DNA from: Minisyncoccota bacterium | GTDB lineage: Bacteria > Patescibacteriota > Minisyncoccia > Phycocordibacterales > UBA12079 | Assembly: GCA_023140255.1 (NCBI GenBank) | Contig: JAGLLX010000003.1 | Span: forward strand, 7,485 to 71,484 | Direction: 5' to 3' | Length of the DNA stretch: 64,000 nucleotides | Part shown: piece after piece, positions 1 to 64,000 of the stretch | Layout of the letters: each line of letters starts with the position of its first letter | Position numbering within the stretch: position 1 is the stretch's first letter | The notes under the pieces: generated by a model | What the model was told of the DNA's origin: nothing | Databases searched by the model: none | Seen by the model: only the letters and a program-made list of their open reading frames with translations | Translations under genes and position numbers: made by a program

Positions 1-2
1 TA

Positions 3-1427
3 ATGGTTATAGATTTAAAAACACTAACTATAAAAAAAGCACATGAAGCAATGAAAGCTGGTGACTTTACTGCGCAAGAATTAGCTCAGGCTTATTTAGA
101 TAATATTAACCCAGAATTAAATGCTTTTATTTTAATTTTTGATGATGTTTTAGAACAGTCCAAAAAAGCTGATGAACGATTTAAAAATGGAACAGCTGAA
201 TTACTGACCGGAATTCCAATGGCGATTAAAAATAATATTTTAATTAAAGGTAAAAGAACAACTGCTGGTTCAAAAATTCTAGAAAATTATAAGGCAACTT
301 ATGACGCCACTGTAATTACTAAATTAAAAAAAGTAGGAGCTGTGTTTATTGGGGGAACTAACTTAGATGAATTTGCACACGGATCTTCTACTGAAAATTC
401 AGCTTATGGAGTAACTAAAAATACCTATGATTTAGAAAGAGTGGCTGGTGGTTCTTCTGGGGGTTCTGCTGTGGCTGTAGCTTCAGATATGGCTTTAGTA
501 GCCCTAGGATCAGATACAGGCGGTTCTATTCGTCAACCTGCTAGTTTCAATGGTATTTTAGGTTTAAAGACTACTTATGGAAGAGTTTCTAGAAGTGGAG
601 CTGTAGCTATGGGTTCTTCTTTTGATCAAATTGGCCCTTTTGCAAAAAATATAGAAGATATAAAAATAGTTTACGATTGTATTAAGGGGGAAGATAAAAT
701 GGATAGTACAACTTTGAAAAATGGAAGAACTGAAGAATTAGAACAAAAAATTGATTTAGATAAAAAAATGACAATCGGAATTCCAAGACATTTTTTACAA
801 GAAGGAATTGATGCAGATGTAATGGAAAATTTTGAAGAGTCTATTAAAAAACTGAAAGAAAAAGGATATGAGGTGAAAGAAATTGAATTACCCAATATCA
901 AATATTCTTTAGCCGTTTATTATATTTTGATGCCAGCTGAAGTATCTGCTAATTTATCTCGTTATGATGGAGTGCGTTTTGGTTTTAAGAAAGAAGGAGA
1001 AAACCTTTTAGAAGATTATATGAAAACTAAAGGAGAAGGTTTTGGGAAAGAAACTCGTAGACGAATTATTTTAGGAACATATATTTTATCAGCAGGTTAT
1101 AAAGATGCTTATTATAAGAAAGCTCAAGTGTTAAGAAATATAATAAGAAAAGATTTTGAGAAAGCTTTTTCAGAAGTTGATGTAATTTTAACCCCAACAA
1201 CTCCTAGCCCTGCTTTTGTGATTGGATCCAAAGGAGATGATCCGGTACAAATGTATTTAGGAGATATTTTTACAGTTTCTTCTAACGTTGTAGGAAATCC
1301 AGCTATATCCATTCCTTCTGGTTTTGTAGAAAGAGACGGAAAAAATTTACCAATAGGTTTGCAGATTTTAGCTCCACATTTGTATGAAGATGTATTAGTT
1401 AAAATTTCCGATGATTTTTTAAGTTAA
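3..1427 (+). CDS. gatA: Glutamyl-tRNA(Gln) amidotransferase subunit A (amidase signature family)
   Basis: 474 aa. The amidase signature GGSSGGSAVAVA and the S-cisS-K context (GSDTGGSIRQPAS) are present. The length fits GatA. Confidence 0.85.
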   Translation: MVIDLKTLTIKKAHEAMKAGDFTAQELAQAYLDNINPELNAFILIFDDVLEQSKKADERFKNGTAELLTGIPMAIKNNILIKGKRTTAGSKILENYKATYDATVITKLKKVGAVFIGGTNLDEFAHGSSTENSAYGVTKNTYDLERVAGGSSGGSAVAVASDMALVALGSDTGGSIRQPASFNGILGLKTTYGRVSRSGAVAMGSSFDQIGPFAKNIEDIKIVYDCIKGEDKMDSTTLKNGRTEELEQKIDLDKKMTIGIPRHFLQEGIDADVMENFEESIKKLKEKGYEVKEIELPNIKYSLAVYYILMPAEVSANLSRYDGVRFGFKKEGENLLEDYMKTKGEGFGKETRRRIILGTYILSAGYKDAYYKKAQVLRNIIRKDFEKAFSEVDVILTPTTPSPAFVIGSKGDDPVQMYLGDIFTVSSNVVGNPAISIPSGFVERDGKNLPIGLQILAPHLYEDVLVKISDDFLS

Positions 1428-1440
1428 ATCAAGGTTAATT

Positions 1441-1467
1441 AAATGGCTCAAAAAAATGAGCCATTTA
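1441..1467 (+). terminator. Intrinsic terminator hairpin aaatggctcaaaaaaatgagccattta
   Basis: Perfect inverted repeat tggctca/tgagcca directly after the gatA stop. The identical 27-mer recurs at 38368-38394. Confidence 0.5.
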
Positions 1468-1681
1468 ATATGGCTTAAAACAATGATGAAAACATTAAAC
1501 TTAGCTATATCTAATAGGCAGGTTTTAAGCTAACTCTCTTTTTCAACATTCCACTCTCTACATTTTGTCTCCTATAAGTTATAATTACAAGTGAGGATTT
1601 ATAAAAATAAATTATGCTAATATTTTTATTTTTATATAATCTGAGCGCAGTAAATATATACTCGCTTTATATAATTTAAGT

Positions 1682-2275
1682 ATGGATAATTATGTTGATT
1701 TCTTAAATATTGAACAGATTTATTATTGGATTTATCTTTTAATAAGTAATATATTTTATTATCTTAATCCTGTTAGATGGACAAGAATATATTATGATAA
1801 TTGGCCTTTAATAATGCTTTATTCTTTGATATTTTCTGCTATTTTACTTGCAGGAATTATTTATATTTATAATAAAATGAAAGTTGTTAAAGAAAGATAC
1901 TCAGAGGTTTTTAATACTGTTATGATACCTTCTTCTGATTCTGAAATGGGAGTTTTGAAAAATGAAAGATGGGAAAAGATTATAAGACATGTAAATTCAG
2001 AATCTCCTTTAGAATGGAGGTCTGCAATTTTGGATGCTGATGTTATTTTAGAAGAAATGCTAACAAAAATTGGTTATGCTGGAGAAACTTTAGGAGAAAA
2101 ATTAAGACAAGTAGAGAGAAGTGATTTTCTTACTATAGATAGTGCTTGGGAAGCGCACAAAATAAGAAATAAGGTTGCGCATGAAGATTTAGATTCCATC
2201 TTTTTAAATCAAAGACTTGTTAAAAAAACAATAAGTTTATATCAAAAAGTATTTGAAGAATTTCAATATATCTAA
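1682..2275 (+). CDS. Hypothetical membrane-anchored protein; the C-terminal half has an R-x4-H motif (RNKVAH) reminiscent of HEPN
   Basis: The N-terminal ~60 aa are hydrophobic. The C-terminal soluble domain contains EAHKIRNKVAHE. No stronger family assignment is possible from the sequence. Confidence 0.4.
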   Translation: MDNYVDFLNIEQIYYWIYLLISNIFYYLNPVRWTRIYYDNWPLIMLYSLIFSAILLAGIIYIYNKMKVVKERYSEVFNTVMIPSSDSEMGVLKNERWEKIIRHVNSESPLEWRSAILDADVILEEMLTKIGYAGETLGEKLRQVERSDFLTIDSAWEAHKIRNKVAHEDLDSIFLNQRLVKKTISLYQKVFEEFQYI

Positions 2276-2478
2276 CCTTGTTTTTTGGGTAGTTTTGATG
2301 TATATTACTAGTGTAAATGGTAGGTAGAAAGTAGTAAAAAATTTGCTTTGCAAATTTTTTTAAAGTTAAGTTAAATATATTGTAGGATGGTGTAGGCGAT
2401 CTGCACACAGAAGGACTAATATGACTTATAGCCTCTGGAGGTTGTTAAAAAAACTTAAAAATTGAATAAGGTAAATAT

Positions 2479-2549
2479 CGCGGGATGGTGTAACGGTTGC
2501 ACAGGAGGCTCATAACCTCCAGGTGTCTGTTCAAGTCAGGCTCCCGCAA
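2479..2549 (+). tRNA. Initiator tRNA-fMet (anticodon CAU)
   Basis: The cloverleaf can be folded by hand. The acceptor is cgcggga/tcccgca with a C1xA72 mismatch, which is a bacterial initiator feature. The anticodon loop is ctCATaa, and the T-loop is ttcaagt. Confidence 0.7.
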
Positions 2550-2643
2550 CAAGTAAACAAAAAGCTTTGGAATTTAATTTCAGGGCTTTTTGTTATTTAT
2601 ATATTTAATAATTCCTCTAAATATGATATATTATGTTTTAATT

Positions 2644-2717
2644 GTCGGCGTAGCTTAGTTGGTTAAAGCGGGCGTCTCATACGCGCCAGATCAATGGTTC
2701 GAATCCATTCGTCGACA
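2644..2717 (+). tRNA. tRNA with CAU anticodon (elongator Met or lysidine-modified Ile2)
   Basis: Acceptor gtcggcg/cgtcgac, D-arm gctt-agttggtta-aagc, anticodon stem ggcgt/gcgcc with loop ctCATac, T-arm aatgg-ttcgaat-ccatt. Confidence 0.7.
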
Positions 2718-2727
2718 CAGTATAAAT

Positions 2728-2764
2728 AAAAAACTCTCTTAATTAAATTAAGAGAGTTTTTTAT
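2728..2764 (+). terminator. Rho-independent terminator after the tRNA pair
   Basis: aaaaactctcttaatt-aaattaagagagtttttt: a perfect hairpin followed by a U-run. Confidence 0.6.
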
Positions 2765-2876
2765 GTGAGTATTTGGTTAGGTAAATGTCCTGTCACGTAT
2801 TATAATTATATTAAGATTATCAATTTCAATTAATATTTTACATATTAATAGGTTGATACATTAATAACATAAAAAG

Positions 2877-3542
2877 ATGCCTATTTATAAAAAAGTAAAT
2901 GTAGATTTTTTTAAAAAATGGTCTCCCAAAATGGCTTACGTTTTAGGGTTTTTTATGGCTGATGGTTCTATTGATATAAATCCACGAGGTTCGCATTATC
3001 TTAGTATTCAAATTTGCGATAAGGAACTTTTAGAAAGTATAAAGAAGACTTTAGAGTCTAATCATAAAATATCAGTAAGGAAAGGGTTTGGGAATGAAAG
3101 CGATAAATATAGACTTCAAATAGGTAGAAAAGAAATGTTTGAAGATTTACAAAAGTTGGGAGTAAATCAACAAAAATCACATACAATGGAAATGCCAAAA
3201 GTTCCTAAAAAATATTTCGGAGATTTTGTTAGGGGTTATTTTGATGGAGATGGAAATGTTTGGGTGGGGTTTGTTCATAAGGAAAGGAAAACACCAACTT
3301 TAGTTATTCATACGGTGTTTACTTCATGTTCTAGAATGTTTTTAAATTCATTACATAATGAAATACAGGAACAAGGAATTTTAGGAGGGGGAATTATTTG
3401 CAAAAAGAATGCTTTTTGTTTAAAGTATAGTATTAACGACTCTTTAAAATTATATAAGTTAATGTATAATAGTCTTGATAACGACTTATTCTTAGAAAGA
3501 AAAAGAATTGTTTTTAAAGAGTTCGCAAAATTGCGGGTGTAG
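2877..3542 (+). CDS. Double-motif LAGLIDADG homing endonuclease (free-standing)
   Basis: Two LAGLIDADG motifs are present: YVLGFFMADGSI and FVRGYFDGDGNV. The 221-aa length is typical of a monomeric double-motif enzyme. The stop codon TAG (3540-3542) lies inside the 5' acceptor stem of the downstream tRNA-Asp. Confidence 0.8.
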   Translation: MPIYKKVNVDFFKKWSPKMAYVLGFFMADGSIDINPRGSHYLSIQICDKELLESIKKTLESNHKISVRKGFGNESDKYRLQIGRKEMFEDLQKLGVNQQKSHTMEMPKVPKKYFGDFVRGYFDGDGNVWVGFVHKERKTPTLVIHTVFTSCSRMFLNSLHNEIQEQGILGGGIICKKNAFCLKYSINDSLKLYKLMYNSLDNDLFLERKRIVFKEFAKLRV

Positions 3543-3605
3543 CTCAGCTGGTAGAGCATTCGCTTGTCACGCGAAAGGTCGCCGGTTCAAGTCCGGTCAC
3601 TCGCG
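3533..3605 (+). tRNA. tRNA-Asp (anticodon GUC)
   Basis: Acceptor gcgggtg/cactcgc, D-arm gctc-agctggtag-agc, anticodon stem ttcgc/gcgaa with loop ttGTCac, T-loop ttcaagt. Confidence 0.8.
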
Positions 3606-3612
3606 CAAAATA

Positions 3613-3650
3613 ACAAAACCAAAGCGTTTAGCTTTGGTTTTGTTATTTGT
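3613..3650 (+). terminator. Terminator after tRNA-Asp
   Basis: aacaaaaccaaagc-gttta-gctttggttttgtt followed by atttgttt. Confidence 0.55.
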
Positions 3651-3726
3651 TTGTACAAATTCTAAATAAGTGGTAGAATATTTTTTGGTTTTGTTCTTAT
3701 AATCTAAAACAGAAAAGGAGTTCAGA

Positions 3727-4242
3727 ATGAAGGGTAAGTTAGTTTTGTTAAGTATTTTGGTTTTTGTTTTTTCTTTATTTTTGTGCAATTCGGTTTTTGC
3801 TGATTGGCATAAATTAACCCAAGAAGAAAGGGATAATTTTATCATACAAAGAGCTTACGGAGATCAGGACAAATTTGTTGGCGAAAGTTGCAAAGAATGG
3901 GTGCGGACTGTTATAAAATCCGCATCAAAAAAAGCTGTAATAATTCCACCAACAATAACTCCTAAAGATTCATGTTGGTATAATAGCCCTAATATTACAA
4001 TTGCTACTAAAAAACTTTGTGCAGTTCAAATAGGGCATGTTCTTCAAATGGATCTTGCTAGGAGCCGTTTCCCCCATACTGCTATTGTTATTGGCAAAGG
4101 TTTATACGGACTTGTTCTGATAGAAGCTAATTGGGATAGGACTCCTGCTGATGGAACAGATGCATATGTTCGTCGTCGTTATGTTTCTTTCACAACTTTT
4201 AATAATCAGGTTGAATCATTTACAGCTTATAATATTCTGTAA
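3727..4242 (+). CDS. Secreted protein, possible CHAP/papain-like hydrolase
   Basis: Signal peptide MKGKLVLLSILVFVFSLFLCNSVFA. A Cys in GESCKEWV and a His in PHTAIVIG are spaced like a CHAP domain. This is a weak call. Confidence 0.35.
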   Translation: MKGKLVLLSILVFVFSLFLCNSVFADWHKLTQEERDNFIIQRAYGDQDKFVGESCKEWVRTVIKSASKKAVIIPPTITPKDSCWYNSPNITIATKKLCAVQIGHVLQMDLARSRFPHTAIVIGKGLYGLVLIEANWDRTPADGTDAYVRRRYVSFTTFNNQVESFTAYNIL

Positions 4243-4333
4243 AGATTCTGACTGAGTAGTATCAAAAGAGGTAATCTTGTTAGATTACCTCTTTTTTCTT
4301 TTATATTAAAAAAATAATGGTAAGATAATAGCA

Positions 4334-5050
4334 ATGACAAAATTATATATTACAGCTACACCAATAGGGAATCTAGAAGATATTAGTCTTCGTGCTTTAA
4401 GAATTCTTAAAGAAGTTGATTTCATCTTGTGTGAAGATACTCGGGTAACTAAAAAACTTTTAAATAAATACGAAATAAAAACTCCAACAATTTCATATCA
4501 TTCATTTAGCGGAAAAATTAAAACAGATAAAATATTAGAACTATTAGAAGAAGAAAAGGATTTAGCTTTAGTTTCGGATGCAGGTACTCCTACTATTTCT
4601 GACCCTGGTTTCCAGTTAGTTTCTCAAGTCAGGAAGAAATTTGGAGAGAAAGTAGAAATCTTACCAATACCCGGGGCTTCAGCTTTAAGTTCTGCTTTGT
4701 CAGTTAGTGGTCTTCCATCAGATACTTTTATTTTTTATGGATTTTTACCACATAAAAAAGGGAAGCAAAGTATTATAAATGAAATTTTAGAATCGAAAAG
4801 AACATCTGTTTTTTATGAGTCACCACATAGAGTTTTAAAAACCTTAAAAATGATTCAAGAATTATCAATAAAAAATGAATCTAACCCTAAACATTCTGTC
4901 GGGCAAGGTAAAGAAATAGTTATAGCTAGAGAATTAACTAAAATGTTTGAGCAAGTTGTTGCGGGGAATATAGGTAAGGTATCAGAATATTTTGAAAATA
5001 ATCCTGATAAAGTAAAAGGTGAGTTTGTAATAATTATTTCAGGAAATTAA
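4334..5050 (+). CDS. rsmI: 16S rRNA (cytidine1402-2'-O)-methyltransferase, tetrapyrrole-methylase fold
   Basis: N-terminus LYITATPIGNLEDISLRALRIL...CEDTR, which is typical of RsmI. Length 238 aa. Confidence 0.8.
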   Translation: MTKLYITATPIGNLEDISLRALRILKEVDFILCEDTRVTKKLLNKYEIKTPTISYHSFSGKIKTDKILELLEEEKDLALVSDAGTPTISDPGFQLVSQVRKKFGEKVEILPIPGASALSSALSVSGLPSDTFIFYGFLPHKKGKQSIINEILESKRTSVFYESPHRVLKTLKMIQELSIKNESNPKHSVGQGKEIVIARELTKMFEQVVAGNIGKVSEYFENNPDKVKGEFVIIISGN

Positions 5051-5087
5051 GAATAATTTATTTTTAGTGTTATAATACAAATTATAT

Positions 5088-5207
5088 GAATCCCGTTAGA
5101 GATTTGGCGGGAAAAAGATTAATAATTTAATTTAAAGATAGTTATTAAAAGTAAGGGACTTGTCCCGTTAGAAAGACTTTTAATAAATTATCTCTAACGG
5201 GATGAAT
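5088..5207. repeat. Dispersed structured element, copy 1 (cccgttagagat ... atctctaacggg-ATG)
   Basis: 12-nt terminal inverted repeats enclose ~95 nt. It contains a second internal copy of cccgttaga. The 3' arm abuts the ATG of ORF 5202. It is ~95% identical to copy 2 at 11335-11452. The hexamer ATGAAT is present at both ends. Confidence 0.7.
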
Positions 5208-5420
5208 AAGAAAAAAATTTTAATTGCAGCTATATTAGTTATAATAATTCCTTTAGTAGGTATCCCTGTTTTATGGAAAACATGGCTTTTGGTTGCTGCA
5301 GGTTTGTATATTATTTGGCAGACTTTTGCATCTAAAGATAAAGATAAGGATATTGAAGAGGAAAAAGAAAAAAATTTTGATAAAGTTTATATAGAAAATG
5401 AAAAGAATATTGAAGAATAA
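5202..5420 (+). CDS. Small membrane protein
   Basis: 72 aa. Two hydrophobic helices followed by a Lys/Glu-rich tail. The start codon lies inside the 3' arm of the repeat element. Confidence 0.4.
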   Translation: MNKKKILIAAILVIIIPLVGIPVLWKTWLLVAAGLYIIWQTFASKDKDKDIEEEKEKNFDKVYIENEKNIEE

Positions 5421-6579
5421 AAAGAGAGTTTTGGGTTTTATAACTTTAGGCGGTGTTTTAAGCATCGCTTTGTTTTTATTTTTTAATACAGGTTTACTGA
5501 ATTCATATATAGAATTTAATAATGAAAGAGAGAGTATAGTAAAAGTAAAAAAAGTAGAATTTGAAGCAAGTCATATAAAAACTCCAGAACAATTAAAGGG
5601 TGTTTATATGACTAGTTGGGTGGCTGGAACAAAAAGTATCAGAGACGGGTTAATTAGTTTGATAGAAGATACGGAGATTAATGCGATAGTAATAGATATT
5701 AAAGACTATTCAGGTAAAATTGCTTTTAAAGTGCAAGATGAAAATTTACTTAAGTATGATTCTGTAGAAAATAGAATGCCAGATATTAAAGAATTGATTG
5801 AATACTTACATAGTAAAAATGTTTATGTGATTGGAAGAATCTCAGTATTTCAAGATCCTCATCTTGTAGAAAAAAGACCTGACTTAGCTGTAAAGAAAAG
5901 TGAAGGGGGAGAAGTTTGGACAGATTACAAAGGAATTTCTTGGTTAGATGCTGGTTCTACAGAAGTTTGGGATTATGTGATTACTTTAGCAAAAGAATCT
6001 CATAATATTGGTTTTGATGAAATTAATTTTGATTATATTCGTTTCCCGTCAGATGGAAATATGAATGAGATTTATTATCCGATAAGTGAGGAAAGAATAA
6101 TTTTAGATCCTGATAATGGAAAAGCTAAAGTTTTACAAGAATTTTTTTCTTATCTATATAATAAGATGAGTGAGACAGGAGCTATTTTATCAGCAGATTT
6201 ATTTGGAATGGTTACTACTAATAGCGATGACTTAAATATTGGTCAGATTTTAGAATACGCGTTACCTTTCTTTGATTACATTTGCCCAATGGTTTATCCT
6301 TCGCATTATCCTACTGGTTTTATTGGTTTAACCAATCCGGCTGAACATCCTTATGAAGTAATAAAATATTCAATGGATAAGGCAGTTGAGAAAACTATTA
6401 ATGCTAGTTCAAGCCCTGACAAAATAAGGCCTTGGTTACAAGATTTTGATTTAGGTGCTGATTATACCGCGCCGATGGTTAGAAAACAGATTCAAGCAAC
6501 TTATGATTCAGGGTTGGACTCTTGGTTGTTGTGGTCTGCTTCTAATAGGTACACCAAAGACGCACTCCTTAAAAAATAA
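5398..6579 (+). CDS. Membrane-anchored putative TIM-barrel glycoside-hydrolase-like protein (DUF4015/GHL-like)
   Basis: N-terminal transmembrane segment. GVYMTSWVAGT...INAIVIDIKDYSG resembles the uncharacterised glycosyl-hydrolase-like family. The assignment is by motif memory only. Confidence 0.4.
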   Translation: MKRILKNKKRVLGFITLGGVLSIALFLFFNTGLLNSYIEFNNERESIVKVKKVEFEASHIKTPEQLKGVYMTSWVAGTKSIRDGLISLIEDTEINAIVIDIKDYSGKIAFKVQDENLLKYDSVENRMPDIKELIEYLHSKNVYVIGRISVFQDPHLVEKRPDLAVKKSEGGEVWTDYKGISWLDAGSTEVWDYVITLAKESHNIGFDEINFDYIRFPSDGNMNEIYYPISEERIILDPDNGKAKVLQEFFSYLYNKMSETGAILSADLFGMVTTNSDDLNIGQILEYALPFFDYICPMVYPSHYPTGFIGLTNPAEHPYEVIKYSMDKAVEKTINASSSPDKIRPWLQDFDLGADYTAPMVRKQIQATYDSGLDSWLLWSASNRYTKDALLKK

Positions 6580-6811
6580 GCCCAAAATTAACACATTTCT
6601 TCGTTAGTTTCAGGAAAATAATTTTCACTGTATGCTTGATACGGCTCAAATTATTTTCCTTTGCTTCCTCGAACTATGTTAATTTTGGGTTTATTTAAAA
6701 TGTGCGTATATATTACTACAAAGTATTGACATAATGTCTAGTATTCTATATATTTATTGGCAGAAGTTTTTTGAAAATGTATTTTAACTTTGAAAAGAAA
6801 AGGAGTTTCAA

Positions 6812-8119
6812 ATGGAAAATGTAGTTTTAGAAAGTTGGTTGCCTCAAGGTGATGGTGAAAATTTATTTCAAGAAATAAAGAAAGTTAAGCTTCAGGCTGA
6901 GGCTAAAGGAATTGATTGTTTTAATCTTGGGGTTGGAGCGCCACCAGGAGCACCTGTCCAGAGCGCCAGAGATGGGGCTTCGGAAGCTATTTTAAGTGGA
7001 CTTGAATCAATGCACGAATATCAAGATAATGGTGAGCCTGGTATGTCTGGATTTGCTAAGTCTTTTATTCGGGCTAATGTTGGAGACACTGTTAATTGGG
7101 ATACCGTCAGTGAAAAAGATATGGAATGTTTCCCGATTTCAGAGACAGATTCAATCAGTGAAAAAGATATGGAATGTTTTCCGATTCCGGGGATAAAATC
7201 AATGATTGGTTTAATTCCGTTGGCTTGTGGTTGCTTTGCTCGTGGTCCAGGTCGGATTTTTGAAGAAGGCAAACTTCCTTATCCAACTCTAAAGGTGATG
7301 GGAATGACCGATCCTGGTTATCCTGTGCCTCAAACTTGGGCTGAACGGTATTTAGGTAACGATTACAAACACTTAACTACCAATCCAGAAAATAATTTTG
7401 TGGTATCGGCTGAGGAAGTAGCTGGTCATTGTCCGAATCTTTTGATGCTCAATTATCCGCATAATCCATCGGGTCAAATTTCCACTGAGTTTTTGTGGAA
7501 GGAGCTTTTGCCGGTTTGTGTAGAAAATGGTATCAGAGTTTTTAATGACGCAGCTTATGCTATGCATGACCATAGCGGTGAACATATAACCTTAACCGAA
7601 GCTGCCCTAAAAACCTCTGGACTTTCTTGGGCTGAATCTTGTTCATCTTCCAAGGTAATCGGGAATGGGACTGGTTGGCGGATAGGTGCTATGGCGGGTT
7701 CACCAGATTTTATCGCTGATATTAAAACTATCAAGGGTAATGCTGATAGTGGTCCTAATGCTGCTTTGGCTACTGGTGTTAAATATGCTGTAGAAAATGA
7801 TATGGCTAGCATTGATGCTATTCGTGAAATCTATGCTCGTCGTATCAAAGTTCTCAAAGATATTCTTATCGTCCACGGTTTACGTTTGGCGGTTGATCCC
7901 AAAGCTGGATTTTTTACTCTTTGGCAAACACCGCGTCGTGCTTTCGGTCAGGACATCCGAGATGCTAAACATTTCAATTACTTGATGATTGAAAAAACTG
8001 GTTTGATCGGTGTTCATTTTCATCCGTATATTCGCTACGCTGTTGTAGCCGATATTGAGGAACCTAATTTTCTCAAGGCAATTAAATGTGCCTTTAAAAT
8101 GGCAAACGTAGAGTATTAA
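6812..8119 (+). CDS. Class I/II PLP-dependent aminotransferase
   Basis: NYPHNPSGQ (the NPxNPTG-like motif) and SSSKVIGNGTGWRIGAMAG (the SxSK..G.R.G lysine motif). GC content is visibly higher than the neighbouring genes. An internal 16-aa duplication is present. Confidence 0.6.
   Translation: MENVVLESWLPQGDGENLFQEIKKVKLQAEAKGIDCFNLGVGAPPGAPVQSARDGASEAILSGLESMHEYQDNGEPGMSGFAKSFIRANVGDTVNWDTVSEKDMECFPISETDSISEKDMECFPIPGIKSMIGLIPLACGCFARGPGRIFEEGKLPYPTLKVMGMTDPGYPVPQTWAERYLGNDYKHLTTNPENNFVVSAEEVAGHCPNLLMLNYPHNPSGQISTEFLWKELLPVCVENGIRVFNDAAYAMHDHSGEHITLTEAALKTSGLSWAESCSSSKVIGNGTGWRIGAMAGSPDFIADIKTIKGNADSGPNAALATGVKYAVENDMASIDAIREIYARRIKVLKDILIVHGLRLAVDPKAGFFTLWQTPRRAFGQDIRDAKHFNYLMIEKTGLIGVHFHPYIRYAVVADIEEPNFLKAIKCAFKMANVEY
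7108..7186 (+). repeat. 31-bp direct repeat, two units separated by 17 bp, inside the aminotransferase CDS
   Basis: cagtgaaaaagatatggaatgttt(c/t)ccgatt at 7108-7138 and 7156-7186. It encodes SEKDMECFPI twice, in frame. Confidence 0.8.
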
Positions 8120-8209
8120 TTTCAATCAGTAAATGCAAAACAAACCCCTTACGAGTATTTTCGTAAGGGGTTTTATTTTTTACTAAAAAAATATGATATA
8201 ATTATTTTA

Positions 8210-9871
8210 ATGAAAGACCTTAATCCTATCACATATTTCGCTGAAGCAGATCGGCGTAATAAAAGAACTCCGTTTGGCATAAAGGCTAGTGATAGAACTC
8301 GTCATGTTTATGTTATTGGTAAGACTGGTATGGGAAAATCTACTATGCTGGAAAATATGGCCGTGCAAGATATTAAAGAAGGGAATGGAATTTGTTTTAT
8401 AGATCCTCACGGACAATCAGTTAAAAAGTTTTTAGATTATATTCCAGAAGAAAGAATTGAGGATGTAATTTATTTTGCTCCTTTTGATGTAGATAATCCT
8501 ATTTCTTTTAATGTTATGGAAGATGTTGGTTCTGATAAAAGACACTTAGTGGCCCAAGGACTTCTCTCAGCTTTTAAAAAGATTTGGGGAGAAGAAACTT
8601 TTTCAGATAGAATGGAACATATTACTAACAATACTTTATTGGCTCTTTTAGAATACCCAGGTTCAACTATGTTGGGTATGACTAAAATTTTTACAGACGC
8701 AAAATATCGTAAAAAAGTTGTAGATAATATTACCGATCCATCTGTAAAATCTTTTTGGACTGATGAATTTGCTGGTTGGGATGAAAGATATAGAAAAGAT
8801 GCTTATGCTGCTATTTTGAATAAGGTAGGACAATTTACTTCTAACCCTTTAATTAGAAATATTATTGGACAGAAAAAATCATCTTTTAGTTTTAGAGATA
8901 TTATAGATAACAAAAAGATTCTTTTGGTTAATTTATCCATTGGGCAAGTAGGGGAAGCTAATGCTGATTTGTTGGGTTCAATGCTAACTACTAAAATTTA
9001 TTTAGCAGCTATGAGTCGTGCTGATGTATCAACTGAGGAATTAGCTAAATTACCTAATTTTTATTTGTATATTGATGAGTTTCAGAACTTAGCTAATGAT
9101 TCTTTTGCTGATATTTTATCTCAAGCAAGAAAATATAAATTAAATTTAACTATTGCTCACCAATATGTTGAACAAATGCCTGATGTAGTGCGAGCTGCAG
9201 TATTTGGAAACGTTGGAACGATGATTGCTTTTAGAGTAGGAGCGACTGATGCTGAGCAATTAGAAAAAGAATTTTCTCCTGAATTTACAGCTGATGATTT
9301 GGTTAATTTAGGATTTGCTCAAATTTATTTAAGGTTAATGATTGATGGAATTGGTTCCACACCTTTTTCAGCCAAGACTTTGCCGCCAATTACTAAACCA
9401 GAATTTTCCTATGAAACAGAAGTGATAGAATCTTCTAGAAAATTGTTTACTCGTAAAAAACAAGAAGTTGAGACAAATATTGAAGAATGGCTTAACTCTA
9501 CAAAGGTTAAACCACAAGAACAGCCTAAGAAAACAACAGGATCTTTTAATAAAACAAAGGAACCTTTCAGGAAAACAACAGGATTATCTACTAATAATCA
9601 AATTAATAATAAGCATACTTGTACAATTCAACCGATAACTAACAGAACTAATACAACGAATGGAAACCATAAGCCTATTGAAAAAAATAATTCATTAAAA
9701 GAGGCTTTGTCAGAAGCTTTGAAGGATTTAGAAAAAGACAATAAGAACGAATCCAATTTAGATAGCAATAACAGAAATACTTCTCTTGTGGAACAAAAAC
9801 AAAGTAAAGAGATTGCAAAAACTGATTTGGAAAAAATGTTATATGTTAAGCATCCTAAAGGAAATAACTAA
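8210..9871 (+). CDS. VirD4/TraD-like type IV coupling-protein-family P-loop ATPase (no TM segments), low-complexity C-terminal tail
   Basis: Walker A VIGKTGMGKST and Walker B LYIDEFQNLA. The N-terminus FAEADRRNKRTPFGIK...RHVYVIGKTGMGKS resembles T4SS DNA-transfer ATPases. The C-terminal ~150 aa are N/K/T-rich. Confidence 0.5.
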   Translation: MKDLNPITYFAEADRRNKRTPFGIKASDRTRHVYVIGKTGMGKSTMLENMAVQDIKEGNGICFIDPHGQSVKKFLDYIPEERIEDVIYFAPFDVDNPISFNVMEDVGSDKRHLVAQGLLSAFKKIWGEETFSDRMEHITNNTLLALLEYPGSTMLGMTKIFTDAKYRKKVVDNITDPSVKSFWTDEFAGWDERYRKDAYAAILNKVGQFTSNPLIRNIIGQKKSSFSFRDIIDNKKILLVNLSIGQVGEANADLLGSMLTTKIYLAAMSRADVSTEELAKLPNFYLYIDEFQNLANDSFADILSQARKYKLNLTIAHQYVEQMPDVVRAAVFGNVGTMIAFRVGATDAEQLEKEFSPEFTADDLVNLGFAQIYLRLMIDGIGSTPFSAKTLPPITKPEFSYETEVIESSRKLFTRKKQEVETNIEEWLNSTKVKPQEQPKKTTGSFNKTKEPFRKTTGLSTNNQINNKHTCTIQPITNRTNTTNGNHKPIEKNNSLKEALSEALKDLEKDNKNESNLDSNNRNTSLVEQKQSKEIAKTDLEKMLYVKHPKGNN

Positions 9872-11288
9872 TTATATAATTAAGAAAAAACAACTATCAA
9901 TAATAGTTGTTTTTTGTATCTTAGTTTTTAACCCAGCTATTCTTTTTGCCCAAATTGAAATAACTGAAATAATGTATGATTTAGAAATTGGTGGTGACAC
10001 AGGAAGGGAATGGATAGAGATTTACAATTCAGGAACAGGAGATATTGATATTAGTGAATTAAAATTATATGAAGCTGAAACTAATCATAAAATAAAACCA
10101 ATTATAGAAGACGGAAATACTATTTTAGCAGGAGGTGATTATGCAATTTTAGTAGATAATTATGAAAAATTTAAAGAAGATTGGCCGAATTTTTCAGGTT
10201 TAGTTCTAGATACAGCTTTTTCTTTAAAAAATACAGGTGAATTATTAATCTTAAGAAATTCTGAATTAGTAGATATTGATTCAGTTAATTATTTATCTGA
10301 TTGGGGAGCAAATGGAGATGGAAAATCTTTGCAAAAAATAAATGGAGATTGGCTGGGTGCTTCTCCTAGTCTAGGAAAAAGTAATTCTTCAGATTTCTCT
10401 GAAGAAGAGGAAGAAGATTCAGGAAATGAAACAATAGAGCCTTCTTCTCAAAGTTCAGGTTTTGACTTCATTGAAATAAATATAAAAGCAAAAATTGATT
10501 CACTTGAATATTTACCTGTAGCAGGAGCAGATGTTGTTTTTAAAGGAAAAGCTTTAGGTTTAGAGAATGAACTTTTAGAAAACGCTAGTTATCAATGGGC
10601 ATTTGGAGATGGAACTAAAGGAAAGGGTCAGAGCATTTTACATAATTTTACTTATCCAGGGGAATATTTGGTTGTTATGGAAGTTATTTCTGGAGAATAT
10701 GCTACTTCTGATAGATTAAAAATAAAAGTTATTCCATCTGAAATGATTATTTCATCTATAAACTTAGATTTAAATAATAATTTTATTGAAATATATAATC
10801 CTTCAAATTATGAAGTTAATCTTTCTTGGTGGAGATTAAGAACTGATAACACTTTTTTTACTTTTCCTAAAAATACTATTTTATTACCGAATTCTCATTT
10901 AAAATTATCTTTTAATGTTACTCAATTATTAGTAAAAGAAAATTCAATAGTGCAATTGCTTTATCCAAACGGAATGTTAACCTTTAATTATTCATTTAAA
11001 GAAGATTCTGGACTAGTTACTTATGTTGAAAGTCCAAAACTTTCGGTGGAACAGAAAATAACACCAATTGTTCAAAAATCAGTGATTTATTCAGTAGAAA
11101 AACCAGTAGAAGATGGTATTTCTGAGCAGGTGGCTACAATAAAAGATTCTCTAGGTGGCGAAGATACTGAAAAAAGTAAATTTCCTTTGAATAAATGGAA
11201 TTTGATGCTAGGTGGAATCACTTTTATTGCTGTTGTTGGAGTGGCTTATGCGACAAAATTAGATTCAGACAATGAAAATCTTTTTTGA
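9843..11288 (+). CDS. Cell-surface protein with two lamin-tail domains (LTD), a PKD domain and a C-terminal TM anchor
   Basis: LTD-like EITEIMYD...EWIEIYNSG and FIEIYNPSNYEVNLSWWRL. PKD-like WAFGDGTKGKGQSILHNFTYPGEYLVVMEV. Hydrophobic C-terminus. The start was chosen at the internal Met (9843); the tabulated ORF starts at 9786 and overlaps the upstream gene. Confidence 0.55.
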   Translation: MLSILKEITNYIIKKKQLSIIVVFCILVFNPAILFAQIEITEIMYDLEIGGDTGREWIEIYNSGTGDIDISELKLYEAETNHKIKPIIEDGNTILAGGDYAILVDNYEKFKEDWPNFSGLVLDTAFSLKNTGELLILRNSELVDIDSVNYLSDWGANGDGKSLQKINGDWLGASPSLGKSNSSDFSEEEEEDSGNETIEPSSQSSGFDFIEINIKAKIDSLEYLPVAGADVVFKGKALGLENELLENASYQWAFGDGTKGKGQSILHNFTYPGEYLVVMEVISGEYATSDRLKIKVIPSEMIISSINLDLNNNFIEIYNPSNYEVNLSWWRLRTDNTFFTFPKNTILLPNSHLKLSFNVTQLLVKENSIVQLLYPNGMLTFNYSFKEDSGLVTYVESPKLSVEQKITPIVQKSVIYSVEKPVEDGISEQVATIKDSLGGEDTEKSKFPLNKWNLMLGGITFIAVVGVAYATKLDSDNENLF

Positions 11289-11334
11289 TTTTAAAAATAG
11301 GGGGTTTTTGGTACAATAAATAAGGTATATATCA

Positions 11335-11452
11335 GTCCCGTTAGAGATTTGGCGGGAAAAAGATTAGTAATTTAATTTGAAGATAGTTATTAAAAGTAAG
11401 GGACTTGTCCCGTTAGAGATACTTTTAATAAAGTATCTCTAACGGGATGAGT
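11335..11452. repeat. Dispersed structured element, copy 2
   Basis: Near-identical to copy 1. The internal hairpin gttagagatac/gtatctctaac is perfect. The 3' arm runs into the ATG of the GT gene at 11447. Confidence 0.7.
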
Positions 11453-12631
11453 AATAAAAGAATTTTAATATTTTCTACAGCTTATTATCCTTTTGTAGGT
11501 GGAGCTGAGGTGGCCATAAAAGAGATTACTGATCGTACTAGCGGGATAGATTTTCATATGCTTACTGCTAGAATGGATAGGACTCTATCTAAAAAAGAAA
11601 AGATAGGAAATATTTTAGTACATAGAATAGGGTTTGGGATTCCTAAGATTGATAAATTATGTCTTGCTTTTTTTGGATTTTTTTATGCTCAAAGATTACA
11701 AAAACAAAATAAATATTCAGTTGTTTGGGCTATGATGGCAAGTTATGGAGGTTTCGCTGCTTCAAAATTTAAATTTTTAAATCCAGAGATAAATTTTCTA
11801 CTAACTTTGCAGGAAGGAGATAGCCTTGATTATATTGCTAAAAGAACTTACTTTGTTAAAAAACAATTTAAAGATATTTTTATACGAGCTGATAAAATAC
11901 AATGTATTAGTACTTATCTAGCTGAATGGGCAAAAATGATGGGAGCAAGATGTTCTATTGAGGTGATTCCAAACGGAGTAGATATTAAAAACTTTTCACA
12001 AGAATATTCTGAAAAAGAATTATCTGATTTAAAATTAAAATTTAATAAAACACTAGAAGATAAGTTTTTGATTCATACGGGACGTTTAACTTATAAAAAT
12101 GCTGTAGATGATTTAATTCAAGCTCTTATTTATTTACCAGAGAGTATTAAAATATTATTGGTTGGAAAGGGAGAAGACGAAGAAAAATTGAGAGCTATTG
12201 TTCAAGAAAAAGGCTTGAAAAATAGAGTTTATTTTTTAGGATTTATTGATCATAAAGAAATTCCACAATATTTAAGAATTTCTGATATTTTTGTAAGGGC
12301 TTCATTGTCAGAAGGATTAGGAAATTCATTTTTAGAAGCGATGTTAACTTCTTTACCTGTAATTGCTACTCAAGAAGGTGGAATCGTAGATTTTTTGTTT
12401 GATGAAAAAAGAAATCCTAATAAAGAAGTAACAGGTTGGGCTGTTGATTCTAGAAGCCCTGAGCAAATAGCGGAAGCAGTTAAATGTATTTTAAGTAATT
12501 CTGAGAAAGCTAAAAAAGTTACTGATACTGCTAAAAAAATGGTTTTAGAAAAATATAATTGGGATATTTTAGCAAAAGAAATGCAAGAAAAAGTTTTTAA
12601 TAAATTATTTGGAAGCCGGGCTTCCAAATGA
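11447..12631 (+). CDS. Glycosyltransferase family 1 (GT4); the last 7 codons and the stop are supplied by a REP palindrome
   Basis: GT4 EX7E region SEGLGNSFLEAM. The C-terminus ...FGSRASK* is encoded by tttggaagccgggcttccaaaTGA. Confidence 0.75.
   Translation: MSNKRILIFSTAYYPFVGGAEVAIKEITDRTSGIDFHMLTARMDRTLSKKEKIGNILVHRIGFGIPKIDKLCLAFFGFFYAQRLQKQNKYSVVWAMMASYGGFAASKFKFLNPEINFLLTLQEGDSLDYIAKRTYFVKKQFKDIFIRADKIQCISTYLAEWAKMMGARCSIEVIPNGVDIKNFSQEYSEKELSDLKLKFNKTLEDKFLIHTGRLTYKNAVDDLIQALIYLPESIKILLVGKGEDEEKLRAIVQEKGLKNRVYFLGFIDHKEIPQYLRISDIFVRASLSEGLGNSFLEAMLTSLPVIATQEGGIVDFLFDEKRNPNKEVTGWAVDSRSPEQIAEAVKCILSNSEKAKKVTDTAKKMVLEKYNWDILAKEMQEKVFNKLFGSRASK
12608..12628. repeat. REP-like palindrome, copy 1
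   Basis: tttggaagccgggcttccaaa: a 10-bp stem with a 1-nt loop, GC-rich in an AT-rich context. Confidence 0.8.
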
Positions 12632-12643
12632 TATAATTATGTT

Positions 12644-13336
12644 ATGCCAAGAAGAAAAATTACATTTGAAAATGGGGAATTTTATCACATATATAATCGT
12701 GGAGTAGATAAGCGTAATATTGTAAAAAATAAAAATGATATTATGCGAATGTTAGAAAGTCTTGAAGTTTTTAATACAACAGAACTGATTGGAAGTATTT
12801 ATGAAGATACTCGTAGAAAAAGAAATAACCAATTTGGAAGCCGGGCTTCCAAATTGGTTGATATTCTAGCATTTAATATCTTAGATAATCATTATCATCT
12901 TGTTTTAAAACAATTAAGTGATGGAGGTATTAGTAAGTTTATGCATTCTTTTGGAACAGGTTATGCAAAACACTTTAATGAAAAATATGATAGAGTAGGG
13001 TCTTTATTTCAAGGAGTTTTTAAAGCTGAGCACATAAACTCTGATAAATATTTAAGTTATGTAGTTTCTTATGTAAATATTAATCACTTTATTCATAGTT
13101 ATGAATCATTTGGAAGTTCTATCTCTGAATGGGGAATGAGAAGCAGTTTAGAACAATATGTGGATCATAGAAGAGAACATAAGAATAAGTATTTTGAATG
13201 TGATATTGATATAATTAAAAGTAGATTTAAAAATGGAAAGGAATATTTAAAAGAAGCTATTGAAATTTCTAAAAATATTAAGGAGAGAAGAAAAGATAAA
13301 AATTTGGAAGCCGGGCTTCCAAATGATAGTTTTTAA
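12644..13336 (+). CDS. REP-associated tyrosine transposase (RAYT/IS200-like HuH Y1 transposase)
   Basis: N-terminal FYHIYNRGVDKRNIV, the HuH motif NHYHLVL, and downstream Tyr residues (KYLSYVVSY). It is flanked by, and internally contains, REP palindromes. Confidence 0.65.
   Translation: MPRRKITFENGEFYHIYNRGVDKRNIVKNKNDIMRMLESLEVFNTTELIGSIYEDTRRKRNNQFGSRASKLVDILAFNILDNHYHLVLKQLSDGGISKFMHSFGTGYAKHFNEKYDRVGSLFQGVFKAEHINSDKYLSYVVSYVNINHFIHSYESFGSSISEWGMRSSLEQYVDHRREHKNKYFECDIDIIKSRFKNGKEYLKEAIEISKNIKERRKDKNLEAGLPNDSF
12834..12854. repeat. REP-like palindrome, copy 2 (inside the RAYT CDS, in frame: QFGSRASKL)
   Basis: Identical 21-mer. Confidence 0.8.
13304..13324. repeat. REP-like palindrome, copy 3 (end of the RAYT CDS: LEAGLPN)
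   Basis: Identical 21-mer, read in the other frame. Confidence 0.8.
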
Positions 13337-13352
13337 TAAATTAATATAAAAA

Positions 13353-14462
13353 ATGAAAATTTTAATCACAACAGGAATATATCCTCCAGATATTGGAGGG
13401 CCAGCAACTTATTCAAAATTACTTTTTGATAAATTGCCAGAGAGAGGGGTAGAAGTAAAAATTTTATCTTTTGGTGAAGTTCGTAATTTACCTAAAATAA
13501 TTAGACATTTTGTTTATTTTTATAAGATTTTAATAAGAGGGCGGAAGGTAGATGTGATTTATGCTCAAGATCCAGTGAGTGTAGGTTTTCCAACTATGTT
13601 AGCTAATAAGATTTTAAAGAAAAGATTTTTGATTCGGATTGCGGGCGATTATGCTTGGGAACAAGGGGTGCAAAGATTTGAGGTAAAAGATAAGTTAGAT
13701 GATTTTTCTGCTCAAAAAGATAAATATGGTTTTTTTGTTTCTTTATTTAAGAAAATTCAGACTAAGGTGGCTCAATCTGCAGAAAGAATAATTGTACCTA
13801 GTAGATATTTTAAAGGGGTGATAGAAAATTGGGGGATAGATTCAGAAAAAATTAAGGTAATTTATAATGGGATAGATATTTTTAAAAACGTGGAAGCCCG
13901 GCTTCCACGGTTTCCACGGGGTTTAAATAATGGGGGGAAGGTTTTGTTATCAGTTGGAAGACTGGTTCCTTGGAAGGGTTTTGATGTTTTAATTGAATGT
14001 ATGCCTGAAATTTTGAAAAATTATCCTGATTTACAATTGAAAATTGTAGGTGAAGGTCCTCAAAGACAAGAATTAGAAGGCTTGATTAAGAATTTAGATT
14101 TAGAAGAAAATGTTATTTTGACGGGTCAAATTGTTAGAGAAGAATTATTATTATTAAAAAAAGAAGCTGATATCTTTTTATTTAATACTAATTGGGAATC
14201 TTTTTCTTTTGATACTGTGGAATGTATGAATTTGAGATTACCAGTTATTACTACTAAAGTGGGGTCATTACCAGAACTAATTCAGGATGATATAGACGGA
14301 ATTTTAATAGAACCAAATAATAAAAAACAAATATTAAGTGCTATTGTTAAAATTTTTGTAAATGATCAATTTAGAGAGAAAATTATTGAAAACGCCTATA
14401 ATAAATCTAAACAATTTTCTATTGAAAATACTCTAAATAACTTAGAAAAAGTTCTAAAATAA
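13353..14462 (+). CDS. Glycosyltransferase family 1 (GT4)
   Basis: Two Rossmann halves and an E..E motif near the C-terminus. A REP variant is inserted at the inter-domain linker. Confidence 0.7.
   Translation: MKILITTGIYPPDIGGPATYSKLLFDKLPERGVEVKILSFGEVRNLPKIIRHFVYFYKILIRGRKVDVIYAQDPVSVGFPTMLANKILKKRFLIRIAGDYAWEQGVQRFEVKDKLDDFSAQKDKYGFFVSLFKKIQTKVAQSAERIIVPSRYFKGVIENWGIDSEKIKVIYNGIDIFKNVEARLPRFPRGLNNGGKVLLSVGRLVPWKGFDVLIECMPEILKNYPDLQLKIVGEGPQRQELEGLIKNLDLEENVILTGQIVREELLLLKKEADIFLFNTNWESFSFDTVECMNLRLPVITTKVGSLPELIQDDIDGILIEPNNKKQILSAIVKIFVNDQFREKIIENAYNKSKQFSIENTLNNLEKVLK
13889..13909. repeat. REP-like palindrome, variant copy 4 (inside the GT CDS: EARLPRFPRG)
   Basis: cgtggaagcccggcttccacg followed by a partial direct repeat, tttccacgg. 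Confidence 0.7.
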
Positions 14463-14505
14463 ATAATTCATTTTTTTATATTCATTATTTGTTATACTAA
14501 AGATA

Positions 14506-15660
14506 ATGAATATTTTAATGTTAAGTACTGACAAAAAAATATTTGAGGAAAAAAGCTTTGTAAGACAAAGGCTTTTAGACTATTCTGAGTTAGTTGATAA
14601 TTTATGTGTAATCGTTTTGAATTTAGATTCAGAATCTTATAAAAAAATAAGAATCGGTGAAAAATGTACGGTTTATCCAACTAATTCAACAAGTAAATTT
14701 TTATATATTTTTGATGCTATAAAAATTGCTTCAAATATTAAAGAATTTAAGTCTACAAACAAAAAAAAGATAGATTTAATTACTGCTCAAGACGCTTACG
14801 AGACAGGTTTTATTGCTTGGGTTATTTCTAAAAAAATTAAAATTAAACTAGAATTACAAATTCATACTGATTTGTTTAATAGATATTTTAAGAAACATTC
14901 GTTTGCTAATTTTTTTAGATCTACAATAGCTCGGTTTCTTTTGTCACAAGCAAATCATATTAGAGTTGTTTCCAAGAGGATAGAGCAATCTTTACCTAAA
15001 AAAATTCAAAAAAAACCAATTACAGTAGTTCCTATTTTTACAAGTTCAAACTTAATTCAAGTTTCAGCTCCAAACTTTTCTTTAAAAAAGAAATATTCTC
15101 AATTTAAATTTATAATTTTAATGATGTCTCGTTTGGAAAGTGAAAAAAATATTTCTTTAGCTATCTCTGCTATGGAAGATGTTATAGATATTTTCCCTAA
15201 GACTGGATTAATAATAGTGGGGGAAGGTTCACAGAGAAAAAATTTGAGAAGATTGGCTAGAAGAAAAGGTTTAGAAGAAAAAGTAATCTTTAAAAAATGG
15301 ACTGATGACCCTATTTCATATTACAAAACAGCTGATTTGTTTCTTTCAACCTCTAACTATGAGGGTTATGGGCTTTCTTTGGTTGAAGCAATTGTTTCTA
15401 AGTGTCCAATATTAACCACAAAAGTTGGAATAGTAGGAGAAGTCTTGAGTGGGAATAATGCTTTATTGTGTGAAGTAGGAAATGAAAAATGTATTGCTCA
15501 AAGTATAAAAAATGTTCAACAGCATCCTGAATTAGCAGAAGAATTGAAAGAAAAAGCATATAATGATTTTATGAATAAAATTCCGCAAAGCCGAAATGAA
15601 AATTTAGCCTTAATCAAAGAAGGTTGGTCAAAGGCTATAGGAGACGAGTTAAAAGTTTAA
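14506..15660 (+). CDS. Glycosyltransferase family 1 (GT4)
   Basis: YEGYGLSLVEAI is an EX7E-type motif. Confidence 0.7.
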   Translation: MNILMLSTDKKIFEEKSFVRQRLLDYSELVDNLCVIVLNLDSESYKKIRIGEKCTVYPTNSTSKFLYIFDAIKIASNIKEFKSTNKKKIDLITAQDAYETGFIAWVISKKIKIKLELQIHTDLFNRYFKKHSFANFFRSTIARFLLSQANHIRVVSKRIEQSLPKKIQKKPITVVPIFTSSNLIQVSAPNFSLKKKYSQFKFIILMMSRLESEKNISLAISAMEDVIDIFPKTGLIIVGEGSQRKNLRRLARRKGLEEKVIFKKWTDDPISYYKTADLFLSTSNYEGYGLSLVEAIVSKCPILTTKVGIVGEVLSGNNALLCEVGNEKCIAQSIKNVQQHPELAEELKEKAYNDFMNKIPQSRNENLALIKEGWSKAIGDELKV

Positions 15661-15729
15661 GGTCTATAAAGTCTAAAGTTAGTAATTAATTTTGTTAGAT
15701 AAGTTTTAGCTGTATACTTATATTTAAAT

Positions 15730-16131
15730 ATGAATAATTTTGATAAGTGGAATAAAAAGAAAAAAATATTAGATAAAAAAGATATTGATAATTTAAAAAT
15801 CTTTTTTAACAAAAGAGAGATTTGGTGGTGTGCAGTAGGAAATAATATAGGGTTAGAACAAAATGGAAAAGGAGAAAATTTTGAGAGACCTGTTCTGATT
15901 TTTAAAAAATTTAATAAATATGTATTTTTAGGAATTCCTTTAACAACAAAAGAGAAAAATTTAAAGTTGCCTTTTTATTTTAAACTTACAGGAGCAAAGA
16001 TAGAGTCAATAGCTGTTCTTTCGCAGATTAGACTTTTTAGTTCTAAAAGATTGCTTAGGGAAATAGAAACAATAAAACCAGAGTTATTTAAACAGCTTAA
16101 AAACCAATTAAGGATAGTAGAAGATTTATAA
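15730..16131 (+). CDS. MazF/PemK-family endoribonuclease toxin (orphan, with a ~25-aa N-terminal extension)
   Basis: REIWWCAVGNNIGLEQNGKG..ERPVLIF..LGIPLTTKEK...VLSQIRLFSSKRL aligns with the PemK/MazF core (EIW..dP..G.EQ.G.RPvLiv ... P.T). No antitoxin ORF was found within 100 bp. Confidence 0.6.
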   Translation: MNNFDKWNKKKKILDKKDIDNLKIFFNKREIWWCAVGNNIGLEQNGKGENFERPVLIFKKFNKYVFLGIPLTTKEKNLKLPFYFKLTGAKIESIAVLSQIRLFSSKRLLREIETIKPELFKQLKNQLRIVEDL

Positions 16132-16135
16132 AAAA

Positions 16136-16162
16136 GCCCCCCCACCTGTAAGGGTGGGGGGT
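16136..16162 (+). terminator. GC-rich terminator hairpin
   Basis: ccccccacc-tgtaa-gggtggggggt after the MazF-like gene. Confidence 0.55.
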
Positions 16163-16223
16163 CGACTGTCTCCAAAAGGAAACCATTTATACTTTAATAA
16201 TATATTATATATAAAAAAAGTCA

Positions 16224-17285
16224 ATGAAATTACTTATATTAACTCAACGGGTAGATAAAAATGATGATGTCCTTGGTTTTTTCCATGATTGGATAGCTGA
16301 GTTTGCTAAACGTTGTGAAAAAGTAACAGTGATTGCTTTGGGGGTGGGAGAATATGATTTACCAAGAAATGTGAAAGTTCTTTCCCTAGGGAAAGAACTT
16401 TCTAGTCAAATGTCGAAAGTCTATAAAGTCGAAAGTAAGAAAAAATATACTTTTAATTTTTATAGATATATTTGGTCTGAAAGAAATAGTTATGACAATG
16501 TCTTTGTACACATGAACCCTGAATATGTTGTTTTAGGAGGTCTTTTTTGGCGAATAATGGGTAAAAAAATAGGACTTTGGTATACACATAAGTCAGTTGA
16601 TTTAAAACTAAGAATTGCTGAAAAATTAACTCACACCATTTTTTCTGCATCAAAAGAATCTTTTCGTTTAAAAAGTAAAAAATTAAATATTGTGGGGCAT
16701 GGGATTGATATTAATAAATATATATGTAAATCAACATCTACTAGAAAAGAAATTGATATACTTTGTGTTGGAAGAATAAGCGAAATTAAAAATCAAAAAC
16801 TTTTGATAAATGCTGTTGATATTTTAGTTAATCAAAATAAGCAAAGGGATTTAAAGGTTGCTTTGATAGGAACTGCGACTTTATCTAAAGATAAACTTTA
16901 TTTAGATGAATTAAAAAATTTTGTTAATGAAAAAGGATTAAATAACAATATTATATTTGAGGGAAGTGTTCCTAATAAAGATATTCTTAAATATTATTGT
17001 AAATCAAAGATTGCGATCAATTTGTCTCCAACTGGTGGTTTAGATAAGGTTGTTTTAGAATCAATGGCCGTGGGCTTACCTACGATTGTTCTTAACAAAA
17101 CATTTAAAAATATTTTACCTAATAATTTTATAATTTCAGATAAGAATGCTTCTGTGTTAGCTGGGAAAATTAAGGAAATTTTAAAAGAGCCTGTTTTACA
17201 AAAACAATTAACAGAAAAAGTTAAAAGAGATTTTTCTTTACAAGAACTAATTACTAAAGTTCTTAATTTGTATTATGCAAAATAA
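16224..17285 (+). CDS. Glycosyltransferase family 1 (GT4)
   Basis: C-terminal Rossmann half with a GGLDKVVLESMAVGLP motif. Confidence 0.6.
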   Translation: MKLLILTQRVDKNDDVLGFFHDWIAEFAKRCEKVTVIALGVGEYDLPRNVKVLSLGKELSSQMSKVYKVESKKKYTFNFYRYIWSERNSYDNVFVHMNPEYVVLGGLFWRIMGKKIGLWYTHKSVDLKLRIAEKLTHTIFSASKESFRLKSKKLNIVGHGIDINKYICKSTSTRKEIDILCVGRISEIKNQKLLINAVDILVNQNKQRDLKVALIGTATLSKDKLYLDELKNFVNEKGLNNNIIFEGSVPNKDILKYYCKSKIAINLSPTGGLDKVVLESMAVGLPTIVLNKTFKNILPNNFIISDKNASVLAGKIKEILKEPVLQKQLTEKVKRDFSLQELITKVLNLYYAK

Positions 17286-18324
17286 AAAATTAACAATTTG
17301 TTTTTTTGGAAGATATGATAATAAGTATTCTAGGAACCGTATTTTAATTAAAGGGTTATTAGAAAATGATGTAAATGTAATTGAATGTAGAACAGAATTA
17401 AAAGGAGTTATTAAATATTTTGATTTAATTAAAAAACATTGGAAGATTCGTAAGGAATACGATGTTTTATTTGTAGCTTTTCCGGGGTGGCATTCCGTTG
17501 TTTTAGCTAAGTTTTTAACAAGGAAACCTGTAATTTTTGATGCGTTTGTTTCTATTTATGACTCAACTGTTTTTGATAGAAAAAATACTAAAGAAGATTC
17601 ATTAAAAGCAAAATATTTTTGGTTTATAGATTGGATCTCTTGTAAATTGGCAGATAAAGTTATCTTAGACACTAATGAGCATATAAAATATTTTGTTCAA
17701 GAATTTGGAATTAAAAAAGAAAAATTTGAGAGAATATTTGTTGGGTCTTTTGCAGAAACTTTTTCATTTCCTAAAATAGAAAGAAAAAATAATAAATTTA
17801 TTGTAAGTTTTTATGGGTTTCTTATTCCCCTGCAAGGGGTTAGATACATAATAGATACAGCTAAACTTTTAGAAAAATATGATGATATCCAATTTAATCT
17901 CATTGGAACAAAAATAAAGAAAAGATACCAAAATGAGGTATTTTCTAATATTAATTTTATAGAAGATCGATCCTATAAAGATCTTTTAGGTTTATTAAAA
18001 CAGTCAAGTGTATGTTTGGGCATCTTTGGAGATACTGATAAAACACAAAGAGTAATTCCTAATAAAGTTTTTGATTGTGTTGCTTTAAAAAAGCCAGTAA
18101 TTACAGCTGACACTTTAGCTATTAAAGAGTTATTTGATGAAGATGATTTATATCTAATACCTCCTGTTAATTCTAAAAGATTAGCAAAAGCTATTTTAGA
18201 GTTGAGAAATGATTATGATTTAATGGAAAAAATAGCCCAAAATGGTTACAATAGATTTAATCAAAATACAAAGATACAAAGTTTAGGGGAACGATTAAAA
18301 GAAATATCATTAACCTTGTTATAA
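17275..18324 (+). CDS. Putative glycosyltransferase (GT-B-like)
   Basis: 349 aa. It sits in the GT operon with overlapping start and stop codons. There is weak GT-B-like patterning but no clear EX7E motif. Confidence 0.4.
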   Translation: MQNKKLTICFFGRYDNKYSRNRILIKGLLENDVNVIECRTELKGVIKYFDLIKKHWKIRKEYDVLFVAFPGWHSVVLAKFLTRKPVIFDAFVSIYDSTVFDRKNTKEDSLKAKYFWFIDWISCKLADKVILDTNEHIKYFVQEFGIKKEKFERIFVGSFAETFSFPKIERKNNKFIVSFYGFLIPLQGVRYIIDTAKLLEKYDDIQFNLIGTKIKKRYQNEVFSNINFIEDRSYKDLLGLLKQSSVCLGIFGDTDKTQRVIPNKVFDCVALKKPVITADTLAIKELFDEDDLYLIPPVNSKRLAKAILELRNDYDLMEKIAQNGYNRFNQNTKIQSLGERLKEISLTLL

Positions 18325-18326
18325 AA

Positions 18327-19472
18327 ATGAAATTAATTTATTTATCAAATTATAATATCCCAACTCAAAATGCGCTTGGTATTCAAATTACTCAAATGTG
18401 TGTCGCTTTCACTAAAGAAAAAATTGATGTTGAACTGATTGTTCCTAAACAAAAGAACAAGAACAAGAATTTATTCGAATATTATGGTATTGAGAAGTCT
18501 TTTAAAGTTAAAGAAATTTATAGACCTGATTTACTTAAGTTTGGTAAATTTGGTTTTTTAATTCAAACAATCTTTTTTTTATTGAGAGTAAAAATATATT
18601 TATATTCTCAAAAATACGATTATCTTTATACTAGAGAACAACTAACGGGGTTATTTTTTAAAGATTTTATTTATGAAGTCCATAACCTTTCTGATAAAAT
18701 AACTTTTTTCCATAAAGCATTGTTTAAAAAAGCTTTTAAAGTAATAGCTATAACTAATTTTATAAAAAAAGATTTAATTGAAAAAGGAGGGATTTCAATT
18801 GAAAAAATAGTAGTATCACCAGATGCTGTTGATTTAAATAAATTTAATTTGAATATAGCACAAGATCAAGCTAGAAATAAATTAGAATTACCTAAAAACA
18901 AAACTATTATTGGTTATATTGGAAAATATGTTACCTTTGGAAAAGGAAATAAAGGAGTAGATGATTTAGTAAAAGTATTTCCTGAAATTTTAAAATCTAA
19001 TCCGCAAGTTTTTTTGTTAATAGTTGGAGTTGGGGAAAAGAACATAATTAAAGTAGAAAAATTATTTAAAAATTCAGGAATTAATAATCGTAATTATAAG
19101 ATAATAGCTTATTTACCATATGGAGATGTGATTTATTCTTTGAGAGCATCTGATATTTTAATTATGAATTATTCTAGATTTCAATATCATACTTATTATA
19201 CTTCACCTATGAAAATGTTTGAATATATGGCTAGTGGTAGGCCTATTATTGCTTCAGATTTACCGTCAGTTAGAGAAATACTTGATGAAAATAATTGTCT
19301 ATTTATTAAGCCTGATAATATTAAATCTTTAGAGGATTGTATTAAAAAACTTTTGCAGGATAAAGATTTTTCTGATAAAATTTCTAAGCAGGCATATAAA
19401 GATGTGCAAAATTATACTTGGGATAAAAGAGTTAGACAAATATTAATTTTTTTAAAAAAATATGAAAAATAA
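18327..19472 (+). CDS. Glycosyltransferase family 1 (GT4)
   Basis: KMFEYMASGRPIIAS is an EX7E-type motif. Confidence 0.65.
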   Translation: MKLIYLSNYNIPTQNALGIQITQMCVAFTKEKIDVELIVPKQKNKNKNLFEYYGIEKSFKVKEIYRPDLLKFGKFGFLIQTIFFLLRVKIYLYSQKYDYLYTREQLTGLFFKDFIYEVHNLSDKITFFHKALFKKAFKVIAITNFIKKDLIEKGGISIEKIVVSPDAVDLNKFNLNIAQDQARNKLELPKNKTIIGYIGKYVTFGKGNKGVDDLVKVFPEILKSNPQVFLLIVGVGEKNIIKVEKLFKNSGINNRNYKIIAYLPYGDVIYSLRASDILIMNYSRFQYHTYYTSPMKMFEYMASGRPIIASDLPSVREILDENNCLFIKPDNIKSLEDCIKKLLQDKDFSDKISKQAYKDVQNYTWDKRVRQILIFLKKYEK

Positions 19473-20562
19473 AATGAAAATAAATTTTTTTGTTCCCCAT
19501 TTAGAAATATCAGGGGGTATTAGAGTTGCTTTAAATTATGCTCACTTTTTAGCAGAAAAAGGGCATGATGTTCAAGTTGTTTTTCAACATAAAAATTACA
19601 GAAAAAGGATTAAAAATATCTTAGAATTTAAAAGGGGAAGTATTAGAGAATTTTTTGATAACAAACCATATTGGTATAGACATTTAAAAGCTAATATAGC
19701 TTATAAACCTAAAATAAATAATGAAACTTTAGCTGATGCTGACATTTTAGTAGCTATGGATTATTCTAAGGTAAAATTATTTGATGTTCTTGATAGAAAA
19801 AAGGGTGTAAGATTTGAATTTATAATGCATGATGAAAGATTATATCATGGTGATAAAGAAGATATCAATAAAGTTTACAAAAGAGATGTAAATAAAATAT
19901 GTGTTTCAAGTTGGTTACAAGGAGTTATCAAGAAAGATTTTAATCAAGAAAGTGATGTTTTAATTAATCCCATAGATACTGAATTATTTTTTCAGGAAAA
20001 ATCTGATAAAAAGAAAGAAAATGATGAAATAATAATAACAATGATGCATCATAATTATGAATGGAAGGGGGTAGAAGATGGAGTCAAAATTTTCAATAAA
20101 GTCAAAAAAGAAACAGGAAAGAATTTGAAATTAGTATTATTTGGTTGTCGATTTAAAAAAATAGATATTCAATATGACGAATATTATTATGATTCAAAAC
20201 AGGAAGATATTCGGAAAATTTATTCAGATTCTGATATTTTTTTGTGTACTTCTGAATGGGAAGGGTTAGGATTACCCGCTATGGAAGCTATGTGTTGTAA
20301 AACTGCGGTAGTAACTTATGATACAGGGGGGTCTAGAGATTATGCTTTTGATAATGATACTGCTTTTGTGGCTCAGCATAGCGATTTAAGAGATTTAGAA
20401 AATAAATTAAAAGAAGCGGTTATTTATTCAGAAAAAAGAGATCAAATAGCTCAGAATGGTTATAAATTTATTACTCAAAAAATTGATACATGGGCTGAAA
20501 GTGTAGAAAAAATGGAGAAAATTTTTAATAATAAGTTGGCAAAACGATCAAATGAAAGCTAA
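19462..20562 (+). CDS. Glycosyltransferase family 1 (GT4)
   Basis: SEWEGLGLPAMEAM. Confidence 0.7.
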   Translation: MKNKMKINFFVPHLEISGGIRVALNYAHFLAEKGHDVQVVFQHKNYRKRIKNILEFKRGSIREFFDNKPYWYRHLKANIAYKPKINNETLADADILVAMDYSKVKLFDVLDRKKGVRFEFIMHDERLYHGDKEDINKVYKRDVNKICVSSWLQGVIKKDFNQESDVLINPIDTELFFQEKSDKKKENDEIIITMMHHNYEWKGVEDGVKIFNKVKKETGKNLKLVLFGCRFKKIDIQYDEYYYDSKQEDIRKIYSDSDIFLCTSEWEGLGLPAMEAMCCKTAVVTYDTGGSRDYAFDNDTAFVAQHSDLRDLENKLKEAVIYSEKRDQIAQNGYKFITQKIDTWAESVEKMEKIFNNKLAKRSNES

Positions 20563-21271
20563 AAATTTTGTACAAAGAATAAAAGAGAGAAATAGATATG
20601 CTACAAACAGAAGGGAACCTTTTTATGATTTAGCTGGTAAATATTTACCTAAAGATAAAGATAAAATAGTTATAGACATAGGAAGTGGTTATGGATTTTT
20701 TGCTGATTATTTAAAATTAAGAGATAAATTTAAAAACACTGTTCTTTTAGATGCTGATCCTGAAGTTGTTGGTAAAATAAAAAATTCAATTAATTATAAA
20801 GCTCCTGATAAATTGCCTTTTGAAAATAATTCGGTGGCTTATATTCATTGTAGTCATTTAATAGAACATTTAGAAACTAAAGATTTTTTTATTTTATTAA
20901 GAGAAATGGATAGAGTCTTGGCTCAAGACGGAGTTTTGATTTTAAGTGCGCCTTTGTTAGATTATATGTTTTATGAGGGGTTAGCTCATATTAGACCTTA
21001 TGGGCCAGAAGGAATTATACATTATATGTGTAAAAAAGATGAAAAAGAAAAGAAAAAAACCATAGCTGGAGCTGATGGAGGTTTTGTTTCTGATAAATAT
21101 GTTGTTGAAGATTTAGTTTATAGATATGTTAAAAATTTAGGTGATTCAGAATTAGGGTCAAGGTTCTTAATAATTAGTATAGGGGTGGCTATTATTAAAA
21201 AAATATTTTCTAAATTAGGATTTTATAAATATAGTAAAAATGGGTTTACTTTGATTTTAAGAAAACAATGA
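20552..21271 (+). CDS. Class I SAM-dependent methyltransferase
   Basis: SAM-binding motif I, VIDIGSGYGFFADYL. It overlaps its operon neighbours. Confidence 0.6.
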   Translation: MKAKNFVQRIKERNRYATNRREPFYDLAGKYLPKDKDKIVIDIGSGYGFFADYLKLRDKFKNTVLLDADPEVVGKIKNSINYKAPDKLPFENNSVAYIHCSHLIEHLETKDFFILLREMDRVLAQDGVLILSAPLLDYMFYEGLAHIRPYGPEGIIHYMCKKDEKEKKKTIAGADGGFVSDKYVVEDLVYRYVKNLGDSELGSRFLIISIGVAIIKKIFSKLGFYKYSKNGFTLILRKQ

Positions 21272-22188
21272 TTGAAAATTCCAAAATTAGTGTAATTATT
21301 GTAACTTATAATAGACCTGAGTCTGTAAAAGAAGCAATTCAAAGTGTTTTAGATCAAACATTTAAAGATTTTGAATTAATTATTATAGATAATGGAGTTA
21401 AAATTCCTGCTAAAAAAATAGTAGAAAGTTTTAGGGATTCTAGAATTAAATATATTCAAAATAATAAAAATACTGATTGTGCTGGAGGTAAAAATATTGG
21501 AATGAAAAATATGAGAGGAGAGTTTGTGGCTTTTCTAGATGATGATGATGTTTGGCTTCCTGATAAACTGGAATTACAAGTCCAAGCTTTTGAAAAAAAT
21601 CCAGAAGCAGGTTTTTGTTTTACTGCAGTTACTCAAATTTTTGATCACGGAATAATAGATTCAATTATTCCTGAAGGAGTTGGTGATTATTATGAAAGAA
21701 CTCTAAGTAATTTTAGTGGTTTTCTGTCTGTAACTCTAATGATAAGAAAAGAAGTTATAGATGATATTGGTTTTATGGATGAAGCTTTTCCCAGTCACAC
21801 TGATATTGAATGGATTATTAGAATAGCGAAGAAATATAAAGGGATAGGAGTTAATAAACCTTTAGTTAAAGTCATGTCATTGGGGAGCCATAATCAAATG
21901 GGGAGTAGTATGGATAGGAAAATAACAGGAAGGGAGATGATTTTAAATAAATATAAAGAAGAATTTGAAAAAAGACCTGAGGTTTTAGCTAAACACTTAT
22001 TAATGTTAGCGAAATTTTATCGGAATAATGGACAATATAAAAAAGCAAAAGAAATTTTTAATAAAGTAAATAAACTAGATTTTAAAATATCTGTTTTTGC
22101 TTACTATTTAAGTATGTATTTTGGAGGATTAGGATATAAATTTTTTAGAATTTTGAAAGGAAAATCATTTCCAAAAACTAAGAAATAA
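21268..22188 (+). CDS. Glycosyltransferase family 2 (GT-A)
   Basis: ISVIIVTYNRPE...DQTFKDFELIIIDNG...FLDDDD. Confidence 0.7.
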   Translation: MIENSKISVIIVTYNRPESVKEAIQSVLDQTFKDFELIIIDNGVKIPAKKIVESFRDSRIKYIQNNKNTDCAGGKNIGMKNMRGEFVAFLDDDDVWLPDKLELQVQAFEKNPEAGFCFTAVTQIFDHGIIDSIIPEGVGDYYERTLSNFSGFLSVTLMIRKEVIDDIGFMDEAFPSHTDIEWIIRIAKKYKGIGVNKPLVKVMSLGSHNQMGSSMDRKITGREMILNKYKEEFEKRPEVLAKHLLMLAKFYRNNGQYKKAKEIFNKVNKLDFKISVFAYYLSMYFGGLGYKFFRILKGKSFPKTKK

Positions 22189-22189
22189 A

Positions 22190-23236
22190 TTATCTAGATT
22201 TTTTTAATAAACATTTAAAAAAGAAACGAGTTAAAATTTTCCAATTTTCTATATCAGAATAATCTAATTTTTTTCTTAAGTTTGACTCCCAAAATCTTTT
22301 CCATATTTTAAAATCATAATCTGAGTTTACACTACAAATATTAAACCAACGGTTTGCTAGGATCATTGAAAATTGTGGTTCTTTGCTATATTTAATTTTG
22401 TTATTTTGCTTAATTAATTTAAAAAGCCATTGTTCAGTTTTATTCAAAAATTCTGTTATTTCGTACTGTTTGGGTTTATATGTATTACAATGAATTATTT
22501 TTTCTTCATCTGTTGGAATAATTTTTAGATTTTTTAATTGCTTTATTCTAGTTTTATTTGAGTTTTGGGTTTGTATTTTTGTATATAGATGGCTTTCATT
22601 TTCTTTGTGTATTCTATATAAAATCAAGATTTTCTTTATATTTGTAATAGGAGAATACAACATTAATCTTGCCCATAAATCATAATCTTGAGAATGAGTT
22701 AATTCTTCGTTATATTTTAAATCATATTTATCTAATATATTTTTTCTCATCATAACAGAAGGATGAATTAAAATATTTTTAAATATAGAAAGAGCTTTTA
22801 TTTTTTCAAAATTTGAATATGTTTTTATATATTTTTTATTACTTTCTCCTATTACTTTTGCCCAGGTTCCCACAACTCCTATTTTTGGATTTTTATTCAT
22901 AAGATTTACCTGGATTTGAAATCTCTTTGGTAAACTGATATCATCATCATCCATTCTAGCAACATATTCTCCTTGAGCTAAAATTAATCCTTTGTTTAAA
23001 GATTTTGTAAGTCCTATATTTTCTTCATTTTCAACTAATTTAATTCTAGGATCATTAAAAGAATTGATTATGTTTTTACTTTCGTCAGTAGAAGCATCAT
23101 TAATAATTAAAAATTCAAAATCAGTAAAAGTTTGATTAAGAATACTTTTAATTGACTCTTCCAGATATTTTTCGCCATTATACACTGGCATTAAAACTGT
23201 TATTTTCGGTTTTTTGTTTTTTACATTTTTATCCAT
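22190..23236 (-). CDS. Glycosyltransferase family 2 (GT-A)
   Basis: KITVLMPVYNGEKYLEESIKSILNQTFTDFEFLIINDASTDES...ARMDDDD. Confidence 0.75.
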   Translation of the reverse strand: MDKNVKNKKPKITVLMPVYNGEKYLEESIKSILNQTFTDFEFLIINDASTDESKNIINSFNDPRIKLVENEENIGLTKSLNKGLILAQGEYVARMDDDDISLPKRFQIQVNLMNKNPKIGVVGTWAKVIGESNKKYIKTYSNFEKIKALSIFKNILIHPSVMMRKNILDKYDLKYNEELTHSQDYDLWARLMLYSPITNIKKILILYRIHKENESHLYTKIQTQNSNKTRIKQLKNLKIIPTDEEKIIHCNTYKPKQYEITEFLNKTEQWLFKLIKQNNKIKYSKEPQFSMILANRWFNICSVNSDYDFKIWKRFWESNLRKKLDYSDIENWKILTRFFFKCLLKKSR

Positions 23237-24081
23237 GATTTTGGAATTAAACCTTTTGTATTTTTCGTACTATTATTAAGCCATTTTTTAGGAGTAATTA
23301 TAATTTTATTTGGATTTTTATTTAACCATGCTCCCCACCAACTAAAAGAGCTGTTAGCAATGATATTATGCTTACATAAACTCATCAAGATTAAATCTTC
23401 ATAATCTTTGTTGTTACTAATAAATGTAGTAGGAAAGTTAGTTTTTAAATTATTTTTACTCCAGCTTATATCATCAGAAAAAATGAAGATTTTTATGTTT
23501 TTGTTTGTTAGCGCTATTTTATCAATAGCTTTTTTATAATATTCTAAGTTACAAATTTCATATTTGTGAGACTTAATAAGATAATCAGTTCTTCTTATGT
23601 GTAAAGATACAGAATTTGAGTTTTTTATTTCCTCTTCTAATTTAGTGTTTTTAACTTGGGATTCATTATTTAATGTGAATTCATCATAAAGGATATTTTT
23701 GATATCTTTAAAATATTTTTCGTTCTGCCAATATCCATCTAAATAAATATTACTAGAGGTATTTATACTTTTCTCATTAAAATTAAATTGTTCTTCTTTA
23801 ATATAAATAGCTTTATTTGCAAAAAATAAGTTATGAATAAAATTCTTTATTCCTTTTTCCCATTTATATTTTTTTAATTTATTAATTTCATCATCTTTTG
23901 CAATATTTTTAATTATATTAAAACAATTTAAAGAATAATTTCTTTGTAATCCATTTTGTTTTTTGTTATAAAAAGATAAATCAAGTTTTAAGGTAGTTTT
24001 GTTTTTTTCGACTAAAAATCTACCAACTGCATATTGGAACATTTGATTTCCTAATCCTCCTTGTAGCTTAGTTATTATCAT
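23221..24081 (-). CDS. Alpha-1,2-fucosyltransferase (GT11)
   Basis: The N-terminal LQGGLGNQMFQYA motif is characteristic of GT11. Confidence 0.7.
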   Translation of the reverse strand: MIITKLQGGLGNQMFQYAVGRFLVEKNKTTLKLDLSFYNKKQNGLQRNYSLNCFNIIKNIAKDDEINKLKKYKWEKGIKNFIHNLFFANKAIYIKEEQFNFNEKSINTSSNIYLDGYWQNEKYFKDIKNILYDEFTLNNESQVKNTKLEEEIKNSNSVSLHIRRTDYLIKSHKYEICNLEYYKKAIDKIALTNKNIKIFIFSDDISWSKNNLKTNFPTTFISNNKDYEDLILMSLCKHNIIANSSFSWWGAWLNKNPNKIIITPKKWLNNSTKNTKGLIPKSWIKM

Positions 24082-24086
24082 AACCT

Positions 24087-24839
24087 TTATTTATCAATAT
24101 CTTGATGTGTTTTAAATCCATAATATTCGTTAAATATTTTATTTGTGATTTTATATTGATGAGCTAATACTGATAGTATCGCCTGATCTTGACGATGATT
24201 TGTTCTGTTGCTCCCAGTAGGGGCAATACATTCTTTCCACTTATTGATAACTTTTCTTGCAGTATTATTTTTATAGTTTACAGCGATACAAGCTCCGTTT
24301 AAATTATTCTTATTTAATATCTTTTTTACGGTTTTTAGGAAACTTAGGGATCTTGGGTGAGTCCATTCATATATTTTTCCTTTAGAATAGGGAGAATAAA
24401 ATCCTTTAAAATTCATTAATTTTTTTATTGTTGTTAATGGAGAAATAAGAACATTACCAGCATCCATCCAACAAATACTGCACTTAAATTCATTTAATAC
24501 ATTTGCAATTATAACAGGTTTCCATGCATATTCTCCAGCGTTTATATTGATATTAAAATATTTTGGATATTTTGAATAATTAAATTTTCTTATCTCTATT
24601 GTTTTGAATTTATTTTTTAATTCATTTAATTCCAATTGAGTTAACCCTAAATTAAAAACAAGTGTTTTTGTAGTAGATTCATATAAATAAATACTTGATA
24701 ATAATTGCTTAAGGCTTTTATAATGAGAACTATCTGCTCCCGTGACAATTATAAAATCTTTTTTAGGAATAGGAGAAACAAAAATAAATATAATTATCTC
24801 GTATAACGATTTAACTTTTTTAAAGAGAAGTTGTATCAT
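24087..24839 (-). CDS. Hypothetical protein in the glycan locus (possible GT-A-fold transferase)
   Basis: Operon context only. IIVTGADSSHY shows a weak nucleotide-sugar-transferase-like pattern. Confidence 0.3.
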   Translation of the reverse strand: MIQLLFKKVKSLYEIIIFIFVSPIPKKDFIIVTGADSSHYKSLKQLLSSIYLYESTTKTLVFNLGLTQLELNELKNKFKTIEIRKFNYSKYPKYFNININAGEYAWKPVIIANVLNEFKCSICWMDAGNVLISPLTTIKKLMNFKGFYSPYSKGKIYEWTHPRSLSFLKTVKKILNKNNLNGACIAVNYKNNTARKVINKWKECIAPTGSNRTNHRQDQAILSVLAHQYKITNKIFNEYYGFKTHQDIDK

Positions 24840-24858
24840 TGTAACAGTTTTTTAAAAG

Positions 24859-26640
24859 TTATTTATTTTTAAATATATTATTGTGTCCAATCGTTCCTAA
24901 AAACAAAAGTTCTTTCATCGCATAATTTTTTACGATGTCACTTGGCCCTGGGTGTCCAGCTGAAGAAAAAAAAGGAGGTATATAAGAAGTTCCTAGAGAT
25001 GAATCATCAAAAACAATTAATCCATTTGATGTTAAATATTCTTTACAAAGTTTATAATCAGCTAAAACTACATCGTAATCATGATTCCCATCTATATAAA
25101 TTAAATCCCACTTTTTTGATTTAATAAATTTCACAGCTTTATCGTCTGTAGATAAAGCTTTGATCAAATTTGCTTTTGGCAAGTTAAAATGTTTAAAAGA
25201 ATCTTGTGTATCGTTCAAGTAATTAACATCTTTAGGATATGAGCTAACTGAATCACCAATGGGTTTAAAAGGAGAGATTCCATTAATTTGGCAATTAAAT
25301 TGAAGTTTTTTTGCTATCAAACTCCATAAAGATATAGTTTGCCCTCTATATACTCCTATTTCTAGACAATTTTTTGGTTTGAACTCTTTTAACAACAGCC
25401 ACCACATTGAATGAAAAGCATTTTCACCAAAACCTCTTTTTTCTTGACTGAAATAAAGACGGTGTTTTTTTATTTCTTTTGGTAAAAAATGATGAAAATA
25501 ATAATGCATATAACTATAGGTTTTATTTGGATGTTTAAAATATTTTAAAGCATTTGTAAAATTTATATCAACATTAAAAGTTTTATTGAATTTTATAAAA
25601 GGATAAAATCTTTGTTTCTCTCTTCGAATATTTCTATGTTTCTTTATTTTTAGTAGTATCTTATTTGTAAATTTATTTTCTTTAAGTCTATTCTTTAAAT
25701 AATTTTTAGCTTTAATTAAGATTAGTTTTATATCATTTTGTTGTATTTTGTTTAAGCTTTCTTTCTGGTTAGTTGTTTTTAATTTAGTTGTTTCTTTTGT
25801 TGATGTGTTAATAATTTTGTAAATAATTAAATCCTTTTTTTGTTCTACTATTTTTTCTAAACTTTTTTTATTCCATTTCTTAATATTATTAATATTTCTT
25901 CTAATTATCTTTCTCATTTCTGGTTGTATCGTTGTTCTTGTTCCTCCCCATTCTAAATTTGAGTAGAATTTTATAGCAAAAACACCATTTTGATAACCTG
26001 CTTCATAACATCGTATTGCATATTCTAAGTCATCGTGTCCATAAGGAGCTAATTTTTCTTCTAGAATACCGACTTCTTTAATAAGATAGAATGGTAAACA
26101 AATAGGGCTTTTTATAGCAATATCTCTGTATGAAAAATGGTTAGGTTTGAAAGTTTTAGCATAAGGTAATTCGTGTCCGTAAATATTTTCTAAATAATCT
26201 TGCTGAGGAACTAATTCATTAGATTCTATAATATTGGTAGCAAAATTAGCTCCTAATCTAAGAGAAACGCAGCCAAGTTTTTTATCACCCCATTGGTATA
26301 ACTTAGTTATTTTTTCTTCTAATTTAAAGTCAGCTAAAATTACATCATCTTGTAAGATGATGTTAAATCCTTCACCAGATTGATTTGCTGATTTTAGCCC
26401 AGCATTTATAGAAAGTAATTCATGTACGTCTGATGTATAAATTTTATTTATAGGAATGTTGGAATATTTTTCTATTATTGAATCAATAATTTTTTCTGTG
26501 TTATCTGTACATCCATCAAGTATTGGGTATATAAAACTATTATCCCTACAACATACCAAAACAGAAGTGAGGACTTTTTCAATTAAATCCTCTTTATTGT
26601 GAATTGTTATAATATAATTAAATCTTGGTGAGTTTTTCAT
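24859..26640 (-). CDS. Bifunctional GT2-like glycosyltransferase / class I SAM O-methyltransferase (TylF/MycF-like)
   Basis: N-terminal YIITIHNKEDLIEKVLTSVL...DGCTDNT (GT-A). C-terminal LIYIDGNHDYDVVLADYKLCKEYLTSNGLIVFDD (macrocin-OMT-like SAM MTase). Confidence 0.55.
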   Translation of the reverse strand: MKNSPRFNYIITIHNKEDLIEKVLTSVLVCCRDNSFIYPILDGCTDNTEKIIDSIIEKYSNIPINKIYTSDVHELLSINAGLKSANQSGEGFNIILQDDVILADFKLEEKITKLYQWGDKKLGCVSLRLGANFATNIIESNELVPQQDYLENIYGHELPYAKTFKPNHFSYRDIAIKSPICLPFYLIKEVGILEEKLAPYGHDDLEYAIRCYEAGYQNGVFAIKFYSNLEWGGTRTTIQPEMRKIIRRNINNIKKWNKKSLEKIVEQKKDLIIYKIINTSTKETTKLKTTNQKESLNKIQQNDIKLILIKAKNYLKNRLKENKFTNKILLKIKKHRNIRREKQRFYPFIKFNKTFNVDINFTNALKYFKHPNKTYSYMHYYFHHFLPKEIKKHRLYFSQEKRGFGENAFHSMWWLLLKEFKPKNCLEIGVYRGQTISLWSLIAKKLQFNCQINGISPFKPIGDSVSSYPKDVNYLNDTQDSFKHFNLPKANLIKALSTDDKAVKFIKSKKWDLIYIDGNHDYDVVLADYKLCKEYLTSNGLIVFDDSSLGTSYIPPFFSSAGHPGPSDIVKNYAMKELLFLGTIGHNNIFKNK

Positions 26641-27620
26641 AAATTATTTATATTATTTAAATCTTTAACCCAAGCTCTACATAAAGTTAATTCTTCTGGT
26701 TGTATAAAATTATTTTTTTCAAGTTCTTTATATATTTTTTCTAAATTTTTTAGATAATTTTTTCCTAAATTTAAATTATCTATTATTTTTATAATTGGTT
26801 CTGTATTTAAATAAACTTCTATTTCATCTCTAAAATCTTTCATAAAATCATGAACGTTTCTTTCTTGGTAGACGGTAGATTTAGTAAAACCAAGGTGATG
26901 ATCAGTTTGGCGTAAAAGTCTTTGAGCGATATACCCTCGCAGGATATCTGTAAATCTAAAACTTACTGTAGAAGGGAGATATAAAAAAGGAAAAAATTCT
27001 TTGTTCCAAACGGTATTTTGTGAATTAATGGGACAATAAGTTTTTTTGTCTAAAACTATTGGAGATTTTTTGTTAAAAATAATTTGTTTTTCTTTTGTTA
27101 AACGGAAAATAGCATCTACATCTGGTTCGATATCTGCTAAACCTTGCCAAATACCTATTTTTGTTTTAGTAGTTCGTTTAATGGATATTTTCTGTTTCTT
27201 GTTAATTTCACTTAAGGGATAGCCTCGTGGCCAAACTTTTTCTTTTGTAAAATACTTATAAATATTTAAAAACTTTTTATTACAAGTGATGTAATTTTTT
27301 GTTTCAAATTTAGGGAAACTCCAATCTTTGTAAGGAATGTTATCATCATCAGTGTCATATATTATATCGGCTCCCATTTTTATAGCATAAAGGTAACCAA
27401 TGTTTTTTCTTGAATAATGATTATAAGGAAGATTTTTATTTATTTCAAAATTTAACTTTTTTTGATCTTTAATAGATAGAAATGTAATATTTTTTCTGGT
27501 TTTAATTGGTTTACTTTTTTTATCACCAACTAAAATAATGTGCCAATCTTTAAATTCAGAGAATTTCTTAATTCCTTTTGTTTCTTTGTTTATTGTTGTA
27601 ATTATTATAAATTTCTTCAT
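26637..27620 (-). CDS. Hypothetical DxD-containing protein (possible glycosyltransferase)
   Basis: IIYDTDDDNIP; operon context. There is no confident family assignment. Confidence 0.3.
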   Translation of the reverse strand: MKKFIIITTINKETKGIKKFSEFKDWHIILVGDKKSKPIKTRKNITFLSIKDQKKLNFEINKNLPYNHYSRKNIGYLYAIKMGADIIYDTDDDNIPYKDWSFPKFETKNYITCNKKFLNIYKYFTKEKVWPRGYPLSEINKKQKISIKRTTKTKIGIWQGLADIEPDVDAIFRLTKEKQIIFNKKSPIVLDKKTYCPINSQNTVWNKEFFPFLYLPSTVSFRFTDILRGYIAQRLLRQTDHHLGFTKSTVYQERNVHDFMKDFRDEIEVYLNTEPIIKIIDNLNLGKNYLKNLEKIYKELEKNNFIQPEELTLCRAWVKDLNNINNL

Positions 27621-27630
27621 TTTTTATTTA

Positions 27631-28914
27631 TTATTTAATAGTTATTTCTCCATCTAACACTTGATATCCTGCTCCATTTGTGTCAGCATCAAAAGTTCTT
27701 CCTTCAGCAAAAACATATCCTAAAACATTTAGATTAACAGCATTATTAATAACAGCATAGCTTTCAATACCAGGGTTAGTGAAATTAAAATCTAAAAAAT
27801 AAGTGCCTTTATTGAGTTTTGGTAGTTTGATTTTTGCTGTAAGTGAGTATTCTCCAGGAGAAATTAAAAACACATTATTGGGGTTTGTATGTCCAGGAAC
27901 ATATACCGCTAAATGATTACCTAGTTTATCTTTTAGACAAGTTTCTAAAGTTAATTTATTTTTTTCTTTCATTCTAAGGTTAACTTTAATAGTTATGTTA
28001 GTGGGGAGGTTTGATATGGAAATATTTTTTTGAGGAGAATCATTGCAAGTTATTTTTTGCAACTCAATATTTTTGTTTTTATAAAGAATATTATCTGTTA
28101 TTTTTTTTGTTGATGAATTTTTTGATAGAGTATCTTCTTTCAAATAATCATTAATAACCTTTTTTGTTTCTCCTATCATTTTAATTTTACCTTCTTCAAG
28201 AAGGATACACCTTTTACATAGGTTTTGGACGGCGGTAAGATTGTGACTGACAAATAAAATTGTTCGTCCGGCTTGTTTAGTTACTTCATCCATTTTGCCG
28301 AGACATTTTTTTTGAAATTCTGCATCTCCAACAGCAAGGACTTCATCTACTAAAAGAATGTCAGGTTCCATATGAGCAGCTACTGAAAAACCAAGACGAA
28401 CTAACATCCCAGAAGAGTATCTTTTAACTGGAGTATCGATAAATTTTTCTACTCCTGAAAATTCTACAATAGCATCAAATTTTTTAGCAATTTCTTTTTT
28501 AGACATTCCTAATATGGCTCCATTAAGGAATATATTTTCTCGACCAGTTAGTTCTTGGTGAAAACCTGTTCCAACTTCTAATAGGGAAGCCACTTTTCCG
28601 TTCATTCTAATTTCTCCTGTTGTAGGGGGAGTAATGCCAGTAAGAATTTTAAGAAGAGTAGATTTTCCAGCTCCATTGGCTCCTATGATTCCAATAGCTT
28701 CTCCTTTTTGTACTTCAAAATTAATATCTTTTAATGCCCAAAATTCTTCTTTGGTTATTTTTCCTGTAATTTGTTTAGCTTTGTTTTTTAAAAAAGAAAA
28801 AGGTTTTTTAGCAATATCTGTTAATACATCCCTCATAGCGACGTAACCTCCTCGTTGATGAGTGATGGTATATTTTTTTGATATATTTTTTACTGTAATT
28901 ATAGAGTTATTCAT
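27631..28914 (-). CDS. Polysaccharide ABC exporter ATP-binding protein (Wzt/TagH-like) with a C-terminal carbohydrate-binding extension
   Basis: Walker A GANGAGKST, signature YSSGMLVRLGF, Walker B ILLVDEVLAVGD, followed by ~170 extra C-terminal residues. Confidence 0.8.
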   Translation of the reverse strand: MNNSIITVKNISKKYTITHQRGGYVAMRDVLTDIAKKPFSFLKNKAKQITGKITKEEFWALKDINFEVQKGEAIGIIGANGAGKSTLLKILTGITPPTTGEIRMNGKVASLLEVGTGFHQELTGRENIFLNGAILGMSKKEIAKKFDAIVEFSGVEKFIDTPVKRYSSGMLVRLGFSVAAHMEPDILLVDEVLAVGDAEFQKKCLGKMDEVTKQAGRTILFVSHNLTAVQNLCKRCILLEEGKIKMIGETKKVINDYLKEDTLSKNSSTKKITDNILYKNKNIELQKITCNDSPQKNISISNLPTNITIKVNLRMKEKNKLTLETCLKDKLGNHLAVYVPGHTNPNNVFLISPGEYSLTAKIKLPKLNKGTYFLDFNFTNPGIESYAVINNAVNLNVLGYVFAEGRTFDADTNGAGYQVLDGEITIK

Positions 28915-28926
28915 ATTTTTTATGTT

Positions 28927-29751
28927 TTAAACAATATCTGCAAAATATCTTTCTGTTTTTTTGAAAAAATAAAATCCTATTAATAAAATTATTAGGCAAG
29001 TTACTCCTGAAATTATCAGTAAAGTCCAGTTAATAGGAGCATTTCCTAGAAGGGCAGCTCTCATTGCTTTAATTACTCCTGTCATTGGGTTAAGGGCTAA
29101 AATCCAAGAATATTTTCCTGTGATACTTGCTGGATAAATTACGGGAGTAATAAACATCATCATTGAAATAAAGAAAGGTAAAACATAACGAACATCACGG
29201 TATTTAACATTAATCGAAGCTAAAAATAACCCTCCTCCAACCGAAGCCATAAAAGTAATTAAAAGAAGTAAGGGAATAATTAAAAGTCCAATTAGGTTTG
29301 GTGTATATTGATAATAAATCATCATTCCAATTAAGATAAATGAAGCTATGGCGAAATCAACAAATTTTGTAACAGTTGATGAAATGGGTAAAATTATTCT
29401 GGGAAAATATACCTTAGTTATTATGCCTTTATTTGCAATTAAGCAGTTGCTGACATCTGTTAAAGAAGCAGAGAAAAATTGCCAAATTAAAAGTCCTGTA
29501 TATACAAAGATAGGGTAAGGAATTCCGTCAGAAGGCATCTGAGCAAATTTACCAAAAAAAATTGTAAATACAACCATTGTCATAAATGGTTGAAATAAAG
29601 CCCAAAGAATTCCTATGGTTGTTTGCTTATATCTAACTTTGATGTCTCTCCATGTTAAAAAATATAGCAATTCTTTGTATTGCCAAATTTCTCTGAAATC
29701 GTTCCAATTGAAAGTTTTTTTTGGTTTGATTAATGTTAAATTGGTTTTCAT
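28927..29751 (-). CDS. ABC-2 type polysaccharide exporter permease (Wzm/TagG-like)
   Basis: Six predicted transmembrane helices, directly upstream of the ABC ATPase. Confidence 0.7.
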   Translation of the reverse strand: MKTNLTLIKPKKTFNWNDFREIWQYKELLYFLTWRDIKVRYKQTTIGILWALFQPFMTMVVFTIFFGKFAQMPSDGIPYPIFVYTGLLIWQFFSASLTDVSNCLIANKGIITKVYFPRIILPISSTVTKFVDFAIASFILIGMMIYYQYTPNLIGLLIIPLLLLITFMASVGGGLFLASINVKYRDVRYVLPFFISMMMFITPVIYPASITGKYSWILALNPMTGVIKAMRAALLGNAPINWTLLIISGVTCLIILLIGFYFFKKTERYFADIV

Positions 29752-29897
29752 TTTAATTCCTTTTTATTCCTCCAAGTATCAAGTTTTTATATGATTACTT
29801 AATCATACTAATTTATAGAGGGTTTTACAATAAAATCTAACGGCTCAACTCGTTGAGCCGTTGAAATTTTTGGCTTTTGATTTTATACTTATAGGAT

Positions 29898-30332
29898 ATG
29901 CAAAAAAAGAAATTTTTAATAGGGATTACAATTTTTATTTGGGTTATTTTTTTATTTGATTTTATAGCTCAAGTTTATTTTCTATATTGGCGATTTTGGT
30001 GGACTGATATAATCATGCATTTTATGGGAGGTTTTTGGGTAGCTTTGTTTGGTTATTATATTTTCTATCTTTCTGATTATAGAGAAAAACTAAAAACAAT
30101 AACTCAAAAATATTCATTATTAATAATTTCTTTTTCTTTTGTTCTAGGAATTGGAATTTTATGGGAACTTTTTGAATTAATTTTTGCTTTTCCTTTGAGA
30201 TATGGATATTTATTTGATACTGTTCTTGATTTAATTATGGATGTCTTTGGTTGTTTAGTAGCTTATCTTCTTGTTTTGAAAAAAGTAGGAATTAGTCAAA
30301 AGTCTATAAAGTCTATAAAGTCAAAAGTCTAA
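29898..30332 (+). CDS. Small integral membrane protein (VanZ-like?)
   Basis: Four hydrophobic helices. The C-terminal codons are formed by the GTCTATAAAGTC repeat (SIKSIKSKV). Confidence 0.35.
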   Translation: MQKKKFLIGITIFIWVIFLFDFIAQVYFLYWRFWWTDIIMHFMGGFWVALFGYYIFYLSDYREKLKTITQKYSLLIISFSFVLGIGILWELFELIFAFPLRYGYLFDTVLDLIMDVFGCLVAYLLVLKKVGISQKSIKSIKSKV

Positions 30333-30345
30333 ATTAATATATAAT

Positions 30346-31080
30346 ATGGATGAAAATAAAATACAAAAAGAATCACTCTCTTATATAAAAAGTCATAAAA
30401 AAGATCTTTTAGACTTTTTTACACAATCGGAAACGAACATTTTTGAAACGAAAACTAATTTTTTTATGGCAGGGTCTCCTGGTGCTGGTAAAACTGAGTT
30501 TGTAAAAAGATTAGAAATTATTAAAGATGAAATAGTTATTAAACCTTTTCATATTGATGCTGATATAATCAGAACTGAATTTTTAAAAGAATTTTATACA
30601 CCAACTAATATCAAAGAAGATATTCATGGAAATGCTCATTTTTTACAAGAAGCAACTACTAAAGGAATTGAAATTTTGTTAGATTATTGTTTTAAAGAAA
30701 AGATTTTATTTATGTTGGATGTTACTATGGGTGGAGAATTTAAAACAGCAGAGAAAAATATAACAAGATGTTTAAGTAAGAATATAGAACCTGTTATATT
30801 TTATTTATATCAAGATCCTTTGGTTGCATGGGATTATACAAAAAAGAGAGAAAAAATAGAAGGTAGAAATATATTGAAAAAGAATTTTATTCAACAATTC
30901 TTTAAATCTAGAGAAAACGTTAATTTACTAAAACAAAAATATAAAGAAAAAATAACTCTTAACGTAGTTGTTAAGAATTTCTTGAATCAAACTGAGAAAT
31001 ATTATCCAAATATTCAAAATGTTGATTTCTATGTGAAAGATGATTATAATAAAGATAAGTTAAATAGAGAATTAAAGTAA
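30346..31080 (+). CDS. P-loop kinase, zeta-toxin/AAA-like
   Basis: Walker A MAGSPGAGKTEFV and a downstream IDADIIR motif, in a zeta-toxin-like arrangement. Confidence 0.4.
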   Translation: MDENKIQKESLSYIKSHKKDLLDFFTQSETNIFETKTNFFMAGSPGAGKTEFVKRLEIIKDEIVIKPFHIDADIIRTEFLKEFYTPTNIKEDIHGNAHFLQEATTKGIEILLDYCFKEKILFMLDVTMGGEFKTAEKNITRCLSKNIEPVIFYLYQDPLVAWDYTKKREKIEGRNILKKNFIQQFFKSRENVNLLKQKYKEKITLNVVVKNFLNQTEKYYPNIQNVDFYVKDDYNKDKLNRELK

Positions 31081-31374
31081 TATGAAGTCAATTAAAAATT
31101 TTTTTGGAAAAGAAAAAACGAAAGATAAAGCTTTTCGCTGGTCTTCTATTTCTTCTAAAAGTCAAAAGAAAATAATAAGAAATGCTGCTTCAGGATCAAA
31201 TAAATTACAAAGAGATCTCTATAATAAAGCCAAGTTATTATCCTAATTAAAAATTAAAATGTAGAAAGTAGAAAGTAATAGTATTATTTCTAGAAAAATT
31301 TGCTTTCCGCCCAAGGCGGACAAGTGCAAACTTTTCTGCTTAATACCTAATACATAATACTTGATACTTAAACC

Positions 31375-32022
31375 ATGGATGAAAAAGGAATTATTTTAAA
31401 ACCAAAATTATGTATTTCAGGTGCAGCAGAAACTACCCATCTTAGCCCTGACGCTGTTGTTAAAACAGAAGAATTAGGAAGAGAAATTGCACGACAAGGG
31501 GGGATTGTGGTAACAGGTGCTACAACAGGACTACCATTATGGGGAGCTAAAGGAGCTAAAAGTGAAGGAGGTTTTTCTATTGGATTTTCTCCAGCAGATA
31601 CAGAAGCAGAACATTTAGGTTTTTATAAATTACCAACTGAGTATATGGATTTAATTATCTATACTGGTTTTGGTTATCCTGGGAGAGATTTGATTTTAAC
31701 TAAATCTGTTGATGCCGTATTTATTACTGCTGGTAGAGTAGGAACTATTCATGAATTTACTATTGCTTTTGAAGATAAAAAGCCAATGGGTATTTTACAA
31801 GGAGATTGGGCAACTGATGAGATTATTGAAACTATTTTAGAAAAAGCCCACCGTCCTAATGATAAAATAGTTTTTGATTCAGATCCAAAAACTTTAGTAG
31901 AAAAAGTATTAGCTTTGGTTGCAAAAGATAAGGAGGAAGTATATAAAAATTATAGTAAAGTAGATTTAAAGAAATCAGAAAGACCAGAAAAGATGGAAAA
32001 ACCTCTTTTGGATGTTGAATAA
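31375..32022 (+). CDS. LOG-family Rossmann-fold protein (TIGR00725-like)
   Basis: VTGATTGLPLWGAKGA and ITAGRVGTIHEF correspond to the LOG motifs GGGxxGLM and PGGxGTxxE. Confidence 0.5.
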   Translation: MDEKGIILKPKLCISGAAETTHLSPDAVVKTEELGREIARQGGIVVTGATTGLPLWGAKGAKSEGGFSIGFSPADTEAEHLGFYKLPTEYMDLIIYTGFGYPGRDLILTKSVDAVFITAGRVGTIHEFTIAFEDKKPMGILQGDWATDEIIETILEKAHRPNDKIVFDSDPKTLVEKVLALVAKDKEEVYKNYSKVDLKKSERPEKMEKPLLDVE

Positions 32023-32035
32023 ATATTCAAACAAA

Positions 32036-32071
32036 TAAAAAACAACGGGTCACTAGTGACCCGTTGTTTTT
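32036..32071. terminator. Bidirectional terminator (perfect palindrome) between the LOG-family gene and rel
   Basis: aaaaaacaacgggtcac-tag-tgacccgttgtttttt. Confidence 0.6.
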
Positions 32072-33588
32072 TATTTATTAGCTTCTTGAAGTTTTCTCAG
32101 GGTGGATTTGATATGCCGACGGGCCTCTGCTGTTTTTGCAATATCTAACCATTTTTTTGTAGGAGTAATAGTTTTTTTAGTCATAATATCAACTATATCT
32201 CCATTTTTTAATTTAGTATCTAAAGAAACTAATTTTCCGTGAACTTTTGCCCCGTGCATATGATTTCCGACATCTGAATGAATTGCAAAAGCAAAATCTA
32301 CAGGGCTAGAATCTGTGGGTAAATCAATAACATCTCCTTTGGGTGTAAAGACAAAAACTCTGTGTTCAAAAAAATCTTTTTTCAATTCTGAAATAAATTC
32401 TTGTCCGTCACTTTCTTCTGGATGTTTAGCTAAGTTCTTTATCCAAGCTGGAGCAGTGTTAGGGTTTTCTACTTTTTTATTTTTACTATCTAGACTATTT
32501 ATATTGGACAATAATCGTTTAACCCACATCTTAGGATCATTGGTATTCTCGTAGCTAATATCATTTTTATAAGATAAATGGGAAGCAATTCCATATTCAG
32601 CCTCTTTGTGCATTTCAGCTGTTCTTAATTGTATTTCAACGACATTCCCGAATCGAGTGAATACTGTAGTGTGTAAACTTTGATAACCATTAGGTTTAGG
32701 AAAGGCGATATAGTCTTTAATTCTTCCCGGCATAGGTCTTCTGAAATCGTGAATAATTCCTAGCACTTTATAACAATCATTTTTAGTAGGAACGATAATT
32801 CTTAGGGCAGCAATATCATAAATTTTATCAATATCCCAATGTTTCCTTTCTAGTTTCCTGTACAAACTATACATTCCTTTTATACGTGAATTACTTTGAA
32901 TATTTGTAATCCCTTCTCTAGCCAAGCGTTTTTTAATTGAACGGTCTATTTTTTTAAGAGAAATAATACTATCTTTTGTTTCTTCTCTCATTATTTCTGC
33001 AACTCTCTTATATTCTTTAGGATAAACATAAGGAAATGACAAATCTTCTAATTGTCGGTTTAAAACACCAATTCCTAAACGATAGGCTAGAGGTGCAAAA
33101 ATTTCTAGTGTTTCAGTTGCAATTCTAAGCTGTTTTTCTTTAGGAACAAATTCAAGAGTTCGCATATTGTGGATCCTGTCAGCAAATTTTATTATTAAAA
33201 CTCTAATATCTTCAGAAGAAGCCATGAATAATTTTCTAAGGCTTTCGGTATGTCTTTTTAATCCTTGGAATCTAATTTTTCCTAATTTGGTAACCCCTTC
33301 CACTAAAAGAGCAATATCATCTCCAAATTCTTCTTGAAGTTCTTCTTTTGTAGTAATTCCGTCTTCAACGACATCATGTAAAAGTCCTGCTGAAATAACA
33401 GTGGCTCCCATTCCTAATTGAGCCAGAATTTTTCCTGTTTCATAAACGTGATTAAAATAAGGTTCACCAGAATATCTTTTTTGACCAGAGTGAGCAGTCA
33501 CAGCAAAATTAAAAGCTTTTTCTAATAGCTTCATATCTTCTTTTGAAGGACTATCTATAAAAGAGATGATATCTTTGACTGTTTTCAT
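32071..33588 (-). CDS. rel: Bifunctional (p)ppGpp synthetase/hydrolase, short form (HD + synthetase + TGS; no ACT domain)
   Basis: HD domain HSGQKRYSGEPYFNHV...LHDVVED. Synthetase RIKDYIAFPKPNGYQSLHTTV. TGS domain at the C-terminus. Confidence 0.85.
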   Translation of the reverse strand: MKTVKDIISFIDSPSKEDMKLLEKAFNFAVTAHSGQKRYSGEPYFNHVYETGKILAQLGMGATVISAGLLHDVVEDGITTKEELQEEFGDDIALLVEGVTKLGKIRFQGLKRHTESLRKLFMASSEDIRVLIIKFADRIHNMRTLEFVPKEKQLRIATETLEIFAPLAYRLGIGVLNRQLEDLSFPYVYPKEYKRVAEIMREETKDSIISLKKIDRSIKKRLAREGITNIQSNSRIKGMYSLYRKLERKHWDIDKIYDIAALRIIVPTKNDCYKVLGIIHDFRRPMPGRIKDYIAFPKPNGYQSLHTTVFTRFGNVVEIQLRTAEMHKEAEYGIASHLSYKNDISYENTNDPKMWVKRLLSNINSLDSKNKKVENPNTAPAWIKNLAKHPEESDGQEFISELKKDFFEHRVFVFTPKGDVIDLPTDSSPVDFAFAIHSDVGNHMHGAKVHGKLVSLDTKLKNGDIVDIMTKKTITPTKKWLDIAKTAEARRHIKSTLRKLQEANK

Positions 33589-33696
33589 GTATATATAAAA
33601 TAACCTTTTTTTAGTAAAAAGTAAAATATAAATATAGGATTTGTTTGCTATTAAAGGCAGGTTGAAAACTCTTATATTTAATATATAATTGGGATT

Positions 33697-34446
33697 ATGA
33701 CTAAGTCAACAAAATTAGACGTGAAAGAAGGACATTTACACCTATTAACTCAGACTATTAAAAGATTTTCTGAAATTTTTTCTAAAATGGGTTTTGAAAT
33801 TACTGATGGACCAGAAATAGAAGATGAATATTATAATTTTGATGCTTTAAATATTCCTGCTGACCATCCTTCCAGAGATATGCAGGATACTTTTTGGCTA
33901 AAACCCGAAAATTTAAAAAAATTACTAAGAACCCAAACTTCTGGTGTGCAGGTTCGCTATATGGAAGAAAATCAACCTCCGTTGGCTATTATTGTTCCTG
34001 GAAAAGTTTTCCGAAACGAAGCTACTGACGCAACTCATGATGCTCAATTTCATCAATGTGAAGGTTTGGTTGTTGGAGAAAATATTACCTTGGCAAATTT
34101 AAAGGGAACTTTAGAAAATGTCCTCCGAGAATTTTTTGGGGAAGATGTTATTATCCGTCTTCGCCCTGGATATTTTCCGTTTGTAGAACCCGGAGTTGAA
34201 ATTGATATGGTTTGTTTTAAATGTGGTGGAAAAGGTTGTCCATCTTGTTCATATAGTGGTTGGATTGAAATTTTAGGAGCAGGAATGGTTCATCCAAAAG
34301 TTTTAAATGCAGTAGGAATTGATTCTCGTAAATATCAAGGTTTCGCCTTTGGTGTTGGTATTGATAGAATTATTATGCTTAAGTACGGGATAGATGATAT
34401 CAGACGACTTTATTCAGGAGATTTAAGATTGATTAATCAGTTTTAA
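33697..34446 (+). CDS. pheS: Phenylalanine--tRNA ligase alpha subunit (short, catalytic core only)
   Basis: Class II motifs [19 protein letters not shown] and [13 protein letters not shown]. There is a Zn-ribbon-like [12 protein letters not shown] insertion. Confidence 0.8.
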
Positions 34447-34450
34447 TTAT

Positions 34451-34756
34451 ATGAAAAAATATCAAGAACAAGTAAATAAATGGTTTGAAGAAAAAGGTTG
34501 GGATTATTGGGAACCTTTAGCTATTACCACTAGATTATTTGAAGAATGTGGTGAGTTTGCGAGAGAGGTTAATCATATTTATGGTCCTAAAAAGAAAAAA
34601 TTAGAAGAGAAAAAGAAAGATGTTGAGGATGAAATGGGAGATATAATTTATACTTTAATTTGTTTTGCTAATTCTCACGATATAGATTTAGGAGAAGCAG
34701 TTCAAAAAAGTATAGATAAAGTCGCTGACAGAGACAAGGACAGATATAAAAAATAA
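34451..34756 (+). CDS. MazG-like nucleoside triphosphate pyrophosphohydrolase (small all-alpha NTP-PPase)
   Basis: EExxE and ExExxD metal motifs: LFEECGEFAREV and VEDEMGDIIY. Confidence 0.65.
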   Translation: MKKYQEQVNKWFEEKGWDYWEPLAITTRLFEECGEFAREVNHIYGPKKKKLEEKKKDVEDEMGDIIYTLICFANSHDIDLGEAVQKSIDKVADRDKDRYKK

Positions 34757-34757
34757 T

Positions 34758-35264
34758 ATGCAAATTAATAATAGAACTAAGGTTTATATAGATGGAGCAA
34801 ATTTATACAGAGGATCAAAGTCTCTTGAATGGAAATTTGATTATAAAAATTTCTACATATGGCTTAGTGAAAATTTTAAGACAGAAGAGATTTATTTTTT
34901 TATTGGTTTTGTTGAAGATCAAAAAAAATTATATAGTTTTTTAGAAAAAATTGGGTATAAAATTATTTTTAAGAAAACCTTAAAGTCTAAAGGAAAAATA
35001 AAAGGTAATTGTGATGCGGAATTAGTTTTAAAAGCAGTAGTTGATATTTTTAGAGAAGAATTTGATGATTTTGTTTTAGTATCTAGTGATGGAGACTTTG
35101 CTTGTTTATTAGAATTTGTTAGAGATGAAAATAAAGAGGTTACGGTAATATCTCCATCAAAAAAGCTTTCTTATTTGATAAGACGGTTACAGTGTGAAAT
35201 TACCTATTTAGATAGTTTGAGAAAGAAATTAGACAAAAAGAAAAGGCCCCTAAATGGAAACTAA
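34758..35264 (+). CDS. NYN (LabA-like, PIN-related) domain ribonuclease
   Basis: KVYIDGANLYRG and VLVSSDGDFACLLEF match the conserved acidic motifs of NYN domains. Confidence 0.65.
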   Translation: MQINNRTKVYIDGANLYRGSKSLEWKFDYKNFYIWLSENFKTEEIYFFIGFVEDQKKLYSFLEKIGYKIIFKKTLKSKGKIKGNCDAELVLKAVVDIFREEFDDFVLVSSDGDFACLLEFVRDENKEVTVISPSKKLSYLIRRLQCEITYLDSLRKKLDKKKRPLNGN

Positions 35265-35332
35265 CTACCACCGGGTCCTTTTCATGGTTATATTAATATA
35301 ATAACATTAGTTAAGAAAAAAGCAATAAAATT

Positions 35333-37717
35333 ATGAAATTTTCATACAAATGGTTAAAAGAATATTTTGAAGAACCTCTACCAGAGATTAAAGACTTGGT
35401 GGAGACTTTGACATTCCATGCCTTTGAAATAGAAGGGGTAGAGAATAATGATTTAATTGATATTGATGTTTTACCTAATCGTTCGCACGACTGTTTTTCT
35501 TATCAAGGAATAGCTAGAGAAATTTCTGTTTTGATTGCTCTAAAGTTAAAACAAAAAGAAACTTCTCTTGTGGTTGAAAAAGATTTAAAATCATCAGAAT
35601 ATATTTCTCTTAAAGTTAACGATTCTAATTTAGCACCAAGAGTTACAAAAAGATTAGTCCAAGGTGTAAAAATAGGGGAATCACCAGATTGGCTAAAAGA
35701 AAAACTTGAATCTATTGGTCAGAAATCTATAAATAATGTAGTTGATATTACTAATTATGTAATGTGGGAAACAGGTCAACCCGTACATGCTTTTGATTTT
35801 GATAAAATTAGTGGAGACGGGGTAAAAGAAATTAGTATTAGAAACGCTGAAAATGGAGAAAAAATAAATACATTAGACGGTGGAGAATATGAATTAGATG
35901 AAAATGTGTTGGTAATTAGTGATAATGAAAAGGCTTTAGATATTGCAGGAGTAAAGGGAGGATTAGTTTCAGGGATTGATGAAAATACTCAAAATATAGT
36001 TTTATCTGTTTGTAACTTTAATCAAACTAATATCAGAAAAACTTCAAGAAAATTAGGTTTAAGAACTGATGCTTCTGTTCGTTTTGAAAATGGAATTTCA
36101 CCTGAAAAAGTTATGGAAGCGATGGAAAGATTATCAGAATTGGTTTTTGAATTAGCTGGAGGAAAGGTATCAGAAGATATTTTAGATATTTATTCTAGAA
36201 AAGTGAATTTATATAAAGTAGGTGTTTCAATTCAGGAAACAAATAAAGTATTAGGGTTAAATTTATTAGAGAAAGAAATAGAGAGTATTTTAAATAAACT
36301 TGATTTTAAATATGAAAAAGTTAGTCCAATTGAGAAAGTTTTGGAACTAGCCTTAAGTCTTGAAAATAAGCTGTACAAATTTGGGGCGAGTGTTTCTTAT
36401 GATTCTCCAGAGTTTTTTGATTGTTCATCTTTTACAGCTTATATTTTTGCCCAAGTTGGAATAGCTATTCCAAGAATTTCTATTGATCAATATTTTTGGG
36501 GAGAAGAAATTTCAGAAGCTGATTTGAAAGCTGGTGATCTAGTCTTTTCTAATAGTGGAGAAGGAAAAATTCATATGGAATCAATAGATTTTAGAAAAGG
36601 GTTAGTAGAAGAGAAAGGAGTTGATCATGTTGGTCTGTATTTAGGGGATGGAAAAGTAATTCATTCTTCTAGAAAAAATGGAGGAGAAGGAAAGGTTAAA
36701 ATAGAAGAATTAAAGAGTGCCGGTCAATTTAAGGATATTATTGATTATAGAAGAATTTCTGATAATCAAGAAAGATTTGTCGTTGAAATTCCTCACGAAA
36801 GATTAGATTTACGAATTAAAGAAGATTTGATTGAAGAAATCGGAAGAATTTATGGTTATAAAAATATTGAATCAGCACCGATTATGGAAATTTTTAAAGC
36901 TAAAGTAAATAAGAGTTTTTATTATATTAATAAAATTAAAGATATTTTAGTGAACGAAGGTTTTAGTGAAGTTTCTACTTATACTTTTGGAGACAAGGGA
37001 AATGTGGAAGTGCAAAAACCTTTAGCTTCTAATTTAGGTTTTTTGAGAACTAATTTAAATAATGGTATTCAAAAATCCTTAGATTTGAATGAGAAAAACG
37101 CTCCTTTACTAGGATTAAATGAAATTAAAATATTTGAAATTGGAAAAGTTTTCCTTGATATTGATGGGGAATATAATGCTTTGGCAATTGGAGTTAGAGT
37201 GGTTAAAAAAAGCAAAAAATCTGATTCTGTGAGAGATGAGATAATTCAAAATATCATAAATACTTTAGATAAAGAATTAAACTTGACGCTCCAAGCGCTA
37301 AGTGATTCTAGATCCAAGGACGGACAAGATGATGTTTTTGAAATTAATTTAGACGAAGTTATTGATAAATTGCCTGAGCCAGAATCTTATGGAGATATTT
37401 TTGATAATTTAAATCAGGAATCTGTGAAATTCCAAAAAATTTCAGCTTATCCATTTATGTTGCGAGATATTGCTGTGTTTGTGCCAAATGAATTTAGTGA
37501 AAATGATTTATTAAAAATAATTACAGAAAATGCAGGAGAGCTTTTGATGCAAACAAAATTATTTGATACTTATAGCCCTGAAGGAGAAGATAAAACTTCT
37601 TATGCTTTTAATTTAGTTTTCCAATCTCAAGAAAAAACTTTGACCGACGAAGAAATAAATAAAGTTATGGATAAAATCACAGCAGAGATTGAATTAAAAG
37701 GCTGGGAAGTAAGATAA
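35333..37717 (+). CDS. pheT: Phenylalanine--tRNA ligase beta subunit with an inserted NlpC/P60 papain-like domain (lacks the N-terminal OB-fold tRNA-binding domain)
   Basis: N-terminal MKFSYKWLKEYF; B3/B4 region (NYVMWETGQPVHAFDFDKI); B5 region; core ERLDLRIKEDLIEEIGRIYGYKNIE; C-terminal FDX-ACB. Between B5 and the core lies an ~130-aa insertion with FDCSSFTAYIF (Cys) and DHVGLYLGDGKVIHSS (His), which is the NlpC/P60 pattern. Confidence 0.8.
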   Translation: MKFSYKWLKEYFEEPLPEIKDLVETLTFHAFEIEGVENNDLIDIDVLPNRSHDCFSYQGIAREISVLIALKLKQKETSLVVEKDLKSSEYISLKVNDSNLAPRVTKRLVQGVKIGESPDWLKEKLESIGQKSINNVVDITNYVMWETGQPVHAFDFDKISGDGVKEISIRNAENGEKINTLDGGEYELDENVLVISDNEKALDIAGVKGGLVSGIDENTQNIVLSVCNFNQTNIRKTSRKLGLRTDASVRFENGISPEKVMEAMERLSELVFELAGGKVSEDILDIYSRKVNLYKVGVSIQETNKVLGLNLLEKEIESILNKLDFKYEKVSPIEKVLELALSLENKLYKFGASVSYDSPEFFDCSSFTAYIFAQVGIAIPRISIDQYFWGEEISEADLKAGDLVFSNSGEGKIHMESIDFRKGLVEEKGVDHVGLYLGDGKVIHSSRKNGGEGKVKIEELKSAGQFKDIIDYRRISDNQERFVVEIPHERLDLRIKEDLIEEIGRIYGYKNIESAPIMEIFKAKVNKSFYYINKIKDILVNEGFSEVSTYTFGDKGNVEVQKPLASNLGFLRTNLNNGIQKSLDLNEKNAPLLGLNEIKIFEIGKVFLDIDGEYNALAIGVRVVKKSKKSDSVRDEIIQNIINTLDKELNLTLQALSDSRSKDGQDDVFEINLDEVIDKLPEPESYGDIFDNLNQESVKFQKISAYPFMLRDIAVFVPNEFSENDLLKIITENAGELLMQTKLFDTYSPEGEDKTSYAFNLVFQSQEKTLTDEEINKVMDKITAEIELKGWEVR

Positions 37718-37808
37718 AATTATATGAAGCGAGCATATAATTACGGCGTTCGGATTATATAAAAACAAGTATTAGTATAATCGTTTTTATAAATCCTCAC
37801 TTGAAATT

Positions 37809-38345
37809 ATGAAATTAAATGTTCCGTATATTTCTCAACGTAGAGATATAATAGATGAATATTGGCAGGAACGAGCTTGCGGAGCGGTTTCTTTGAAAAT
37901 GGTTTTGGACTTCATAAATCCTAATGATATTTTAGTTGATGACTTTGTTAAACAAGCGAGTGACAAAGGTGCTTATAGTGAGAATGGGTGGCTTCATCAA
38001 GGACTTATTAATATTGCAAAAGATTTTGATGTAAGTTTGGAAAGAGAAGAGTTTAAATCAAATGATTTAGAAGAGACTATAATTTTATTACAAAATGGTA
38101 TTGATAAAATTATTGATAATTTGAAAAACAATAAACCTGTTATAATTTCTGCTATTAAAAAATGGACGGAAGAAACAAAATTTCACATGTTGGTTGTAAT
38201 TGGTTTTGAATTAGATGAGAGCAGTGAATTAAAAGGTTTTTATTATCATGATTCTGATTGTAAAACAGATAAAGGAAAAGATTTATTTGTTCCCATAGAA
38301 ACTTTTAGAAAATATTGGAGAAAAATGGCAATTTTTGTTAAATAG
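37809..38345 (+). CDS. C39-like papain-fold cysteine peptidase domain protein
   Basis: VPYISQRRD...ACGAVSLKMVL plus downstream His/Asp (HMLVVIGFE, YYHDSD) fit the Peptidase_C39_2 pattern. Confidence 0.45.
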   Translation: MKLNVPYISQRRDIIDEYWQERACGAVSLKMVLDFINPNDILVDDFVKQASDKGAYSENGWLHQGLINIAKDFDVSLEREEFKSNDLEETIILLQNGIDKIIDNLKNNKPVIISAIKKWTEETKFHMLVVIGFELDESSELKGFYYHDSDCKTDKGKDLFVPIETFRKYWRKMAIFVK

Positions 38346-38367
38346 TAGCGCTTGGAGCACTACTCCT

Positions 38368-38394
38368 AAATGGCTCAAAAAAATGAGCCATTTA
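38368..38394 (+). terminator. Terminator hairpin (the same 27-mer as at 1441), followed by further hairpins to ~38450
   Basis: aaatggctcaaaaaaatgagccattta, then gagccat.../agctcaa.../tgagccgtt repeats. Confidence 0.5.
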
Positions 38395-38550
38395 GGAGGG
38401 CTGGGTTGAGCCATAAAATGCTTGAATAGCTCAATCTTTTGAGCCGTTGAAGTTATTTGGTAACCGGGTTACCAAATTGGGTTTTAGGATTATTAAAAAC
38501 TCCCAATGAAATATATTTCGTTGGGAGTTTTGTTTTAAGATTTTTTTTGG

Positions 38551-39039
38551 CTAACAAACGAATTTACAGCCAAATTTTTCTGCAGTAAGCATTTCACATA
38601 TATCAGGTGGAAAATTAAGAAGTCCACTACTAGTTATCCCGATTGATATTGAAGTTCCAAGAGTACTATTTATAGGATTGTCTTCATCACAGAGACAGTG
38701 TTCTAAAAGTCCTTCATTGCTACTACGGGTTTGTGGGTTGTTGTAAAAATCCACTGCAAATTTGACGATCATTGAGAAAAAGAAACCAAATTCTTCATCT
38801 GAAAGTTCAATTTCTTTCTCGTTGCGATCCAATGTGATTTGGAAAAGCTCGCGGATTTCGTCAATATTTGTGGCAGGTTCTAGTTCATCTAGTTGGTTCA
38901 TAGGAACTGACATTTTCAGTTTGTAGTTGAATTTGATGTTAGCGATTTCTATATAACCTTTATATTGAAAACCACCACGAACTTGCTCCACATATTTTTC
39001 GATAGATACCTCTTGCATTTTCTTCTCCTTTTTTGTCAA
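38551..39039 (-). CDS. Hypothetical protein
   Basis: 162-aa ORF with no recognisable motifs. Confidence 0.3.
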   Translation of the reverse strand: MTKKEKKMQEVSIEKYVEQVRGGFQYKGYIEIANIKFNYKLKMSVPMNQLDELEPATNIDEIRELFQITLDRNEKEIELSDEEFGFFFSMIVKFAVDFYNNPQTRSSNEGLLEHCLCDEDNPINSTLGTSISIGITSSGLLNFPPDICEMLTAEKFGCKFVC

Positions 39040-39271
39040 AAATTAGTTTAAAAATCTTTTACTTCTGGCTTTAATATATCAGGTTATAATGATTTTGTCA
39101 ATACTTTTGGCCGTTGTTTTTGGAGGAATATTCATTAATATCAAAGGTGGTAACTAACACTTTTATTTGATATAATAAAGACATTAAAACATTAAAACAC
39201 GAGAGCATAAAAACAAAATAAATGGGCGTCCTCCTACGGAGGACGCCCACTACTAAAGACTATTAATTATT

Positions 39272-41368
39272 ATGGTTAAAAAAGAAAAAGTAAACGGAGA
39301 ATATAGTGCTAAAGATATATCCGTTTTAGAAGGATTAGAACCAGTTAGAAAGCGTCCTGGAATGTATATTGGAACAACTGGGATTGATGGATTGCATCAT
39401 TTAATTTGGGAAATATTTGATAACTCTCGTGATGAAGCCATGGGTGGTTTTGCTGATACTGTGGAAGTAGCTTTATTGCCTGGGAATAGAATAAGAGTGG
39501 TAGATAACGGACGAGGAATTCCTGTTGATATTCATAAACAAACAAAGGTTTCTGCTTTGGAAACAATTATGACAACTTTACATGCCGGAGGAAAATTTGG
39601 AGGAGATGGATATAAAATTTCTGGAGGACTGCATGGTGTAGGTGCTTCCGTAGTAAACGCTCTTTCTGTGTATACTCGTGTAGAAATTCATAAAGAAGGA
39701 GATATTTATATGCAAGAATATAGTCAGGGTAAACAAAAAGCGAAAGTAAAGAAAATTGCTAAGACAAAAAAGAATGGAACTATTATTATGTTCGAGCCTG
39801 ATATTGAAATATTTAAAGAAATTAAATTTAACTATAATACAGTCTTGAAACATTTGAGAGAGCAAGCTTATTTAGTGAAAGGAATGAGGTTAACTGTTTT
39901 TGATGCTAGGGAATATGAAGGAGAAATAGATTTAAACGAAGCTTTTTATTTAAAAGATTTAAACTTGGATTTACCTTCTACAACTTTTTATTTTGAAGGT
40001 GGTTTATTATCTTTAGTTAAATTCTATAATGCTTACCAAAAACCAGTTCATAAAAATATTTTTTATACTGAAAAAATAATTAATGATAATGGAGAGTCTG
40101 TTGAGATTGCTTTGCAATATGTAGATGATATTTCTTCTCGTGTAGTTACTTTTGCTAATAATATTCCAACTGTTGAGGGTGGAATGCATCTAACTGGTTT
40201 TAAATCAACTTTAACGAGAACTTTAAATGCTTATGCTAGAAAGAATGGTTTACTAAAAGAAAAAGATGAGAATTTCACAGGAGATGATGTTTTGGAAGGG
40301 ATTACTGCTGTTATTTCTATAAAGTTAGCAGAAGTTCAATTTGAGGGTCAGACTAAGGCTAAATTAGGTTCAGTAGAGGCTAGAGGAATGGTGGAAACAG
40401 TCTTCGGAGAAGATTTTGCTTTCTTTTTAGAAGAGAACCCAAATGAAGCGAGATCTATTATAAACAAAGTGAATTTGGCTTTAAGAGCCAGAAAAGCTGC
40501 TAGAGCTGCCAAAGATTCTGTGATTAGAAAAGGTGCTTTAGAGGGGATGACACTTCCAGGGAAATTAGCTGATTGTGCGGCTGGAACAGTTCCTGCTGAT
40601 TCTGAATTATTCATAGTGGAGGGAGATTCTGCTGGCGGTTCTGCTAAACAAGGGAGAGATAGAAGAACTCAAGCAATTTTGCCTTTGAGAGGTAAGATTT
40701 TGAATGTAGAAAGAGCTAGGCTAGATAAGATGTTGTCTTCTCAAGAAATTAAAAATCTTGTGATTGCCCTAGGAACTGCTATTGGTGATACTTTTGAAAT
40801 TGAAAAACTGAGATATCATAAAATTATTATTGCTACCGATGCTGATGTAGACGGAGCTCATATTATGACTTTGTTACTAACTTTATTTTATCGTTATTTC
40901 AAAGAAATAATTGAAGGTGGTTATTTGTATGTAGCCAAACCTCCTTTGTATAAAATTACACATAATAGAAAAGATGTTTATGTTTATTCAGATGAAGAAA
41001 GAGATGAATATTTGAAGAAAAATAAATTAGGAGGGATTGGTGAAGATATTGATAAGGATTCTGACTTATTAACACCTGAGTCATTAGATGAGGTAGGTGA
41101 GGAGGGTGATCAAGATGGAGATGACATTAAAGTGAAAAAAAGTTCCAAGGTTTCAATTCAAAGATACAAAGGTCTTGGAGAAATGAACCCTGAAGAATTA
41201 TACGAGACTACTATGGATGCTGAAAAGAGAGTTTTGAAAAGAATTTTTATAGAAGATGCACAGAAAGCCGATCATACATTTGATATTTTGATGGGTGCTT
41301 TAGTAGCTCCGAGAAAATCTTTTATTCAATCTAATGCTAAGTATGCAGAGATTGATGTTAATGCTTAA
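39272..41368 (+). CDS. gyrB: DNA gyrase subunit B (type IIA topoisomerase ATPase/Toprim subunit) with an acidic C-terminal insertion
   Basis: N-terminus LEGLEPVRKRPGMYIGTTGIDGLHHL, GHKL ATPase, Toprim EGDSAGG, and C-terminus QRYKGLGEMNP. gyrB was preferred over parE by length. No gyrA lies adjacent. Confidence 0.8.
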   Translation: MVKKEKVNGEYSAKDISVLEGLEPVRKRPGMYIGTTGIDGLHHLIWEIFDNSRDEAMGGFADTVEVALLPGNRIRVVDNGRGIPVDIHKQTKVSALETIMTTLHAGGKFGGDGYKISGGLHGVGASVVNALSVYTRVEIHKEGDIYMQEYSQGKQKAKVKKIAKTKKNGTIIMFEPDIEIFKEIKFNYNTVLKHLREQAYLVKGMRLTVFDAREYEGEIDLNEAFYLKDLNLDLPSTTFYFEGGLLSLVKFYNAYQKPVHKNIFYTEKIINDNGESVEIALQYVDDISSRVVTFANNIPTVEGGMHLTGFKSTLTRTLNAYARKNGLLKEKDENFTGDDVLEGITAVISIKLAEVQFEGQTKAKLGSVEARGMVETVFGEDFAFFLEENPNEARSIINKVNLALRARKAARAAKDSVIRKGALEGMTLPGKLADCAAGTVPADSELFIVEGDSAGGSAKQGRDRRTQAILPLRGKILNVERARLDKMLSSQEIKNLVIALGTAIGDTFEIEKLRYHKIIIATDADVDGAHIMTLLLTLFYRYFKEIIEGGYLYVAKPPLYKITHNRKDVYVYSDEERDEYLKKNKLGGIGEDIDKDSDLLTPESLDEVGEEGDQDGDDIKVKKSSKVSIQRYKGLGEMNPEELYETTMDAEKRVLKRIFIEDAQKADHTFDILMGALVAPRKSFIQSNAKYAEIDVNA

Positions 41369-41394
41369 AAGGATTTAGCACTTAAGATAGAAAA

Positions 41395-41432
41395 AGAGCG
41401 ACGGGCTAAAGCCCGTCGCTCTTTTTATTTAG
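41395..41432. terminator. Bidirectional terminator between gyrB and the sortase gene
   Basis: aaaaagagcgacgggc-taaa-gcccgtcgctcttttt. Confidence 0.6.
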
Positions 41433-41437
41433 ATTTT

Positions 41438-42811
41438 TTATTCAATAATATCTATAATATCTATAAATACTTTAGCAATATTATTAGTTTTAGTTACTTC
41501 TTTTATTCCTCCGGAAGGATCAACATTAACGATAACAACCATTTGATCACCAATTCTTAGCTTATCAAATCCCATTGTGAATTCAATCTTTTCTCCAGGG
41601 GCTAATGCTTTTTGCCCTTGTGAATGGAAAATGTGTGCTGGAGATGTAGGTAACACTGCATTAAATGTCCAACCATCTGAAGTTTTTGTTCCTATATTTG
41701 TTACTGTAAATGTTACTGCTCCGATATCTCCTCTAACTAAAGTAGAAGTAGCTATTAAGTCTTTGTTAGAATTTAGGTATCCTATTGTATTAATAGTTGC
41801 CTCTAAGTCAGCCAAACCATATTCAACCACAGGATTAATAACTGGATCGATTATATATTCATATTCTTCCTCTGTTCCTGGGTTAGGATTTATAGGATAA
41901 GGTGAATGGATATTTCCTCCAATATTAGGAGTACCTGTATTGTTCAAAGGTATAACTTTTACAAAGTCAGCTTCTACAACAAATCTATCTTCTTTAGCTC
42001 CTAAAGTATCGCATGTAGAAATAGTAAGTTTTTGAGTATTACTATCTATTCTAATTGCTCCGTTAGCTGTGTTGGTAGCTTTTACACTAGTTACTTTATA
42101 GAAGTATTGGTTATTTGTAGATGTTACAATGATTTCATCACCTTTAACTAAGTTTTCTAAATTATTAAATGTTTTATAATAAGAAGTTTCTGTAGCTAGG
42201 CTTGTACTATGACCAAATATAAATATATTTTTATTTTCACCTAAAAGACCTGATTCAGGATATCTTACAGCTCCTAACTTAAGAGCTTTGTTTAGAGAAT
42301 CTATATCTTTATCTAGAGGATTTATAACAAGAGTGTTTACTCCAATAGCATCAATATTAATTCTTAATGGTTTTTCCAATACAGTTTGATCTTCTCCTTC
42401 TGTTACAATAATAGTATTTCCACTATCTTGTGTACTAATCTTTCTTAGATAAAGCATTGCTGCTGTTAAATCAAATTTATCTGAAATAATATCTAATTTT
42501 TGGAAAAGATTAGGAATAATTTTTGTACTTTGAATAGTTGCTACAGCATAGTGACTTGTAGTAGGGAATACAGAAGAAATAGTTGATATATTTTTAAGAC
42601 TGTAAAAAGAACCAATTAGTAATAGTAATAGTAAGATAGTTGTAGAAAATGAAAGTTTCCATTTCTTAACTAAAGGCATATCTTTGATACTTTTACCAAA
42701 GTTATTACTCTTTGTATATTGATAGAACTTTTTAAGCACCCACCAATCTCCTTGGTAGTCATTGTGTGTGTTTGTTTCTATATGCATTGTAGGTAAATTT
42801 TCTGGTGTCAT
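41438..42811 (-). CDS. Membrane-anchored sortase-family transpeptidase with a C-terminal CARDB-like domain
   Basis: N-terminal TM anchor. Sortase His motif NIFIFGHSTS, catalytic Cys motif QKLTISTCD (TLxTC), and a C-terminal VTNIGTKTSDGWTF CARDB-like beta-sandwich. Confidence 0.55.
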   Translation of the reverse strand: MTPENLPTMHIETNTHNDYQGDWWVLKKFYQYTKSNNFGKSIKDMPLVKKWKLSFSTTILLLLLLIGSFYSLKNISTISSVFPTTSHYAVATIQSTKIIPNLFQKLDIISDKFDLTAAMLYLRKISTQDSGNTIIVTEGEDQTVLEKPLRINIDAIGVNTLVINPLDKDIDSLNKALKLGAVRYPESGLLGENKNIFIFGHSTSLATETSYYKTFNNLENLVKGDEIIVTSTNNQYFYKVTSVKATNTANGAIRIDSNTQKLTISTCDTLGAKEDRFVVEADFVKVIPLNNTGTPNIGGNIHSPYPINPNPGTEEEYEYIIDPVINPVVEYGLADLEATINTIGYLNSNKDLIATSTLVRGDIGAVTFTVTNIGTKTSDGWTFNAVLPTSPAHIFHSQGQKALAPGEKIEFTMGFDKLRIGDQMVVIVNVDPSGGIKEVTKTNNIAKVFIDIIDIIE

Positions 42812-43021
42812 AATATTGTTGTTATTAATAATTTATTATTTTCTTGAATATTACCACTGTGTCTAAATAATGTCAAGGGTTTTTGATAAAGATTTTTAAA
42901 AAAGTTATAAATAAGGAACTTTAGGTTTTTTGCTATTGCTTTTTTTTAATAACAGTTATATAGTATTTAGTAGATAGTAAATTGAGAGTAATTTTACATA
43001 ACCAATAAAAGGAGAAATAAA

Positions 43022-44011
43022 ATGAAGAAATGTTTAGAAGTGTTCGTGGCCGTGGTGATGTTTTTGTTTCTGTGTGGTTCTGTTTCAGCGGAATACATAG
43101 TAAGAACATGTGAAGTTCCGATTTTGCCAGCTACTGGGGCTTTTAACTCAGAGTACCAAGTTGTCGTAAAGGATAGTCTTGGGAATCTGGCAAGAGGAAT
43201 TCCTGTTGCAGGAAGATTCTTGGAACATTTTGGTAATCCAGGGGTTTTGGGAGAAACTCAACGGACAGTTACTGATCAGTATGGAGTGGCAACTTTTACC
43301 ATTCCCGATGCACCGAGACCTACTGATAAAGATAGTTTTTGGTATTTCTCAGTGTGGGCTGATTCAGACTTATATTGTTTGTATCATCAAGTGATTTGGT
43401 GGACAGTGTCCACTGCATTGCCAGCTTATATTTCTTTTGGTGACTTTGGTGGGGTTGTTCCACTGCAGACATCAATGGATTGTTTGGTAACAAATGCTTG
43501 GGGAGTTCCGTTGCCTAATCTTACCATAGAGATTATTGACGGTGCGGAGTATTTTTCTTCGGTGTTTGCTATTACAGATGTTGATGGTGTTGCACATTTT
43601 AGCTTTACTGCTGGGTCTGCTGTTGGATCGGCAAAAATAAAGGCTCAAGTTGAGTTTTTACCGTTTGCTAGGAATACTACTGATATTTCATGGGGGACTC
43701 CTCAGCCGAATCCGGTTTTATCGGGTGATAATATCGTAGCTCAGACAGGTCTTGAGTATGGCTTACCAGTTTTTAGGTTTTCTCAAAATCGTTCTGGTAA
43801 TGCTGGATTCACTCTTCTTGATGAAGATGGAAATCCTATTGTTGGTGAGCAGGTAGAATGTCTTTATCCTGTTTGGAGTGGAGTAACTGATTCCAATGGG
43901 GAATTCAGCGTCCTTATTCCGGCTAGTGGTTTTATTGGTTGGGATGTGTCATGGGTCTGGGTCGTTTCCGATCCAGATACTACTCTTAATTTTAAAATGG
44001 TTTACGAATAG
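43022..44011 (+). CDS. Secreted protein (signal peptide), function unknown
   Basis: Signal peptide MKKCLEVFVAVVMFLFLCGSVSA. Higher GC than its surroundings. Confidence 0.4.
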   Translation: MKKCLEVFVAVVMFLFLCGSVSAEYIVRTCEVPILPATGAFNSEYQVVVKDSLGNLARGIPVAGRFLEHFGNPGVLGETQRTVTDQYGVATFTIPDAPRPTDKDSFWYFSVWADSDLYCLYHQVIWWTVSTALPAYISFGDFGGVVPLQTSMDCLVTNAWGVPLPNLTIEIIDGAEYFSSVFAITDVDGVAHFSFTAGSAVGSAKIKAQVEFLPFARNTTDISWGTPQPNPVLSGDNIVAQTGLEYGLPVFRFSQNRSGNAGFTLLDEDGNPIVGEQVECLYPVWSGVTDSNGEFSVLIPASGFIGWDVSWVWVVSDPDTTLNFKMVYE

Positions 44012-44169
44012 TGAACCAAAACTAACTCTTTAAACGGTTAGTCAAAGTCCTTCAGGTTTGTCATAAACCTGAAGGACTTTTTTGTTTTTTAGTTTAAACC
44101 CTTTACAAATAGATATATATATTGTAGTATTATAGAAAATATTAACATTATTAAATATAAACAGATTTT

Positions 44170-46200
44170 ATGAATAATATATTAAAAATTACAGGTGCGA
44201 TTTTGATTTTAATAGCTATCTTTTTAGGTGGTTCTTTTCTGAATATTTTGGATGGAAATGTAGCTTTGGCTGCTGATGCTCCAACATGTTCAATGAATGC
44301 TATTCCTGCTAATATCATGCAAGGTCAAGCATCAACGATTACTTGGTCTTCTAACAATGCTACTTCAGTATATATACAAAATTTAGGAACTGATATTGGT
44401 ACAGTAGGTCCAGCAGGATCAAGAACGGTTAGACCTACTACTACAACTCTTTATAGAGGAACATTTACAGGTCCAGGAGGAACAATAGTTTGCTCAAGAA
44501 TTGTAAATGTTACTTATCCAGTTACTCCTCCAGATGCACCAACTTGTTCTATGAGTGCTATCCCAAGTAATATCTATCAAGGTGGAAGTGCAACTATTTC
44601 TTGGTCTTCTAATAATGCTACATCAGCATCTATTTCTAATATTGGGACAGTAGCTACTGCAGGTTCAAGAAATGTGAGTCCAAATTCAACTACAACTTAT
44701 ACAGGAACATTCACAGGAGCAGGAGGTTCAGTGACTTGTTCAAGAACAATTACTGTTACCCCTGCGTCTAATCCTGCACCAACTTGTTCTTTGACAGCAA
44801 GCCCATCTTCAATTCACGCAGGAGATAGTTCAACTTTATCTTGGACAGCAACAAATGCTACTTTAGGATATATAGAGAATCTAGGAGCTGATGTAGGAAA
44901 TGTTAATTCTGTTGAAGGTTCAACAATAGTAAACCCAACTACAACATCTCTTTATACAGGAACGTTTACAGGCCCAGGAGGTTCTGTGACTTGTACAGCA
45001 ATGGTAAATATTATTACCATTTGCCCCATGACATGTTCTTTAGGAGCTATCCCTTCTACTATTTATATAGGAGAAAGTGCTACTCTTAATTGGGATTCAG
45101 ACGGAGCTGAAACAGGAACTATTGATAATGGTATTGGTATTGTAGATGTTTCTGGTTCAGTAACCGTTTCTCCTACACAGACAACTACTTACACAGGAAC
45201 ATTTGGATCATATCAAATATGTTGCAGTGAGACAGCAACTTGTTCTACTACTGTTACAGTTCAAGGAACTCCACCACCAGCACCAACATGTTCTATGAAT
45301 GCTGATCCGACTACTATTGATCAAGGTGGATCTTCAACATTAACTTGGACAACTACAAATGTTGCTTCAGTTTCTATTGATAATGGAGTTTCATCTACTA
45401 ATGTAAATGATTCAGAATCTGTTTCTCCAACTTTAAATACAACTTATACAGGAACATTTGTTGGAACTAATGGAGACACAATTTACTGTGATGCTAGTGT
45501 TACAGTTCAAGGAACTCCACCACCAGCACCAACATGTTCTATGAATGCTGATCCGACTACTATTGATCAAGGTGGATCTTCAACATTAACTTGGACAACT
45601 ACAAATGTTGCTTCAGTTTCTGTTGATAATGGAGTTTTATCTACTAATGTAAATGACTCTGAAGGAGTTTTTCCTAATACAAGTATCACTTACACAGGAA
45701 CATTTGTTGGAACGAATGGCGATACTATTTATTGTGATGCAACAGTTACTGTAGAGGGAACTCCACCACCATCTCCAACATGTACTATGAATTTTAATCC
45801 TACAGCAGTGAGAACAGGAGGAAGTTCTACTTTGACATGGACTTCAACAAATACCACTTCAGCAGATATTGATAATGGAGTAGGAACAGTAGATCCTAAT
45901 GATTCAATGTCAATTACACCTCCTGATGCAATGACTTATACAGGAATATTTACAGGACCTTATGGTTCAGTGACTTGTTCTGCTTCAATTTCTGTTAGCT
46001 CAGTTTGTCTTGTAAATTGTGGAGGAGGAAATAATCCACCGAATGTAAGTTTGATGAGTAAACTTTTCCCAGGAGATGATCCTGATCCATCTTATATTTA
46101 TTTGAGCCAAGTACCTTACACAGGATTCTTAGGAAAAATATTAAATGGAGTTAAGTTTATTATGGTTACTGTCCCGACTTTTATTATGGTGAATATTTAA
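44170..46200 (+). CDS. Surface protein with ~7 tandem ~80-aa Cys-containing repeats and a C-terminal VPYTG + hydrophobic tail (candidate sortase substrate)
   Basis: Repeated (A)PTCSMNA.P..I.QG.S.T..W.S.N..S....N.G...........YTGTF.G..G...C. Two units (45259-45504 and 45505-45750) are ~95% identical at the DNA level. The C-terminus is SQVPYTGFLGKILNGVKFIMVTVPTFIMVNI. Confidence 0.5.
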   Translation: MNNILKITGAILILIAIFLGGSFLNILDGNVALAADAPTCSMNAIPANIMQGQASTITWSSNNATSVYIQNLGTDIGTVGPAGSRTVRPTTTTLYRGTFTGPGGTIVCSRIVNVTYPVTPPDAPTCSMSAIPSNIYQGGSATISWSSNNATSASISNIGTVATAGSRNVSPNSTTTYTGTFTGAGGSVTCSRTITVTPASNPAPTCSLTASPSSIHAGDSSTLSWTATNATLGYIENLGADVGNVNSVEGSTIVNPTTTSLYTGTFTGPGGSVTCTAMVNIITICPMTCSLGAIPSTIYIGESATLNWDSDGAETGTIDNGIGIVDVSGSVTVSPTQTTTYTGTFGSYQICCSETATCSTTVTVQGTPPPAPTCSMNADPTTIDQGGSSTLTWTTTNVASVSIDNGVSSTNVNDSESVSPTLNTTYTGTFVGTNGDTIYCDASVTVQGTPPPAPTCSMNADPTTIDQGGSSTLTWTTTNVASVSVDNGVLSTNVNDSEGVFPNTSITYTGTFVGTNGDTIYCDATVTVEGTPPPSPTCTMNFNPTAVRTGGSSTLTWTSTNTTSADIDNGVGTVDPNDSMSITPPDAMTYTGIFTGPYGSVTCSASISVSSVCLVNCGGGNNPPNVSLMSKLFPGDDPDPSYIYLSQVPYTGFLGKILNGVKFIMVTVPTFIMVNI

Positions 46201-46286
46201 AAAATAAAATTTTAAAAGGGCGAGCCGTAGGCTCGCCCTTTTAATTTGTTGTTTTAAAAAAGAAAAGTAGATGTTATATTAAATTA

Positions 46287-47192
46287 ATGCAAAATAATAA
46301 GATTATTGTAATTTTAGGACCAACAGCTTCAGGAAAATCAGATTTAGCTGTTACTTTAGCCCAAAAATATAACGGAGAAATTATCTCAGCTGATTCACGT
46401 CAGGTATATAAAGGTTTAAATATTGGTTCAGGGAAAATAACTAAAAAAGAAATGAAGAATATTCCTCATTATCTTTTAGATATACTTAAACCACAGAGAA
46501 ATTTTTCTGTGGGTCAATTTAAGAAAAAAGCAGATAAGATTATTGAGGATATTTTAAAAAGAGGGAAGCTCCCAATTTTAGTAGGAGGAACTGGTTTTTA
46601 TATTCAGGCAGTTGTAGCTGGAATTATTTTACCTGAAGTGAAGGCTAACTTAGTTCTTAGAAAAGACTTGGCGCTCCGAGCTCCAAGTGAATTATTTTTG
46701 ATGTTAAAGAGAGTAGATCCTGAAAGAGCTAAAAACATTGACGCTAAAAATCCTCGTCGTTTAATTCGAGCAATTGAAATTGCTACAGATTTAGGAAAAG
46801 TTCCATCTTTAAAATTACTTGGTAGTCATACTGCTAATTGGGAAGTGTTGCAAATTGGTGTTAAGACAGATCAAGGCATTTTGAACAAAAGAATTGAGAA
46901 AAGATTTTACAAAAGAGTAAAAGCGGGGATAGTAAAAGAAGCTGAGAATTTACATAAAAAAGGATTAACATATAAAAGAATGTTAGAAATTGGGTTAGCG
47001 CACAAATATATTCCACTCTTACTTAAAAATAAAATTTCTCAGCAGGAATTTATAGATAATTCTATTAAGGAAGAACAAAAATATGCAAAAAGACAAAGAA
47101 CTTGGTTCAAAAAAGATAAAAGAATTGAATGGTTTGAATTAGGAGATTTAAAAAATATTAACAAAAGAATTTCTAATTTTTTAAAAAACTAG
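46287..47192 (+). CDS. miaA: tRNA dimethylallyltransferase
   Basis: GPTASGKSDLAV...ISADSRQVYKGLNIGSGK. Confidence 0.8.
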   Translation: MQNNKIIVILGPTASGKSDLAVTLAQKYNGEIISADSRQVYKGLNIGSGKITKKEMKNIPHYLLDILKPQRNFSVGQFKKKADKIIEDILKRGKLPILVGGTGFYIQAVVAGIILPEVKANLVLRKDLALRAPSELFLMLKRVDPERAKNIDAKNPRRLIRAIEIATDLGKVPSLKLLGSHTANWEVLQIGVKTDQGILNKRIEKRFYKRVKAGIVKEAENLHKKGLTYKRMLEIGLAHKYIPLLLKNKISQQEFIDNSIKEEQKYAKRQRTWFKKDKRIEWFELGDLKNINKRISNFLKN

Positions 47193-47206
47193 GTATAATA
47201 TGTTAC

Positions 47207-48196
47207 ATGAGTATTAAATTAAAACTCTCTATTATTTTGTCTTTTTTGTTTATCTTTAACTTGGTTTCAGCTGAAGCTTTAGAGGTTGGTTTTATTGATA
47301 ATTTTAGGTATTCGCAGGAATCAATTTTTGCCGGGGAAGATATAAGAGTTTATGGTACTTTGCAAAATAATTCTGGTTTTGATCTTCAGGGAATTATTCA
47401 TTTTTATGACAATGAAAAATTTATTGGAGATTTTACTTTTTTTGTAGCTGATGGAAGAATTATTGAAATTTGGACAGATTGGCAGCCAAGTGAAGGAGAG
47501 CATAATTTGGAAGCTAAGATTTCTAGTATTAAAAAATTAGAAATAGCTAAGAATCCTCAGAATATTGAGTTAGAAGAGAATATTTTAATTACAGAAAAAC
47601 AAAATATAGATATTGATACAGATAAAGATGGAATAGGAAATAAAGATGATTTAGATGATGATAATGATGGTTTTTCTGATAAGCAAGAAATAGAAAACGG
47701 AACTGATTCTTTGGTTTTTGATGAATCTGTTTTAGAAACTGAAGATACTGAACAAAGTACTGGAACTGATTCAGAAAATTCTGTAACAAAAACTAAAATA
47801 ACAGGTGATTTATTTGAAAATGTAAAAGATGTAACAAATATTACTTTAGAAAAATCAAAAGAATTAACTGAAAAAACAAAGAATTTTTTAGAAGAACATA
47901 AAGAAGTGATAGATGATGAAATAGAAAAAGATAAAAAAATTGAATTAGCACAAAAAGAATTAGAAGAATCTTCTTCTGATGATTCTGAGCTTTCAGAAGA
48001 GACAGAAGATGGTCTTAATTTTTATACAGCGAGTATCATAGATGCTGTGCCTAGTATGAAAGAAATGTACAGCTTCTTTTTAGGAGTTTTAATTTATATT
48101 TTAAATAGTTGGTGGATATTATTAGGTATTATTTGTTTTGTTCTTTGGTTTTTATTGAGATCAATTAAAAACAAATTAACCTTGAGAAGATTTTAA
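47207..48196 (+). CDS. Secreted/membrane-anchored protein with an Asp-rich Ca-binding-like region
   Basis: Signal peptide. DTDKDGIGNKDDLDDDNDGFSDKQE is thrombospondin-type-3-like. A C-terminal TM helix is present. Confidence 0.4.
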   Translation: MSIKLKLSIILSFLFIFNLVSAEALEVGFIDNFRYSQESIFAGEDIRVYGTLQNNSGFDLQGIIHFYDNEKFIGDFTFFVADGRIIEIWTDWQPSEGEHNLEAKISSIKKLEIAKNPQNIELEENILITEKQNIDIDTDKDGIGNKDDLDDDNDGFSDKQEIENGTDSLVFDESVLETEDTEQSTGTDSENSVTKTKITGDLFENVKDVTNITLEKSKELTEKTKNFLEEHKEVIDDEIEKDKKIELAQKELEESSSDDSELSEETEDGLNFYTASIIDAVPSMKEMYSFFLGVLIYILNSWWILLGIICFVLWFLLRSIKNKLTLRRF

Positions 48197-48314
48197 TTTT
48201 TTGGGGAAAAATAAATTGCTTTTTGCATAAAAATTGATATGATTATTAGCACTGGGATGATTGTCGAGATTGACTCAGAATTGATTATTAAGATAAATAA
48301 GTTTAAAGAATATT

Positions 48315-48683
48315 ATGTCAGAAGTTAAAGATGTTGAGTTTTTAGAATATGTTGTAAAGGAACTAGTAGATAATCCTGAATCAGTAAAGGTTGATAGAAA
48401 AGTTGACGAGATGGGAGTTTTAATTACTCTTGATGTTGACAGAGAAGATATGGGAAAGATTATTGGTAAAAGTGGAAACACTGCCAAGGCGATTAGAACT
48501 TTATTAAGAGTTGTTGGAATGAAAAATAACTCTAGAGTTAACCTAAAAATTAATGAACCAGAAGGAAGCGTTCACCCTGCACCAAGTTATAGCGAAACTC
48601 CTACAGAAGAAGTTTCTGCTCCAGCTCCAGAAATGGACGCAGGAAGTGTAGATGACGCAATGGAAGATTTGAAGTCATTGTAA
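48315..48683 (+). CDS. KH-domain RNA-binding protein (YlqC/UPF0109-like)
   Basis: The GKIIGKSGNTAKAIRTLL GxxG KH motif. Its position just upstream of trmD is typical. Confidence 0.6.
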   Translation: MSEVKDVEFLEYVVKELVDNPESVKVDRKVDEMGVLITLDVDREDMGKIIGKSGNTAKAIRTLLRVVGMKNNSRVNLKINEPEGSVHPAPSYSETPTEEVSAPAPEMDAGSVDDAMEDLKSL

Positions 48684-48763
48684 AAACTAAAAATAAAAGG
48701 GCGACCGCTTTGCGGTCGCCCTTTTTCTTGTGTTCTAATTTAATTATGTTTTAATGTAAACAA

Positions 48764-48852
48764 TGAATCCCGTTAGAGATTTGGCGGGGTCAAAAATTAC
48801 TAATTAAATTAAGATTATTTACTTTTTGTAAATTATCTCTAACGGGATGAAT
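48764..48852. repeat. Dispersed structured element, copy 3 (short form)
   Basis: atgaat-cccgttagagatttggcgggg ... atctctaacggg-ATGAAT. It lacks the internal repeat. The 3' arm abuts the trmD ATG. Confidence 0.65.
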
Positions 48853-49476
48853 TTTCACATAATTACAATTTTCCCAGAATCTTTTGATTCATATTTAAGT
48901 GAGTCTATTTTAGCGCGAGCAATTAAAGATAAGAAAATTAAAATAAAGTTTTATAATCCTCGGGATTATGTAAAAGAAGGAAGGGTAGATTTTAAACCTT
49001 ATGGAGGTGGTCCAGGAATGGTAATGAAAGCAGAACCCGTAATTAAAGCTATCGCTAAAGCAATAGGGAAAAAGAAAGATTTTGGAATTTTGTTTCTGTC
49101 ACCTAGTGGTAAAAAATTTGATAATAATTTAGCCAAACAATATTCAAAGAAATTTAAAGATATCATAATTATCAGTGGAAATTATGAAGGAATAGATTCT
49201 CGTGTAAAAAAAGTGTTTAAGATGCAGGAAATTTCTATTGGAGATTATGTCTTAACAGGTGGAGCTTTGCCGGCGATGGTTTTAATTGATGTCATTTCTC
49301 GTCAGGTAAAAGGAGTTTTGGGAAAGGAGGAATCGTTAGAAGAAAATAGAATTTCAAGTCCAGAAGTTTATACTCGTCCTGGAATAATTAAATATAGAAA
49401 GAAAGAATATAAAGTGCCAAAAATTTTGTTATCTGGTCATCACAAAAAAATTGATGAGTGGAGGGGGAGTCACTAG
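48847..49476 (+). CDS. trmD: tRNA (guanine37-N1)-methyltransferase (short)
   Basis: MNFHIITIFPESF...YGGGPGMVMKAEPV... fits the SPOUT TrmD family. Confidence 0.75.
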   Translation: MNFHIITIFPESFDSYLSESILARAIKDKKIKIKFYNPRDYVKEGRVDFKPYGGGPGMVMKAEPVIKAIAKAIGKKKDFGILFLSPSGKKFDNNLAKQYSKKFKDIIIISGNYEGIDSRVKKVFKMQEISIGDYVLTGGALPAMVLIDVISRQVKGVLGKEESLEENRISSPEVYTRPGIIKYRKKEYKVPKILLSGHHKKIDEWRGSH

Positions 49477-49725
49477 GGCATTAAAACATAAAAACAAAAA
49501 AACAAGACGGGCGAGGCTAAAGCCTCGCCCGTTGTTCTTAAATCCTAAATTTTAATTCTAGAATAATTTTTTGTGGATTTTTTTATTTCTAAAATATAAC
49601 TAGTGCAGTTAACTGCACTATATTCAACTTCTTTTAAAGACAGATTTTGGCGAAGCTAAAATCTGTCTGTTTTTTATGTTCTAGTGTTTTTATGTTTTAA
49701 TGTTCTTATGATATAATTTAATTTA

Positions 49726-50673
49726 ATGTTTAGAAAAAAAATCATAGTCCTAAGAGGAGGGCCTAGTTCAGAATATGAAGTTTCTATGAAAACAGGAACT
49801 AGTATTTTGGAAGCTTTATCAGATGAGAAATATGATATTTCTGATGTGGCTATCACCAAAGATAATAAGTGGTTTTTGGATGGTGTAGAAAAAACTCCTT
49901 CTGAAATATTAAAAAAATGTGATTTAGTTTTTAATGCCTTACACGGAGAATACGGAGAAGATGGAAAATTACAAAAATTCTTGGATACTTTTGGTGTGCC
50001 TTATACAGGGTCTAAAAACATTCCATCAGCTTTGGCGATGAATAAAATTTTAGCTAAAAAAGAGTATCAAAAAGCTGACATAAAAACTCCTATTCATTTA
50101 GAAATAGAAAAAGATAATTTCAGTATTGCAGAAATATTTAAAACTTTTCCTATGCCAGCAGTAATTAAACCAATTGGTTTAGGTTCTTCTGTGGGGGTAA
50201 GTATTGTTCAGACAGGAATAGAATTAGATAAGGTTTTGCAGGATGTTTTTGAGTATTCTGACAAAGCAATGATAGAAGAATATATTGAAGGGAAGGAGGC
50301 GACCTGTGGAGTGATTGATAATTTCAGAGGAGAAGAAGTTTACACATTACTTCCTGTGGAAATTATTCCAGAAAGTGGTTTTTTTGATTATGAATCAAAA
50401 TACGGAGGAGGTACTCAAGAAATCTGTCCAGGAAATTTCAGTGAAGCTGAAAAGAAAGAAATTCAGGATTTAGCAAAAAAAGCCCATCAAACTTTAGGTT
50501 TAAGAGATTATTCTCGTTCAGACTTTATTATTTCGCCAAAAAGAGGTATATATATATTGGAAACAAATTCTCTTCCAGGTTTAACTAAAGAATCTCTTTT
50601 CCCGAAATCTTTAGATGCTATTGGAAGTAATTTGGAAGAGTTCGTAGAACATTTAATAAATATTAACAAGTAA
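49726..50673 (+). CDS. ddl: D-alanine--D-alanine ligase
   Basis: IIVLRGGPSSEYEVSMKTG N-terminus and an ATP-grasp core. Confidence 0.8.
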   Translation: MFRKKIIVLRGGPSSEYEVSMKTGTSILEALSDEKYDISDVAITKDNKWFLDGVEKTPSEILKKCDLVFNALHGEYGEDGKLQKFLDTFGVPYTGSKNIPSALAMNKILAKKEYQKADIKTPIHLEIEKDNFSIAEIFKTFPMPAVIKPIGLGSSVGVSIVQTGIELDKVLQDVFEYSDKAMIEEYIEGKEATCGVIDNFRGEEVYTLLPVEIIPESGFFDYESKYGGGTQEICPGNFSEAEKKEIQDLAKKAHQTLGLRDYSRSDFIISPKRGIYILETNSLPGLTKESLFPKSLDAIGSNLEEFVEHLININK

Positions 50674-50685
50674 TAAGATAAAACT

Positions 50686-51015
50686 ATGTCAAAAACAACT
50701 GATGTTACAAGTGAAAATTTTAAAGAAGAAGTTTTGGATTCAAATATTCCAGTATTAGTAGATTTTTGGGCTCCTTGGTGTCAGCCATGTTTAATGATGG
50801 GACCTGTTTTAGATGAATTAGCTGAAGATTTGGAAGGGAAGTTAAAAATCGTAAAAATAAATACAGAAATAATGGATAACCAAAATTTAGCAATTGAATA
50901 TCAAATTCAAAGTATTCCTAATATGAAATTATTTAAGAATGGAGCTGTGGCTAAAGATTATATCGGTTTAAGACAAAAAGAAATATTTAAACAAGAATTA
51001 AAATTAGAACTTTAA
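50686..51015 (+). CDS. trxA: Thioredoxin
   Basis: WAPWCQPC active site. 109 aa. Confidence 0.85.
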   Translation: MSKTTDVTSENFKEEVLDSNIPVLVDFWAPWCQPCLMMGPVLDELAEDLEGKLKIVKINTEIMDNQNLAIEYQIQSIPNMKLFKNGAVAKDYIGLRQKEIFKQELKLEL

Positions 51016-51020
51016 AAAAT

Positions 51021-51953
51021 ATGTCTGATAAAAAAACAAAATACCCTTTAATAATTATTGGAACAGGCCCTGCAGGATTGATGGCTTCAGTTTATGCTTC
51101 TCGTTATAAAATAGAACACCTGATGATAGGGGAATTTTTGGGAGGAATGATTATTGGAGCTCATAAAATCGGTAATTTCCCTGCAGAAAAAGAAATTTCT
51201 GGGATTGAATTGATTACTAGAATGAAAGAACAGGTGGATTCTTTGGGAGTTACAATGGTGCATAACAAGGTCGCTGATATTAAAAAAGAAGGTCAAGATT
51301 TTAAAATAACTACTCAAAACGGAAAAGAATTTCAGGCAGAGGCAATTCTTTTGGCTAACGGAACTGAAAATCGTAAATTAAATCTACCAAATGAAGATGA
51401 TTTTTTGGGTAAGGGGGTGTCATATTGTGCTACTTGTGACGCAATGTTTTTCCGCGATAAAATAGTGGTTGTTGTTGGTGGAAGTGATAGTGCTAATATG
51501 GCTTCATTATATTTAGCCGATGTTGCTAAAAAAGTTTATCAAATTTACCGTGGAGATAATTTGAAAGGAGAAGTTTTGAGAATTGAAAAAATAAAGAATA
51601 ACTCAAAAATAGAAGTAATTTATAATACGGAAGTTATGGCTTTGGTGGGAGATGGTAAGTTAGAAAAAGTTATTTTAAGTAATTCATATAACGGGCAAGA
51701 TGAACTTGTAGTTGATGGAATGTTTGTAGAAATCGGAACTATTCCTCAAGGGGAATTGGCTGAAGCTTTGTCTGTGGAAGTTGATGAAAAAAAATATATT
51801 AAAGTTGGAACTGATCAAAAAACAAATCAAGAGGGAGTTTGGGCAGCGGGGGATATTACAACAGGGTCAAATAATTTTCATCAAGTAATTACTGCTTGTA
51901 GTGAAGGAGCTATCGCCGCTGAATCTATTTTTAAATTTCTTCAGAATAAATAA
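51021..51953 (+). CDS. trxB: Thioredoxin-disulfide reductase
   Basis: FAD motif GTGPAGL and redox centre CATCDA. Confidence 0.85.
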   Translation: MSDKKTKYPLIIIGTGPAGLMASVYASRYKIEHLMIGEFLGGMIIGAHKIGNFPAEKEISGIELITRMKEQVDSLGVTMVHNKVADIKKEGQDFKITTQNGKEFQAEAILLANGTENRKLNLPNEDDFLGKGVSYCATCDAMFFRDKIVVVVGGSDSANMASLYLADVAKKVYQIYRGDNLKGEVLRIEKIKNNSKIEVIYNTEVMALVGDGKLEKVILSNSYNGQDELVVDGMFVEIGTIPQGELAEALSVEVDEKKYIKVGTDQKTNQEGVWAAGDITTGSNNFHQVITACSEGAIAAESIFKFLQNK

Positions 51954-52641
51954 ATATTTTTCCACTTGTTTTTTATTTTTGCTTATTATATTATTTTAGA
52001 TAGGTTGTTCTTCCTTTTAATTTAGATTTAAATGGCTATGGGGGGAAAGAGAATGGTAGAAGAAATTTTAAGAAGTCCGTGTTTGAAATGCTTGCTTAGT
52101 TTAGATAGAGAGACATGTTCTATGTATTGTTCTGTTTTGCAAGAGTACAGAAGAAAGATAGAGATATCTCCATATTATCAAAGTAAGAGGCATCATTTGT
52201 CTTCCCAAAGACTTTTGGAGGCGACTCCATCAACTCGCCATGTTTTGAAAGATGGTGACGAAAGTATAGAATTATGTTTAGCATAATCTATACAAAAAAC
52301 CTGTGATTTGTATTAAATCACAGGTTTTCAAAATGTATTGTCTTTTTTATATAATTATTGTATAGTATCAAACAGATTGTAACTTGTTTGAAAATAAAAA
52401 AAGGGGGGAAAATGAGTAACGCAAGAAGTCCTTGCCACAAATGTGCATTTGTCTGGAACAAGGTATCTTTTATCAACCAACAATAAAGGCCTTTGATTGG
52501 AGTTGATGGTTTTCAATTTTAATGAGAGGGGGGGATTCATGCTGAAATTTTTAATTTTTTTACTTGCAGTTATCCTTTTTGTTTTTGGAATCGTTTGTTT
52601 TAGAGCAGGTTCTTCTTTGATAGATTATAGTAAATCAAGTT

Positions 52642-52905
52642 TTGGATTTAAAGGAGATAAAAATGAAAGATGAAAAAGTTCGTGAAGAACCTGTTGCTAT
52701 TTACACAAAGATAGGAATTATTGCTATGGCAGGAGTATTTTTTGGTCTAATCCTGTTGTATTTTGTCCCTGAGACCGTAGACACATTAGTCCCAATCACT
52801 ATCGGTATATTAGCTGTAGTTGGAATGACTTGTTTTAATCTGGATATTTTTGATCCGTCTTTTTCAGAAGAATTTCAAGATTCTGAAGATGACTCTTGTG
52901 AGTAA
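52642..52905 (+). CDS. Small membrane protein
   Basis: 87 aa with two hydrophobic helices. It belongs to a cluster of tiny membrane ORFs (52403-53044). Confidence 0.3.
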   Translation: MDLKEIKMKDEKVREEPVAIYTKIGIIAMAGVFFGLILLYFVPETVDTLVPITIGILAVVGMTCFNLDIFDPSFSEEFQDSEDDSCE

Positions 52906-53288
52906 ATTTTTTGTAAAGGAGGTGATTGAGATGATAAGAAATAAAAATCTCTCAGAGAAATTAGCAAAAATTGCTTTACTTATTACTGCTGGAGTCTTTT
53001 TTTTATGTTTGGGAGTGGTTCTTTATTCTTGGTTTTTAAATTAATCACAGCCGTTTGATGACACAAAAAGTCATCAAACGGCTTTTTGTTTTGGAAAAAA
53101 TTGTGGGGAAGGTATCTTTCAGATTCAAATATATCAGGACTCGGTCACTCTCGTGGATATTTTATTTCGCAAGCTCATAAAATATCTCACTTCATTGACC
53201 TCCATTCACTCAAATTTTCCTCCCACTACGTTATAGGAAAATATATTTCGCTTGGTTCGAGTCCTGTCTGGTCCTACAAAATCAAAAA

Positions 53289-53312
53289 GTTCCAAAGCTT
53301 TTGCTTTGGAAC
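53289..53312 (-). terminator. Terminator of tRNA-Ala
   Basis: On the minus strand: gttccaaagcaaaagctttggaac followed by tttttgatttt. Confidence 0.55.
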
Positions 53313-53323
53313 TTAAGATTTTG

Positions 53324-53396
53324 TGGACCAGACAGGACTCGAACCCGCCACCTCCGCAGTGCAAGTGCGGCGCTCTACCAGATGAGCTACTGGCCC
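53324..53396 (-). tRNA. tRNA-Ala (anticodon UGC)
   Basis: Reverse complement gggccag-ta-gctcatctggtagagc-g-ccgca-ctTGCac-tgcgg-aggtg-gcggg-ttcgagt-cctgt-ctggtcc-a. It carries the G3:U70 alanine identity pair. Confidence 0.8.
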
Positions 53397-53451
53397 AAAT
53401 TAACCTTCATTAACTATTGAATGATTATATCAAAACTCTTTGATAAGTAAA

Positions 53452-53511
53452 CCCTGTTAGAAATCCATTTCGTCTTGATTTTACTAGTTATACCCACTAA
53501 TTTCTAACGGG
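53452..53511. repeat. Diverged relative of the dispersed structured element (ccctgttagaaat ... atttctaacgggg)
   Basis: The same TIR architecture with ~3 substitutions per arm. It lies upstream of ORF 53540. Confidence 0.45.
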
Positions 53512-53539
53512 GTAAATACATTATGCTAAAATATAACTA

Positions 53540-54631
53540 ATGCGAGATCTAAAGAATAAAATAAAAAGTCGTACTAATCACCACCTGGTAAAAACGAAAT
53601 CTTGGTTTAAGAAAAATGAAAAATATCTAATTATTGGGTTTTTTACATTTGGTTTAATTGTAGATAATTTAACCTTAACTAGAATTGATCAAGTTTTTGA
53701 TAATTTAGTAATTTTAAGTTATTTATTTTTGGCTGTAATTAGTATTATTTTAATTAATTATTTTAAAGCTAAAGAAAATCAAGGTAAATATTCATATTTT
53801 TCAAAATTTGAGAAATATCTTCCTTTAGCTACTCAATTTGCTTTTGGAGGACTTTTTAGTGCTTATATTATTTTTTATACAAAATCTGCGTCTTGGGCGA
53901 CTAGTTGGTTTTTTCTTCTAATTATTTTTGGGTTATTTATTGGAAATGAGAAATTTAGAAAAAAATATAAGGAAATTGACTTCCAAATAAATATTTTATT
54001 TTTAGCGTTGTTTTCTTTTATGATTTTTTTCGTACCTGTTATCCTAAAACAAATAGGTGTTTGGATTTTTATTTTAAGTGGAGTTTTAAGTCTTTTATTA
54101 ATCTACGGCTTAATTAAATTTATCTCTTCCTTTGTTCTTGAAATAAGTCAAAAACGAAAAAAGGAAATATTTACACATATTATGGGTGTTTTTCTTTTAT
54201 TTAACTTGATGTATTTTTTAAATATTATTCCTCCAGTCCCTTTATCAATGAAAGAAATTGGAGTTTATAGAAATATAGAGAAAAGTGCTAACGGGGATTA
54301 TTTGTTAGAAGAGGTGGAAGTTCCTTGGTATTCTTTTGGAAATTATTTTATAAAAATATCCCAAGGGCCTGTTTATATTTATGCTTCAGTTTTTGCACCT
54401 ACTGATTTGGAAACGGAAATAATTTATGAATGGTTTCGTTATGATGAACAAAAAAATAGATGGCTTTCTTATGATGAAGTAAAATATTCAATTAAAGGAG
54501 GAAGAGGAGATGGTTATAGAGGATATGTGTATTCCGCTAATTTGGAAATAGGAGAGTGGAGAGTGGATGTAAAAACAAAATCAAGTTTAGTTATAGGAAG
54601 AATTAAATTTGAAATAAAAGATACAATTTGA
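53540..54631 (+). CDS. Polytopic membrane protein, unknown function
   Basis: At least 8 hydrophobic segments and a soluble C-terminal ~130 aa. Confidence 0.4.
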   Translation: MRDLKNKIKSRTNHHLVKTKSWFKKNEKYLIIGFFTFGLIVDNLTLTRIDQVFDNLVILSYLFLAVISIILINYFKAKENQGKYSYFSKFEKYLPLATQFAFGGLFSAYIIFYTKSASWATSWFFLLIIFGLFIGNEKFRKKYKEIDFQINILFLALFSFMIFFVPVILKQIGVWIFILSGVLSLLLIYGLIKFISSFVLEISQKRKKEIFTHIMGVFLLFNLMYFLNIIPPVPLSMKEIGVYRNIEKSANGDYLLEEVEVPWYSFGNYFIKISQGPVYIYASVFAPTDLETEIIYEWFRYDEQKNRWLSYDEVKYSIKGGRGDGYRGYVYSANLEIGEWRVDVKTKSSLVIGRIKFEIKDTI

Positions 54632-54957
54632 CTTAATAAATTATTTATTGTCTAACAGAAATAGCCGTTGACTTTTGTATTGATTTTGATAGTATATGGA
54701 CAGTACTTGAATCTTGGCTTGCCAAAATTTAGGTACTATGAAAAACATCGTTTTCCTTCGGGATTGCGGTGTTTTTCATTTGTTAGGTAAAATGTAAGTT
54801 GGTTTTTAATTTTTAAAATGATAAAATCAAGAAGTTATTATAAATAAGTCAAAAGTCTATAAAGTCCATAAAGTTTATAAAGTAAAAAAATTACTCCGCA
54901 ATTTTTTTAAAAAAGACTTTCGACTTTCGACTTTATAGACTTTTAACTAAATTTATT

Positions 54958-55185
54958 ATGGGATTAAAAGATATGATGATGAAGAAGATGTTGAAGTCAC
55001 AACTAAAAGATGTGCCTGAAGCAGAACAAGAGAAAATTTTAAAAGTTGTTACTGAAAATCCAGAATTGTTTCAAAAAATTGGAACAGAAGTTCAAGCTAA
55101 AATGAAAGAGGGTAAAGATCAAATGACAGCTACTATGGAAGTTATGAGTAATTACCAAAACGAGTTAAAAGATATTCTTAAATAA
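54958..55185 (+). CDS. Small hypothetical protein
   Basis: 75 aa, Lys/Glu-rich, directly upstream of ychF. Confidence 0.3.
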   Translation: MGLKDMMMKKMLKSQLKDVPEAEQEKILKVVTENPELFQKIGTEVQAKMKEGKDQMTATMEVMSNYQNELKDILK

Positions 55186-55187
55186 TT

Positions 55188-56282
55188 ATGTTATCAATCG
55201 GAATTGTTGGCTTACCTAATGTTGGAAAATCTACATTATTTAATGCTTTAACTGAAAAATCTGTTCTTGCAGAAAATTATCCTTTCTGTACTATTGACCC
55301 TTCTGTAGGGGTTGTTTCTGTGCCTGACGCTCGTTTAGACAAATTGAGTAAGTTTTCTAATTCTCAAAAAACAGTTCACACTGCGATTGAATTTGTAGAT
55401 ATTGCTGGTTTGGTAGCTGGAGCACACGAAGGGGAAGGTTTAGGGAATAAATTTTTAGCTAATATCCGTGAGACTGACGCTATTATTGAAATAGTCCGAA
55501 TTTTTGAAGATGAAGATGTAATTCATGTGAATGGAAAGATAGATCCAATGAGTGATATTGAAGTAATTAATTTAGAGTTAGTAATGGCTGATTTCCAAAC
55601 TGTTTCAAAGCGAATTGCTAATTTGGGAAGAGATTTAAAAAAAGGAGATAAAGATGCTGTTGCTGAAAATAATATTTTAGTAAAGATTGAAAAAGCTCTT
55701 GATGACGGAAAATTTGCTAGTTCAATAGAATGTAATGAAGAAGAGCAAAAAATGCTTAAGTCTTTAAATCTTTTAACTATTAAACCAATTTTGTATGCTT
55801 TTAATAAAAAAATGGGAGGAAAAAATTTAGATGAAATGGATGACCTCTGTTGGGAAGAAGTTTTAAAATTTTTAGAAACTTCAGATTCAAAATGGATAAA
55901 AATTGATACTCAAATAGAACATGAATTAAAAGATTTGCCCGAAGACGAAAGGGAAGAATATAAACAAACTTTAGGAGGTTCTTGTGACGATATTGATATT
56001 TTAATTAGAAAAAGTTATGAGCTTTTAGATTTGATTACTTTTTTGACTACAGGAGAAGAAGAGTCACGAGCATGGACAACCAAAAGAGATTCAATCGCTC
56101 CGATAGCAGGAACAGCTATTCATACAGATTTTAAAGATAAATTTATAAAAGCAGATGTTATTAATTGGGAAGATTTATTAAACGCGGGTTCTCGCGCTCA
56201 AGCCAGAGAAAAAGGCTTAATTAGAATTGAAGGAAAAGAATACATTGTTAAAGATGGTGATGTTATAGAATTCAAAATTTAA
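55188..56282 (+). CDS. ychF: Ribosome-binding ATPase YchF (Obg-family GTPase/ATPase)
   Basis: [20 protein letters not shown]1 motif and the C-terminal TGS-like EFKI. Confidence 0.85.
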
Positions 56283-56446
56283 TTTAACTAAAAGTATTAT
56301 CAAAAAACTAAAAATAGTGCAATCGATTGCACTATTTTTAGTTTTTTTAAATTTTAAATTCAGTATTAAGTGGTATGTAGTAAGTATTATGTATATGGGT
56401 TTTAGCTTTCCGCCCAAGGCGGACAGGCGTAAAATCCGTTTGTTTT

Positions 56447-57034
56447 GTGTTTTTTAGTGATATAATTAAACTATTATTAATTATAACTAAAAATATCATG
56501 GAAACTAAAAAAATATTAAAATGGCCTTTAATAATTGGAATAGTAATTGTTCTTAATCTATTCTTTTTGTATGCGGTTAAAGTAGCTTATCCAGAACCTG
56601 AATACGAAGACTATTGTCCAAAAGAGCAAGTAGTAAGAGCTATAGGTTCAGAAGAAGAGTGTCTTGAAGGAGGGGGACAATGGACTGAAAAACCTCATTA
56701 TGAAACTTATGCACCACAACTTGTGGAAGAATATGTTGCTGGTTATTGTGATCAACAATTTACTTGTCATGATGAATTTGATACTGCTCGGGAAGATTAT
56801 GAGAGAAATGTGTTTATAGCTTTGATTATTTTTGGAGTTATTTCTACCATTGTTGGTTTTATGACTTTAGGTAAGGAAGTAGTTTCAATTGCTCTTTCTC
56901 TAGGTGGAGTATTAGCCTTTATTATTGCTTCAGTGAGATATTGGAGATATGCAAGTGATTGGTTACATTTGGGAATTTTAGGACTTGCTTTAGCTGTTCT
57001 AATCTATTTAGCAATAAAAAAGTTTACTGAGTAA
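56447..57034 (+). CDS. Membrane protein, unknown function
   Basis: Hydrophobic N- and C-terminal segments. The true start is probably the internal Met (METKKILKW). Confidence 0.35.
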   Translation: MFFSDIIKLLLIITKNIMETKKILKWPLIIGIVIVLNLFFLYAVKVAYPEPEYEDYCPKEQVVRAIGSEEECLEGGGQWTEKPHYETYAPQLVEEYVAGYCDQQFTCHDEFDTAREDYERNVFIALIIFGVISTIVGFMTLGKEVVSIALSLGGVLAFIIASVRYWRYASDWLHLGILGLALAVLIYLAIKKFTE

Positions 57035-57162
57035 TTAATTTAAATTTAACGCATAACTTTGTCGGTTTCGGAAAAATTTATTTCACCGTATTTCCAATAC
57101 GTCTCAATAAATTTTTCTTTACCTCCTCGTTCTGCATCTAAATTAAAATTAATTAAAAAAAA

Positions 57163-57203
57163 CAAAAAATCCATCGGCTCACTAGTGAGCCGATGGATTT
57201 TTT
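57163..57203 (+). terminator. Terminator hairpin upstream of leuS
   Basis: aaaaaatccatcggctcac-tag-tgagccgatggatttttt. Confidence 0.55.
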
Positions 57204-57244
57204 GTTTTTTTATCTTTAAACCTATGCTAAAATGGTTTTTAACT

Positions 57245-59713
57245 ATGAAAAAATATGATCATAAAAAAATAGAGAAGAAATGGCAAGGACAGTGGAAGAA
57301 AAATCATGTGGTCAAGGTAGATAAAGACGATCAGTCAAAAGAAAAATTTTATATGTTGGATATGTTCCCTTATCCTTCAGGAGAAGGTTTGCATATGGGA
57401 CATACAGAATCTTATACTGCTTCGGATGTATTTTATCGTTTTAAAAAGATGCAAGGTTTTAACGTCTTACACCCGCAAGGTTTTGATTCTTTTGGTTTAC
57501 CAGCTGAGAATTATGCGATTAAAACAGGTGTTCACCCAGCAGAAACTACTCAACAAAATATAGAGAATTATATCGCTCAAATGAAATCTCTTGGTTTGAA
57601 TTATGATTTTGATGAAATGGTTAATTCTTCAGACCCTGAATATTATAAATGGACACAGTGGTTATTTGGTGAGTTTTTTAAAAATAATTTAGTTTACAAA
57701 AAAACAGCTAAAATAAATTGGTGTGAATCTTGTCAGACTGGAATTGCAAATGAACAAGTAGTAGGAGGGGAATGTGAAAGATGTAATACCGAGATTATGC
57801 AAAAAGAAATTCCTGGATGGTTTTTTAAAATTACAGATTTTGCTGATGCTTTGATTGAAGACTTAGATAAAGTTGATTGGCCAGAATATACAATTAAAAA
57901 TCAAAGAAATTGGATAGGAAAATCAGAAGGAGCTAAAATAAAGTTTGAAATAAAGAATTTTGATAAAAAGATTGAAGTATTTACAACAAGACCAGATACT
58001 TTGTTTGGGGCAACTTATATGGTTTTGTCTCCTGAACACAAACTCGTAGCAGAGCTACTCGAGAATAAAGATTTAAGATTTAGGAATTATGATGAGGTTG
58101 AAAAATATATAATAGAAACTCAAAAAAAATCAGAAATGGATAGAGTTGAAGGAAAGGAAAAAACAGGGGTTCTACTTTTGGGAATTTCTGCTATCAACCC
58201 AGCAAACAAAGAGGAGATTCCAATTTTTATTGCTGATTATGTCTTAAGTGGTTACGGAACAGGAGCAATTATGGCTGTTCCAGCTCATGATACGAGAGAC
58301 TATGAGTTTGCTGATACTCATAAACTAGAAATAAGAAAAGTTATTGTAAGGAGTGGAGATATAGAAATTTTATCAACAGCAAAAACGAAAAAAGGAGATG
58401 TTGAGATCTTTTGTGAAAAAGGGAAACTAATAAATTCAGGAAAATTTGATGGAATGGATTCTGAAGAAGCTCAAAAGAAAATCACAGAATTCGTGGGTGG
58501 AGAATTAACTACAAATTATCGTCTAAGAGATTGGTCAATTTCAAGACAAAGATATTGGGGTTGTCCAATACCAGTTGTTTATTCGCCTGAAGGTGAAGCT
58601 AGATTAATTCCAGAAGAACATTTACCATGGTTACTTCCAACAGATGTTGATTTCAAACCAACTGGAATTTCTCCATTAGCTGACTCAAAAGAATTAAAAG
58701 AAAGAACTGAGAAAATTTTTGGTAAAGGTTGGATCCCGGAATATGACACAATGGATACTTTTGTAGATTCGTCTTGGTATTTTTTGAGATATCCTGATGC
58801 TCATAATGATAATGAATTTTGTTCAGAGGCTCGTAAAAAATGGTTACCTGTTGATTTATATATTGGAGGAGCAGAACATACTTATATGCATCTTTTATTT
58901 TCTCGTTTTTTTGTAAAAGCTCTGAAGCAGATTGGATTATTAAATTTTGATGAACCTTTTATGAAATTGAGACATCAAGGTATGGTTCTAGATAGTGAAG
59001 GAAAAAAGATGTCTAAGTCTAAAGGAAATGTAGTTAATCCAACAGAAATGGTAGAAAGATTTGGGGCAGATTCAGTTAGAGCTTATATATTATTTGCAGC
59101 ACCCCTAGAAGATGAGGTAATATGGAATGAAAATAATATTGTAGGAATTTATCGCTTTTTAGAAAAAATCTTTAGATATACAAATGAATGGATAATTTTT
59201 AATAGAGATAATGAAAAAATAAATTTAAATAAGGAAATTGATTCTTTGCTTCATAAAACTATAAAAAAAGTTACAGAAGATATTGAAAATTTAAAATATA
59301 ATACAGCTATATCTAGTTTGATGATCTTTGTTAATAAGATAAGAGAACAACGAGGAAATACAAGTGAAAATCAATTAATGACCTTGTTCCAACTTGAATC
59401 ATTTTTAAAAATATTAGCTCCTTTTGCTCCTCATATTACCGAAGAACTTTGGGCAGGATTAGGACATACAGAATCAATTCATTTAGAAGAATGGCCAGAA
59501 TATAACGAGAAATTAGCCAAAGATGACAAGCATATAGTGGTTATTCAGATAAATGGAAAAGTGCGGTCAGAAATTGAAATTGAAGACGGAGAAGACGAAG
59601 AAAATATCAAAAAAAGAGCTTTAGAAGACGAAAAAGTTCAAAAATGGGTAGTTGAAAAAGAGATAAAAAAGACAATTTATATTACTAATAAATTATTAAA
59701 TATTGTGATTTAA
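57245..59713 (+). CDS. leuS: Leucine--tRNA ligase
   Basis: HIGH-type motif GLHMGH and KMSKS motif KMSKSKGN. The start was set at MKKYDHKKIEKKWQ; the tabulated ORF at 57059 reads through the terminator. Confidence 0.85.
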   Translation: MKKYDHKKIEKKWQGQWKKNHVVKVDKDDQSKEKFYMLDMFPYPSGEGLHMGHTESYTASDVFYRFKKMQGFNVLHPQGFDSFGLPAENYAIKTGVHPAETTQQNIENYIAQMKSLGLNYDFDEMVNSSDPEYYKWTQWLFGEFFKNNLVYKKTAKINWCESCQTGIANEQVVGGECERCNTEIMQKEIPGWFFKITDFADALIEDLDKVDWPEYTIKNQRNWIGKSEGAKIKFEIKNFDKKIEVFTTRPDTLFGATYMVLSPEHKLVAELLENKDLRFRNYDEVEKYIIETQKKSEMDRVEGKEKTGVLLLGISAINPANKEEIPIFIADYVLSGYGTGAIMAVPAHDTRDYEFADTHKLEIRKVIVRSGDIEILSTAKTKKGDVEIFCEKGKLINSGKFDGMDSEEAQKKITEFVGGELTTNYRLRDWSISRQRYWGCPIPVVYSPEGEARLIPEEHLPWLLPTDVDFKPTGISPLADSKELKERTEKIFGKGWIPEYDTMDTFVDSSWYFLRYPDAHNDNEFCSEARKKWLPVDLYIGGAEHTYMHLLFSRFFVKALKQIGLLNFDEPFMKLRHQGMVLDSEGKKMSKSKGNVVNPTEMVERFGADSVRAYILFAAPLEDEVIWNENNIVGIYRFLEKIFRYTNEWIIFNRDNEKINLNKEIDSLLHKTIKKVTEDIENLKYNTAISSLMIFVNKIREQRGNTSENQLMTLFQLESFLKILAPFAPHITEELWAGLGHTESIHLEEWPEYNEKLAKDDKHIVVIQINGKVRSEIEIEDGEDEENIKKRALEDEKVQKWVVEKEIKKTIYITNKLLNIVI

Positions 59714-59762
59714 CAAAAGCTTGACTTTTTGCTTAAATAATGATAAAAATAAGAGAAATAAA

Positions 59763-60791
59763 ATGACAACAACTTTTAATTCAAAAGAAATAGTTCAAAA
59801 TTTTCTTGAAGGACTTCCCAAAAGATCACAAGATATCTTAACTAAGAGATATGGTTTAGGTAATTCTGTGAAAAGACACACTTTAGAATCTATTGGACAA
59901 AAATATAAGATTACTCGTGAAAGAGTAAGACAAATTGAAAATCATTCAATTAAAAACATCATAAAATCTGATGATTTTTCTAAAGCAGAAAAATATTTTA
60001 ATGAATTAGTTAATATCATAGAAAGTATTGGGGGATTAGCTGAAGAAAAATCTTTGCTTGAATATTTATCAAAAGATGTTTCTGAACAAAATTATCTTCA
60101 TTTTTTATTTGTAATAGGGAATCCTTTTTATAAAGATAAAAGAGATAATGATTTTGATGCTAAATGGTATACAGATAAAAAAGTAGCTGAAAATGTAATC
60201 AAAGTTTTAAAGAGAGTTCATAGTCAATTTGAAGAAGACCAATTATTTACAGAAGTTCAGTTAATAGATTTAGTTCGCAAAGAAGCTAATAAATTAAAGA
60301 ATAGAAAAGAACTTAATGATGATCAGATTAAAAATTGGTTAACAGCATCAAGAGTAATTGGTAGAAATCCTTTTAATGAATGGGGTTTAGCTACTTCTCA
60401 AAATATTAAGATTAGAGGAATTAGAAGTTATGCTTATTTGGTTGTAAGACAAAATGGTTCCCCAATGCATTTTAAAGAAGTTGCTAAAATGATAAATAAA
60501 CATTTTAAAAAGAACGTTCACACTGCTACTTGTCATAACGAATTAATTAAAGATGAAAGATTTGTTTTGGTAGGAAGAGGGATGTATGCTTTAACTGAAT
60601 GGGGATATACTAAAGGGATAGTAAAAGATGTTATTTTAGATATTTTAAAGAAAGAAGGAAAATTAACTAAAGAATCTGTTATTGATAGAGTTTTGAAAGA
60701 AAGATATGTTAAAGAAAACACTGTTATTGTAAATCTACAAAATTCAGATTATTTTAAAAAACATAAGGACGGAACATATTCACTTATATAA
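59763..60791 (+). CDS. Sigma-70 region-4-like HTH domain protein with an uncharacterised ~250-aa C-terminal domain
   Basis: LPKRSQDILTKRYGL...TLESIGQKYKITRERVRQIENHSIKNI matches sigma-70 region 4.2. Regions 2 and 3 are absent. Confidence 0.45.
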   Translation: MTTTFNSKEIVQNFLEGLPKRSQDILTKRYGLGNSVKRHTLESIGQKYKITRERVRQIENHSIKNIIKSDDFSKAEKYFNELVNIIESIGGLAEEKSLLEYLSKDVSEQNYLHFLFVIGNPFYKDKRDNDFDAKWYTDKKVAENVIKVLKRVHSQFEEDQLFTEVQLIDLVRKEANKLKNRKELNDDQIKNWLTASRVIGRNPFNEWGLATSQNIKIRGIRSYAYLVVRQNGSPMHFKEVAKMINKHFKKNVHTATCHNELIKDERFVLVGRGMYALTEWGYTKGIVKDVILDILKKEGKLTKESVIDRVLKERYVKENTVIVNLQNSDYFKKHKDGTYSLI

Positions 60792-60795
60792 ACAT

Positions 60796-60833
60796 AAAAA
60801 TAAACGGCTCACCTAGGTGAGCCGTTTATTTTT
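60796..60833. terminator. Bidirectional terminator; the core of a 48-nt perfect palindrome
   Basis: aacataaaaataaacggctcacc|taggtgagccgtttatttttatgtt. Confidence 0.6.
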
Positions 60834-60903
60834 ATGTTTAAAAAAAGAAGTTATCTACATTTTTGCTTCTTTTAATACTTTTTTGTAGTAAAATAGAGGT
60901 TAT

Positions 60904-62160
60904 ATGATAGAAACTTTCGCGAGTATGTTTCCTCCAATTTATTATCCTCTAGTTTTAGATACAATAAATTATTTGTATTTGTTTGTTCCTATTTGGCTGC
61001 CTATAATATTAATAGCTGTATTATGGAATAATTGGTTAGTTTATATTAGAACTAAGTTTATTAATGAACAAGACTATAAGTTGCTAGAAATTAAATTACC
61101 AAATGAAATTAAGAAAACACCATTAGCGATGGAGTTGTTTTTGCATTCATTAATTCAAACAGGAGGAGAAGCAAATTGGTATCAAAAATTTATTGAAGGA
61201 AAATCTAGGCCAGTTTTTTCATTAGAAATGATTTCTTTAGAAGGGCAAGTTAAATTTTTTATTTGGACAAGAGGTTTTTTTAAAAATTTAGTAGAAGCTC
61301 AGATTTATGCACAATATCCAGATATTGAAATTACCGAAGTTGTTGATTATACTTCTTTTATTAATTTTGATCCGAAAGCTTTGGGTATGTGGGCAACTGA
61401 ATTTAAATTGAGTAAAGATGATTTTTATCCTATCAAAACTTATGTTGATTATGATATGGAGAGTAAAGGAGTGAAAGAAGAAGAGAAAATTGACCCAATT
61501 ACTCCGATAATTGAATTTTTAGGAGCAGTTGGCAGTGGTCAGCAAGTTTGGTTACAGATTCTTGTAAGAGCTCACAGGAAAGAAAGAAAAAAAGCTTTAT
61601 CTTGGAAAGAACGCTGGGAGAAAAAAGAATGGAGTTCACTTGAAGACTGGAGAGCTCAGTCTAAAGGAGAAATAAAAAAATTAATTGAAGAAGCTTCTAA
61701 ATCAGATGATAAAGAAAATAAAGCTATAAGAGCGATGACTAAAGGGGAATCCAATGTTATTGCAGCAATAGAAAGATCTGTTTCAAAATTAAGTTTTGAT
61801 TGTAATATCAGGGGTATTTATCTAGCCGAGAAAGATTCTTTTAATCCTATTAATATTGTTTCTATGATAGGAACTTTTAAACAATTTAATTCAAATGATT
61901 TAAATAGTTTTAAAATAACTCAAGTAACTGGTTTTGATTATCCTTGGCAAGATTATAAAGGGATTAGAACTGATAGAATTAAACGAAGATTATTTAATGA
62001 GTATAGACAAAGATCCTTTTCTCTTTTTTACAGACCTTTTGTTTTAAACGTTGAAGAATTAGCGACTGTATTCCATTTCCCTGGAGGTGTGGCACAAACT
62101 CCAACATTATCAAAATTGATGTCTAAGAAATCAGAGGCTCCATTTAATTTACCAACATAA
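60904..62160 (+). CDS. Hypothetical membrane-associated protein
   Basis: 418 aa. The N-terminus is hydrophobic and no motifs were recognised. Confidence 0.3.
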   Translation: MIETFASMFPPIYYPLVLDTINYLYLFVPIWLPIILIAVLWNNWLVYIRTKFINEQDYKLLEIKLPNEIKKTPLAMELFLHSLIQTGGEANWYQKFIEGKSRPVFSLEMISLEGQVKFFIWTRGFFKNLVEAQIYAQYPDIEITEVVDYTSFINFDPKALGMWATEFKLSKDDFYPIKTYVDYDMESKGVKEEEKIDPITPIIEFLGAVGSGQQVWLQILVRAHRKERKKALSWKERWEKKEWSSLEDWRAQSKGEIKKLIEEASKSDDKENKAIRAMTKGESNVIAAIERSVSKLSFDCNIRGIYLAEKDSFNPINIVSMIGTFKQFNSNDLNSFKITQVTGFDYPWQDYKGIRTDRIKRRLFNEYRQRSFSLFYRPFVLNVEELATVFHFPGGVAQTPTLSKLMSKKSEAPFNLPT

Positions 62161-62161
62161 T

Positions 62162-63241
62162 ATGTTTAGTTTCAGAAATAATAATTATAATTATAGAAAT
62201 TTAATAATTAAAATAAAAATCTTTTTAAATAAAATTTACCAATCAAGTAAAGTATATTTTAATGATTTCCATGCATATGTGAATAGGTTTGTTCATTGCC
62301 CTAAAATGAACCTTCTTGCCTTTATAGGTATTATAATTTCAATTGGTCTTTTTTATCAGACTTTAATTGTTGCTCCTGCAGATTTTCCTAAGGGAACTAT
62401 TATTACTGTTGAAAAAGGAGAAATATTGTCTGAAATTGCTTTTAACTTAGAAGAAGAAAAAGTAATTAAATCAGCAGAAATGTTTGAATTTTTTACTAAT
62501 TTATTGATGAGTGGAGACAGGGTAATGGCTGGAGATTATTTCTTTGAAAAAGATTATTCAGTTATTAGAATTGTTTGGAGAACCATAAGAGGTGTTTATG
62601 GAATTGCTCCTACTAGAATAGTTATTGTAGAAGGCTCCACTATTTTTAATATAGCGGAAACTTTAAAAACTCATTTTGAAGATTTTGATAAAGATAAATT
62701 TGTGAAATTAGCTGAAGCAGAAGAAGGATATTTATTTCCTGATACATATTATTTCTTACCAAATGTAACTCCTAAAGCTGTAATTAAAACAATGAAAGAA
62801 AATTTTGAAAAAAGACTTGAAGAAATTTCTCTTGAAATAGAAGAGTCAGGAAACACTTTAGAAGAAATTGTGATTATGGCTTCTATTTTAGAAAAAGAAG
62901 CGAGAACACTTAAATCTAAGCAAAAAATTGCAGGAATCTTGTGGAAGAGAATAGACATAAATATGCCTTTACAAGTAGATGCTGTTTTTCCATATATCAT
63001 AGGGAAGAATACATATCAACTAACACTAGATGATTTAAAGACTGAATCTCCTTATAATACTTATACTAATAAAGGGCTTCCTATTGGACCGATAGCTAAT
63101 CCAAGTATTTATTCTTTATTGGCTGCAGCTACTCCAGTTGAGTCTAATTATCTATTTTACTTATCTGATAGATCTGGAAATATGTATTATGCCGAAAATT
63201 TTGAAATACATAAAGAAAATAAGAGGCTTTATATGAATTAG
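62162..63241 (+). CDS. mltG: Endolytic murein transglycosylase (YceG/MltG family)
   Basis: N-terminal TM helix. The YceG signature region LTLDDLKTESPYNTYTNKGLPIGPIANP. The true start may be the internal Met at 62306. Confidence 0.7.
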   Translation: MFSFRNNNYNYRNLIIKIKIFLNKIYQSSKVYFNDFHAYVNRFVHCPKMNLLAFIGIIISIGLFYQTLIVAPADFPKGTIITVEKGEILSEIAFNLEEEKVIKSAEMFEFFTNLLMSGDRVMAGDYFFEKDYSVIRIVWRTIRGVYGIAPTRIVIVEGSTIFNIAETLKTHFEDFDKDKFVKLAEAEEGYLFPDTYYFLPNVTPKAVIKTMKENFEKRLEEISLEIEESGNTLEEIVIMASILEKEARTLKSKQKIAGILWKRIDINMPLQVDAVFPYIIGKNTYQLTLDDLKTESPYNTYTNKGLPIGPIANPSIYSLLAAATPVESNYLFYLSDRSGNMYYAENFEIHKENKRLYMN

Positions 63242-63286
63242 TTTAGGAAGTTAGAAATTAGGTATTTAGGAGAGTTAGTTTTAAAT

Positions 63287-63320
63287 AAAAATAGGTGGTC
63301 GCAAAGCGACCACCTATTTT
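63287..63320. terminator. Bidirectional terminator between mltG and the hsp20 gene
   Basis: aaataggtggtcgc-aaa-gcgaccacctatttttt. Confidence 0.6.
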
Positions 63321-63332
63321 TTATTTAGATTT

Positions 63333-63782
63333 TTATTTAACTTTCAAACTAGATTTTCTTTCTTTGTCTACCTTGGGAAGATTTAAAGTTAATAGTCCAT
63401 TCTTTTCAATAGCAACTGAGTTATCAATATCTATTTCAGTTGGCAATCCTATAGTTCTAGAAAAAGAACCCCAATAAAGTTCTTGTTTATAATAAGAATC
63501 TTTGCTGATTTCTCTTTCTTCATGGCGAGAACCTCTTATTGTAATAGAATCTCTGCTTATTGAAATATCCAAGTCTTCAGGGTTTACTCCTGCTACCATA
63601 GTCTTAAGAATAAGAGTGTCTCCTTCATCAGAAATATCAATAGCTAATTCTCCTTCCTTTTCCTCTTCTTCAAGATTGGGCGAGAAATTTTCGCTAGTAG
63701 GTTCAAAATCTAAAATATCATCATTTTCTTCTTCAGTATTATTGTTTGATGAAGCTGTTAATTTATCAAAAAAAGATTTCAT
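63333..63782 (-). CDS. Hsp20/alpha-crystallin small heat-shock protein with an acidic N-terminal extension
   Basis: C-terminal alpha-crystallin domain (...ISISRDSITIRGSRHEE...GLLTLNLPK). The N-terminal 45 aa are Glu/Asp-rich. Confidence 0.65.
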   Translation of the reverse strand: MKSFFDKLTASSNNNTEEENDDILDFEPTSENFSPNLEEEEKEGELAIDISDEGDTLILKTMVAGVNPEDLDISISRDSITIRGSRHEEREISKDSYYKQELYWGSFSRTIGLPTEIDIDNSVAIEKNGLLTLNLPKVDKERKSSLKVK

Positions 63783-64000
63783 AATATTAGTTAAGAGTTT
63801 ATTAATTAGTAATTTAAAGTTTTAGATTTATGAGTTTCTTCTTCTCATTAACTTAATTTTTTCTAAAAAGAGAATCATTATTATAATTGCTACCCATATA
63901 GTTAAGAATATTATAAAAATTTTACTTTCACTACTAATTATAAAAAAATTAAAGAAAGTGTGCAATGTAACTGAGAGGATAAACCCTACCAAAAGAAAAA

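Follow-up and report, generated by a model that had tools for sequence, protein, structure and literature searches.

Y1 transposases of the IS200/IS605 family (e.g., IS608 and ISDra2) recognize subterminal hairpins in single-stranded DNA and move by a peel-and-paste route. A second group of short repeats, the Rickettsia palindromic elements (RPE), was reportedly described by Ogata and co-workers in 2000 and 2002 as "protein-coding palindromes". These palindromic repeats (RPE-1 measures about 100–150 bp) lie in frame in the genes of a reduced, AT-rich genome and are tolerated in surface loops; to our knowledge, they have no known associated transposase and are not located in the gene of a cognate enzyme. 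The closest described systems are the REP/RAYT (TnpA_REP) pairs, or "REPtrons", of Proteobacteria (Nunvar, 2010, PMC2817692; Bertels and Rainey, 2011, PMC3116915; Ton-Hoang, 2012, PMC3333891), for which a structure of the Escherichia coli RAYT bound to a REP hairpin is available (4ER8; PMC3479197). Passages of Di Nocera et al. (2013; PMC3733652) report intragenic, translated REPs in Opitutus terrae, Rickettsia conorii and others, including copies in DNA replication/repair genes, as well as flanking repeats that overlap tyrosine-transposase genes at either their 5' or their 3' end. Those REPs are scattered insertions tagged with GTAG/CGTC, whereas the palindromes reported here are untagged and occupy fixed sites; the same passages describe no conserved ORF-internal transposase sites, promoter fusion or concerted replacement at fixed sites.

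The window, i.e., the whole 64-kb stretch of DNA that was analyzed, belongs to an AT-rich genome, as a preliminary description had stated (the GC content is about 29%), and contains one copy of an ORF (12644–13336, + strand) for a RAYT-like Y1/HUH transposase of 230 aa, with the motifs YHIYNRG and H83-Y84-H85 (HUH). The closest database proteins carry the source names Pacebacteria/Patescibacteria. That this ORF encodes a HuH Y1 transposase had been proposed earlier and was borne out by a Pfam match (PF01797, Y1_Tnp) of 29.4 bits against a cut-off of 23; the match covers residues 70–145 and is parted from the N-terminal strand by an insert that contains one of the palindromes (s1, below). H83, H85 and Y143 are invariant across 32 homologs, and Y143 is a candidate catalytic nucleophile. 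An AF2 model of the transposase (pLDDT 84) has an order of secondary-structure elements that fits the beta-alpha-beta-beta-alpha-beta-alpha fold; the best PDB match by Foldseek was 4ER8 (E 2.4e-6, TM 0.67 on the target), followed by TnpA of IS608/ISDra2, and the matches to 4ER8, 2A6M, 2VJV and 2XMA each had a probability of 1.00. A profile search of PDB sequences with the transposase gave nothing at E ≤ 1. The further proposal that the protein is of the RAYT type held in part: 4ER8 as best fold match and the protein's own palindrome flanking and within the gene speak for it, and a score of only 27 bits to the NCBIfam RAYT equivalog NF047646 (cut-off 80) and the lack of a 5' GTAG tag speak against it, so that membership of the classical RAYT family is not established. 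No tnpB partner adjoins the gene in the window or in the annotated loci of relatives. The contigs of some relatives carry two to three diverged paralogs, which are 65–90% identical on the same contig and have different hairpins; in L075, the paralogs of the contig share the positions of their hairpins, and each differs from the others in stem type.

Three exact copies of the 21-mer TTTGGAAGCCGGGCTTCCAAA were located at 12608–12628, 12833–12853 and 13303–13323, a count reached in 0 of 100 shuffles (chance expectation, 0.02 matches per window). Its 15-nt core GGAAGCCGGGCTTCC occurs again at 13892–13906 in the opposite loop orientation, within the palindrome CGTGGAAGCCCGGCTTCCACG (13889–13909), and no other copy was found in the 64-kb window at up to three mismatches of the 21-mer or up to two of the core. 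The preliminary description had counted four palindromes around the transposase and had read all of them as coding and in frame; both statements stand, with three exact 21-mers and one core-identical variant and with the peptides FGSRASK*, QFGSRASKL, LEAGLPN and EARLPRFPRG. All six frames of the 21-mer are free of stop codons, and 21 nt is divisible by three; the same DNA is read in three different frames/strands in the window (FGSRASK, LEAGLPN and EARLP). Folded as DNA, these copies are stable hairpins with energies between −9 and −16 kcal/mol and z-scores between −3.5 and −8.4.

The sites are arranged as follows: (i) s0 (12608–12628; extended palindrome 12607–12629) is located 5' of the transposase start and codes for the final seven codons (FGSRASK) of a GT4 glycosyltransferase (GT4#1; 11447–12631, + strand), which ends in LFGSRASK* with the TGA following the palindrome; (ii) s1 (12833–12853) lies within the transposase ORF, encodes F64–K70 (QFGSRASKL) and extends to a perfect palindrome of 33 nt (12827–12859); (iii) s2 (13109–13129, about +465 from the start) is a decayed relic within the ORF, tttggaagttctatctctgaa, with the peptide FGSSISE, whose folding is lost in the window (z +0.37) and intact in the close relatives L101, L102 and L100; and (iv) s3 (13303–13323) is placed at the 3' end of the ORF in a different frame (NLEAGLPNDSF), scores as terminator-like on the + strand and has TGATAGTTTTTAAT after it, a stretch with homology to the upstream sequence of the second GT4 gene (GT4#2; 13353–14462, + strand) in a relative without the transposase at this junction. 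The dispersed copy at 13889–13909, with an identical core, a flipped loop and the outer stem GTGG/CCAC, falls in the inter-domain linker of GT4#2 (VEARLPRFPRG). A related intergenic palindrome, ATTTGGTAACCGGGTTACCAAAT (38455–38477), shares the outer stem and loop region of the window copies and differs by two compensatory inner-stem changes; this palindrome, the decayed s2 and the 33-nt extent of s1 had been overlooked in the preliminary description. In the AF2 model, s1, s2 and s3 map to coil segments of low pLDDT (blocks 67, 63 and 46), and the s1 residues F64–K70 form a predicted loop directly before strand 72–79, which precedes the HUH strand.

At s0 the palindrome is fused to the promoter. 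Its left arm holds a −35-like TTGGAA (12609–12614), and 17 nt past this hexamer lies the extended −10 element TGATATAAT (12629–12637, + strand; TG at 12629–12630 and TATAAT at 12632–12637), 6 nt ahead of the ATG at 12644. A promoter consensus scan returned a match of 10/12, plus the TG. The TGA at 12629–12631 doubles as the stop codon of the upstream GT4 gene. The block CCAA(A/G)TGATATAAT is invariant in four relatives, the motif CCAAGTG-nTAnnAT-5 to 8 nt-ATG recurs across homolog loci, and TGnTAnnnT is present within 40 nt of the start in 56 of 74 homolog genes. Since the extended −10 stands only 6 nt before the ATG, the transcript of the transposase gene is probably leaderless.

To place these sites in a wider context, we surveyed 93 distinct homolog genes from Patescibacteria with 33–100% identity to the window protein. 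Perfect GC-rich palindromes formed four sharp peaks at about −40, +180, +460 and +670 from the start, which correspond to s0 (within 80 nt of the start), s1 (+150 to +250), s2 (+450 to +500) and s3 (+650 to +750); the occupancies were 75%, 53%, 31% and 66%, respectively, against a background of 2.2% per 50-nt bin. When 74 genes were scored for at least 9/10 pairing with no preselection for palindromes, the four sites gave 85%, 59%, 46% and 76%, and three control segments of the same genes gave 0%. The upstream copy is non-coding in many homolog loci, and the density of palindromes in the gene is ~70-fold above that of the flanks. An alignment of 53 hairpins at s0 showed a symmetric CACTTGG...CCAAGTG with perfect stems, from which an asymmetric 5' tag (GTAG/GTGG) was absent.

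The sequence of the stem is shared within a gene and differs between genes. The inner 7-nt arm was identical in 80% of 215 within-gene site pairs vs. 1.1% between genes; 77 distinct inner arms were counted among the homolog genes, and arms at orthologous sites were almost never common below 60% protein identity. In one alignment (A3), three lineages with the arms AAGCC, TGGCC and AACCC displayed compensatory change at all four sites. Stems that differ between lineages and match within the gene indicate concerted replacement. Two stem types coexist within one gene in L018 and L096, which on these sequences appear to have been caught mid-replacement. Loop orientation between sites was the same in 98 cases and flipped in 70. 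A separate covariation count drew on palindromes preselected for pairing and is therefore not an independent test.

Outside the gene, cognate copies are sparse. The flanks of 68 loci contained 0.037 cognate copies per kb vs. 0.002 per kb for non-cognate arms, an 18-fold enrichment; 7 of 22 cognate flank copies were intragenic, and about one third were in frame in genes. The window itself has one extra copy and one variant outside the transposase gene. The same 19-mer was found in 15 loci, 14 in genomes of Patescibacteria and one in an Omnitrophota MAG, and in other genomes it lies in frame within GatB, DnaG and a NifS-like gene. With so few copies outside the gene, the principal role may be something other than "REP mobilisation". 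The four sites conserved in 93 genes and the low density in the flanks contradict the earlier suggestion of recent insertions or an active burst of REP proliferation. The idea that the copies are insertions into genes survives for one of them: among the window copies, only that in the GT4#2 linker behaves like a lineage-specific insertion when orthologs are compared. This linker is hypervariable and a recurrent site of palindrome cassettes; the window version is longer than most orthologs', which hold a different sequence there, and the orthologous site in L103 holds GTGGAGGTCCGACCTCCAC, with two compensatory pairs differing. The read-through of s0 by GT4#1, on the other hand, is conserved in L100 and L102, and in L096 GT4#1 reads through a solo palindrome.

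Polymorphism was evident at the strain level: between L096 and L104, which are nearly identical, the linker cassette is swapped and a palindrome of 20 nt has been cleanly inserted. A duplicated palindrome bounds the 695-bp transposase unit, and the junction GT4#1-[one palindrome]-GT4#2 of L096 equals that of the window minus this unit. Three relatives have the transposase in the same glycan locus, with a divergence like that of its neighbors (62–67% vs. 39–73%); its position within the locus shifts between the window and L100 on one side and L096, L098, L103 and L101 on the other. The palindromes in the GT4 linker of L103 and L104 are non-cognate to the transposase on the same contig; there is therefore not just a single hairpin family at work, and a further enzyme may be involved as well. 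Side by side in these genomes are several unrelated families of palindromes (CCTGCC..GGCAGG, GTGGAGGTC.. and CGGCTCA..).

Like REP/RAYT pairs, this locus combines a Y1/HUH fold that most closely matches the 4ER8 structure with a probably single-copy and mostly vertically inherited gene that has its own short GC-rich palindromes on both sides; the sequence of the palindrome differs from lineage to lineage in step with the protein, and REPIN-like inverted doublets occur in some relatives (L031, L037, L038 and L075). Unlike in REP/RAYT, two conserved cognate palindromes are internal to the ORF and translated, the promoter incorporates the upstream copy, and the hairpins are perfect and symmetric, without a 5' GTAG/GTGG (or CGTC) tag or a bulge. 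Classical RAYT and IS608 enzymes recognize a guide tetranucleotide and stem irregularities, both of which are missing here. The flanking copies usually have the same or a random loop orientation rather than a systematically inverted one, their density in the flanks appears very low against hundreds of copies per genome, and the protein (about 230 aa) has extra segments and falls far under the NCBIfam RAYT cut-off. As had been surmised, our literature searches turned up no RAYT ORF with REPs inside it, nor did they yield an account of the four-place hairpin arrangement for a repeat/transposase pair of this kind. In-frame insertion relative to orthologs, as in RPE, is seen here in the GT4#2 linker, the L096/L104 cassette, DnaG and GatB; the present hairpins are 21–33 nt long and enzyme-linked, hence the likeness to RPE is one of analogy and not of membership. 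A unit of about 700 bp, a promoter in the left end and insertion beside a specific sequence recall IS200/IS605. In contrast to that family, the perfect palindromes at s0 and s3 do not differ from each other in the window and usually do not in relatives, extra internal hairpins are present, the gene is probably single-copy and locus-stable, and no tnpB adjoins it.

We consider it probable, with moderate confidence, that the locus is a REP/RAYT system ("REPtron") in a variant form specific to Patescibacteria, composed of a single-copy Y1/HUH gene and its cognate hairpin and inherited largely vertically. The cognate hairpin is a perfect one of 21–33 nt: its conserved outer stem reads (C)ACTTGG/CCAAGT(G), or TTTGG/CCAAA in the window, its inner stem of about 4 bp differs between lineages, and its loop measures 3–5 nt. 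In the promoter, the left arm of s0 supplies the −35-like TTGGnn and the right arm the TG of the extended −10; s1 and s2 are accommodated in frame in predicted surface loops of the protein, and s3 lies at the 3' end. A few more copies are present elsewhere, and some of these are read in frame within other genes. The transposase is envisaged to bind the hairpin when extruded in single-stranded DNA and to cut and rejoin there, and in this way may overwrite the hairpins at existing sites again and again. Repeated overwriting would leave one stem type across the sites of a genome while lineages diverge. Now and then the enzyme would seed new copies or swap short cassettes, and it may have moved the 695-bp gene unit between hairpin sites; its binding at s0 could render transcription autoregulated.

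Perfect two-fold symmetry would also fit a dimeric binder of double-stranded DNA, and the palindromes might accordingly be mainly cis-regulatory, with s0 as promoter/operator, s1 and s2 as roadblocks or mRNA structures and s3 as terminator. They would then act as double-stranded operators or RNA hairpins, identity within the gene would reflect selection for one specificity instead of copying, and copies elsewhere would be incidental. The joining of s0, in most genes, to an extended −10 with constant spacing to the ATG, the terminator-like score of s3 and the concentration of palindromes in the gene agree with this; we nevertheless judge it unlikely, as simultaneous compensatory changes at four sites and genes with two stems are hard to obtain by selection alone, the 18-fold excess of cognate copies in flanks and the polymorphism of near-identical strains point to mobility, and the fold is that of an enzyme processing hairpins in single-stranded DNA, with HUH and Tyr intact. 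Lower still is the probability we give to an autonomous IS200-like insertion sequence of 695–716 bp, with s0 and s3 as end hairpins, that inserts by peel-and-paste beside a target hairpin. Its size and its bounds (identical hairpins on the same strand) suit such an element, as do the L096 junction, which resembles an empty or solo-hairpin site, the varying position of the gene in the locus, the paralogs on some contigs and the significant fold matches to IS608/ISDra2 TnpA. Against it, the 64-kb window has only one copy, the gene is locus-stable and diverges like its neighbors, same-contig paralogs have different hairpins with no identical copies among them, the two ends are alike and perfect instead of being imperfect, different from each other and accompanied by cleavage tetranucleotides, and s1 and s2 are left unexplained.

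The coexistence of unrelated palindrome families and the gathering of non-cognate palindromes in the GT4 linker would be expected if the palindromes were independent selfish or mutational elements, mobilized by another enzyme or made by template switching, for instance, that accumulate in permissive loops with the transposase as a bystander; loop flips would then be the outcome of enzyme-free, stem-mediated inversion. Permissiveness alone does not account for four positions over 93 genes, one of them non-coding at a fixed distance from the ATG, nor for the hairpin-free control segments or the L075 paralogs, and we regard this explanation as very improbable. Peptides of the form LGxxxSK(L/W) do recur at s1 and s2 in homologs, as they would if the 21-mer repeat were ordinary coding sequence for a conserved peptide motif. 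We give that account practically no credence: the use of the same DNA in three frames/strands and the non-coding s0 of many loci refute it, and the variable positions are constrained to self-complementarity, for which the protein offers no rationale.

Beyond the REPtron variant that we favor, we raise, as a tentative and rather doubtful possibility, that the four hairpins, far from being passive passengers, are where a self-addressed system for rewriting hairpins does its work. Using a master copy, the enzyme would time and again replace the inner stem and loop of existing hairpins, those in the gene and promoter of the enzyme itself included, and the specificity of the protein and its DNA sites would thereby be kept in lock-step; the gene unit and short coding cassettes would also be shifted between hairpin sites. 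As the hairpin bears −35-like and TG elements, its copies could be portable promoters seeded in the gene-dense genomes of Patescibacteria. Such rewriting, if true, would be concerted evolution of a new mode, in which an enzyme drives the changes in DNA that is translated.

In the window, which is AT-rich (GC about 29%), the 21-mer TTTGGAAGCCGGGCTTCCAAA has exact matches at positions 12608, 12833 and 13303 against a chance expectation of 0.02 matches, and its 15-nt core, with the central base flipped, recurs at 13892 within CGTGGAAGCCCGGCTTCCACG (13889–13909). According to the ORF table, the copies are read at the C-terminus (LFGSRASK-stop) of the glycosyltransferase gene GT4#1 (11447–12631), inside (QFGSRASKL) and at the end (NLEAGLPNDSF) of the gene for the REP-associated tyrosine transposase (RAYT; 12644–13336), and inside (VEARLPRFPRG) the glycosyltransferase gene GT4#2 (13353–14462). 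The preliminary description had reported these copies together with their reading frames, and the exact matches and ORF table bore this out. Folded as single DNA strands, the copies yield hairpins with energies between −9 and −16 kcal/mol (z −3.5 to −8.4); copy 2 is a perfect palindrome of 33 nt. None of the six frames of the 21-mer contains a stop codon, and its length is divisible by three. Two further elements had been overlooked: a decayed copy at 13109–13129 (peptide FGSSISE) that has lost its folding, and an intergenic palindrome, ATTTGGTAACCGGGTTACCAAAT, at 38455–38477 between convergent genes. The latter shares the outer stem and centre of the RAYT hairpin, differs in two compensatory inner-stem pairs, and may either be left over from an older type of stem or have been produced by a second enzyme. 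On the 3' side of the GT4#2 palindrome, at 13889–13925, GCTTCCACG-GTTTCCACG was observed as an imperfect 9-nt tandem repeat encoding LPRFPR, which may represent the right arm of a second type of stem (GGAAAC), slipped or copied by half. An Rfam scan of 12000–14500 (E ≤ 1) matched no known RNA family. The reading of the repeated 21-mer as ordinary coding sequence was refuted, and explanations by a restriction site or a peptide motif were discarded, because loops and inner stems are free to vary and the copies are read in different frames.

The product of ORF 12644–13336 scored above the cut-off of Pfam Y1_Tnp (29.4 bits; cut-off 23) and matched the NCBIfam RAYT equivalog weakly (27 bits; cut-off 80). 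More than 1000 homologs were detected, those named being Paceibacteria, Parcubacteria or Patescibacteria; of the clusters in a 50%-identity library, 916 matched at E ≤ 1e-30 and 10,797 at E ≤ 1e-10. The HUH histidines H83 and H85, Y143 and the N-terminal YH..NRG were invariant among 32 aligned homologs. The structure nearest to the AlphaFold model (pLDDT 84, pTM 0.84) was 4ER8, the E. coli REP-associated tyrosine transposase in complex with a REP hairpin (E 2.4e-6), followed by the IS608 and ISDra2 TnpA proteins. The link to RAYT and IS608 comes only from this fold comparison; a profile search of PDB sequences returned no relatives. Family scores, invariant residues and model similarity together identify the protein as a divergent Y1/HUH transposase with a RAYT-like fold.

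The positions of the palindromes were compared in 80 metagenomic loci encoding homologs and in contigs of closer relatives, amounting to 93 distinct genes. Perfect, GC-rich palindromes with a stem of at least 7 bp fell into four sharp peaks relative to the start codon, over a background of 2.2% per 50-nt bin: s0, upstream of the start (−50 to −1), in 75% of the 93 genes; s1 (+150 to +250) in 53% and s2 (+450 to +500) in 31%, both inside the ORF; and s3, at the 3' end (+650 to +750), in 66%. A covariation count used sequences preselected as palindromes and hence is not independent proof; the unbiased measure was a test without such preselection, in which the best hairpin had at least 9 of 10 pairs at s0, s1, s2 and s3 in 85%, 59%, 46% and 76% of 74 genes, and in 0% for three control segments of the same genes. 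In the protein alignment, palindrome-encoded peptides stand at three conserved places and co-vary within one protein, for example GTRGS/GTRGS, GGRAT/GGPAT with LVAGPP, and GTPSS/GTPSS. The window sites (s0 at −36, s1 at +189, the decayed s2 at +465, s3 at +659) agree exactly with those of the family, so the REP announced inside its own RAYT is indeed present, not as a one-off insertion but as part of a conserved family architecture. The segments encoded at s1 (residues 64–70), s2 (156–162) and s3 (221–227) are coils of the lowest confidence in the model, and translation of the palindromes appears to be tolerated.

In the generic hairpin, the outer stem, (C)ACTTGG...CCAAGT(G), is conserved, the inner stem of about 4 bp is variable, and the loop has 3–5 nt. 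A total of 77 distinct inner 7-nt arms were found; the arm was identical in 80% of 215 pairs of sites within a gene, compared with 1.1% between genes, and at orthologous sites a shared arm was rare below 60% protein identity. In a DNA alignment of the window and three relatives, AAGCC/GGCTT, TGGCC/GGCCA and AACCC/GGGTT are swapped in compensatory fashion at all four sites, while the coding sequence around them is otherwise alignable. Judged from these sequences, a copying or replacement process must lie behind the stem changes, because independent point mutations in both arms, at four places and in step, are implausible. Two stem types within one gene were seen in L018, where s3 differs, and in the relative's contig L096, where a new type stands at s0 and after s3. 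Of the site pairs, 98 had loops in one orientation and 70 in opposite orientations; such a mixture is expected from stem-mediated loop inversion or from copying in either direction, with a possible further contribution, at the coding sites, of selection on the central codon.

At most loci the right arm of s0 (...CCAAGTG) is followed directly by nTAnnAT, with the ATG 5–8 nt further on, and 56 of 74 genes have TGnTAnnnT no more than 40 nt from the start. A consensus scan of the window identified TTGGAA (12609), a 17-nt spacer and TATAAT (12632–12637) with a TG upstream, matching at 10 of 12 positions; the block CCAA(A/G)TGATATAAT is invariant in four relatives. The s0 hairpin thus contributes a −35-like hexamer as well as the TG that extends the −10 element, and the RAYT transcript is likely leaderless, because only 6 nt separate the −10 from the ATG. 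The fusion of a hairpin to a promoter of leaderless type suggests built-in autoregulation, presumably through binding of the enzyme at s0.

Copies outside the RAYT genes were sparse. In the flanks of 68 loci, cognate stems occurred at 0.037/kb versus 0.002/kb for non-cognate stems; of 22 such cognate copies, 7 lie within ORFs, 2 at gene ends and the remainder between genes. Of the 15 loci detected when one genome per GTDB species was scanned with the 19-mer core, 14 belong to Patescibacteria MAGs and the remaining one to an Omnitrophota MAG; no MAG had more than five, and no locus had clustered copies. GatB, DnaG (as a tandem pair) and a NifS-like gene contain the core in frame, and it is also found just upstream of map, glyS and ssb. 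In a NifS-like cysteine desulfurase (L010, about 4692–4710, minus-strand ORF, residue 317), the palindrome encodes HLEARLPSN where these enzymes have a conserved ...RLP..N.S motif; here the element may have replaced similar native sequence instead of being simply inserted. The inter-domain linker of GT4#2 is hypervariable among orthologs and repeatedly carries palindrome-coded peptides, including a 47-nt perfect palindrome in L103, one of 35 nt in L106 and one of 29 nt in L104. Since these are not cognate to (do not share the stem of) the RAYT on their own contig, several hairpin families coexist, and the notion that dispersed copies always match the neighboring RAYT was dropped on account of the L103 and L104 linkers. 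Between the linker copy of the window and the palindrome that L103 has at this site, exactly two compensatory pairs differ; these changes convert the linker copy to the stem of the window RAYT, a single case that is suggestive of tip replacement. L075 carries three RAYT paralogs on one contig (2239–2820, 10001–10666 and 11462–12130; 65–90% identical), with palindromes at the same gene-relative positions and doublets at s1; the 65% copy has a stem type to itself, and one type is common to the two copies of 90% identity.

Near-identical strains provided a view of recent changes. The GT4#2 proteins of L096 and L104 are 96% identical and differ in the linker only (L096 8195–8241 versus L104 8527–8571), where 42 nt are swapped in frame for 39 nt containing the 29-nt palindrome, the DNA on either side being 100% identical. 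L104 also has a clean 20-nt palindrome insertion, CTGCCTACCGGCAGGCAGGG, at 9099–9118 between GT4#2 and GT4#3, and the GT4#1/GT4#2 junction of L096 (7617–7641) holds a chimeric palindrome with a left arm of one type and a right arm of another. At that junction the order is GT4#1, AATAAATTA, one palindrome, TGGTAGTTTTTAATGAATTA and the ATG of GT4#2; in the window, AATAAATTA is followed by s0, TGATATAAT, the RAYT, s3, TGATAGTTTTTAATAAATTA and the ATG. Comparison of the two junctions shows the RAYT unit of 695 bp to be bounded by a duplicated palindrome; the unit was either inserted at a hairpin or lost from L096 via s0–s3 recombination. A recent insertion as the origin of the overlap of the GT4 C-terminus with s0 was rejected, the overlap being kept in L100, L102 and L096. 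In the window, as in L100, the RAYT is placed between GT4#1 and GT4#2; in L102 it likewise follows a C-terminus of GT4#1 type, in L096, L098, L103 and L104 it comes after GT4#3, and in L101 it stands between GT4#3 and GT4#2. Despite these shifts it has been kept within the same glycan locus, and its divergence is similar to that of its neighbors (62–67% identity versus 39–73%); the window has a single copy.

Other repeats were recorded in the region. A second family of long palindromes, with the core CGG(C/G)TCA(C/A)..(T/G)TGA(G/C)CCG, occurs at 29839–29862, 32033–32076, 57156–57211 and 60789–60840; the last three have A/T runs on either side and resemble bidirectional terminators, and the same core is also present on a relative's contig (L105 11123–11164). 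Within 11337–11452, an inverted repeat, ACTTGTCCCGTTAGAGATACTTT / AAAGTATCTCTAACGGGATGAGT, overlaps the start of the first GT4 gene (start codon at 11447), with a further direct copy of CCCGTTAGAGAT about 70 nt upstream; the element may serve to regulate the glycan locus. A translated 30-nt palindrome unrelated in sequence to the RAYT hairpin, GAAAGTTCTTTCCCTAGGGAAAGAACTTTC, lies at 16373–16402 within the glycosyltransferase ORF 16224–17285. Two tRNA-Met (CAT) genes about 90 nt apart were noted at 2479–2718, followed by tRNA-Asp at 3533.

The evidence best supports a variant of the REP/RAYT system specific to Patescibacteria, with the cognate hairpin in the gene's own promoter, reading frame and 3' end and sparsely dispersed elsewhere; the earlier interpretation, a REP–RAYT module with REPs in frame in three genes, is supported in part. 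By analogy of fold and with known RAYT and IS200/IS605 enzymes, the enzyme would act on hairpins within single-stranded DNA, overwrite their tips, move cassettes and the gene unit, and autoregulate its gene by binding at s0. Some probability belongs to three rival readings: the palindromes may be purely cis-regulatory, the RAYT unit may be an autonomous IS200-like element, or independent palindromes may have accumulated with the transposase as a bystander.

Coding palindromes are known from Rickettsia. RAYTs with flanking REPs, their vertical inheritance and REPIN doublets have been described (PMC2817692, PMC3116915, PMC5581495), as have intragenic REPs and tyrosine-transposase genes whose ends are overlapped by repeats (PMC3733652). 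Within an incomplete coverage of the literature, conserved internal cognate palindromes in a RAYT ORF are undescribed as far as we found, and no description was found of promoter fusion of cognate palindromes, of their concerted replacement, or of the Patescibacteria clade of such RAYTs itself; results on RAYT/REP in Patescibacteria/CPR were unrelated mentions and one preprint with merely a K07491 match near rbcL.

The REP/RAYT field has yet to explain the recognition and spread of REPs by RAYTs, as well as the long-term matching of enzyme and repeat. The family constitutes a natural specificity series of at least 77 inner stems, each with its own protein and with three or four copies of the putative substrate in and around each gene; because stems and proteins are paired and each gene holds copies, the recognition rules are testable by swapping stems and protein segments. 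It also shows that very small genomes can maintain a repeat within the coding frame of its cognate enzyme as well as in housekeeping genes (DnaG, GatB, glycosyltransferases), and the in-frame repeats bear on the origin of insertions and linker variation in Patescibacteria proteins. Cassette swaps between strains suggest that surface-glycan loci have an active source of microdiversity.

Follow-up and report, generated by a model that had tools for sequence, protein, structure and literature searches.

A conserved convergent small-RNA gene accompanies a seemingly solitary MazF/PemK-family toxin across CPR bacteria

Toxins with the MazF fold are known from the type II systems MazEF and PemIK, among them Kis-Kid and EndoA-EndoAI of Bacillus subtilis. 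In type III systems (ToxIN, CptIN, TenpIN), an endoribonuclease toxin of the Kid/MazF kind is restrained by an adjacent structured small RNA. Type III antitoxins consist of tandem direct repeats, lie upstream of the toxin gene on the same strand, are co-transcribed with it, and are processed by the toxin. Type I loci with antisense RNAs that overlap the toxin 3′ end, such as txpA/RatA and bsrG/SR4 of B. subtilis and par Fst/RNAII of E. faecalis, encode membrane peptides of less than 60 aa, and small membrane peptides predominate among known type I toxins in general. Precedent for a nuclease toxin under small-RNA control also exists within type I, in SymE/SymR and RalR/RalA; the region covered by SymR is the 5′ end with the ribosome-binding site, and RalA pairs in trans with the help of Hfq.

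The pemK RNA motif (Rfam RF02913) is a conserved RNA structure tied genomically to pemK-family genes; it is catalogued as a cis-regulatory element, and its place is the 5′ UTR of Firmicutes pemK genes. Some mazF genes have no adjacent mazE, as in Myxococcus xanthus, where MrpC, a protein encoded elsewhere in the genome, controls the solitary MazF. Genome annotations abound in solo toxin genes, and the usual response is to write them off as decayed modules or to assume distant antitoxins. Such "solo toxins" are treated by Makarova et al.

The window, by which we mean the whole 64,000-nt stretch of DNA analyzed here, carries a mazF-like gene without an adjacent mazE, at positions 15730–16131 of the plus strand (ATG start, 133 aa). 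The original prediction gave this reading frame as we find it and assigned its product to the PemK/MazF family, which the Pfam profile bears out. PF02452 (PemK_toxin) is the sole Pfam match of the protein, with E=2.8e-14 and a score of 53.7 bits (the gathering cutoff is 23.1), and spans aa 29–130, corresponding to profile positions 3–108 of 109. The protein is already annotated: it is 100% identical (an exact database match) to P0001, from a Candidatus Pacebacteria MAG, which NCBI labels "type II toxin-antitoxin system PemK/MazF family toxin". With the NCBIfam MazF equivalog model NF007386 it scores 17.2 bits, below the cutoff of 120, and no PADLOC defense-system model matches it.

An AF2 model of the toxin (pLDDT 81) has seven strands and a C-terminal helix. 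The best 50 matches of this model in a Foldseek search of the PDB are all MazF proteins at probability 1.00, with target-normalized TM-scores of 0.65–0.78, and a profile of the toxin family matches B. subtilis EndoA/YdcE at E=6.5e-6. Arg53 (codon 15886–15888, plus strand), which is invariant in two homologue alignments, lies in an F-E-R-P motif that is among the 15 invariant columns of one of them and aligns with Arg25 of B. subtilis MazF (1ne8/4mdx). Thr72 (codon 15943–15945, plus strand), in a P-L-T-T motif, aligns with Thr48 of the same structures and is at least 90% conserved in one homologue alignment and invariant in another. We take Arg25 (E. coli Arg29) to be a catalytic residue, following established MazF structures, and likewise Thr48 (E. 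coli Thr52). The toxin is a MazF/PemK-family protein with its catalytic residues intact, and is predicted to be an endoribonuclease. It has PF02452, the fold, and the catalytic Arg/Thr positions in common with type II MazF/PemK toxins, and the module resembles type II modules in its small size and mobility.

Compared to EndoA-type MazF proteins, the window toxin adds a conserved 28-aa N-terminal helix and has a β1–β2 loop that is 5 residues longer. The N-terminal extension (aa 1–28; 15730–15813, plus strand), described beforehand as lysine-rich and about 25 aa long, comprises 28 Lys/Trp-rich residues outside the Pfam domain, 9 of them lysines, with the motif FDxWNxxKK. It is conserved: the 49 homologues all have W7, and F4 and K11 each reach at least 90% conservation. 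AF2 predicts a helix at aa 4–16. We regard the extension as a candidate RNA-binding addition.

The genes on either side of the toxin gene encode GT1/GT4 glycosyltransferases on the same strand, in line with the original prediction, as do at least three more genes downstream. No small antitoxin ORF had been seen near the gene, and we find none. The 69-bp upstream gap (15661–15729) contains no ORF, and small ORFs overlapping or flanking the toxin gene on either strand have no Pfam match even at E≤10. Six-frame scans of the flanks of nine loci yielded no ORF common to them, and all-against-all BLASTP of 672 neighboring ORFs from 91 loci returned no protein family present in more than 3/91 loci. 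As nothing recurs in the six-frame, Pfam, and BLASTP results, we reject a hidden protein antitoxin: no MazE/PemI-type protein antitoxin gene adjoins the toxin gene, either in the window or in the 91 homologue loci. An RNA partner lies beyond the reach of the ORF-based check that had been made.

On the opposite strand, convergent with the toxin gene, we identified a predicted small RNA of ~61 nt (16190→16130, minus strand) from a covariance-model match and its fold. Covariance model R1 matches at 16130–16193 on the minus strand, the only match in the window under default filters, and the minus-strand fold has z=−4.2. The RNA is laid out as 5′ AUAAAUGG-UUUCC-UUUU-GGAGAC-AGUCGA-(terminator hairpin)-GCUUUUUU. 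A sigma-70-type promoter precedes it at 16197–16224 (minus strand; 10/12 matches in a promoter scan), with a −35 box TTGACT (16224–16219), a 16-nt spacer, and a −10 box TATTAT (16202–16197); the downstream glycosyltransferase gene has its ATG (16224) overlapped by the −35 box. We place the start site by promoter geometry and infer the transcript, its ends, and its abundance from sequence signals.

Folding gives two helices. Hairpin 1 (16168–16183, minus strand) is GUUUCC-UUUU-GGAGAC, with 6 bp including one U·G pair. The second is a GC-rich terminator hairpin (16138–16161, minus strand) with a 9-bp stem that contains 8 G-C pairs; behind it comes a U-run at 16135–16130. This U-run overlaps the toxin stop codon (16129–16131), the last two U of the RNA being complementary to the AA of TAA. 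Toxin gene and RNA gene together form a 563-bp cassette (15661–16223) that fits exactly between the glycosyltransferase stop codon (15660) and the next glycosyltransferase start codon (16224).

The original prediction had noted the GC-rich hairpin and read it as a terminator following the toxin gene. The hairpin is there, but its T-run is on the minus strand: a terminator scan reports it on that strand only, with the tail GCTTTTTTAT, and on the plus strand an A-run precedes the hairpin and no U-run follows it. Because of this polarity, the hairpin is not a canonical terminator for the toxin; it ends the minus-strand small-RNA gene. With the plus strand lacking a U-run behind the hairpin, read-through of the toxin mRNA is likely.

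The same promoter-RNA-terminator unit, with identical geometry, is present in the six closest loci of the window clade. Direct reading found the unit geometry in 7/8 clade loci; in the eighth (L099), the RNA element lies within the read-through C-terminal extension of the toxin. Hairpin 1 of this clade is the counterpart of the GGC-UUCG-GCC hairpin found in canonical members of the RNA family. Its helix is invariant in the clade and contains a U·G pair in 2/7 members, which would be C·A on the plus strand. The terminator hairpin shows compensatory changes between loci, and over the window-clade RNA as a whole 97% of positions are paired, with 5 compensatory pairs. We used this clade-specific comparison because the canonical covariance models do not set the window RNA apart, giving it 16–18 bits, a score that generic terminators in the window reach as well. 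We assign the window RNA as a divergent variant of the family on its position, its architecture, and its six close relatives.

Beyond the clade, about 80 loci show a conserved toxin 3′ flank. We built a covariance model from 8 sequences, using a hand-chosen, gap-free seed; a MAFFT alignment gave a poor structural register. The model finds a full-length opposite-strand match at the toxin 3′ end in 81/92 gene copies (483 kb), and only 2 confident matches elsewhere in the same 483 kb. One candidate for an RNA gene lacking a toxin is at 309–365 in L044. The remaining 9 evaluable toxin copies carry divergent versions of the RNA gene, and 8/11 hold-out loci were positive for the RNA. The RNA gene is in the company of this toxin subfamily almost everywhere it occurs, across hundreds of CPR species, so "orphan", the term used in the original prediction, is probably wrong, and the explanations offered with it (a distant antitoxin, post-translational control, or a domesticated RNase) are no longer needed. 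A large, seemingly solitary MazF subfamily has a strictly linked partner; as a tiny opposite-strand gene for an RNA, this partner escapes ORF-based annotation.

The canonical RNA is ~50–60 nt long and forms two hairpins, the first capped by a UNCG loop and the second, an intrinsic terminator, by a GNRA loop; its U-tail abuts or overlaps the toxin stop codon. In the family alignment, which was fitted to the model and so somewhat inflates pairing, 98.2% of positions are paired and 12/13 pairs show compensatory change. The covariation score is 0.638, compared to 0.168 for shuffles (0/500 reach the observed value) and 0.06–0.10 for slid controls. Read on the minus strand, the elements contain 28 G·U versus 3 A·C pairs, and have a UNCG loop in 41/56 and a GNRA loop in 30/56 loci, compared to 0 and 5 on the plus-strand reading. 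This G·U excess and the loops on the same strand argue for a minus-strand RNA. Rfam searches of the window and 16 loci at the gathering score, and of the canonical element at E≤10, returned only tRNAs and noise.

At the RNA 5′ end, 56 loci share the elements of a near-consensus sigma-70 promoter (a −35 TTGAC, a 17-nt spacer, and an extended −10 TGnTAtaaT) and a start-site A, all positionally conserved. The 5′ region of the toxin gene carries less than 0.3 bits per position across loci, and a search of these regions for a conserved toxin promoter or Shine-Dalgarno sequence found none.

We considered whether the toxin is truly an orphan and its 3′ element acts as DNA or on the plus strand, for example as an attC-like recombination or insertion site or as a 3′-UTR stabilizer of the toxin mRNA. 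The element always marks the 3′ boundary of a mobile cassette and can form hairpins on both strands, as this explanation would have it. A recombination site would, however, have no use for the conserved −35, 17-nt spacer, extended −10, and start-site A, and the G·U to A·C ratio, the UNCG/GNRA loops, and the T-run all point to the minus strand only. Neither a consistently nearby integrase or recombinase nor a cassette array was found among the loci. We consider this explanation very improbable. The promoter layout, the asymmetry between the strands, and the lack of integrases and cassette arrays led us to reject an integron attC-like site. A small peptide encoded by the RNA was likewise rejected: on direct reading, the AUG within AAAUGG varies, with GUG, ACG, or AAG in its place, and covariation is seen in the helices.

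Clustering at 50% identity divides the toxin subfamily (E≤1e-30) into 471 clusters, and its members turn up in at least 587 species-level genomes, nearly all from CPR/Patescibacteria. Loci with toxin and RNA span many CPR classes and unrelated genomic contexts. Proteins that are 78–83% identical are found between the two halves of transketolase (L003, with a 2-bp gap between the transketolase N half and the toxin gene) and after an HTH_17 gene (L096). That such close homologues sit in unrelated contexts indicates that the cassette moves as a unit. Some genomes hold several diverged toxin copies, each with its own RNA, and in three (L006, L025, and L069) two modules with different RNA variants coexist.

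These distributions bear on the possibility that the toxin is a domesticated RNase, a housekeeping or regulatory endoribonuclease for which the RNA would be a substrate, a cofactor, or an unrelated co-regulated RNA, without neutralization. Its wide occurrence (the at least 587 genomes above), its frequent position within housekeeping operons, as in L003, the lack of a match to defense-system models, and its near absence from viral contigs (one protein match and no RNA-pattern match) would fit such a role. Position is not conserved even at about 80% protein identity, which is typical of mobile selfish modules; moreover, diverged copies in one genome each keep their own RNA, and a strong RNA promoter facing a signal-poor toxin 5′ end is the asymmetry expected of an antitoxin and its toxin. 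We consider domestication improbable.

We lean instead, by a small measure, towards a compact, mobile, toxin-antitoxin-like module whose antitoxin is an RNA rather than a protein; judging by these sequence features, the opposite-strand small RNA is probably the toxin's missing antitoxin. The RNA would be made in excess from its strong promoter, relative to a toxin gene without a conserved promoter or ribosome-binding site, and would keep the toxin harmless. Should the RNA disappear, whether because it decays, its transcription stops, or the whole locus is lost, the RNase would be released to cleave cellular RNA and bring growth to a halt.

For the mode of action, we tentatively favor a mechanism in the manner of type III ToxIN, in which the structured RNA would bind the toxin dimer directly and the N-terminal helix would aid recognition. 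We base this possibility on three features: unpaired RNA sequence that is conserved, the tetraloops, and the additional helix at the toxin N terminus. Even where toxin identity between lineages is as low as about 45%, the primary sequence is kept in the unpaired leader, hairpin 1, and linker (AUAAAUGGCUUCGGCCUCCGA), whereas the apical stem of the terminator drifts freely, a pattern that speaks for protein binding over pure antisense action. So do the 4-nt tetraloops, which are poor antisense start sites, and the coexistence of different RNA variants in the three genomes with two modules. Conservation of the RNA sequence could also stem from other constraints, such as a promoter-proximal region, RNase processing, or another binding partner.

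A second mode, type I-like antisense, seems rather less likely. In its pure form the RNA would act in cis and never touch the protein: a ~50–60-bp duplex over the stop codon and 3′ UTR would limit toxin synthesis through RNase III cleavage or blocked termination, which we think unlikely as the whole account. The toxin mRNA would read through, there being no plus-strand terminator, and would carry the perfect complement of the RNA; the duplex would then trigger mRNA decay or block translation termination. At the DNA level, the overlap that characterizes type I loci is present, with a convergent RNA gene, a U-tail over the stop codon, and no earlier plus-strand terminator. Read-through is also what the missing plus-strand U-run implies, and in many homologues the toxin ORF itself runs through the RNA gene, giving "SEAEA" tails. 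The arrangement parallels the established 3′-overlap loci txpA/RatA, bsrG/SR4, and par Fst/RNAII. However, a cis antisense RNA is complementary to its target by construction and can do without a conserved primary sequence, whereas the RNA keeps its leader, hairpin 1, and linker across CPR classes. Fast duplex initiation is disfavored in an RNA that is about three quarters paired and closed by UNCG and GNRA tetraloops, and repression at the mRNA level alone would control a stable RNase toxin poorly. Protein binding and antisense action may operate together.

Trans-antisense control of translation initiation was tried and rejected. When the conserved 5′ portion of the RNA is paired with toxin positions −60 to +40, the duplex energies are no better than in control windows (median percentile 0.83). 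The RNA differs from SymR and RalA in that no enriched complementarity to the toxin initiation region was found, and the toxin folds differ as well.

Set against the other known systems, the module combines features of several. Unlike type II modules, it has no adjacent protein antitoxin (91 loci), its partner being an RNA gene. Type III systems offer a likely parallel, in that an endoribonuclease of the Kid/MazF kind would be restrained by an adjacent structured small RNA; the window RNA is, however, single-copy, downstream, on the opposite strand, and equipped with its own promoter and terminator, and the toxin belongs by sequence to PF02452 rather than to ToxN/AbiQ, CptN, or TenpN. No ToxI-like tandem repeats were found, only A-rich low-complexity sequence inside the ORF. 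With the type I 3′-overlap loci, the module shares convergent genes, an RNA terminator at the toxin 3′ end, a strong RNA promoter, and small size, whereas its toxin is a 133-aa soluble RNase rather than a membrane peptide and its type of RNA is much shorter (~50–60 nt), tetraloop-capped, and conserved in sequence over phylum-level distances.

The pemK RNA motif is similar in its genomic tie between a conserved RNA structure and pemK-family genes. RF02913 has no match in the window and 16 loci at the gathering threshold and none around the canonical element at E≤10, and the element described here is a separate gene, on the other strand and at the toxin 3′ end. The window toxin resembles the solitary MazF of M. 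xanthus and other solo toxins in lacking an adjacent mazE, but has a linked, dedicated RNA gene.

The searchable literature holds no paper on this RNA element, and a partnership between a MazF-fold toxin and an RNA antitoxin is absent from it. Should the RNA prove to be the antitoxin, a kind of partnership new to that literature would be added to the best-studied toxin fold, and CPR bacteria, with their reduced genomes that largely lack CRISPR, would have a candidate module for growth arrest or defense. A further possibility, which we put forward with some reserve, is that a MazF/PemK endoribonuclease neutralized by direct binding of a dedicated, ~50-nt, tetraloop-capped RNA with convergent transcription of its own constitutes an unrecognized toxin-antitoxin class. 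Such a class would be mobile and CPR-wide and would be neither type I, type II, nor type III as now defined. It would account for some of the surplus of "solo" MazF toxins that has long been noted and would give episymbiotic bacteria largely without CRISPR a widespread RNA-controlled switch for growth arrest or defense. For annotation, we suggest checking the strand of the U-tail at GC-rich hairpins behind "orphan" toxin genes.

A metagenome scan for close relatives returned only 6 loci. In about a dozen loci only, a −10 box lies 5–10 nt before the toxin ATG, and the toxin mRNAs of these loci might be leaderless.

The open reading frame at 15730-16131 on the forward strand begins with ATG and encodes a 133-aa protein. 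As in the original prediction of a MazF/PemK-type toxin, it matches Pfam PF02452 (PemK_toxin) over aa 29-130, nearly the full profile (E=2.8e-14, 53.7 bits; curated cutoff 23.1 bits). Its AlphaFold2 model (pLDDT 81) contains the MazF-type strands and C-terminal helix, and the 50 best solved-structure matches to this model are all MazF proteins, from S. aureus, M. tuberculosis, B. subtilis and E. coli. The best match of a 49-homologue profile is B. subtilis EndoA/YdcE (E=6.5e-6), with which it aligns Arg53 (invariant motif FERP) to catalytic Arg25 and Thr72 (conserved motif PLTT) to catalytic Thr48. By sequence, predicted fold and apparently intact catalytic residues, the toxin is a genuine MazF-fold enzyme of the PF02452 family. 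It scores 17 bits against the E. coli MazF equivalog model, with a cutoff of 120, and so is not an equivalog of that protein; it is also not among the defence-system models of PADLOC.

The lysine-rich N-terminal extension noted originally corresponds to aa 1-28, outside the PF02452 domain. It carries a motif, FDxWNxxKK, in which F4, W7 and K11 are invariant or nearly so in the subfamily, and because of this conservation and a helix predicted in the AlphaFold2 model, the extension is no annotation artefact. An exhaustive profile search returned 471 clusters at 50% identity (E<=1e-30), and relatives are encoded by at least 587 species-representative genomes. The hosts are nearly all CPR, including Saccharibacteria, Paceibacterota, Gracilibacteria, Peregrinibacteria and Kaiser-, Nomura-, Magasanik-, Doudna- and Kerfeldbacteria. 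An identical protein, from a Candidatus Pacebacteria MAG, is already public at NCBI as 'type II toxin-antitoxin system PemK/MazF family toxin', which places the window in a CPR/Patescibacteria genome; GC content is ~26%. The protein by itself is thus ordinary and already annotated.

The protein antitoxin that defines type II MazEF is missing at this locus. As originally reported, no small antitoxin ORF is found: the 69-bp gap upstream contains no ORF, and a Pfam search of the small ORFs that overlap or flank the toxin gene, on both strands, gave no match even at E<=10. Homologues examined on long contigs likewise have no antitoxin-sized protein partner. When 672 neighbouring ORFs (40-200 aa, within ~500 bp of the toxin gene, 91 loci) were compared all against all, no family was common to more than three loci, and those were closely related. 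As regards proteins, the toxin is consistently solitary across its homologues, and we conclude that no protein partner exists.

The toxin gene lies between GT1/GT4 glycosyltransferase genes on the same strand, in agreement with the GT4 setting first described. On long contigs, the sites of homologues are mutually unrelated: one lies between two transketolase halves, 2 bp after the upstream gene, and others are next to galT, near ftsZ, beside thyA/SHMT, next to ribosomal protein L11 or beside an R-M system. tRNA genes are found no more than a few hundred bp from the module in L001 (3423-3566, where a serine recombinase is also present), L024 (3154-3224), L077 (3059-3143) and the downstream flank of L091, which would fit mobile DNA integrating beside such genes in some lineages.

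A six-frame scan returned spurious ORF translations directly 3' of the toxin stop that were alike between loci, which pointed to conserved non-coding DNA. Comparison of 80 loci over the first 110 nt past the stop codon revealed a common gene-strand pattern: an A-run, a GC-rich hairpin of variable sequence, the box (T)CTCGGAGGCCGAAGCC, ATTTGTA, a reversed TATAAT-like box and, ~17 nt on, a reversed TTGAC. Read on the opposite strand, this pattern appears to be a complete small transcription unit, with a -35 box, a 17-nt spacer, an extended -10 box and a start-site A ~6 nt later, followed by 5'-AUAAAU-GGCUUCGGCC-UCCGA-(8-11-bp hairpin)-GAUUUU.

A covariance model seeded with eight length-uniform examples was searched against the window and 85 loci (483 kb in total). 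Of the 92 toxin gene copies that tblastn identified, 81 have a full-length match to the model on the opposite strand at their 3' end. Two of the 11 missed copies are cut off by contig ends, and nine have divergent versions, recognised by a second model or direct reading. Where a locus holds a second toxin paralogue, that paralogue has its own RNA element, and only two confident matches lie away from a toxin gene. Eight of 11 later-fetched hold-out loci were positive; the three misses include L094, cut by a contig end, and L091, positive by eye. One confident match without an adjacent toxin gene (L044, 309-365 on the plus strand; 42.6 bits with R2, one of the covariance models) precedes a same-strand, 340-aa Fic/DOC-like gene by ~50 nt; it could be an 'antitoxin' RNA on its own or the remnant of a decayed module. 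Two tandem RNA copies (1056-1108 and 1165-1209, minus strand) follow a single toxin gene in L042, the only such case seen.

Among the 56 confident matches, which were aligned by fitting to the model, a procedure that tilts the following values towards structure, standard pairs occupy 98.2% of paired positions, 12 of 13 pairs have compensatory double changes, and the covariation score is 0.638, compared to 0.168 +/- 0.014 for shuffles (0/500 reach it) and 0.06-0.10 for slid controls. A rival explanation is that the conserved 3' element acts at the DNA level or on the plus strand. The helices contain 28 G.U wobbles in the opposite-strand reading versus 3 A.C pairs, which would be the G.U wobbles of a gene-strand RNA. 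Hairpin 1 (the first of the small RNA) has a UNCG tetraloop in 41/56 sequences and in none read on the gene strand; the second, terminator hairpin has a GNRA loop in 30/56, versus 5 in the gene-strand reading. The T-run is also on the opposite strand, so the GC-rich hairpin, originally taken for the terminator of the toxin gene, is reassigned to the opposite-strand RNA.

Anchored on hairpin 1, TTGAC, TGnTAtaaT and the start-site A are conserved in position. Upstream of the toxin gene, no conserved promoter or Shine-Dalgarno sequence is seen (<0.3 bits per position). The small RNA gene has a strong conserved promoter, and the toxin none of its own. A TATAAT-like box only 5-10 nt before the toxin ATG, with no Shine-Dalgarno, is seen in about a dozen homologues (among them L001, L014, L018, L025, L047, L051, L068, L073, L081 and L085), which suggests leaderless toxin mRNAs in these loci; in the window, TATATT occupies 15719-15724, 5 nt ahead of the ATG.

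The canonical models, built on the main RNA form, score the window's own RNA at 16-18 bits, not separable from ordinary terminators. We therefore compared its clade directly (the window, L001, L003, L090, L096, L097 and L098; proteins ~69-83% identical), and the clade appears to carry a variant small RNA. All seven share a promoter with TTGAC(A/T), exactly 16 nt and TAnnAT, followed after 6 nt by AUAAAUGGUUUCC-loop-GGA(A/G)AC and a linker ending in GA. The terminator stem varies between loci by compensatory changes, and its U-run abuts the stop codon. The clade alignment shows pairing at 97% of positions and double changes in five pairs, and its U.G wobbles are compatible with the opposite strand only. 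In the window, the minus-strand promoter spans 16224-16197, with a predicted start at about 16190, hairpin 1 at 16183-16168, the terminator hairpin at 16161-16138 and the U-run at 16135-16130. The U-run overlaps the TAA stop codon (16129-16131) and the -35 box overlaps the next glycosyltransferase ATG at 16224, so the cassette of toxin and convergent RNA gene (15661-16223) fills the intergenic space exactly. In an eighth relative, L099, the RNA element lies within a read-through C-terminal extension.

Together, the MazF-family gene and the small structured RNA gene make up a conserved, mobile pair, best described as a MazF-family toxin with a putative dedicated, convergently encoded small RNA. 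The original designation as an orphan stands for a MazF without a protein antitoxin, but not for the locus, which has a linked RNA gene. Rfam 15 has no family matching this RNA (the pemK motif RF02913 does not match), and we found no paper describing the element in the searchable literature; as far as these sources show, the RNA gene is new, and it is widespread.

From sequence, we infer all transcript features of the small RNA and its role as an antitoxin. A rival reading takes the protein for a domesticated, housekeeping RNase that has an RNA associated with it. Our tentatively favoured mode is that the small RNA would bind the toxin directly, as in type III ToxIN. Leader, hairpin 1 and linker sequences are kept between lineages whose toxins are ~45% identical, unlike the apical terminator stem, which drifts freely, and this favours binding because a cis-antisense RNA needs no such conservation. 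Direct binding is also favoured because the RNA is compact and its tetraloop caps are poor initiators of RNA-RNA pairing, because the conserved Lys/Trp-rich helix is unique to the subfamily, and because two-module genomes carry two different RNA variants. The defining upstream same-strand repeat array of type III is missing here, and the toxin is not ToxN/CptN/TenpN.

Less probable, though plausible, is type I-like antisense control through a 3' duplex, which could coexist with direct binding. The convergent 3'-overlap layout is common to some type I loci, but their peptide toxins are not found here. No plus-strand terminator precedes the RNA gene, so the toxin mRNA should carry the complement of the small RNA, and in many homologues the ORF continues across the small RNA gene, giving '...SEAEA...' tails. 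Trans-antisense action on the toxin translation-initiation region is unsupported. The homologous proteins P0053, P0079, P0092, P0106 and P0034 have no stop before the RNA gene (e.g., L007 4001-4468, L099 2501-3046); their annotated C-terminal tails, such as '...SPLAGAFSEAEATN...', are candidate tails only, in which 'SEAEA' is the conserved TCGGAGGCCGAAGCC box translated.

The glycosyltransferase run at 13353-20562 comprises at least six consecutive same-strand GT1/GT4 genes, two of which match 'GT4 in conflict systems' (PF20706) at 47.5 bits, above the 26-bit cutoff, and 22 bits, below it. The cluster holds two insertions, the toxin-RNA cassette and a RAYT-like element. The 19-nt GC-rich palindrome TTGGAAGCCSGGCTTCCAA occurs at 12609-12627, 12834-12852, 13304-13322 and 13890-13908 (four copies in 1.3 kb versus 0 expected by chance; three of four in annotated coding sequence), around and inside a 230-aa ORF (12644-13336, plus strand). 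The ORF matches an IS200-like Y1 transposase domain weakly (PF01797, 29 bits) and REP-associated tyrosine transposases below threshold (27 bits, cutoff 80), and together with the palindromes it looks like a REP/RAYT-like element inside the cluster.

In L006 (4001-4462; ENA ERZ26695388, a 755-kb contig), the toxin homologue has TGA at four conserved Trp positions, namely W7, W32 and W33 of the window protein and one more, and P0106 has W at each. TGA is therefore a Trp codon in this organism (code 4-like), in contrast to its Gly meaning in Gracilibacteria/Absconditabacteria (code 25).

Follow-up and report, generated by a model that had tools for sequence, protein, structure and literature searches.

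We propose that the locus at positions 41438-46200 of the window, by which we mean the whole 64,000-nucleotide stretch of DNA that was analysed, probably represents a sortase/substrate system encoded by an ultra-small Candidatus Paceibacterota (CPR) bacterium. The pairing of a sortase with a dedicated surface-protein substrate is well supported. A PYT[GA] protein, a sortase and a CARDB-like protein lie together beside gyrB in all informative loci but one when the sortase is taken as the starting point and in 7/7 informative loci when the substrate is, and this consistent pairing makes the YLSQ[VI]PYTG block near the C-terminus of the substrate very probably the cognate sorting signal. It is apparently an undescribed sorting motif common to this group. 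The steps beyond adjacency and conservation, namely cleavage and anchoring, we infer. Three open reading frames make up the locus, at the positions where the initial annotation had placed a sortase and two secreted proteins divergent from it, and both of the latter have Sec-type N-termini. The features are as follows.

41391..41426, no strand assigned: bidirectional terminator hairpin between the convergent gyrB and sortase genes
41438..42811, minus strand: sortase::CARDB-like fusion of 457 aa with type II membrane topology (Pfam, TIGR01076, NCBI identity)
41447..41809, minus strand: CARDB-like beta-sandwich domain of the sortase, residues 335-455 (PF07705)
41966..42361, minus strand: sortase catalytic domain, residues 151-282 (triad, AF2, Foldseek)
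41984-41986, minus strand: sortase Arg276 (catalytic triad)
42011-42013, minus strand: sortase Cys267 (catalytic triad)
42209-42211, minus strand: sortase His201 (catalytic triad)
42593..42649, minus strand: N-terminal membrane anchor of the sortase, residues 55-73 (helix in the AF2 model)
42848..42876, minus strand: promoter-like site of the sortase gene, TTGACA-17-TGnTAATAT (consensus match only)
43022..44011, plus strand: secreted accessory protein of 329 aa with Big_1/CarboxypepD_reg-like Ig folds (Pfam Big_1, 49 bits)
44044..44080, plus strand: intrinsic-terminator-like hairpin 3' of the 329-aa gene (17-bp stem, then a T run)
44102-44130: promoter-like site downstream of that hairpin
44170..46200, plus strand: putative sortase substrate of 676 aa, with signal peptide, seven Ig-like units, Gly/Pro stalk, sorting motif and tail
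44281..46020, plus strand: array of seven Ig-like repeat units, residues 38-617 (AF2, Foldseek, Cys covariation)
45283..45774, plus strand: units 5 and 6, a similar pair (87.8% identity, mosaic)
46018..46092, plus strand: conserved Cys/Gly/Pro-rich stalk CGGGNNPPNVSL...DPDPS (alignment; predicted disordered)
46093..46125, plus strand: very probable sorting motif YIYLSQVPYTG, residues 642-652 (consensus, sortase adjacency)
46126..46197, plus strand: conserved 24-aa tail after the motif, FLGKILNGVKFIMVTVPTFIMVNI (homologous tails compared)
46212..46244, plus strand: intrinsic terminator 3' of the substrate gene (15-bp stem with 8 GC pairs, then a T run)

The 457-aa product is a true sortase by profile, catalytic triad and predicted fold. 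The profile search, set beforehand as the test that could refute this assignment, placed the protein above the curated cutoffs of Pfam Sortase PF04203 (73.9 bits against 26.6) and TIGR01076 (40.7 bits against 39.35), and NCBI holds a 100% identical protein named 'sortase [Candidatus Pacebacteria bacterium]'. The motifs on which the initial annotation had based its call, FIFGHSTS around the His and the TLxTC-type KLTISTCD around the Cys, are joined by Arg276, and all three residues of the triad are invariant in an alignment of 30 sortase homologs. The N-terminal anchor was likewise recovered, as a helix preceded by a Lys-rich cytoplasmic segment, and the catalytic core is modelled by AF2 at pLDDT 80-95. 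Foldseek on this model returned class A, E, D and C sortases (E 3e-9 to 1e-7, TM(target) 0.55-0.81) with no class preferred, and the solved structures nearest by sequence are 4D70 and 2KW8 (E ~1e-6 to 1e-5). Yet none of the NCBIfam A-F and GN models came near its cutoff, the best being class D (41.7 bits against 165), followed by C (34.9/160), E (33.3/160), GN (21.4/158), F (17.4/166) and B (11.1/154); as both approaches yield no class, an assignment was dropped.

The C-terminal CARDB-like domain, also proposed initially, scores 27.5 bits with Pfam CARDB PF07705 (cutoff 22.7), is modelled as all-beta over residues 336-453 (AF2, pLDDT 70-86) and exceeds the catalytic domain in sequence conservation, with many invariant columns in the homolog alignment. 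It had been overlooked that in related lineages this domain is a separately encoded partner, present as a neighbouring gene in loci L041, L044, L049-L053 and L055. A restriction of the domain to systems with helix-less tails was considered and rejected, as CARDB-like partners also lie beside substrates with a true membrane helix.

The linkage of motif and sortase was followed from both sides. Sortase-first, a divergent YLSQ[VI]PYT[GA] protein was found in all sortase-CARDB loci that extend ~5.5 kb or more upstream (L002, 3, 5, 6, 7, 9, 10, 16, 17, 31, 35-38 and 40). Such a protein is present in L039 despite just 2.7 kb upstream and missing from L034, but there the sortase is cut off by the contig end; for L001, 4, 18 and 29 it is the substrate that is cut off. 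Sortases lacking the CARDB domain (L011, 12, 14, 15 and 47) are also flanked by PYTG proteins, with L041 as the exception. Substrate-first, in an unbiased sample of eight PYTG proteins picked with no regard to sortase, a sortase lies within ~2 kb of seven, and the eighth locus, L054, is at a contig end; a separate CARDB-like protein occurs in 6/6 loci checkable by family profile, and in the seventh, that of P0039, by precomputed Pfam annotation. The pairing holds across sortases sharing only 37-76% identity, and in divergent lineages of Patescibacteria the proteins with the stalk-motif-tail module adjoin both a sortase and a CARDB-like protein. The search for other VPYTG-type C-termini that the initial annotation had suggested thus found many proteins, nearly always beside a sortase; that the motif is a clade-wide conserved signal had escaped it.

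Over 130 non-redundant sites the motif is conserved as L98%, Q80% and [VI]87%, followed by P-Y-T-G, and a longer conserved block, [FY][VI]YLSQ, surrounds [VI]PYT[GA]. Compared with LPXTG, the P, T and G are retained, V or I replaces L, and X is an invariant Tyr. The predicted sortase target site is spanned by the peptide EPSYIYLSQVPYTGFLGK, with cleavage expected between Thr651 and Gly652. The canonical LPXTG cell-wall sorting signal is tripartite (PMC8703055). Of the non-canonical xPxTG signal with hydrophobic tail described initially, the motif and the missing basic end stand, but the tail contains charged residues and is not a membrane-helix-type anchor, a point that had been missed. Homologous tails in the clade with fused sortase are 16-25 aa long with 2-6 charged residues (some just 16 aa with 4-5 charges) and share a conserved ending, [FI]F[IF]M[AV]N; the window tail ends in ...FIMVNI, where the clade consensus is ...FIM[AV]N, and its longest uncharged run is 14 residues, against 5-10 in the homologous tails. 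The canonical ~20-residue hydrophobic segment after the motif is absent from all of these; where a membrane helix would be expected, this clade has a short conserved segment that contains charges. The AF2 model shows three short beta strands within the window tail, at low confidence. Only ~9 clusters among 1.84 billion representatives carry the full stalk-motif-tail module.

Elsewhere the context of the motif differs. Subclade B substrates carry IPYTG followed by 29 hydrophobic residues ending in KIK, and so nearly match the canonical tripartite form. Most PYTG sites of the wider family (81 of the 130) precede a membrane helix and then an extension of >125 aa, an arrangement that we know of in no classical sortase substrate. 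The LPXTG-anchor models PF00746 and TIGR01167 did not match the window protein (E<=1) or any of eight typical PYTG+TM proteins (E<=10), and in Pfam and NCBIfam scans of typical PYTG proteins no model covers the motif/TM region. Searches of the open-access literature turned up no account of the VPYTG/IPYTG motif, although a description elsewhere is possible.

In the model that we favour, the exported substrate would be recognised by the sortase at [VI]PYT[GA], the equivalent of LPXTG, and cut after Thr651. The resulting thioester on Cys267 would then be resolved by passing the Ig-repeat fibre to an envelope amine acceptor, most plausibly a peptidoglycan precursor; the wall-synthesis genes Ddl and YceG/MltG lie within the window. 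The outcome would be a covalently tethered, stalked, adhesin-like surface fibre whose length, 1-8 units among orthologs, may be altered by recombination between units. In the clade with fused sortase::CARDB the short conserved tail would replace the usual membrane helix of the substrate. Against this model, the window tail is without the ~20-residue uncharged segment and basic end used for membrane retention, the LPXTG-anchor models give no match, the motif could have another role at the 81 sites that precede a helix and long extension, and the sortase fits no class with a known acceptor. More tentatively, and with considerable doubt, we suggest a joint reading in which the substrate of the fused clade has swapped its membrane helix for a short conserved beta-hairpin-like tail (...NG.KFIMV.VP.FIM.N). 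By strand addition on the CARDB-like domain of the enzyme, or on the co-encoded Ig-like accessory protein, the tail would dock and bring PYTG to the active site, as a membrane-independent, protein-docking sorting signal; more broadly, YLSQ[VI]PYTG would be a general sortase signal of Paceibacteria-type CPR, including proteins in which cleavage would free a surface fibre and leave behind a large remnant, either membrane-embedded or cytoplasmic.

It is unlikely, though the likeliest of three rival readings, that YLSQ[VI]PYTG belongs to the stalk or juxtamembrane region as a conserved element unrelated to sortase cleavage, for instance a fold junction, a glycosylation site or the target of another protease, while the sortase acts on other proteins. 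The sites with a true membrane helix and long C-terminal extension, unlike classical substrates, would be accommodated by such a role, as would a window tail that misses two of the three canonical sorting-signal features and the silence of the sorting-signal models. The xPxTG is nevertheless placed as LPXTG is relative to the C-terminal hydrophobic segment, the linkage to sortase is seen in both sampling directions and across divergent enzymes, the subclade B tails are nearly canonical, and no alternative candidate substrate was seen in these loci, where the accessory proteins examined carry no PYTG-type motif.

That the sortase builds a pilus or heteropolymer, joining Thr651 to a Lys of another subunit, either the substrate itself or the 329-aa Ig-like protein, in the manner of class C enzymes, we regard as improbable. 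Class C sortase-assembled pili do resemble the locus in having Ig-like secreted proteins clustered with a sortase, and a pilin-like system had been offered as an option initially. All subclade A loci include accessory secreted proteins of Ig-like type, the 329-aa protein (signal peptide MKKCLEVFVAVVMFLFLCGSVSA) has 7 Lys, and the substrate is without a membrane anchor, as if handed to a partner; homologs of the 329-aa protein adjoin the sortase in 15 related loci (phmmer among the ORFs of fetched loci), while a homology search with it returned only the self-match. However, there is one motif-bearing protein per locus here, the class C score is far under its cutoff, and the accessory families differ among loci (X, Y, Z). 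The mature substrate of 618 aa contains just one Lys, K631, which lies in the stalk and is not conserved, its ortholog P0044 contains none, and no YPK motif was found; homopolymerisation is therefore effectively excluded, and the pilin reading was rejected on lysine content. Equally improbable is a sortase whose main activity is proteolytic processing or release, with the tail as a pro-peptide that holds the precursor at the enzyme and hydrolysis freeing a soluble or non-covalently bound Ig-repeat protein: the tail has neither membrane helix nor basic end and sortases can hydrolyse the acyl-enzyme when a nucleophile is unavailable, but a Gly/Pro-rich stalk before the motif is typical of the parts of anchored proteins that span the wall, wall-synthesis genes accompany the conserved system, and the triad is indistinguishable from that of transpeptidases.

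The sortase/substrate system that we favour shares with the Gram-positive housekeeping sortases (class A, D and E) the membrane anchoring, His-Cys-Arg triad and beta-barrel fold of the enzyme, and with their LPXTG substrates the Sec signal, Gly/Pro-rich stalk, C-terminal xPxTG and hydrophobic-leaning tail. It differs in the longer motif block, in the helix-less tail without basic end, and in an enzyme that falls below every class cutoff and has a CARDB-like domain, either by fusion or as a partner. The class GN 'marine' sortase (TIGR03784) and its adjacent target are similar in having a single cognate substrate side by side with the enzyme and a variant recognition motif, but lineage, motif and profile score (just 21.4 bits) set the present pair apart, as do the third conserved partner and the conserved housekeeping synteny next to gyrB. 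The Pam pili of Saccharimonadia and Microgenomatia are also CPR-specific surface structures of Ig-like domains, but they assemble by chaperone-mediated donor-strand exchange without sortase, which led us to reject a relationship, and no sequence relationship was found here; they do show that strand exchange between Ig-like proteins operates in CPR envelopes (bioRxiv 10.64898/2026.03.03.709456). The initial annotation had implied that sortases are rare in such organisms, whereas they occur in over half of all CPR genomes (PMC6744442).

Should YLSQ[VI]PYT[GA] be the cognate signal, sequence alone would suffice to predict which surface proteins depend on sortase in a large part of the radiation, and would yield candidate host-attachment proteins. 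CPR bacteria (Patescibacteria) are thought to live attached to host cells, and how they build their surface is largely unknown; to our knowledge, published work on that surface only records that sortases are encoded. Furthermore, an obligatory CARDB-like partner and a helix-less tail would widen the rules of sortase substrate recognition, which is relevant to sortase-based protein engineering.

The repeats of the substrate were found much as first described (~7 of ~80 aa with two Cys), as seven units of 80-90 aa with two Cys apiece, and the Cys pair covaries across units (both in 346, neither in 240, one in 4). Prediction of a single unit, also suggested initially, gave a beta-sandwich for unit 7 (AF2, pLDDT 91-97), for which Foldseek on a repeat unit offers generic Ig/PKD-like matches at E>=1e-3 only. 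No Pfam or NCBIfam family scores above cutoff on the 676-aa protein, nor do the PKD, Big and I-set Pfam models reach gathering score on the units, the best Pfam models being DUF7933 (16.1 bits against 26.5) and Ig_ADGRF3 (13 against 27). Units 5 and 6, reported as ~95% identical, are in fact 89.8% identical in the register then used (25/246 mismatches) and 87.8% in unit register (30/246; TRF 89%). They are mosaic, with a 124-nt block at 100% (45252-45375 = 45498-45621) and the remainder at ~80%, and their codon differences are 12 synonymous and 11 non-synonymous. Simpler readings than a very recent duplication are therefore available; we rejected a fresh tandem event and prefer an older pair that has been homogenised in part. 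The claim of an expanding array fares no better: contig L048, from a second assembly of the same strain, encodes a variant (P0035) with exactly one unit fewer, and because this contig is otherwise 100% identical and the junction falls inside the shared 124-nt block, P0035 was rejected as proof of expansion, the difference being either assembly collapse or real copy-number variation.

The two secreted-protein genes are GC-rich as had been observed (0.42 in the 329-aa gene and 0.37 in the repeat gene; window 0.30), but only the former stands out at GC3 (0.30, exceeding the window mean by ~3 sd). In the repeat gene the excess is confined to codon position 2 (GC 0.58) and GC3 is below the window mean (0.124 against 0.175); its higher GC is therefore caused by a Thr/Ser/Gly/Pro-rich amino-acid composition, and a foreign origin was ruled out. 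The promoter-like site of the sortase gene matches consensus at 10/12 positions and has an extended -10 TG, by consensus comparison only. The hairpin that follows the 329-aa gene suggests that the repeat gene is probably transcribed separately from it. Finally, the stop codon and a strong terminator hairpin come after the C-terminus of the 676-aa protein.

We propose that the fused sortase and the neighboring repeat protein form a dedicated sortase/substrate pair, the best-supported reading of our observations, which are themselves confined to a parts list and its linkage. The three ORFs concerned, named in the initial annotation, are all present as described:

41438-42811, minus strand: sortase fused to a CARDB-like domain, 457 aa
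43022-44011, plus strand: secreted Big_1-like accessory protein, 329 aa
44170-46200, plus strand: secreted repeat protein with seven Ig-like units, 676 aa, the candidate substrate

The repeat protein would be exported through Sec and then fold with disulfide stabilization, after which the sortase would recognize its [VI]PYT[GA] motif, presumably cleave after the Thr, and transfer the protein to what we take to be an envelope amine; the CARDB-like domain and the tail may each have a role in these steps. A pilus role, suggested earlier for this system, is disfavored because the predicted mature protein, 618 aa long, contains a single Lys, which sits in the stalk and is not conserved, and its ortholog P0044 has none. 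Pam pili, recently described from other CPR classes, are sortase-independent.

A sortase in CPR is by itself ordinary: more than half of CPR genomes carry sortases (PMC6744442), and 'sortase motifs' have been mentioned, without definition, for CPR surface proteins (PMC5220378). Membership was judged against the canonical sorting-signal definition of PMC8703055. The searchable open-access literature holds no mention of VPYTG or IPYTG as a signal, which may have been described earlier elsewhere, and neither Pfam nor NCBIfam has a model covering the motif region. What appear undescribed so far are the PYTG signal shared across the clade, the CARDB-like protein as an obligatory partner and, in the window, a tail variant that lacks a helix.

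The identification of 41438-42811(-) as a sortase proved correct by HMM search, with Pfam Sortase (73.9 bits, residues 151-282) and CARDB (27.5 bits, residues 356-446) both above their gathering cutoffs. Among NCBIfam models only the generic TIGR01076 passes (40.7 vs a cutoff of 39.35), and the enzyme lies far below the cutoffs of all class models A-F and GN, the best being class D (41.7 vs 165). Foldseek matched the AF2 model about equally to class A, E, D and C sortases, and the nearest solved structures by sequence are 4D70 (E 2.5e-6) and 2KW8 (E 1.3e-5). In the AF2 model the sortase core is predicted with confidence (pLDDT 80-95), the C-terminal domain is a beta-sandwich (pLDDT 70-86), and residues 55-73 form a helix; because lysines come before this helix, the catalytic domain faces outward and the N-terminus lies inside. 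None of the 30 aligned homologs departs from His201, Cys267 or Arg276, and conservation is higher still in the CARDB-like part than in the catalytic part. At its N-terminus (42788-42811(-)) the sortase begins with M[PT]PENLPT, a strongly conserved motif, and then DWW (alignment A1). Homologs of no more than 40% identity still retain the motif (VPENLP, APNNLP), which looks like LPxT, yet its position relative to the membrane anchor is cytoplasmic.

The linkage of motif and sortase was seen from both directions. In a sortase-first sample of 47 loci, drawn from both reference genomes and metagenomes, every sortase-CARDB locus having at least about 5.5 kb upstream also encodes a divergent PYT[GA] protein, as does L039 despite just 2.7 kb; L034 has none, but its sortase itself extends off the contig, and in L001, L004, L018 and L029 the repeat protein is truncated by the contig end. 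CARDB-less sortases are mostly flanked by PYTG proteins as well (L011, L012, Adlerbacteria L014, L015, L047), the sole exception being L041. When eight PYTG proteins were picked without regard to sortase, a sortase gene lay within about 2 kb in seven; the remaining locus, L054, sits at a contig end, where three PYTG genes stand in tandem (61-5285; stop-to-stop ORFs of 658, 693 and 222 aa, each with a membrane helix and then 48-99 aa). A separate CARDB-like homolog was found in all six substrate-first sortase loci scanned with the family profile, and precomputed Pfam annotation places one on the seventh, the P0039 contig. The recurrent block consists of gyrB / CARDB-like / sortase / PYTG protein; farther out there is usually an aminoacyl-tRNA synthetase as well as dnaE. 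Given these separate neighboring genes, the window's enzyme is best read as a fusion of two ancestrally neighboring genes, which argues that the CARDB-like protein works jointly with the sortase.

Other proteins do share the VPYTG-type C-terminus, which the initial annotation had set as a test: about 70 of the 120 best repeat-protein homologs carry [VI]PYTG in an …[FY][VI]YLSQ… context, and 130 non-redundant sites give the consensus [FY]-[VI]-Y-L-S-Q-[VI]-P-Y-T-G. What follows the motif varies: a helix and more than 125 aa (81 of 130 sites), a helix and 46-125 aa (19), a basic-ending hydrophobic segment (13) or a short helix-less tail (17). When 1.84 billion representative proteins were searched with a profile of the C-terminal module, 66 matched at E ≤ 1e-3; the complete module with a window-type tail occurs in only about nine clusters, and the other matches comprise stalk and motif, then a membrane helix. 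In many of the PYTG proteins whose post-helix extension is long (P0098, P0140, P0150, P0165, P0188, P0196 and others; L055 10001-13285), a further conserved motif, ...Y.SPFTG[VI]KLALAQAFE..., lies 12-13 residues from the C-terminal end; its SPFTG is a second xP[FY]TG-like site, on the side expected to be cytoplasmic. Directly downstream of the Campbellbacteria sortase-CARDB gene, a giant ORF (L010 11636-21046, L040 9636-17045; >3100 aa, running off the locus end) has an internal VPYTG in another context, probably a chance match.

The tails sort with the sortases. In subclade A, whose sortases share 45-76% identity with that of the window, they are 16-25 aa long with 2-6 charged residues and an [FI]F[IF]M[AV]N end, and one or more accessory secreted beta-rich proteins are encoded between sortase and substrate; these belong to three families, of which the window has the Big_1-like one only. 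In subclade B (about 40-46% identical) the accessory gene is absent and the tails are close to a canonical sorting signal: they are hydrophobic, 29 aa long, carry a single Arg in the middle and end in K-x-K/R. In lineages where the sortase is unfused, [LF][DE]xGP and a true membrane helix come after the motif. Few independent evolutionary events lie behind these correlations. The window's own tail is modeled by AF2 as three short strands (653-658, 661-668, 671-674) at a pLDDT of only about 50; since it is the most hydrophobic of its class, with an uncharged run of 14 residues, the reading that it is not a helix rests on its homologs' tails.

The candidate substrate starts with a Sec-type N-terminus (…VALA|AD), followed by seven units of 80-90 aa, a Cys/Gly/Pro-rich stalk, YIYLSQVPYTG at residues 642-652 and a last stretch of 24 residues; the stop codon is followed by a strong terminator. 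Unit 7 is modeled as an eight-strand beta-sandwich (pLDDT 91-97), for which Foldseek returned generic Ig-like folds (Dscam and titin I-set domains, an archaeal S-layer PKD domain). Of the full-length units in 120 homologous proteins (590 in total), both Cys are present in 346, neither in 240 and only one in four, a both-or-neither pattern in favor of one disulfide per unit; in PYTG-bearing proteins all 314 units carry the pair. Two units had been reported as about 95% identical in nucleotides; we measured less for this pair, units 5 and 6: 87.8% in unit register (30/246 mismatches), 89.8% in the register used originally and 89% by TRF, the remaining pairs being 56-69% identical. Their first 124 nt, 31 of them upstream of the unit boundary, are identical, and the rest is about 80% identical (12 synonymous and 11 non-synonymous codon changes). 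The best database match, P0035 (594 aa), is the repeat protein minus one unit; its contig is 100% identical to the window over 38170-45375 and 45622-52200, with the junction inside the shared 124-nt block. Either a short-read assembly collapsed here or the units recombined unequally in a single population. The substrates of a second assembly pair, L016 and L017, also differ by exactly one 80-aa Ig unit, and orthologs have 1-8 units. The ortholog in L016 / L017 (3977-5482) has SNSGVSP-type short tandem repeats ahead of its Ig units.

The 457-aa ORF is 100% identical to an NCBI 'sortase [Candidatus Pacebacteria bacterium]', which makes the organism a member of the Paceibacterota (CPR/Patescibacteria). 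The window (GC about 30%) contains the housekeeping genes gyrB, miaA, trmD, ddl, pheST and leuS; ddl and YceG/MltG are peptidoglycan-related. The elevated GC noted earlier stands for the repeat gene (0.37) and the 329-aa gene, but not at third positions of the former, where GC3 is 0.124 vs a window mean of 0.175 ± 0.04; its source is codon position 2 (0.58). In the 329-aa gene GC is raised at all three positions (GC3 0.30), which may reflect later acquisition or different codon usage. Three genes, 43022-44011(+), 6812-8119 and 38551-39018, have a GC3 of 0.29-0.30, about 3 sd above the mean.

Downstream, the product of 47207-48196(+) is secreted and very acidic, has a bacterial TSP3 repeat and ends in a true membrane helix and a basic tail (…RSIKNKLTLRRF); it is probably not a substrate, as the LNFYTAS preceding the helix lacks the Pro of PYT[GA]. 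The order pheT / C39-like / gyrB / sortase is conserved in the window's lineage. The PheT homolog (35333-37717(+)) has an NlpC/P60 peptidase domain inserted between B3_4 and B5 (64 bits, residues 348-463), and related loci have PheT genes of similar length; the Peptidase_C39_2-like protein (37809-38345(+); 170-180 aa) also occurs in L004, L028, L029, L034 and L048. Finally, a VirD4/TrwB-like coupling ATPase gene (8210-9871(+)) overlaps by 29 nt the start of a surface-protein gene (9843-11288(+)) whose product has Lamin-tail and PKD domains and hydrophobic segments at both ends.
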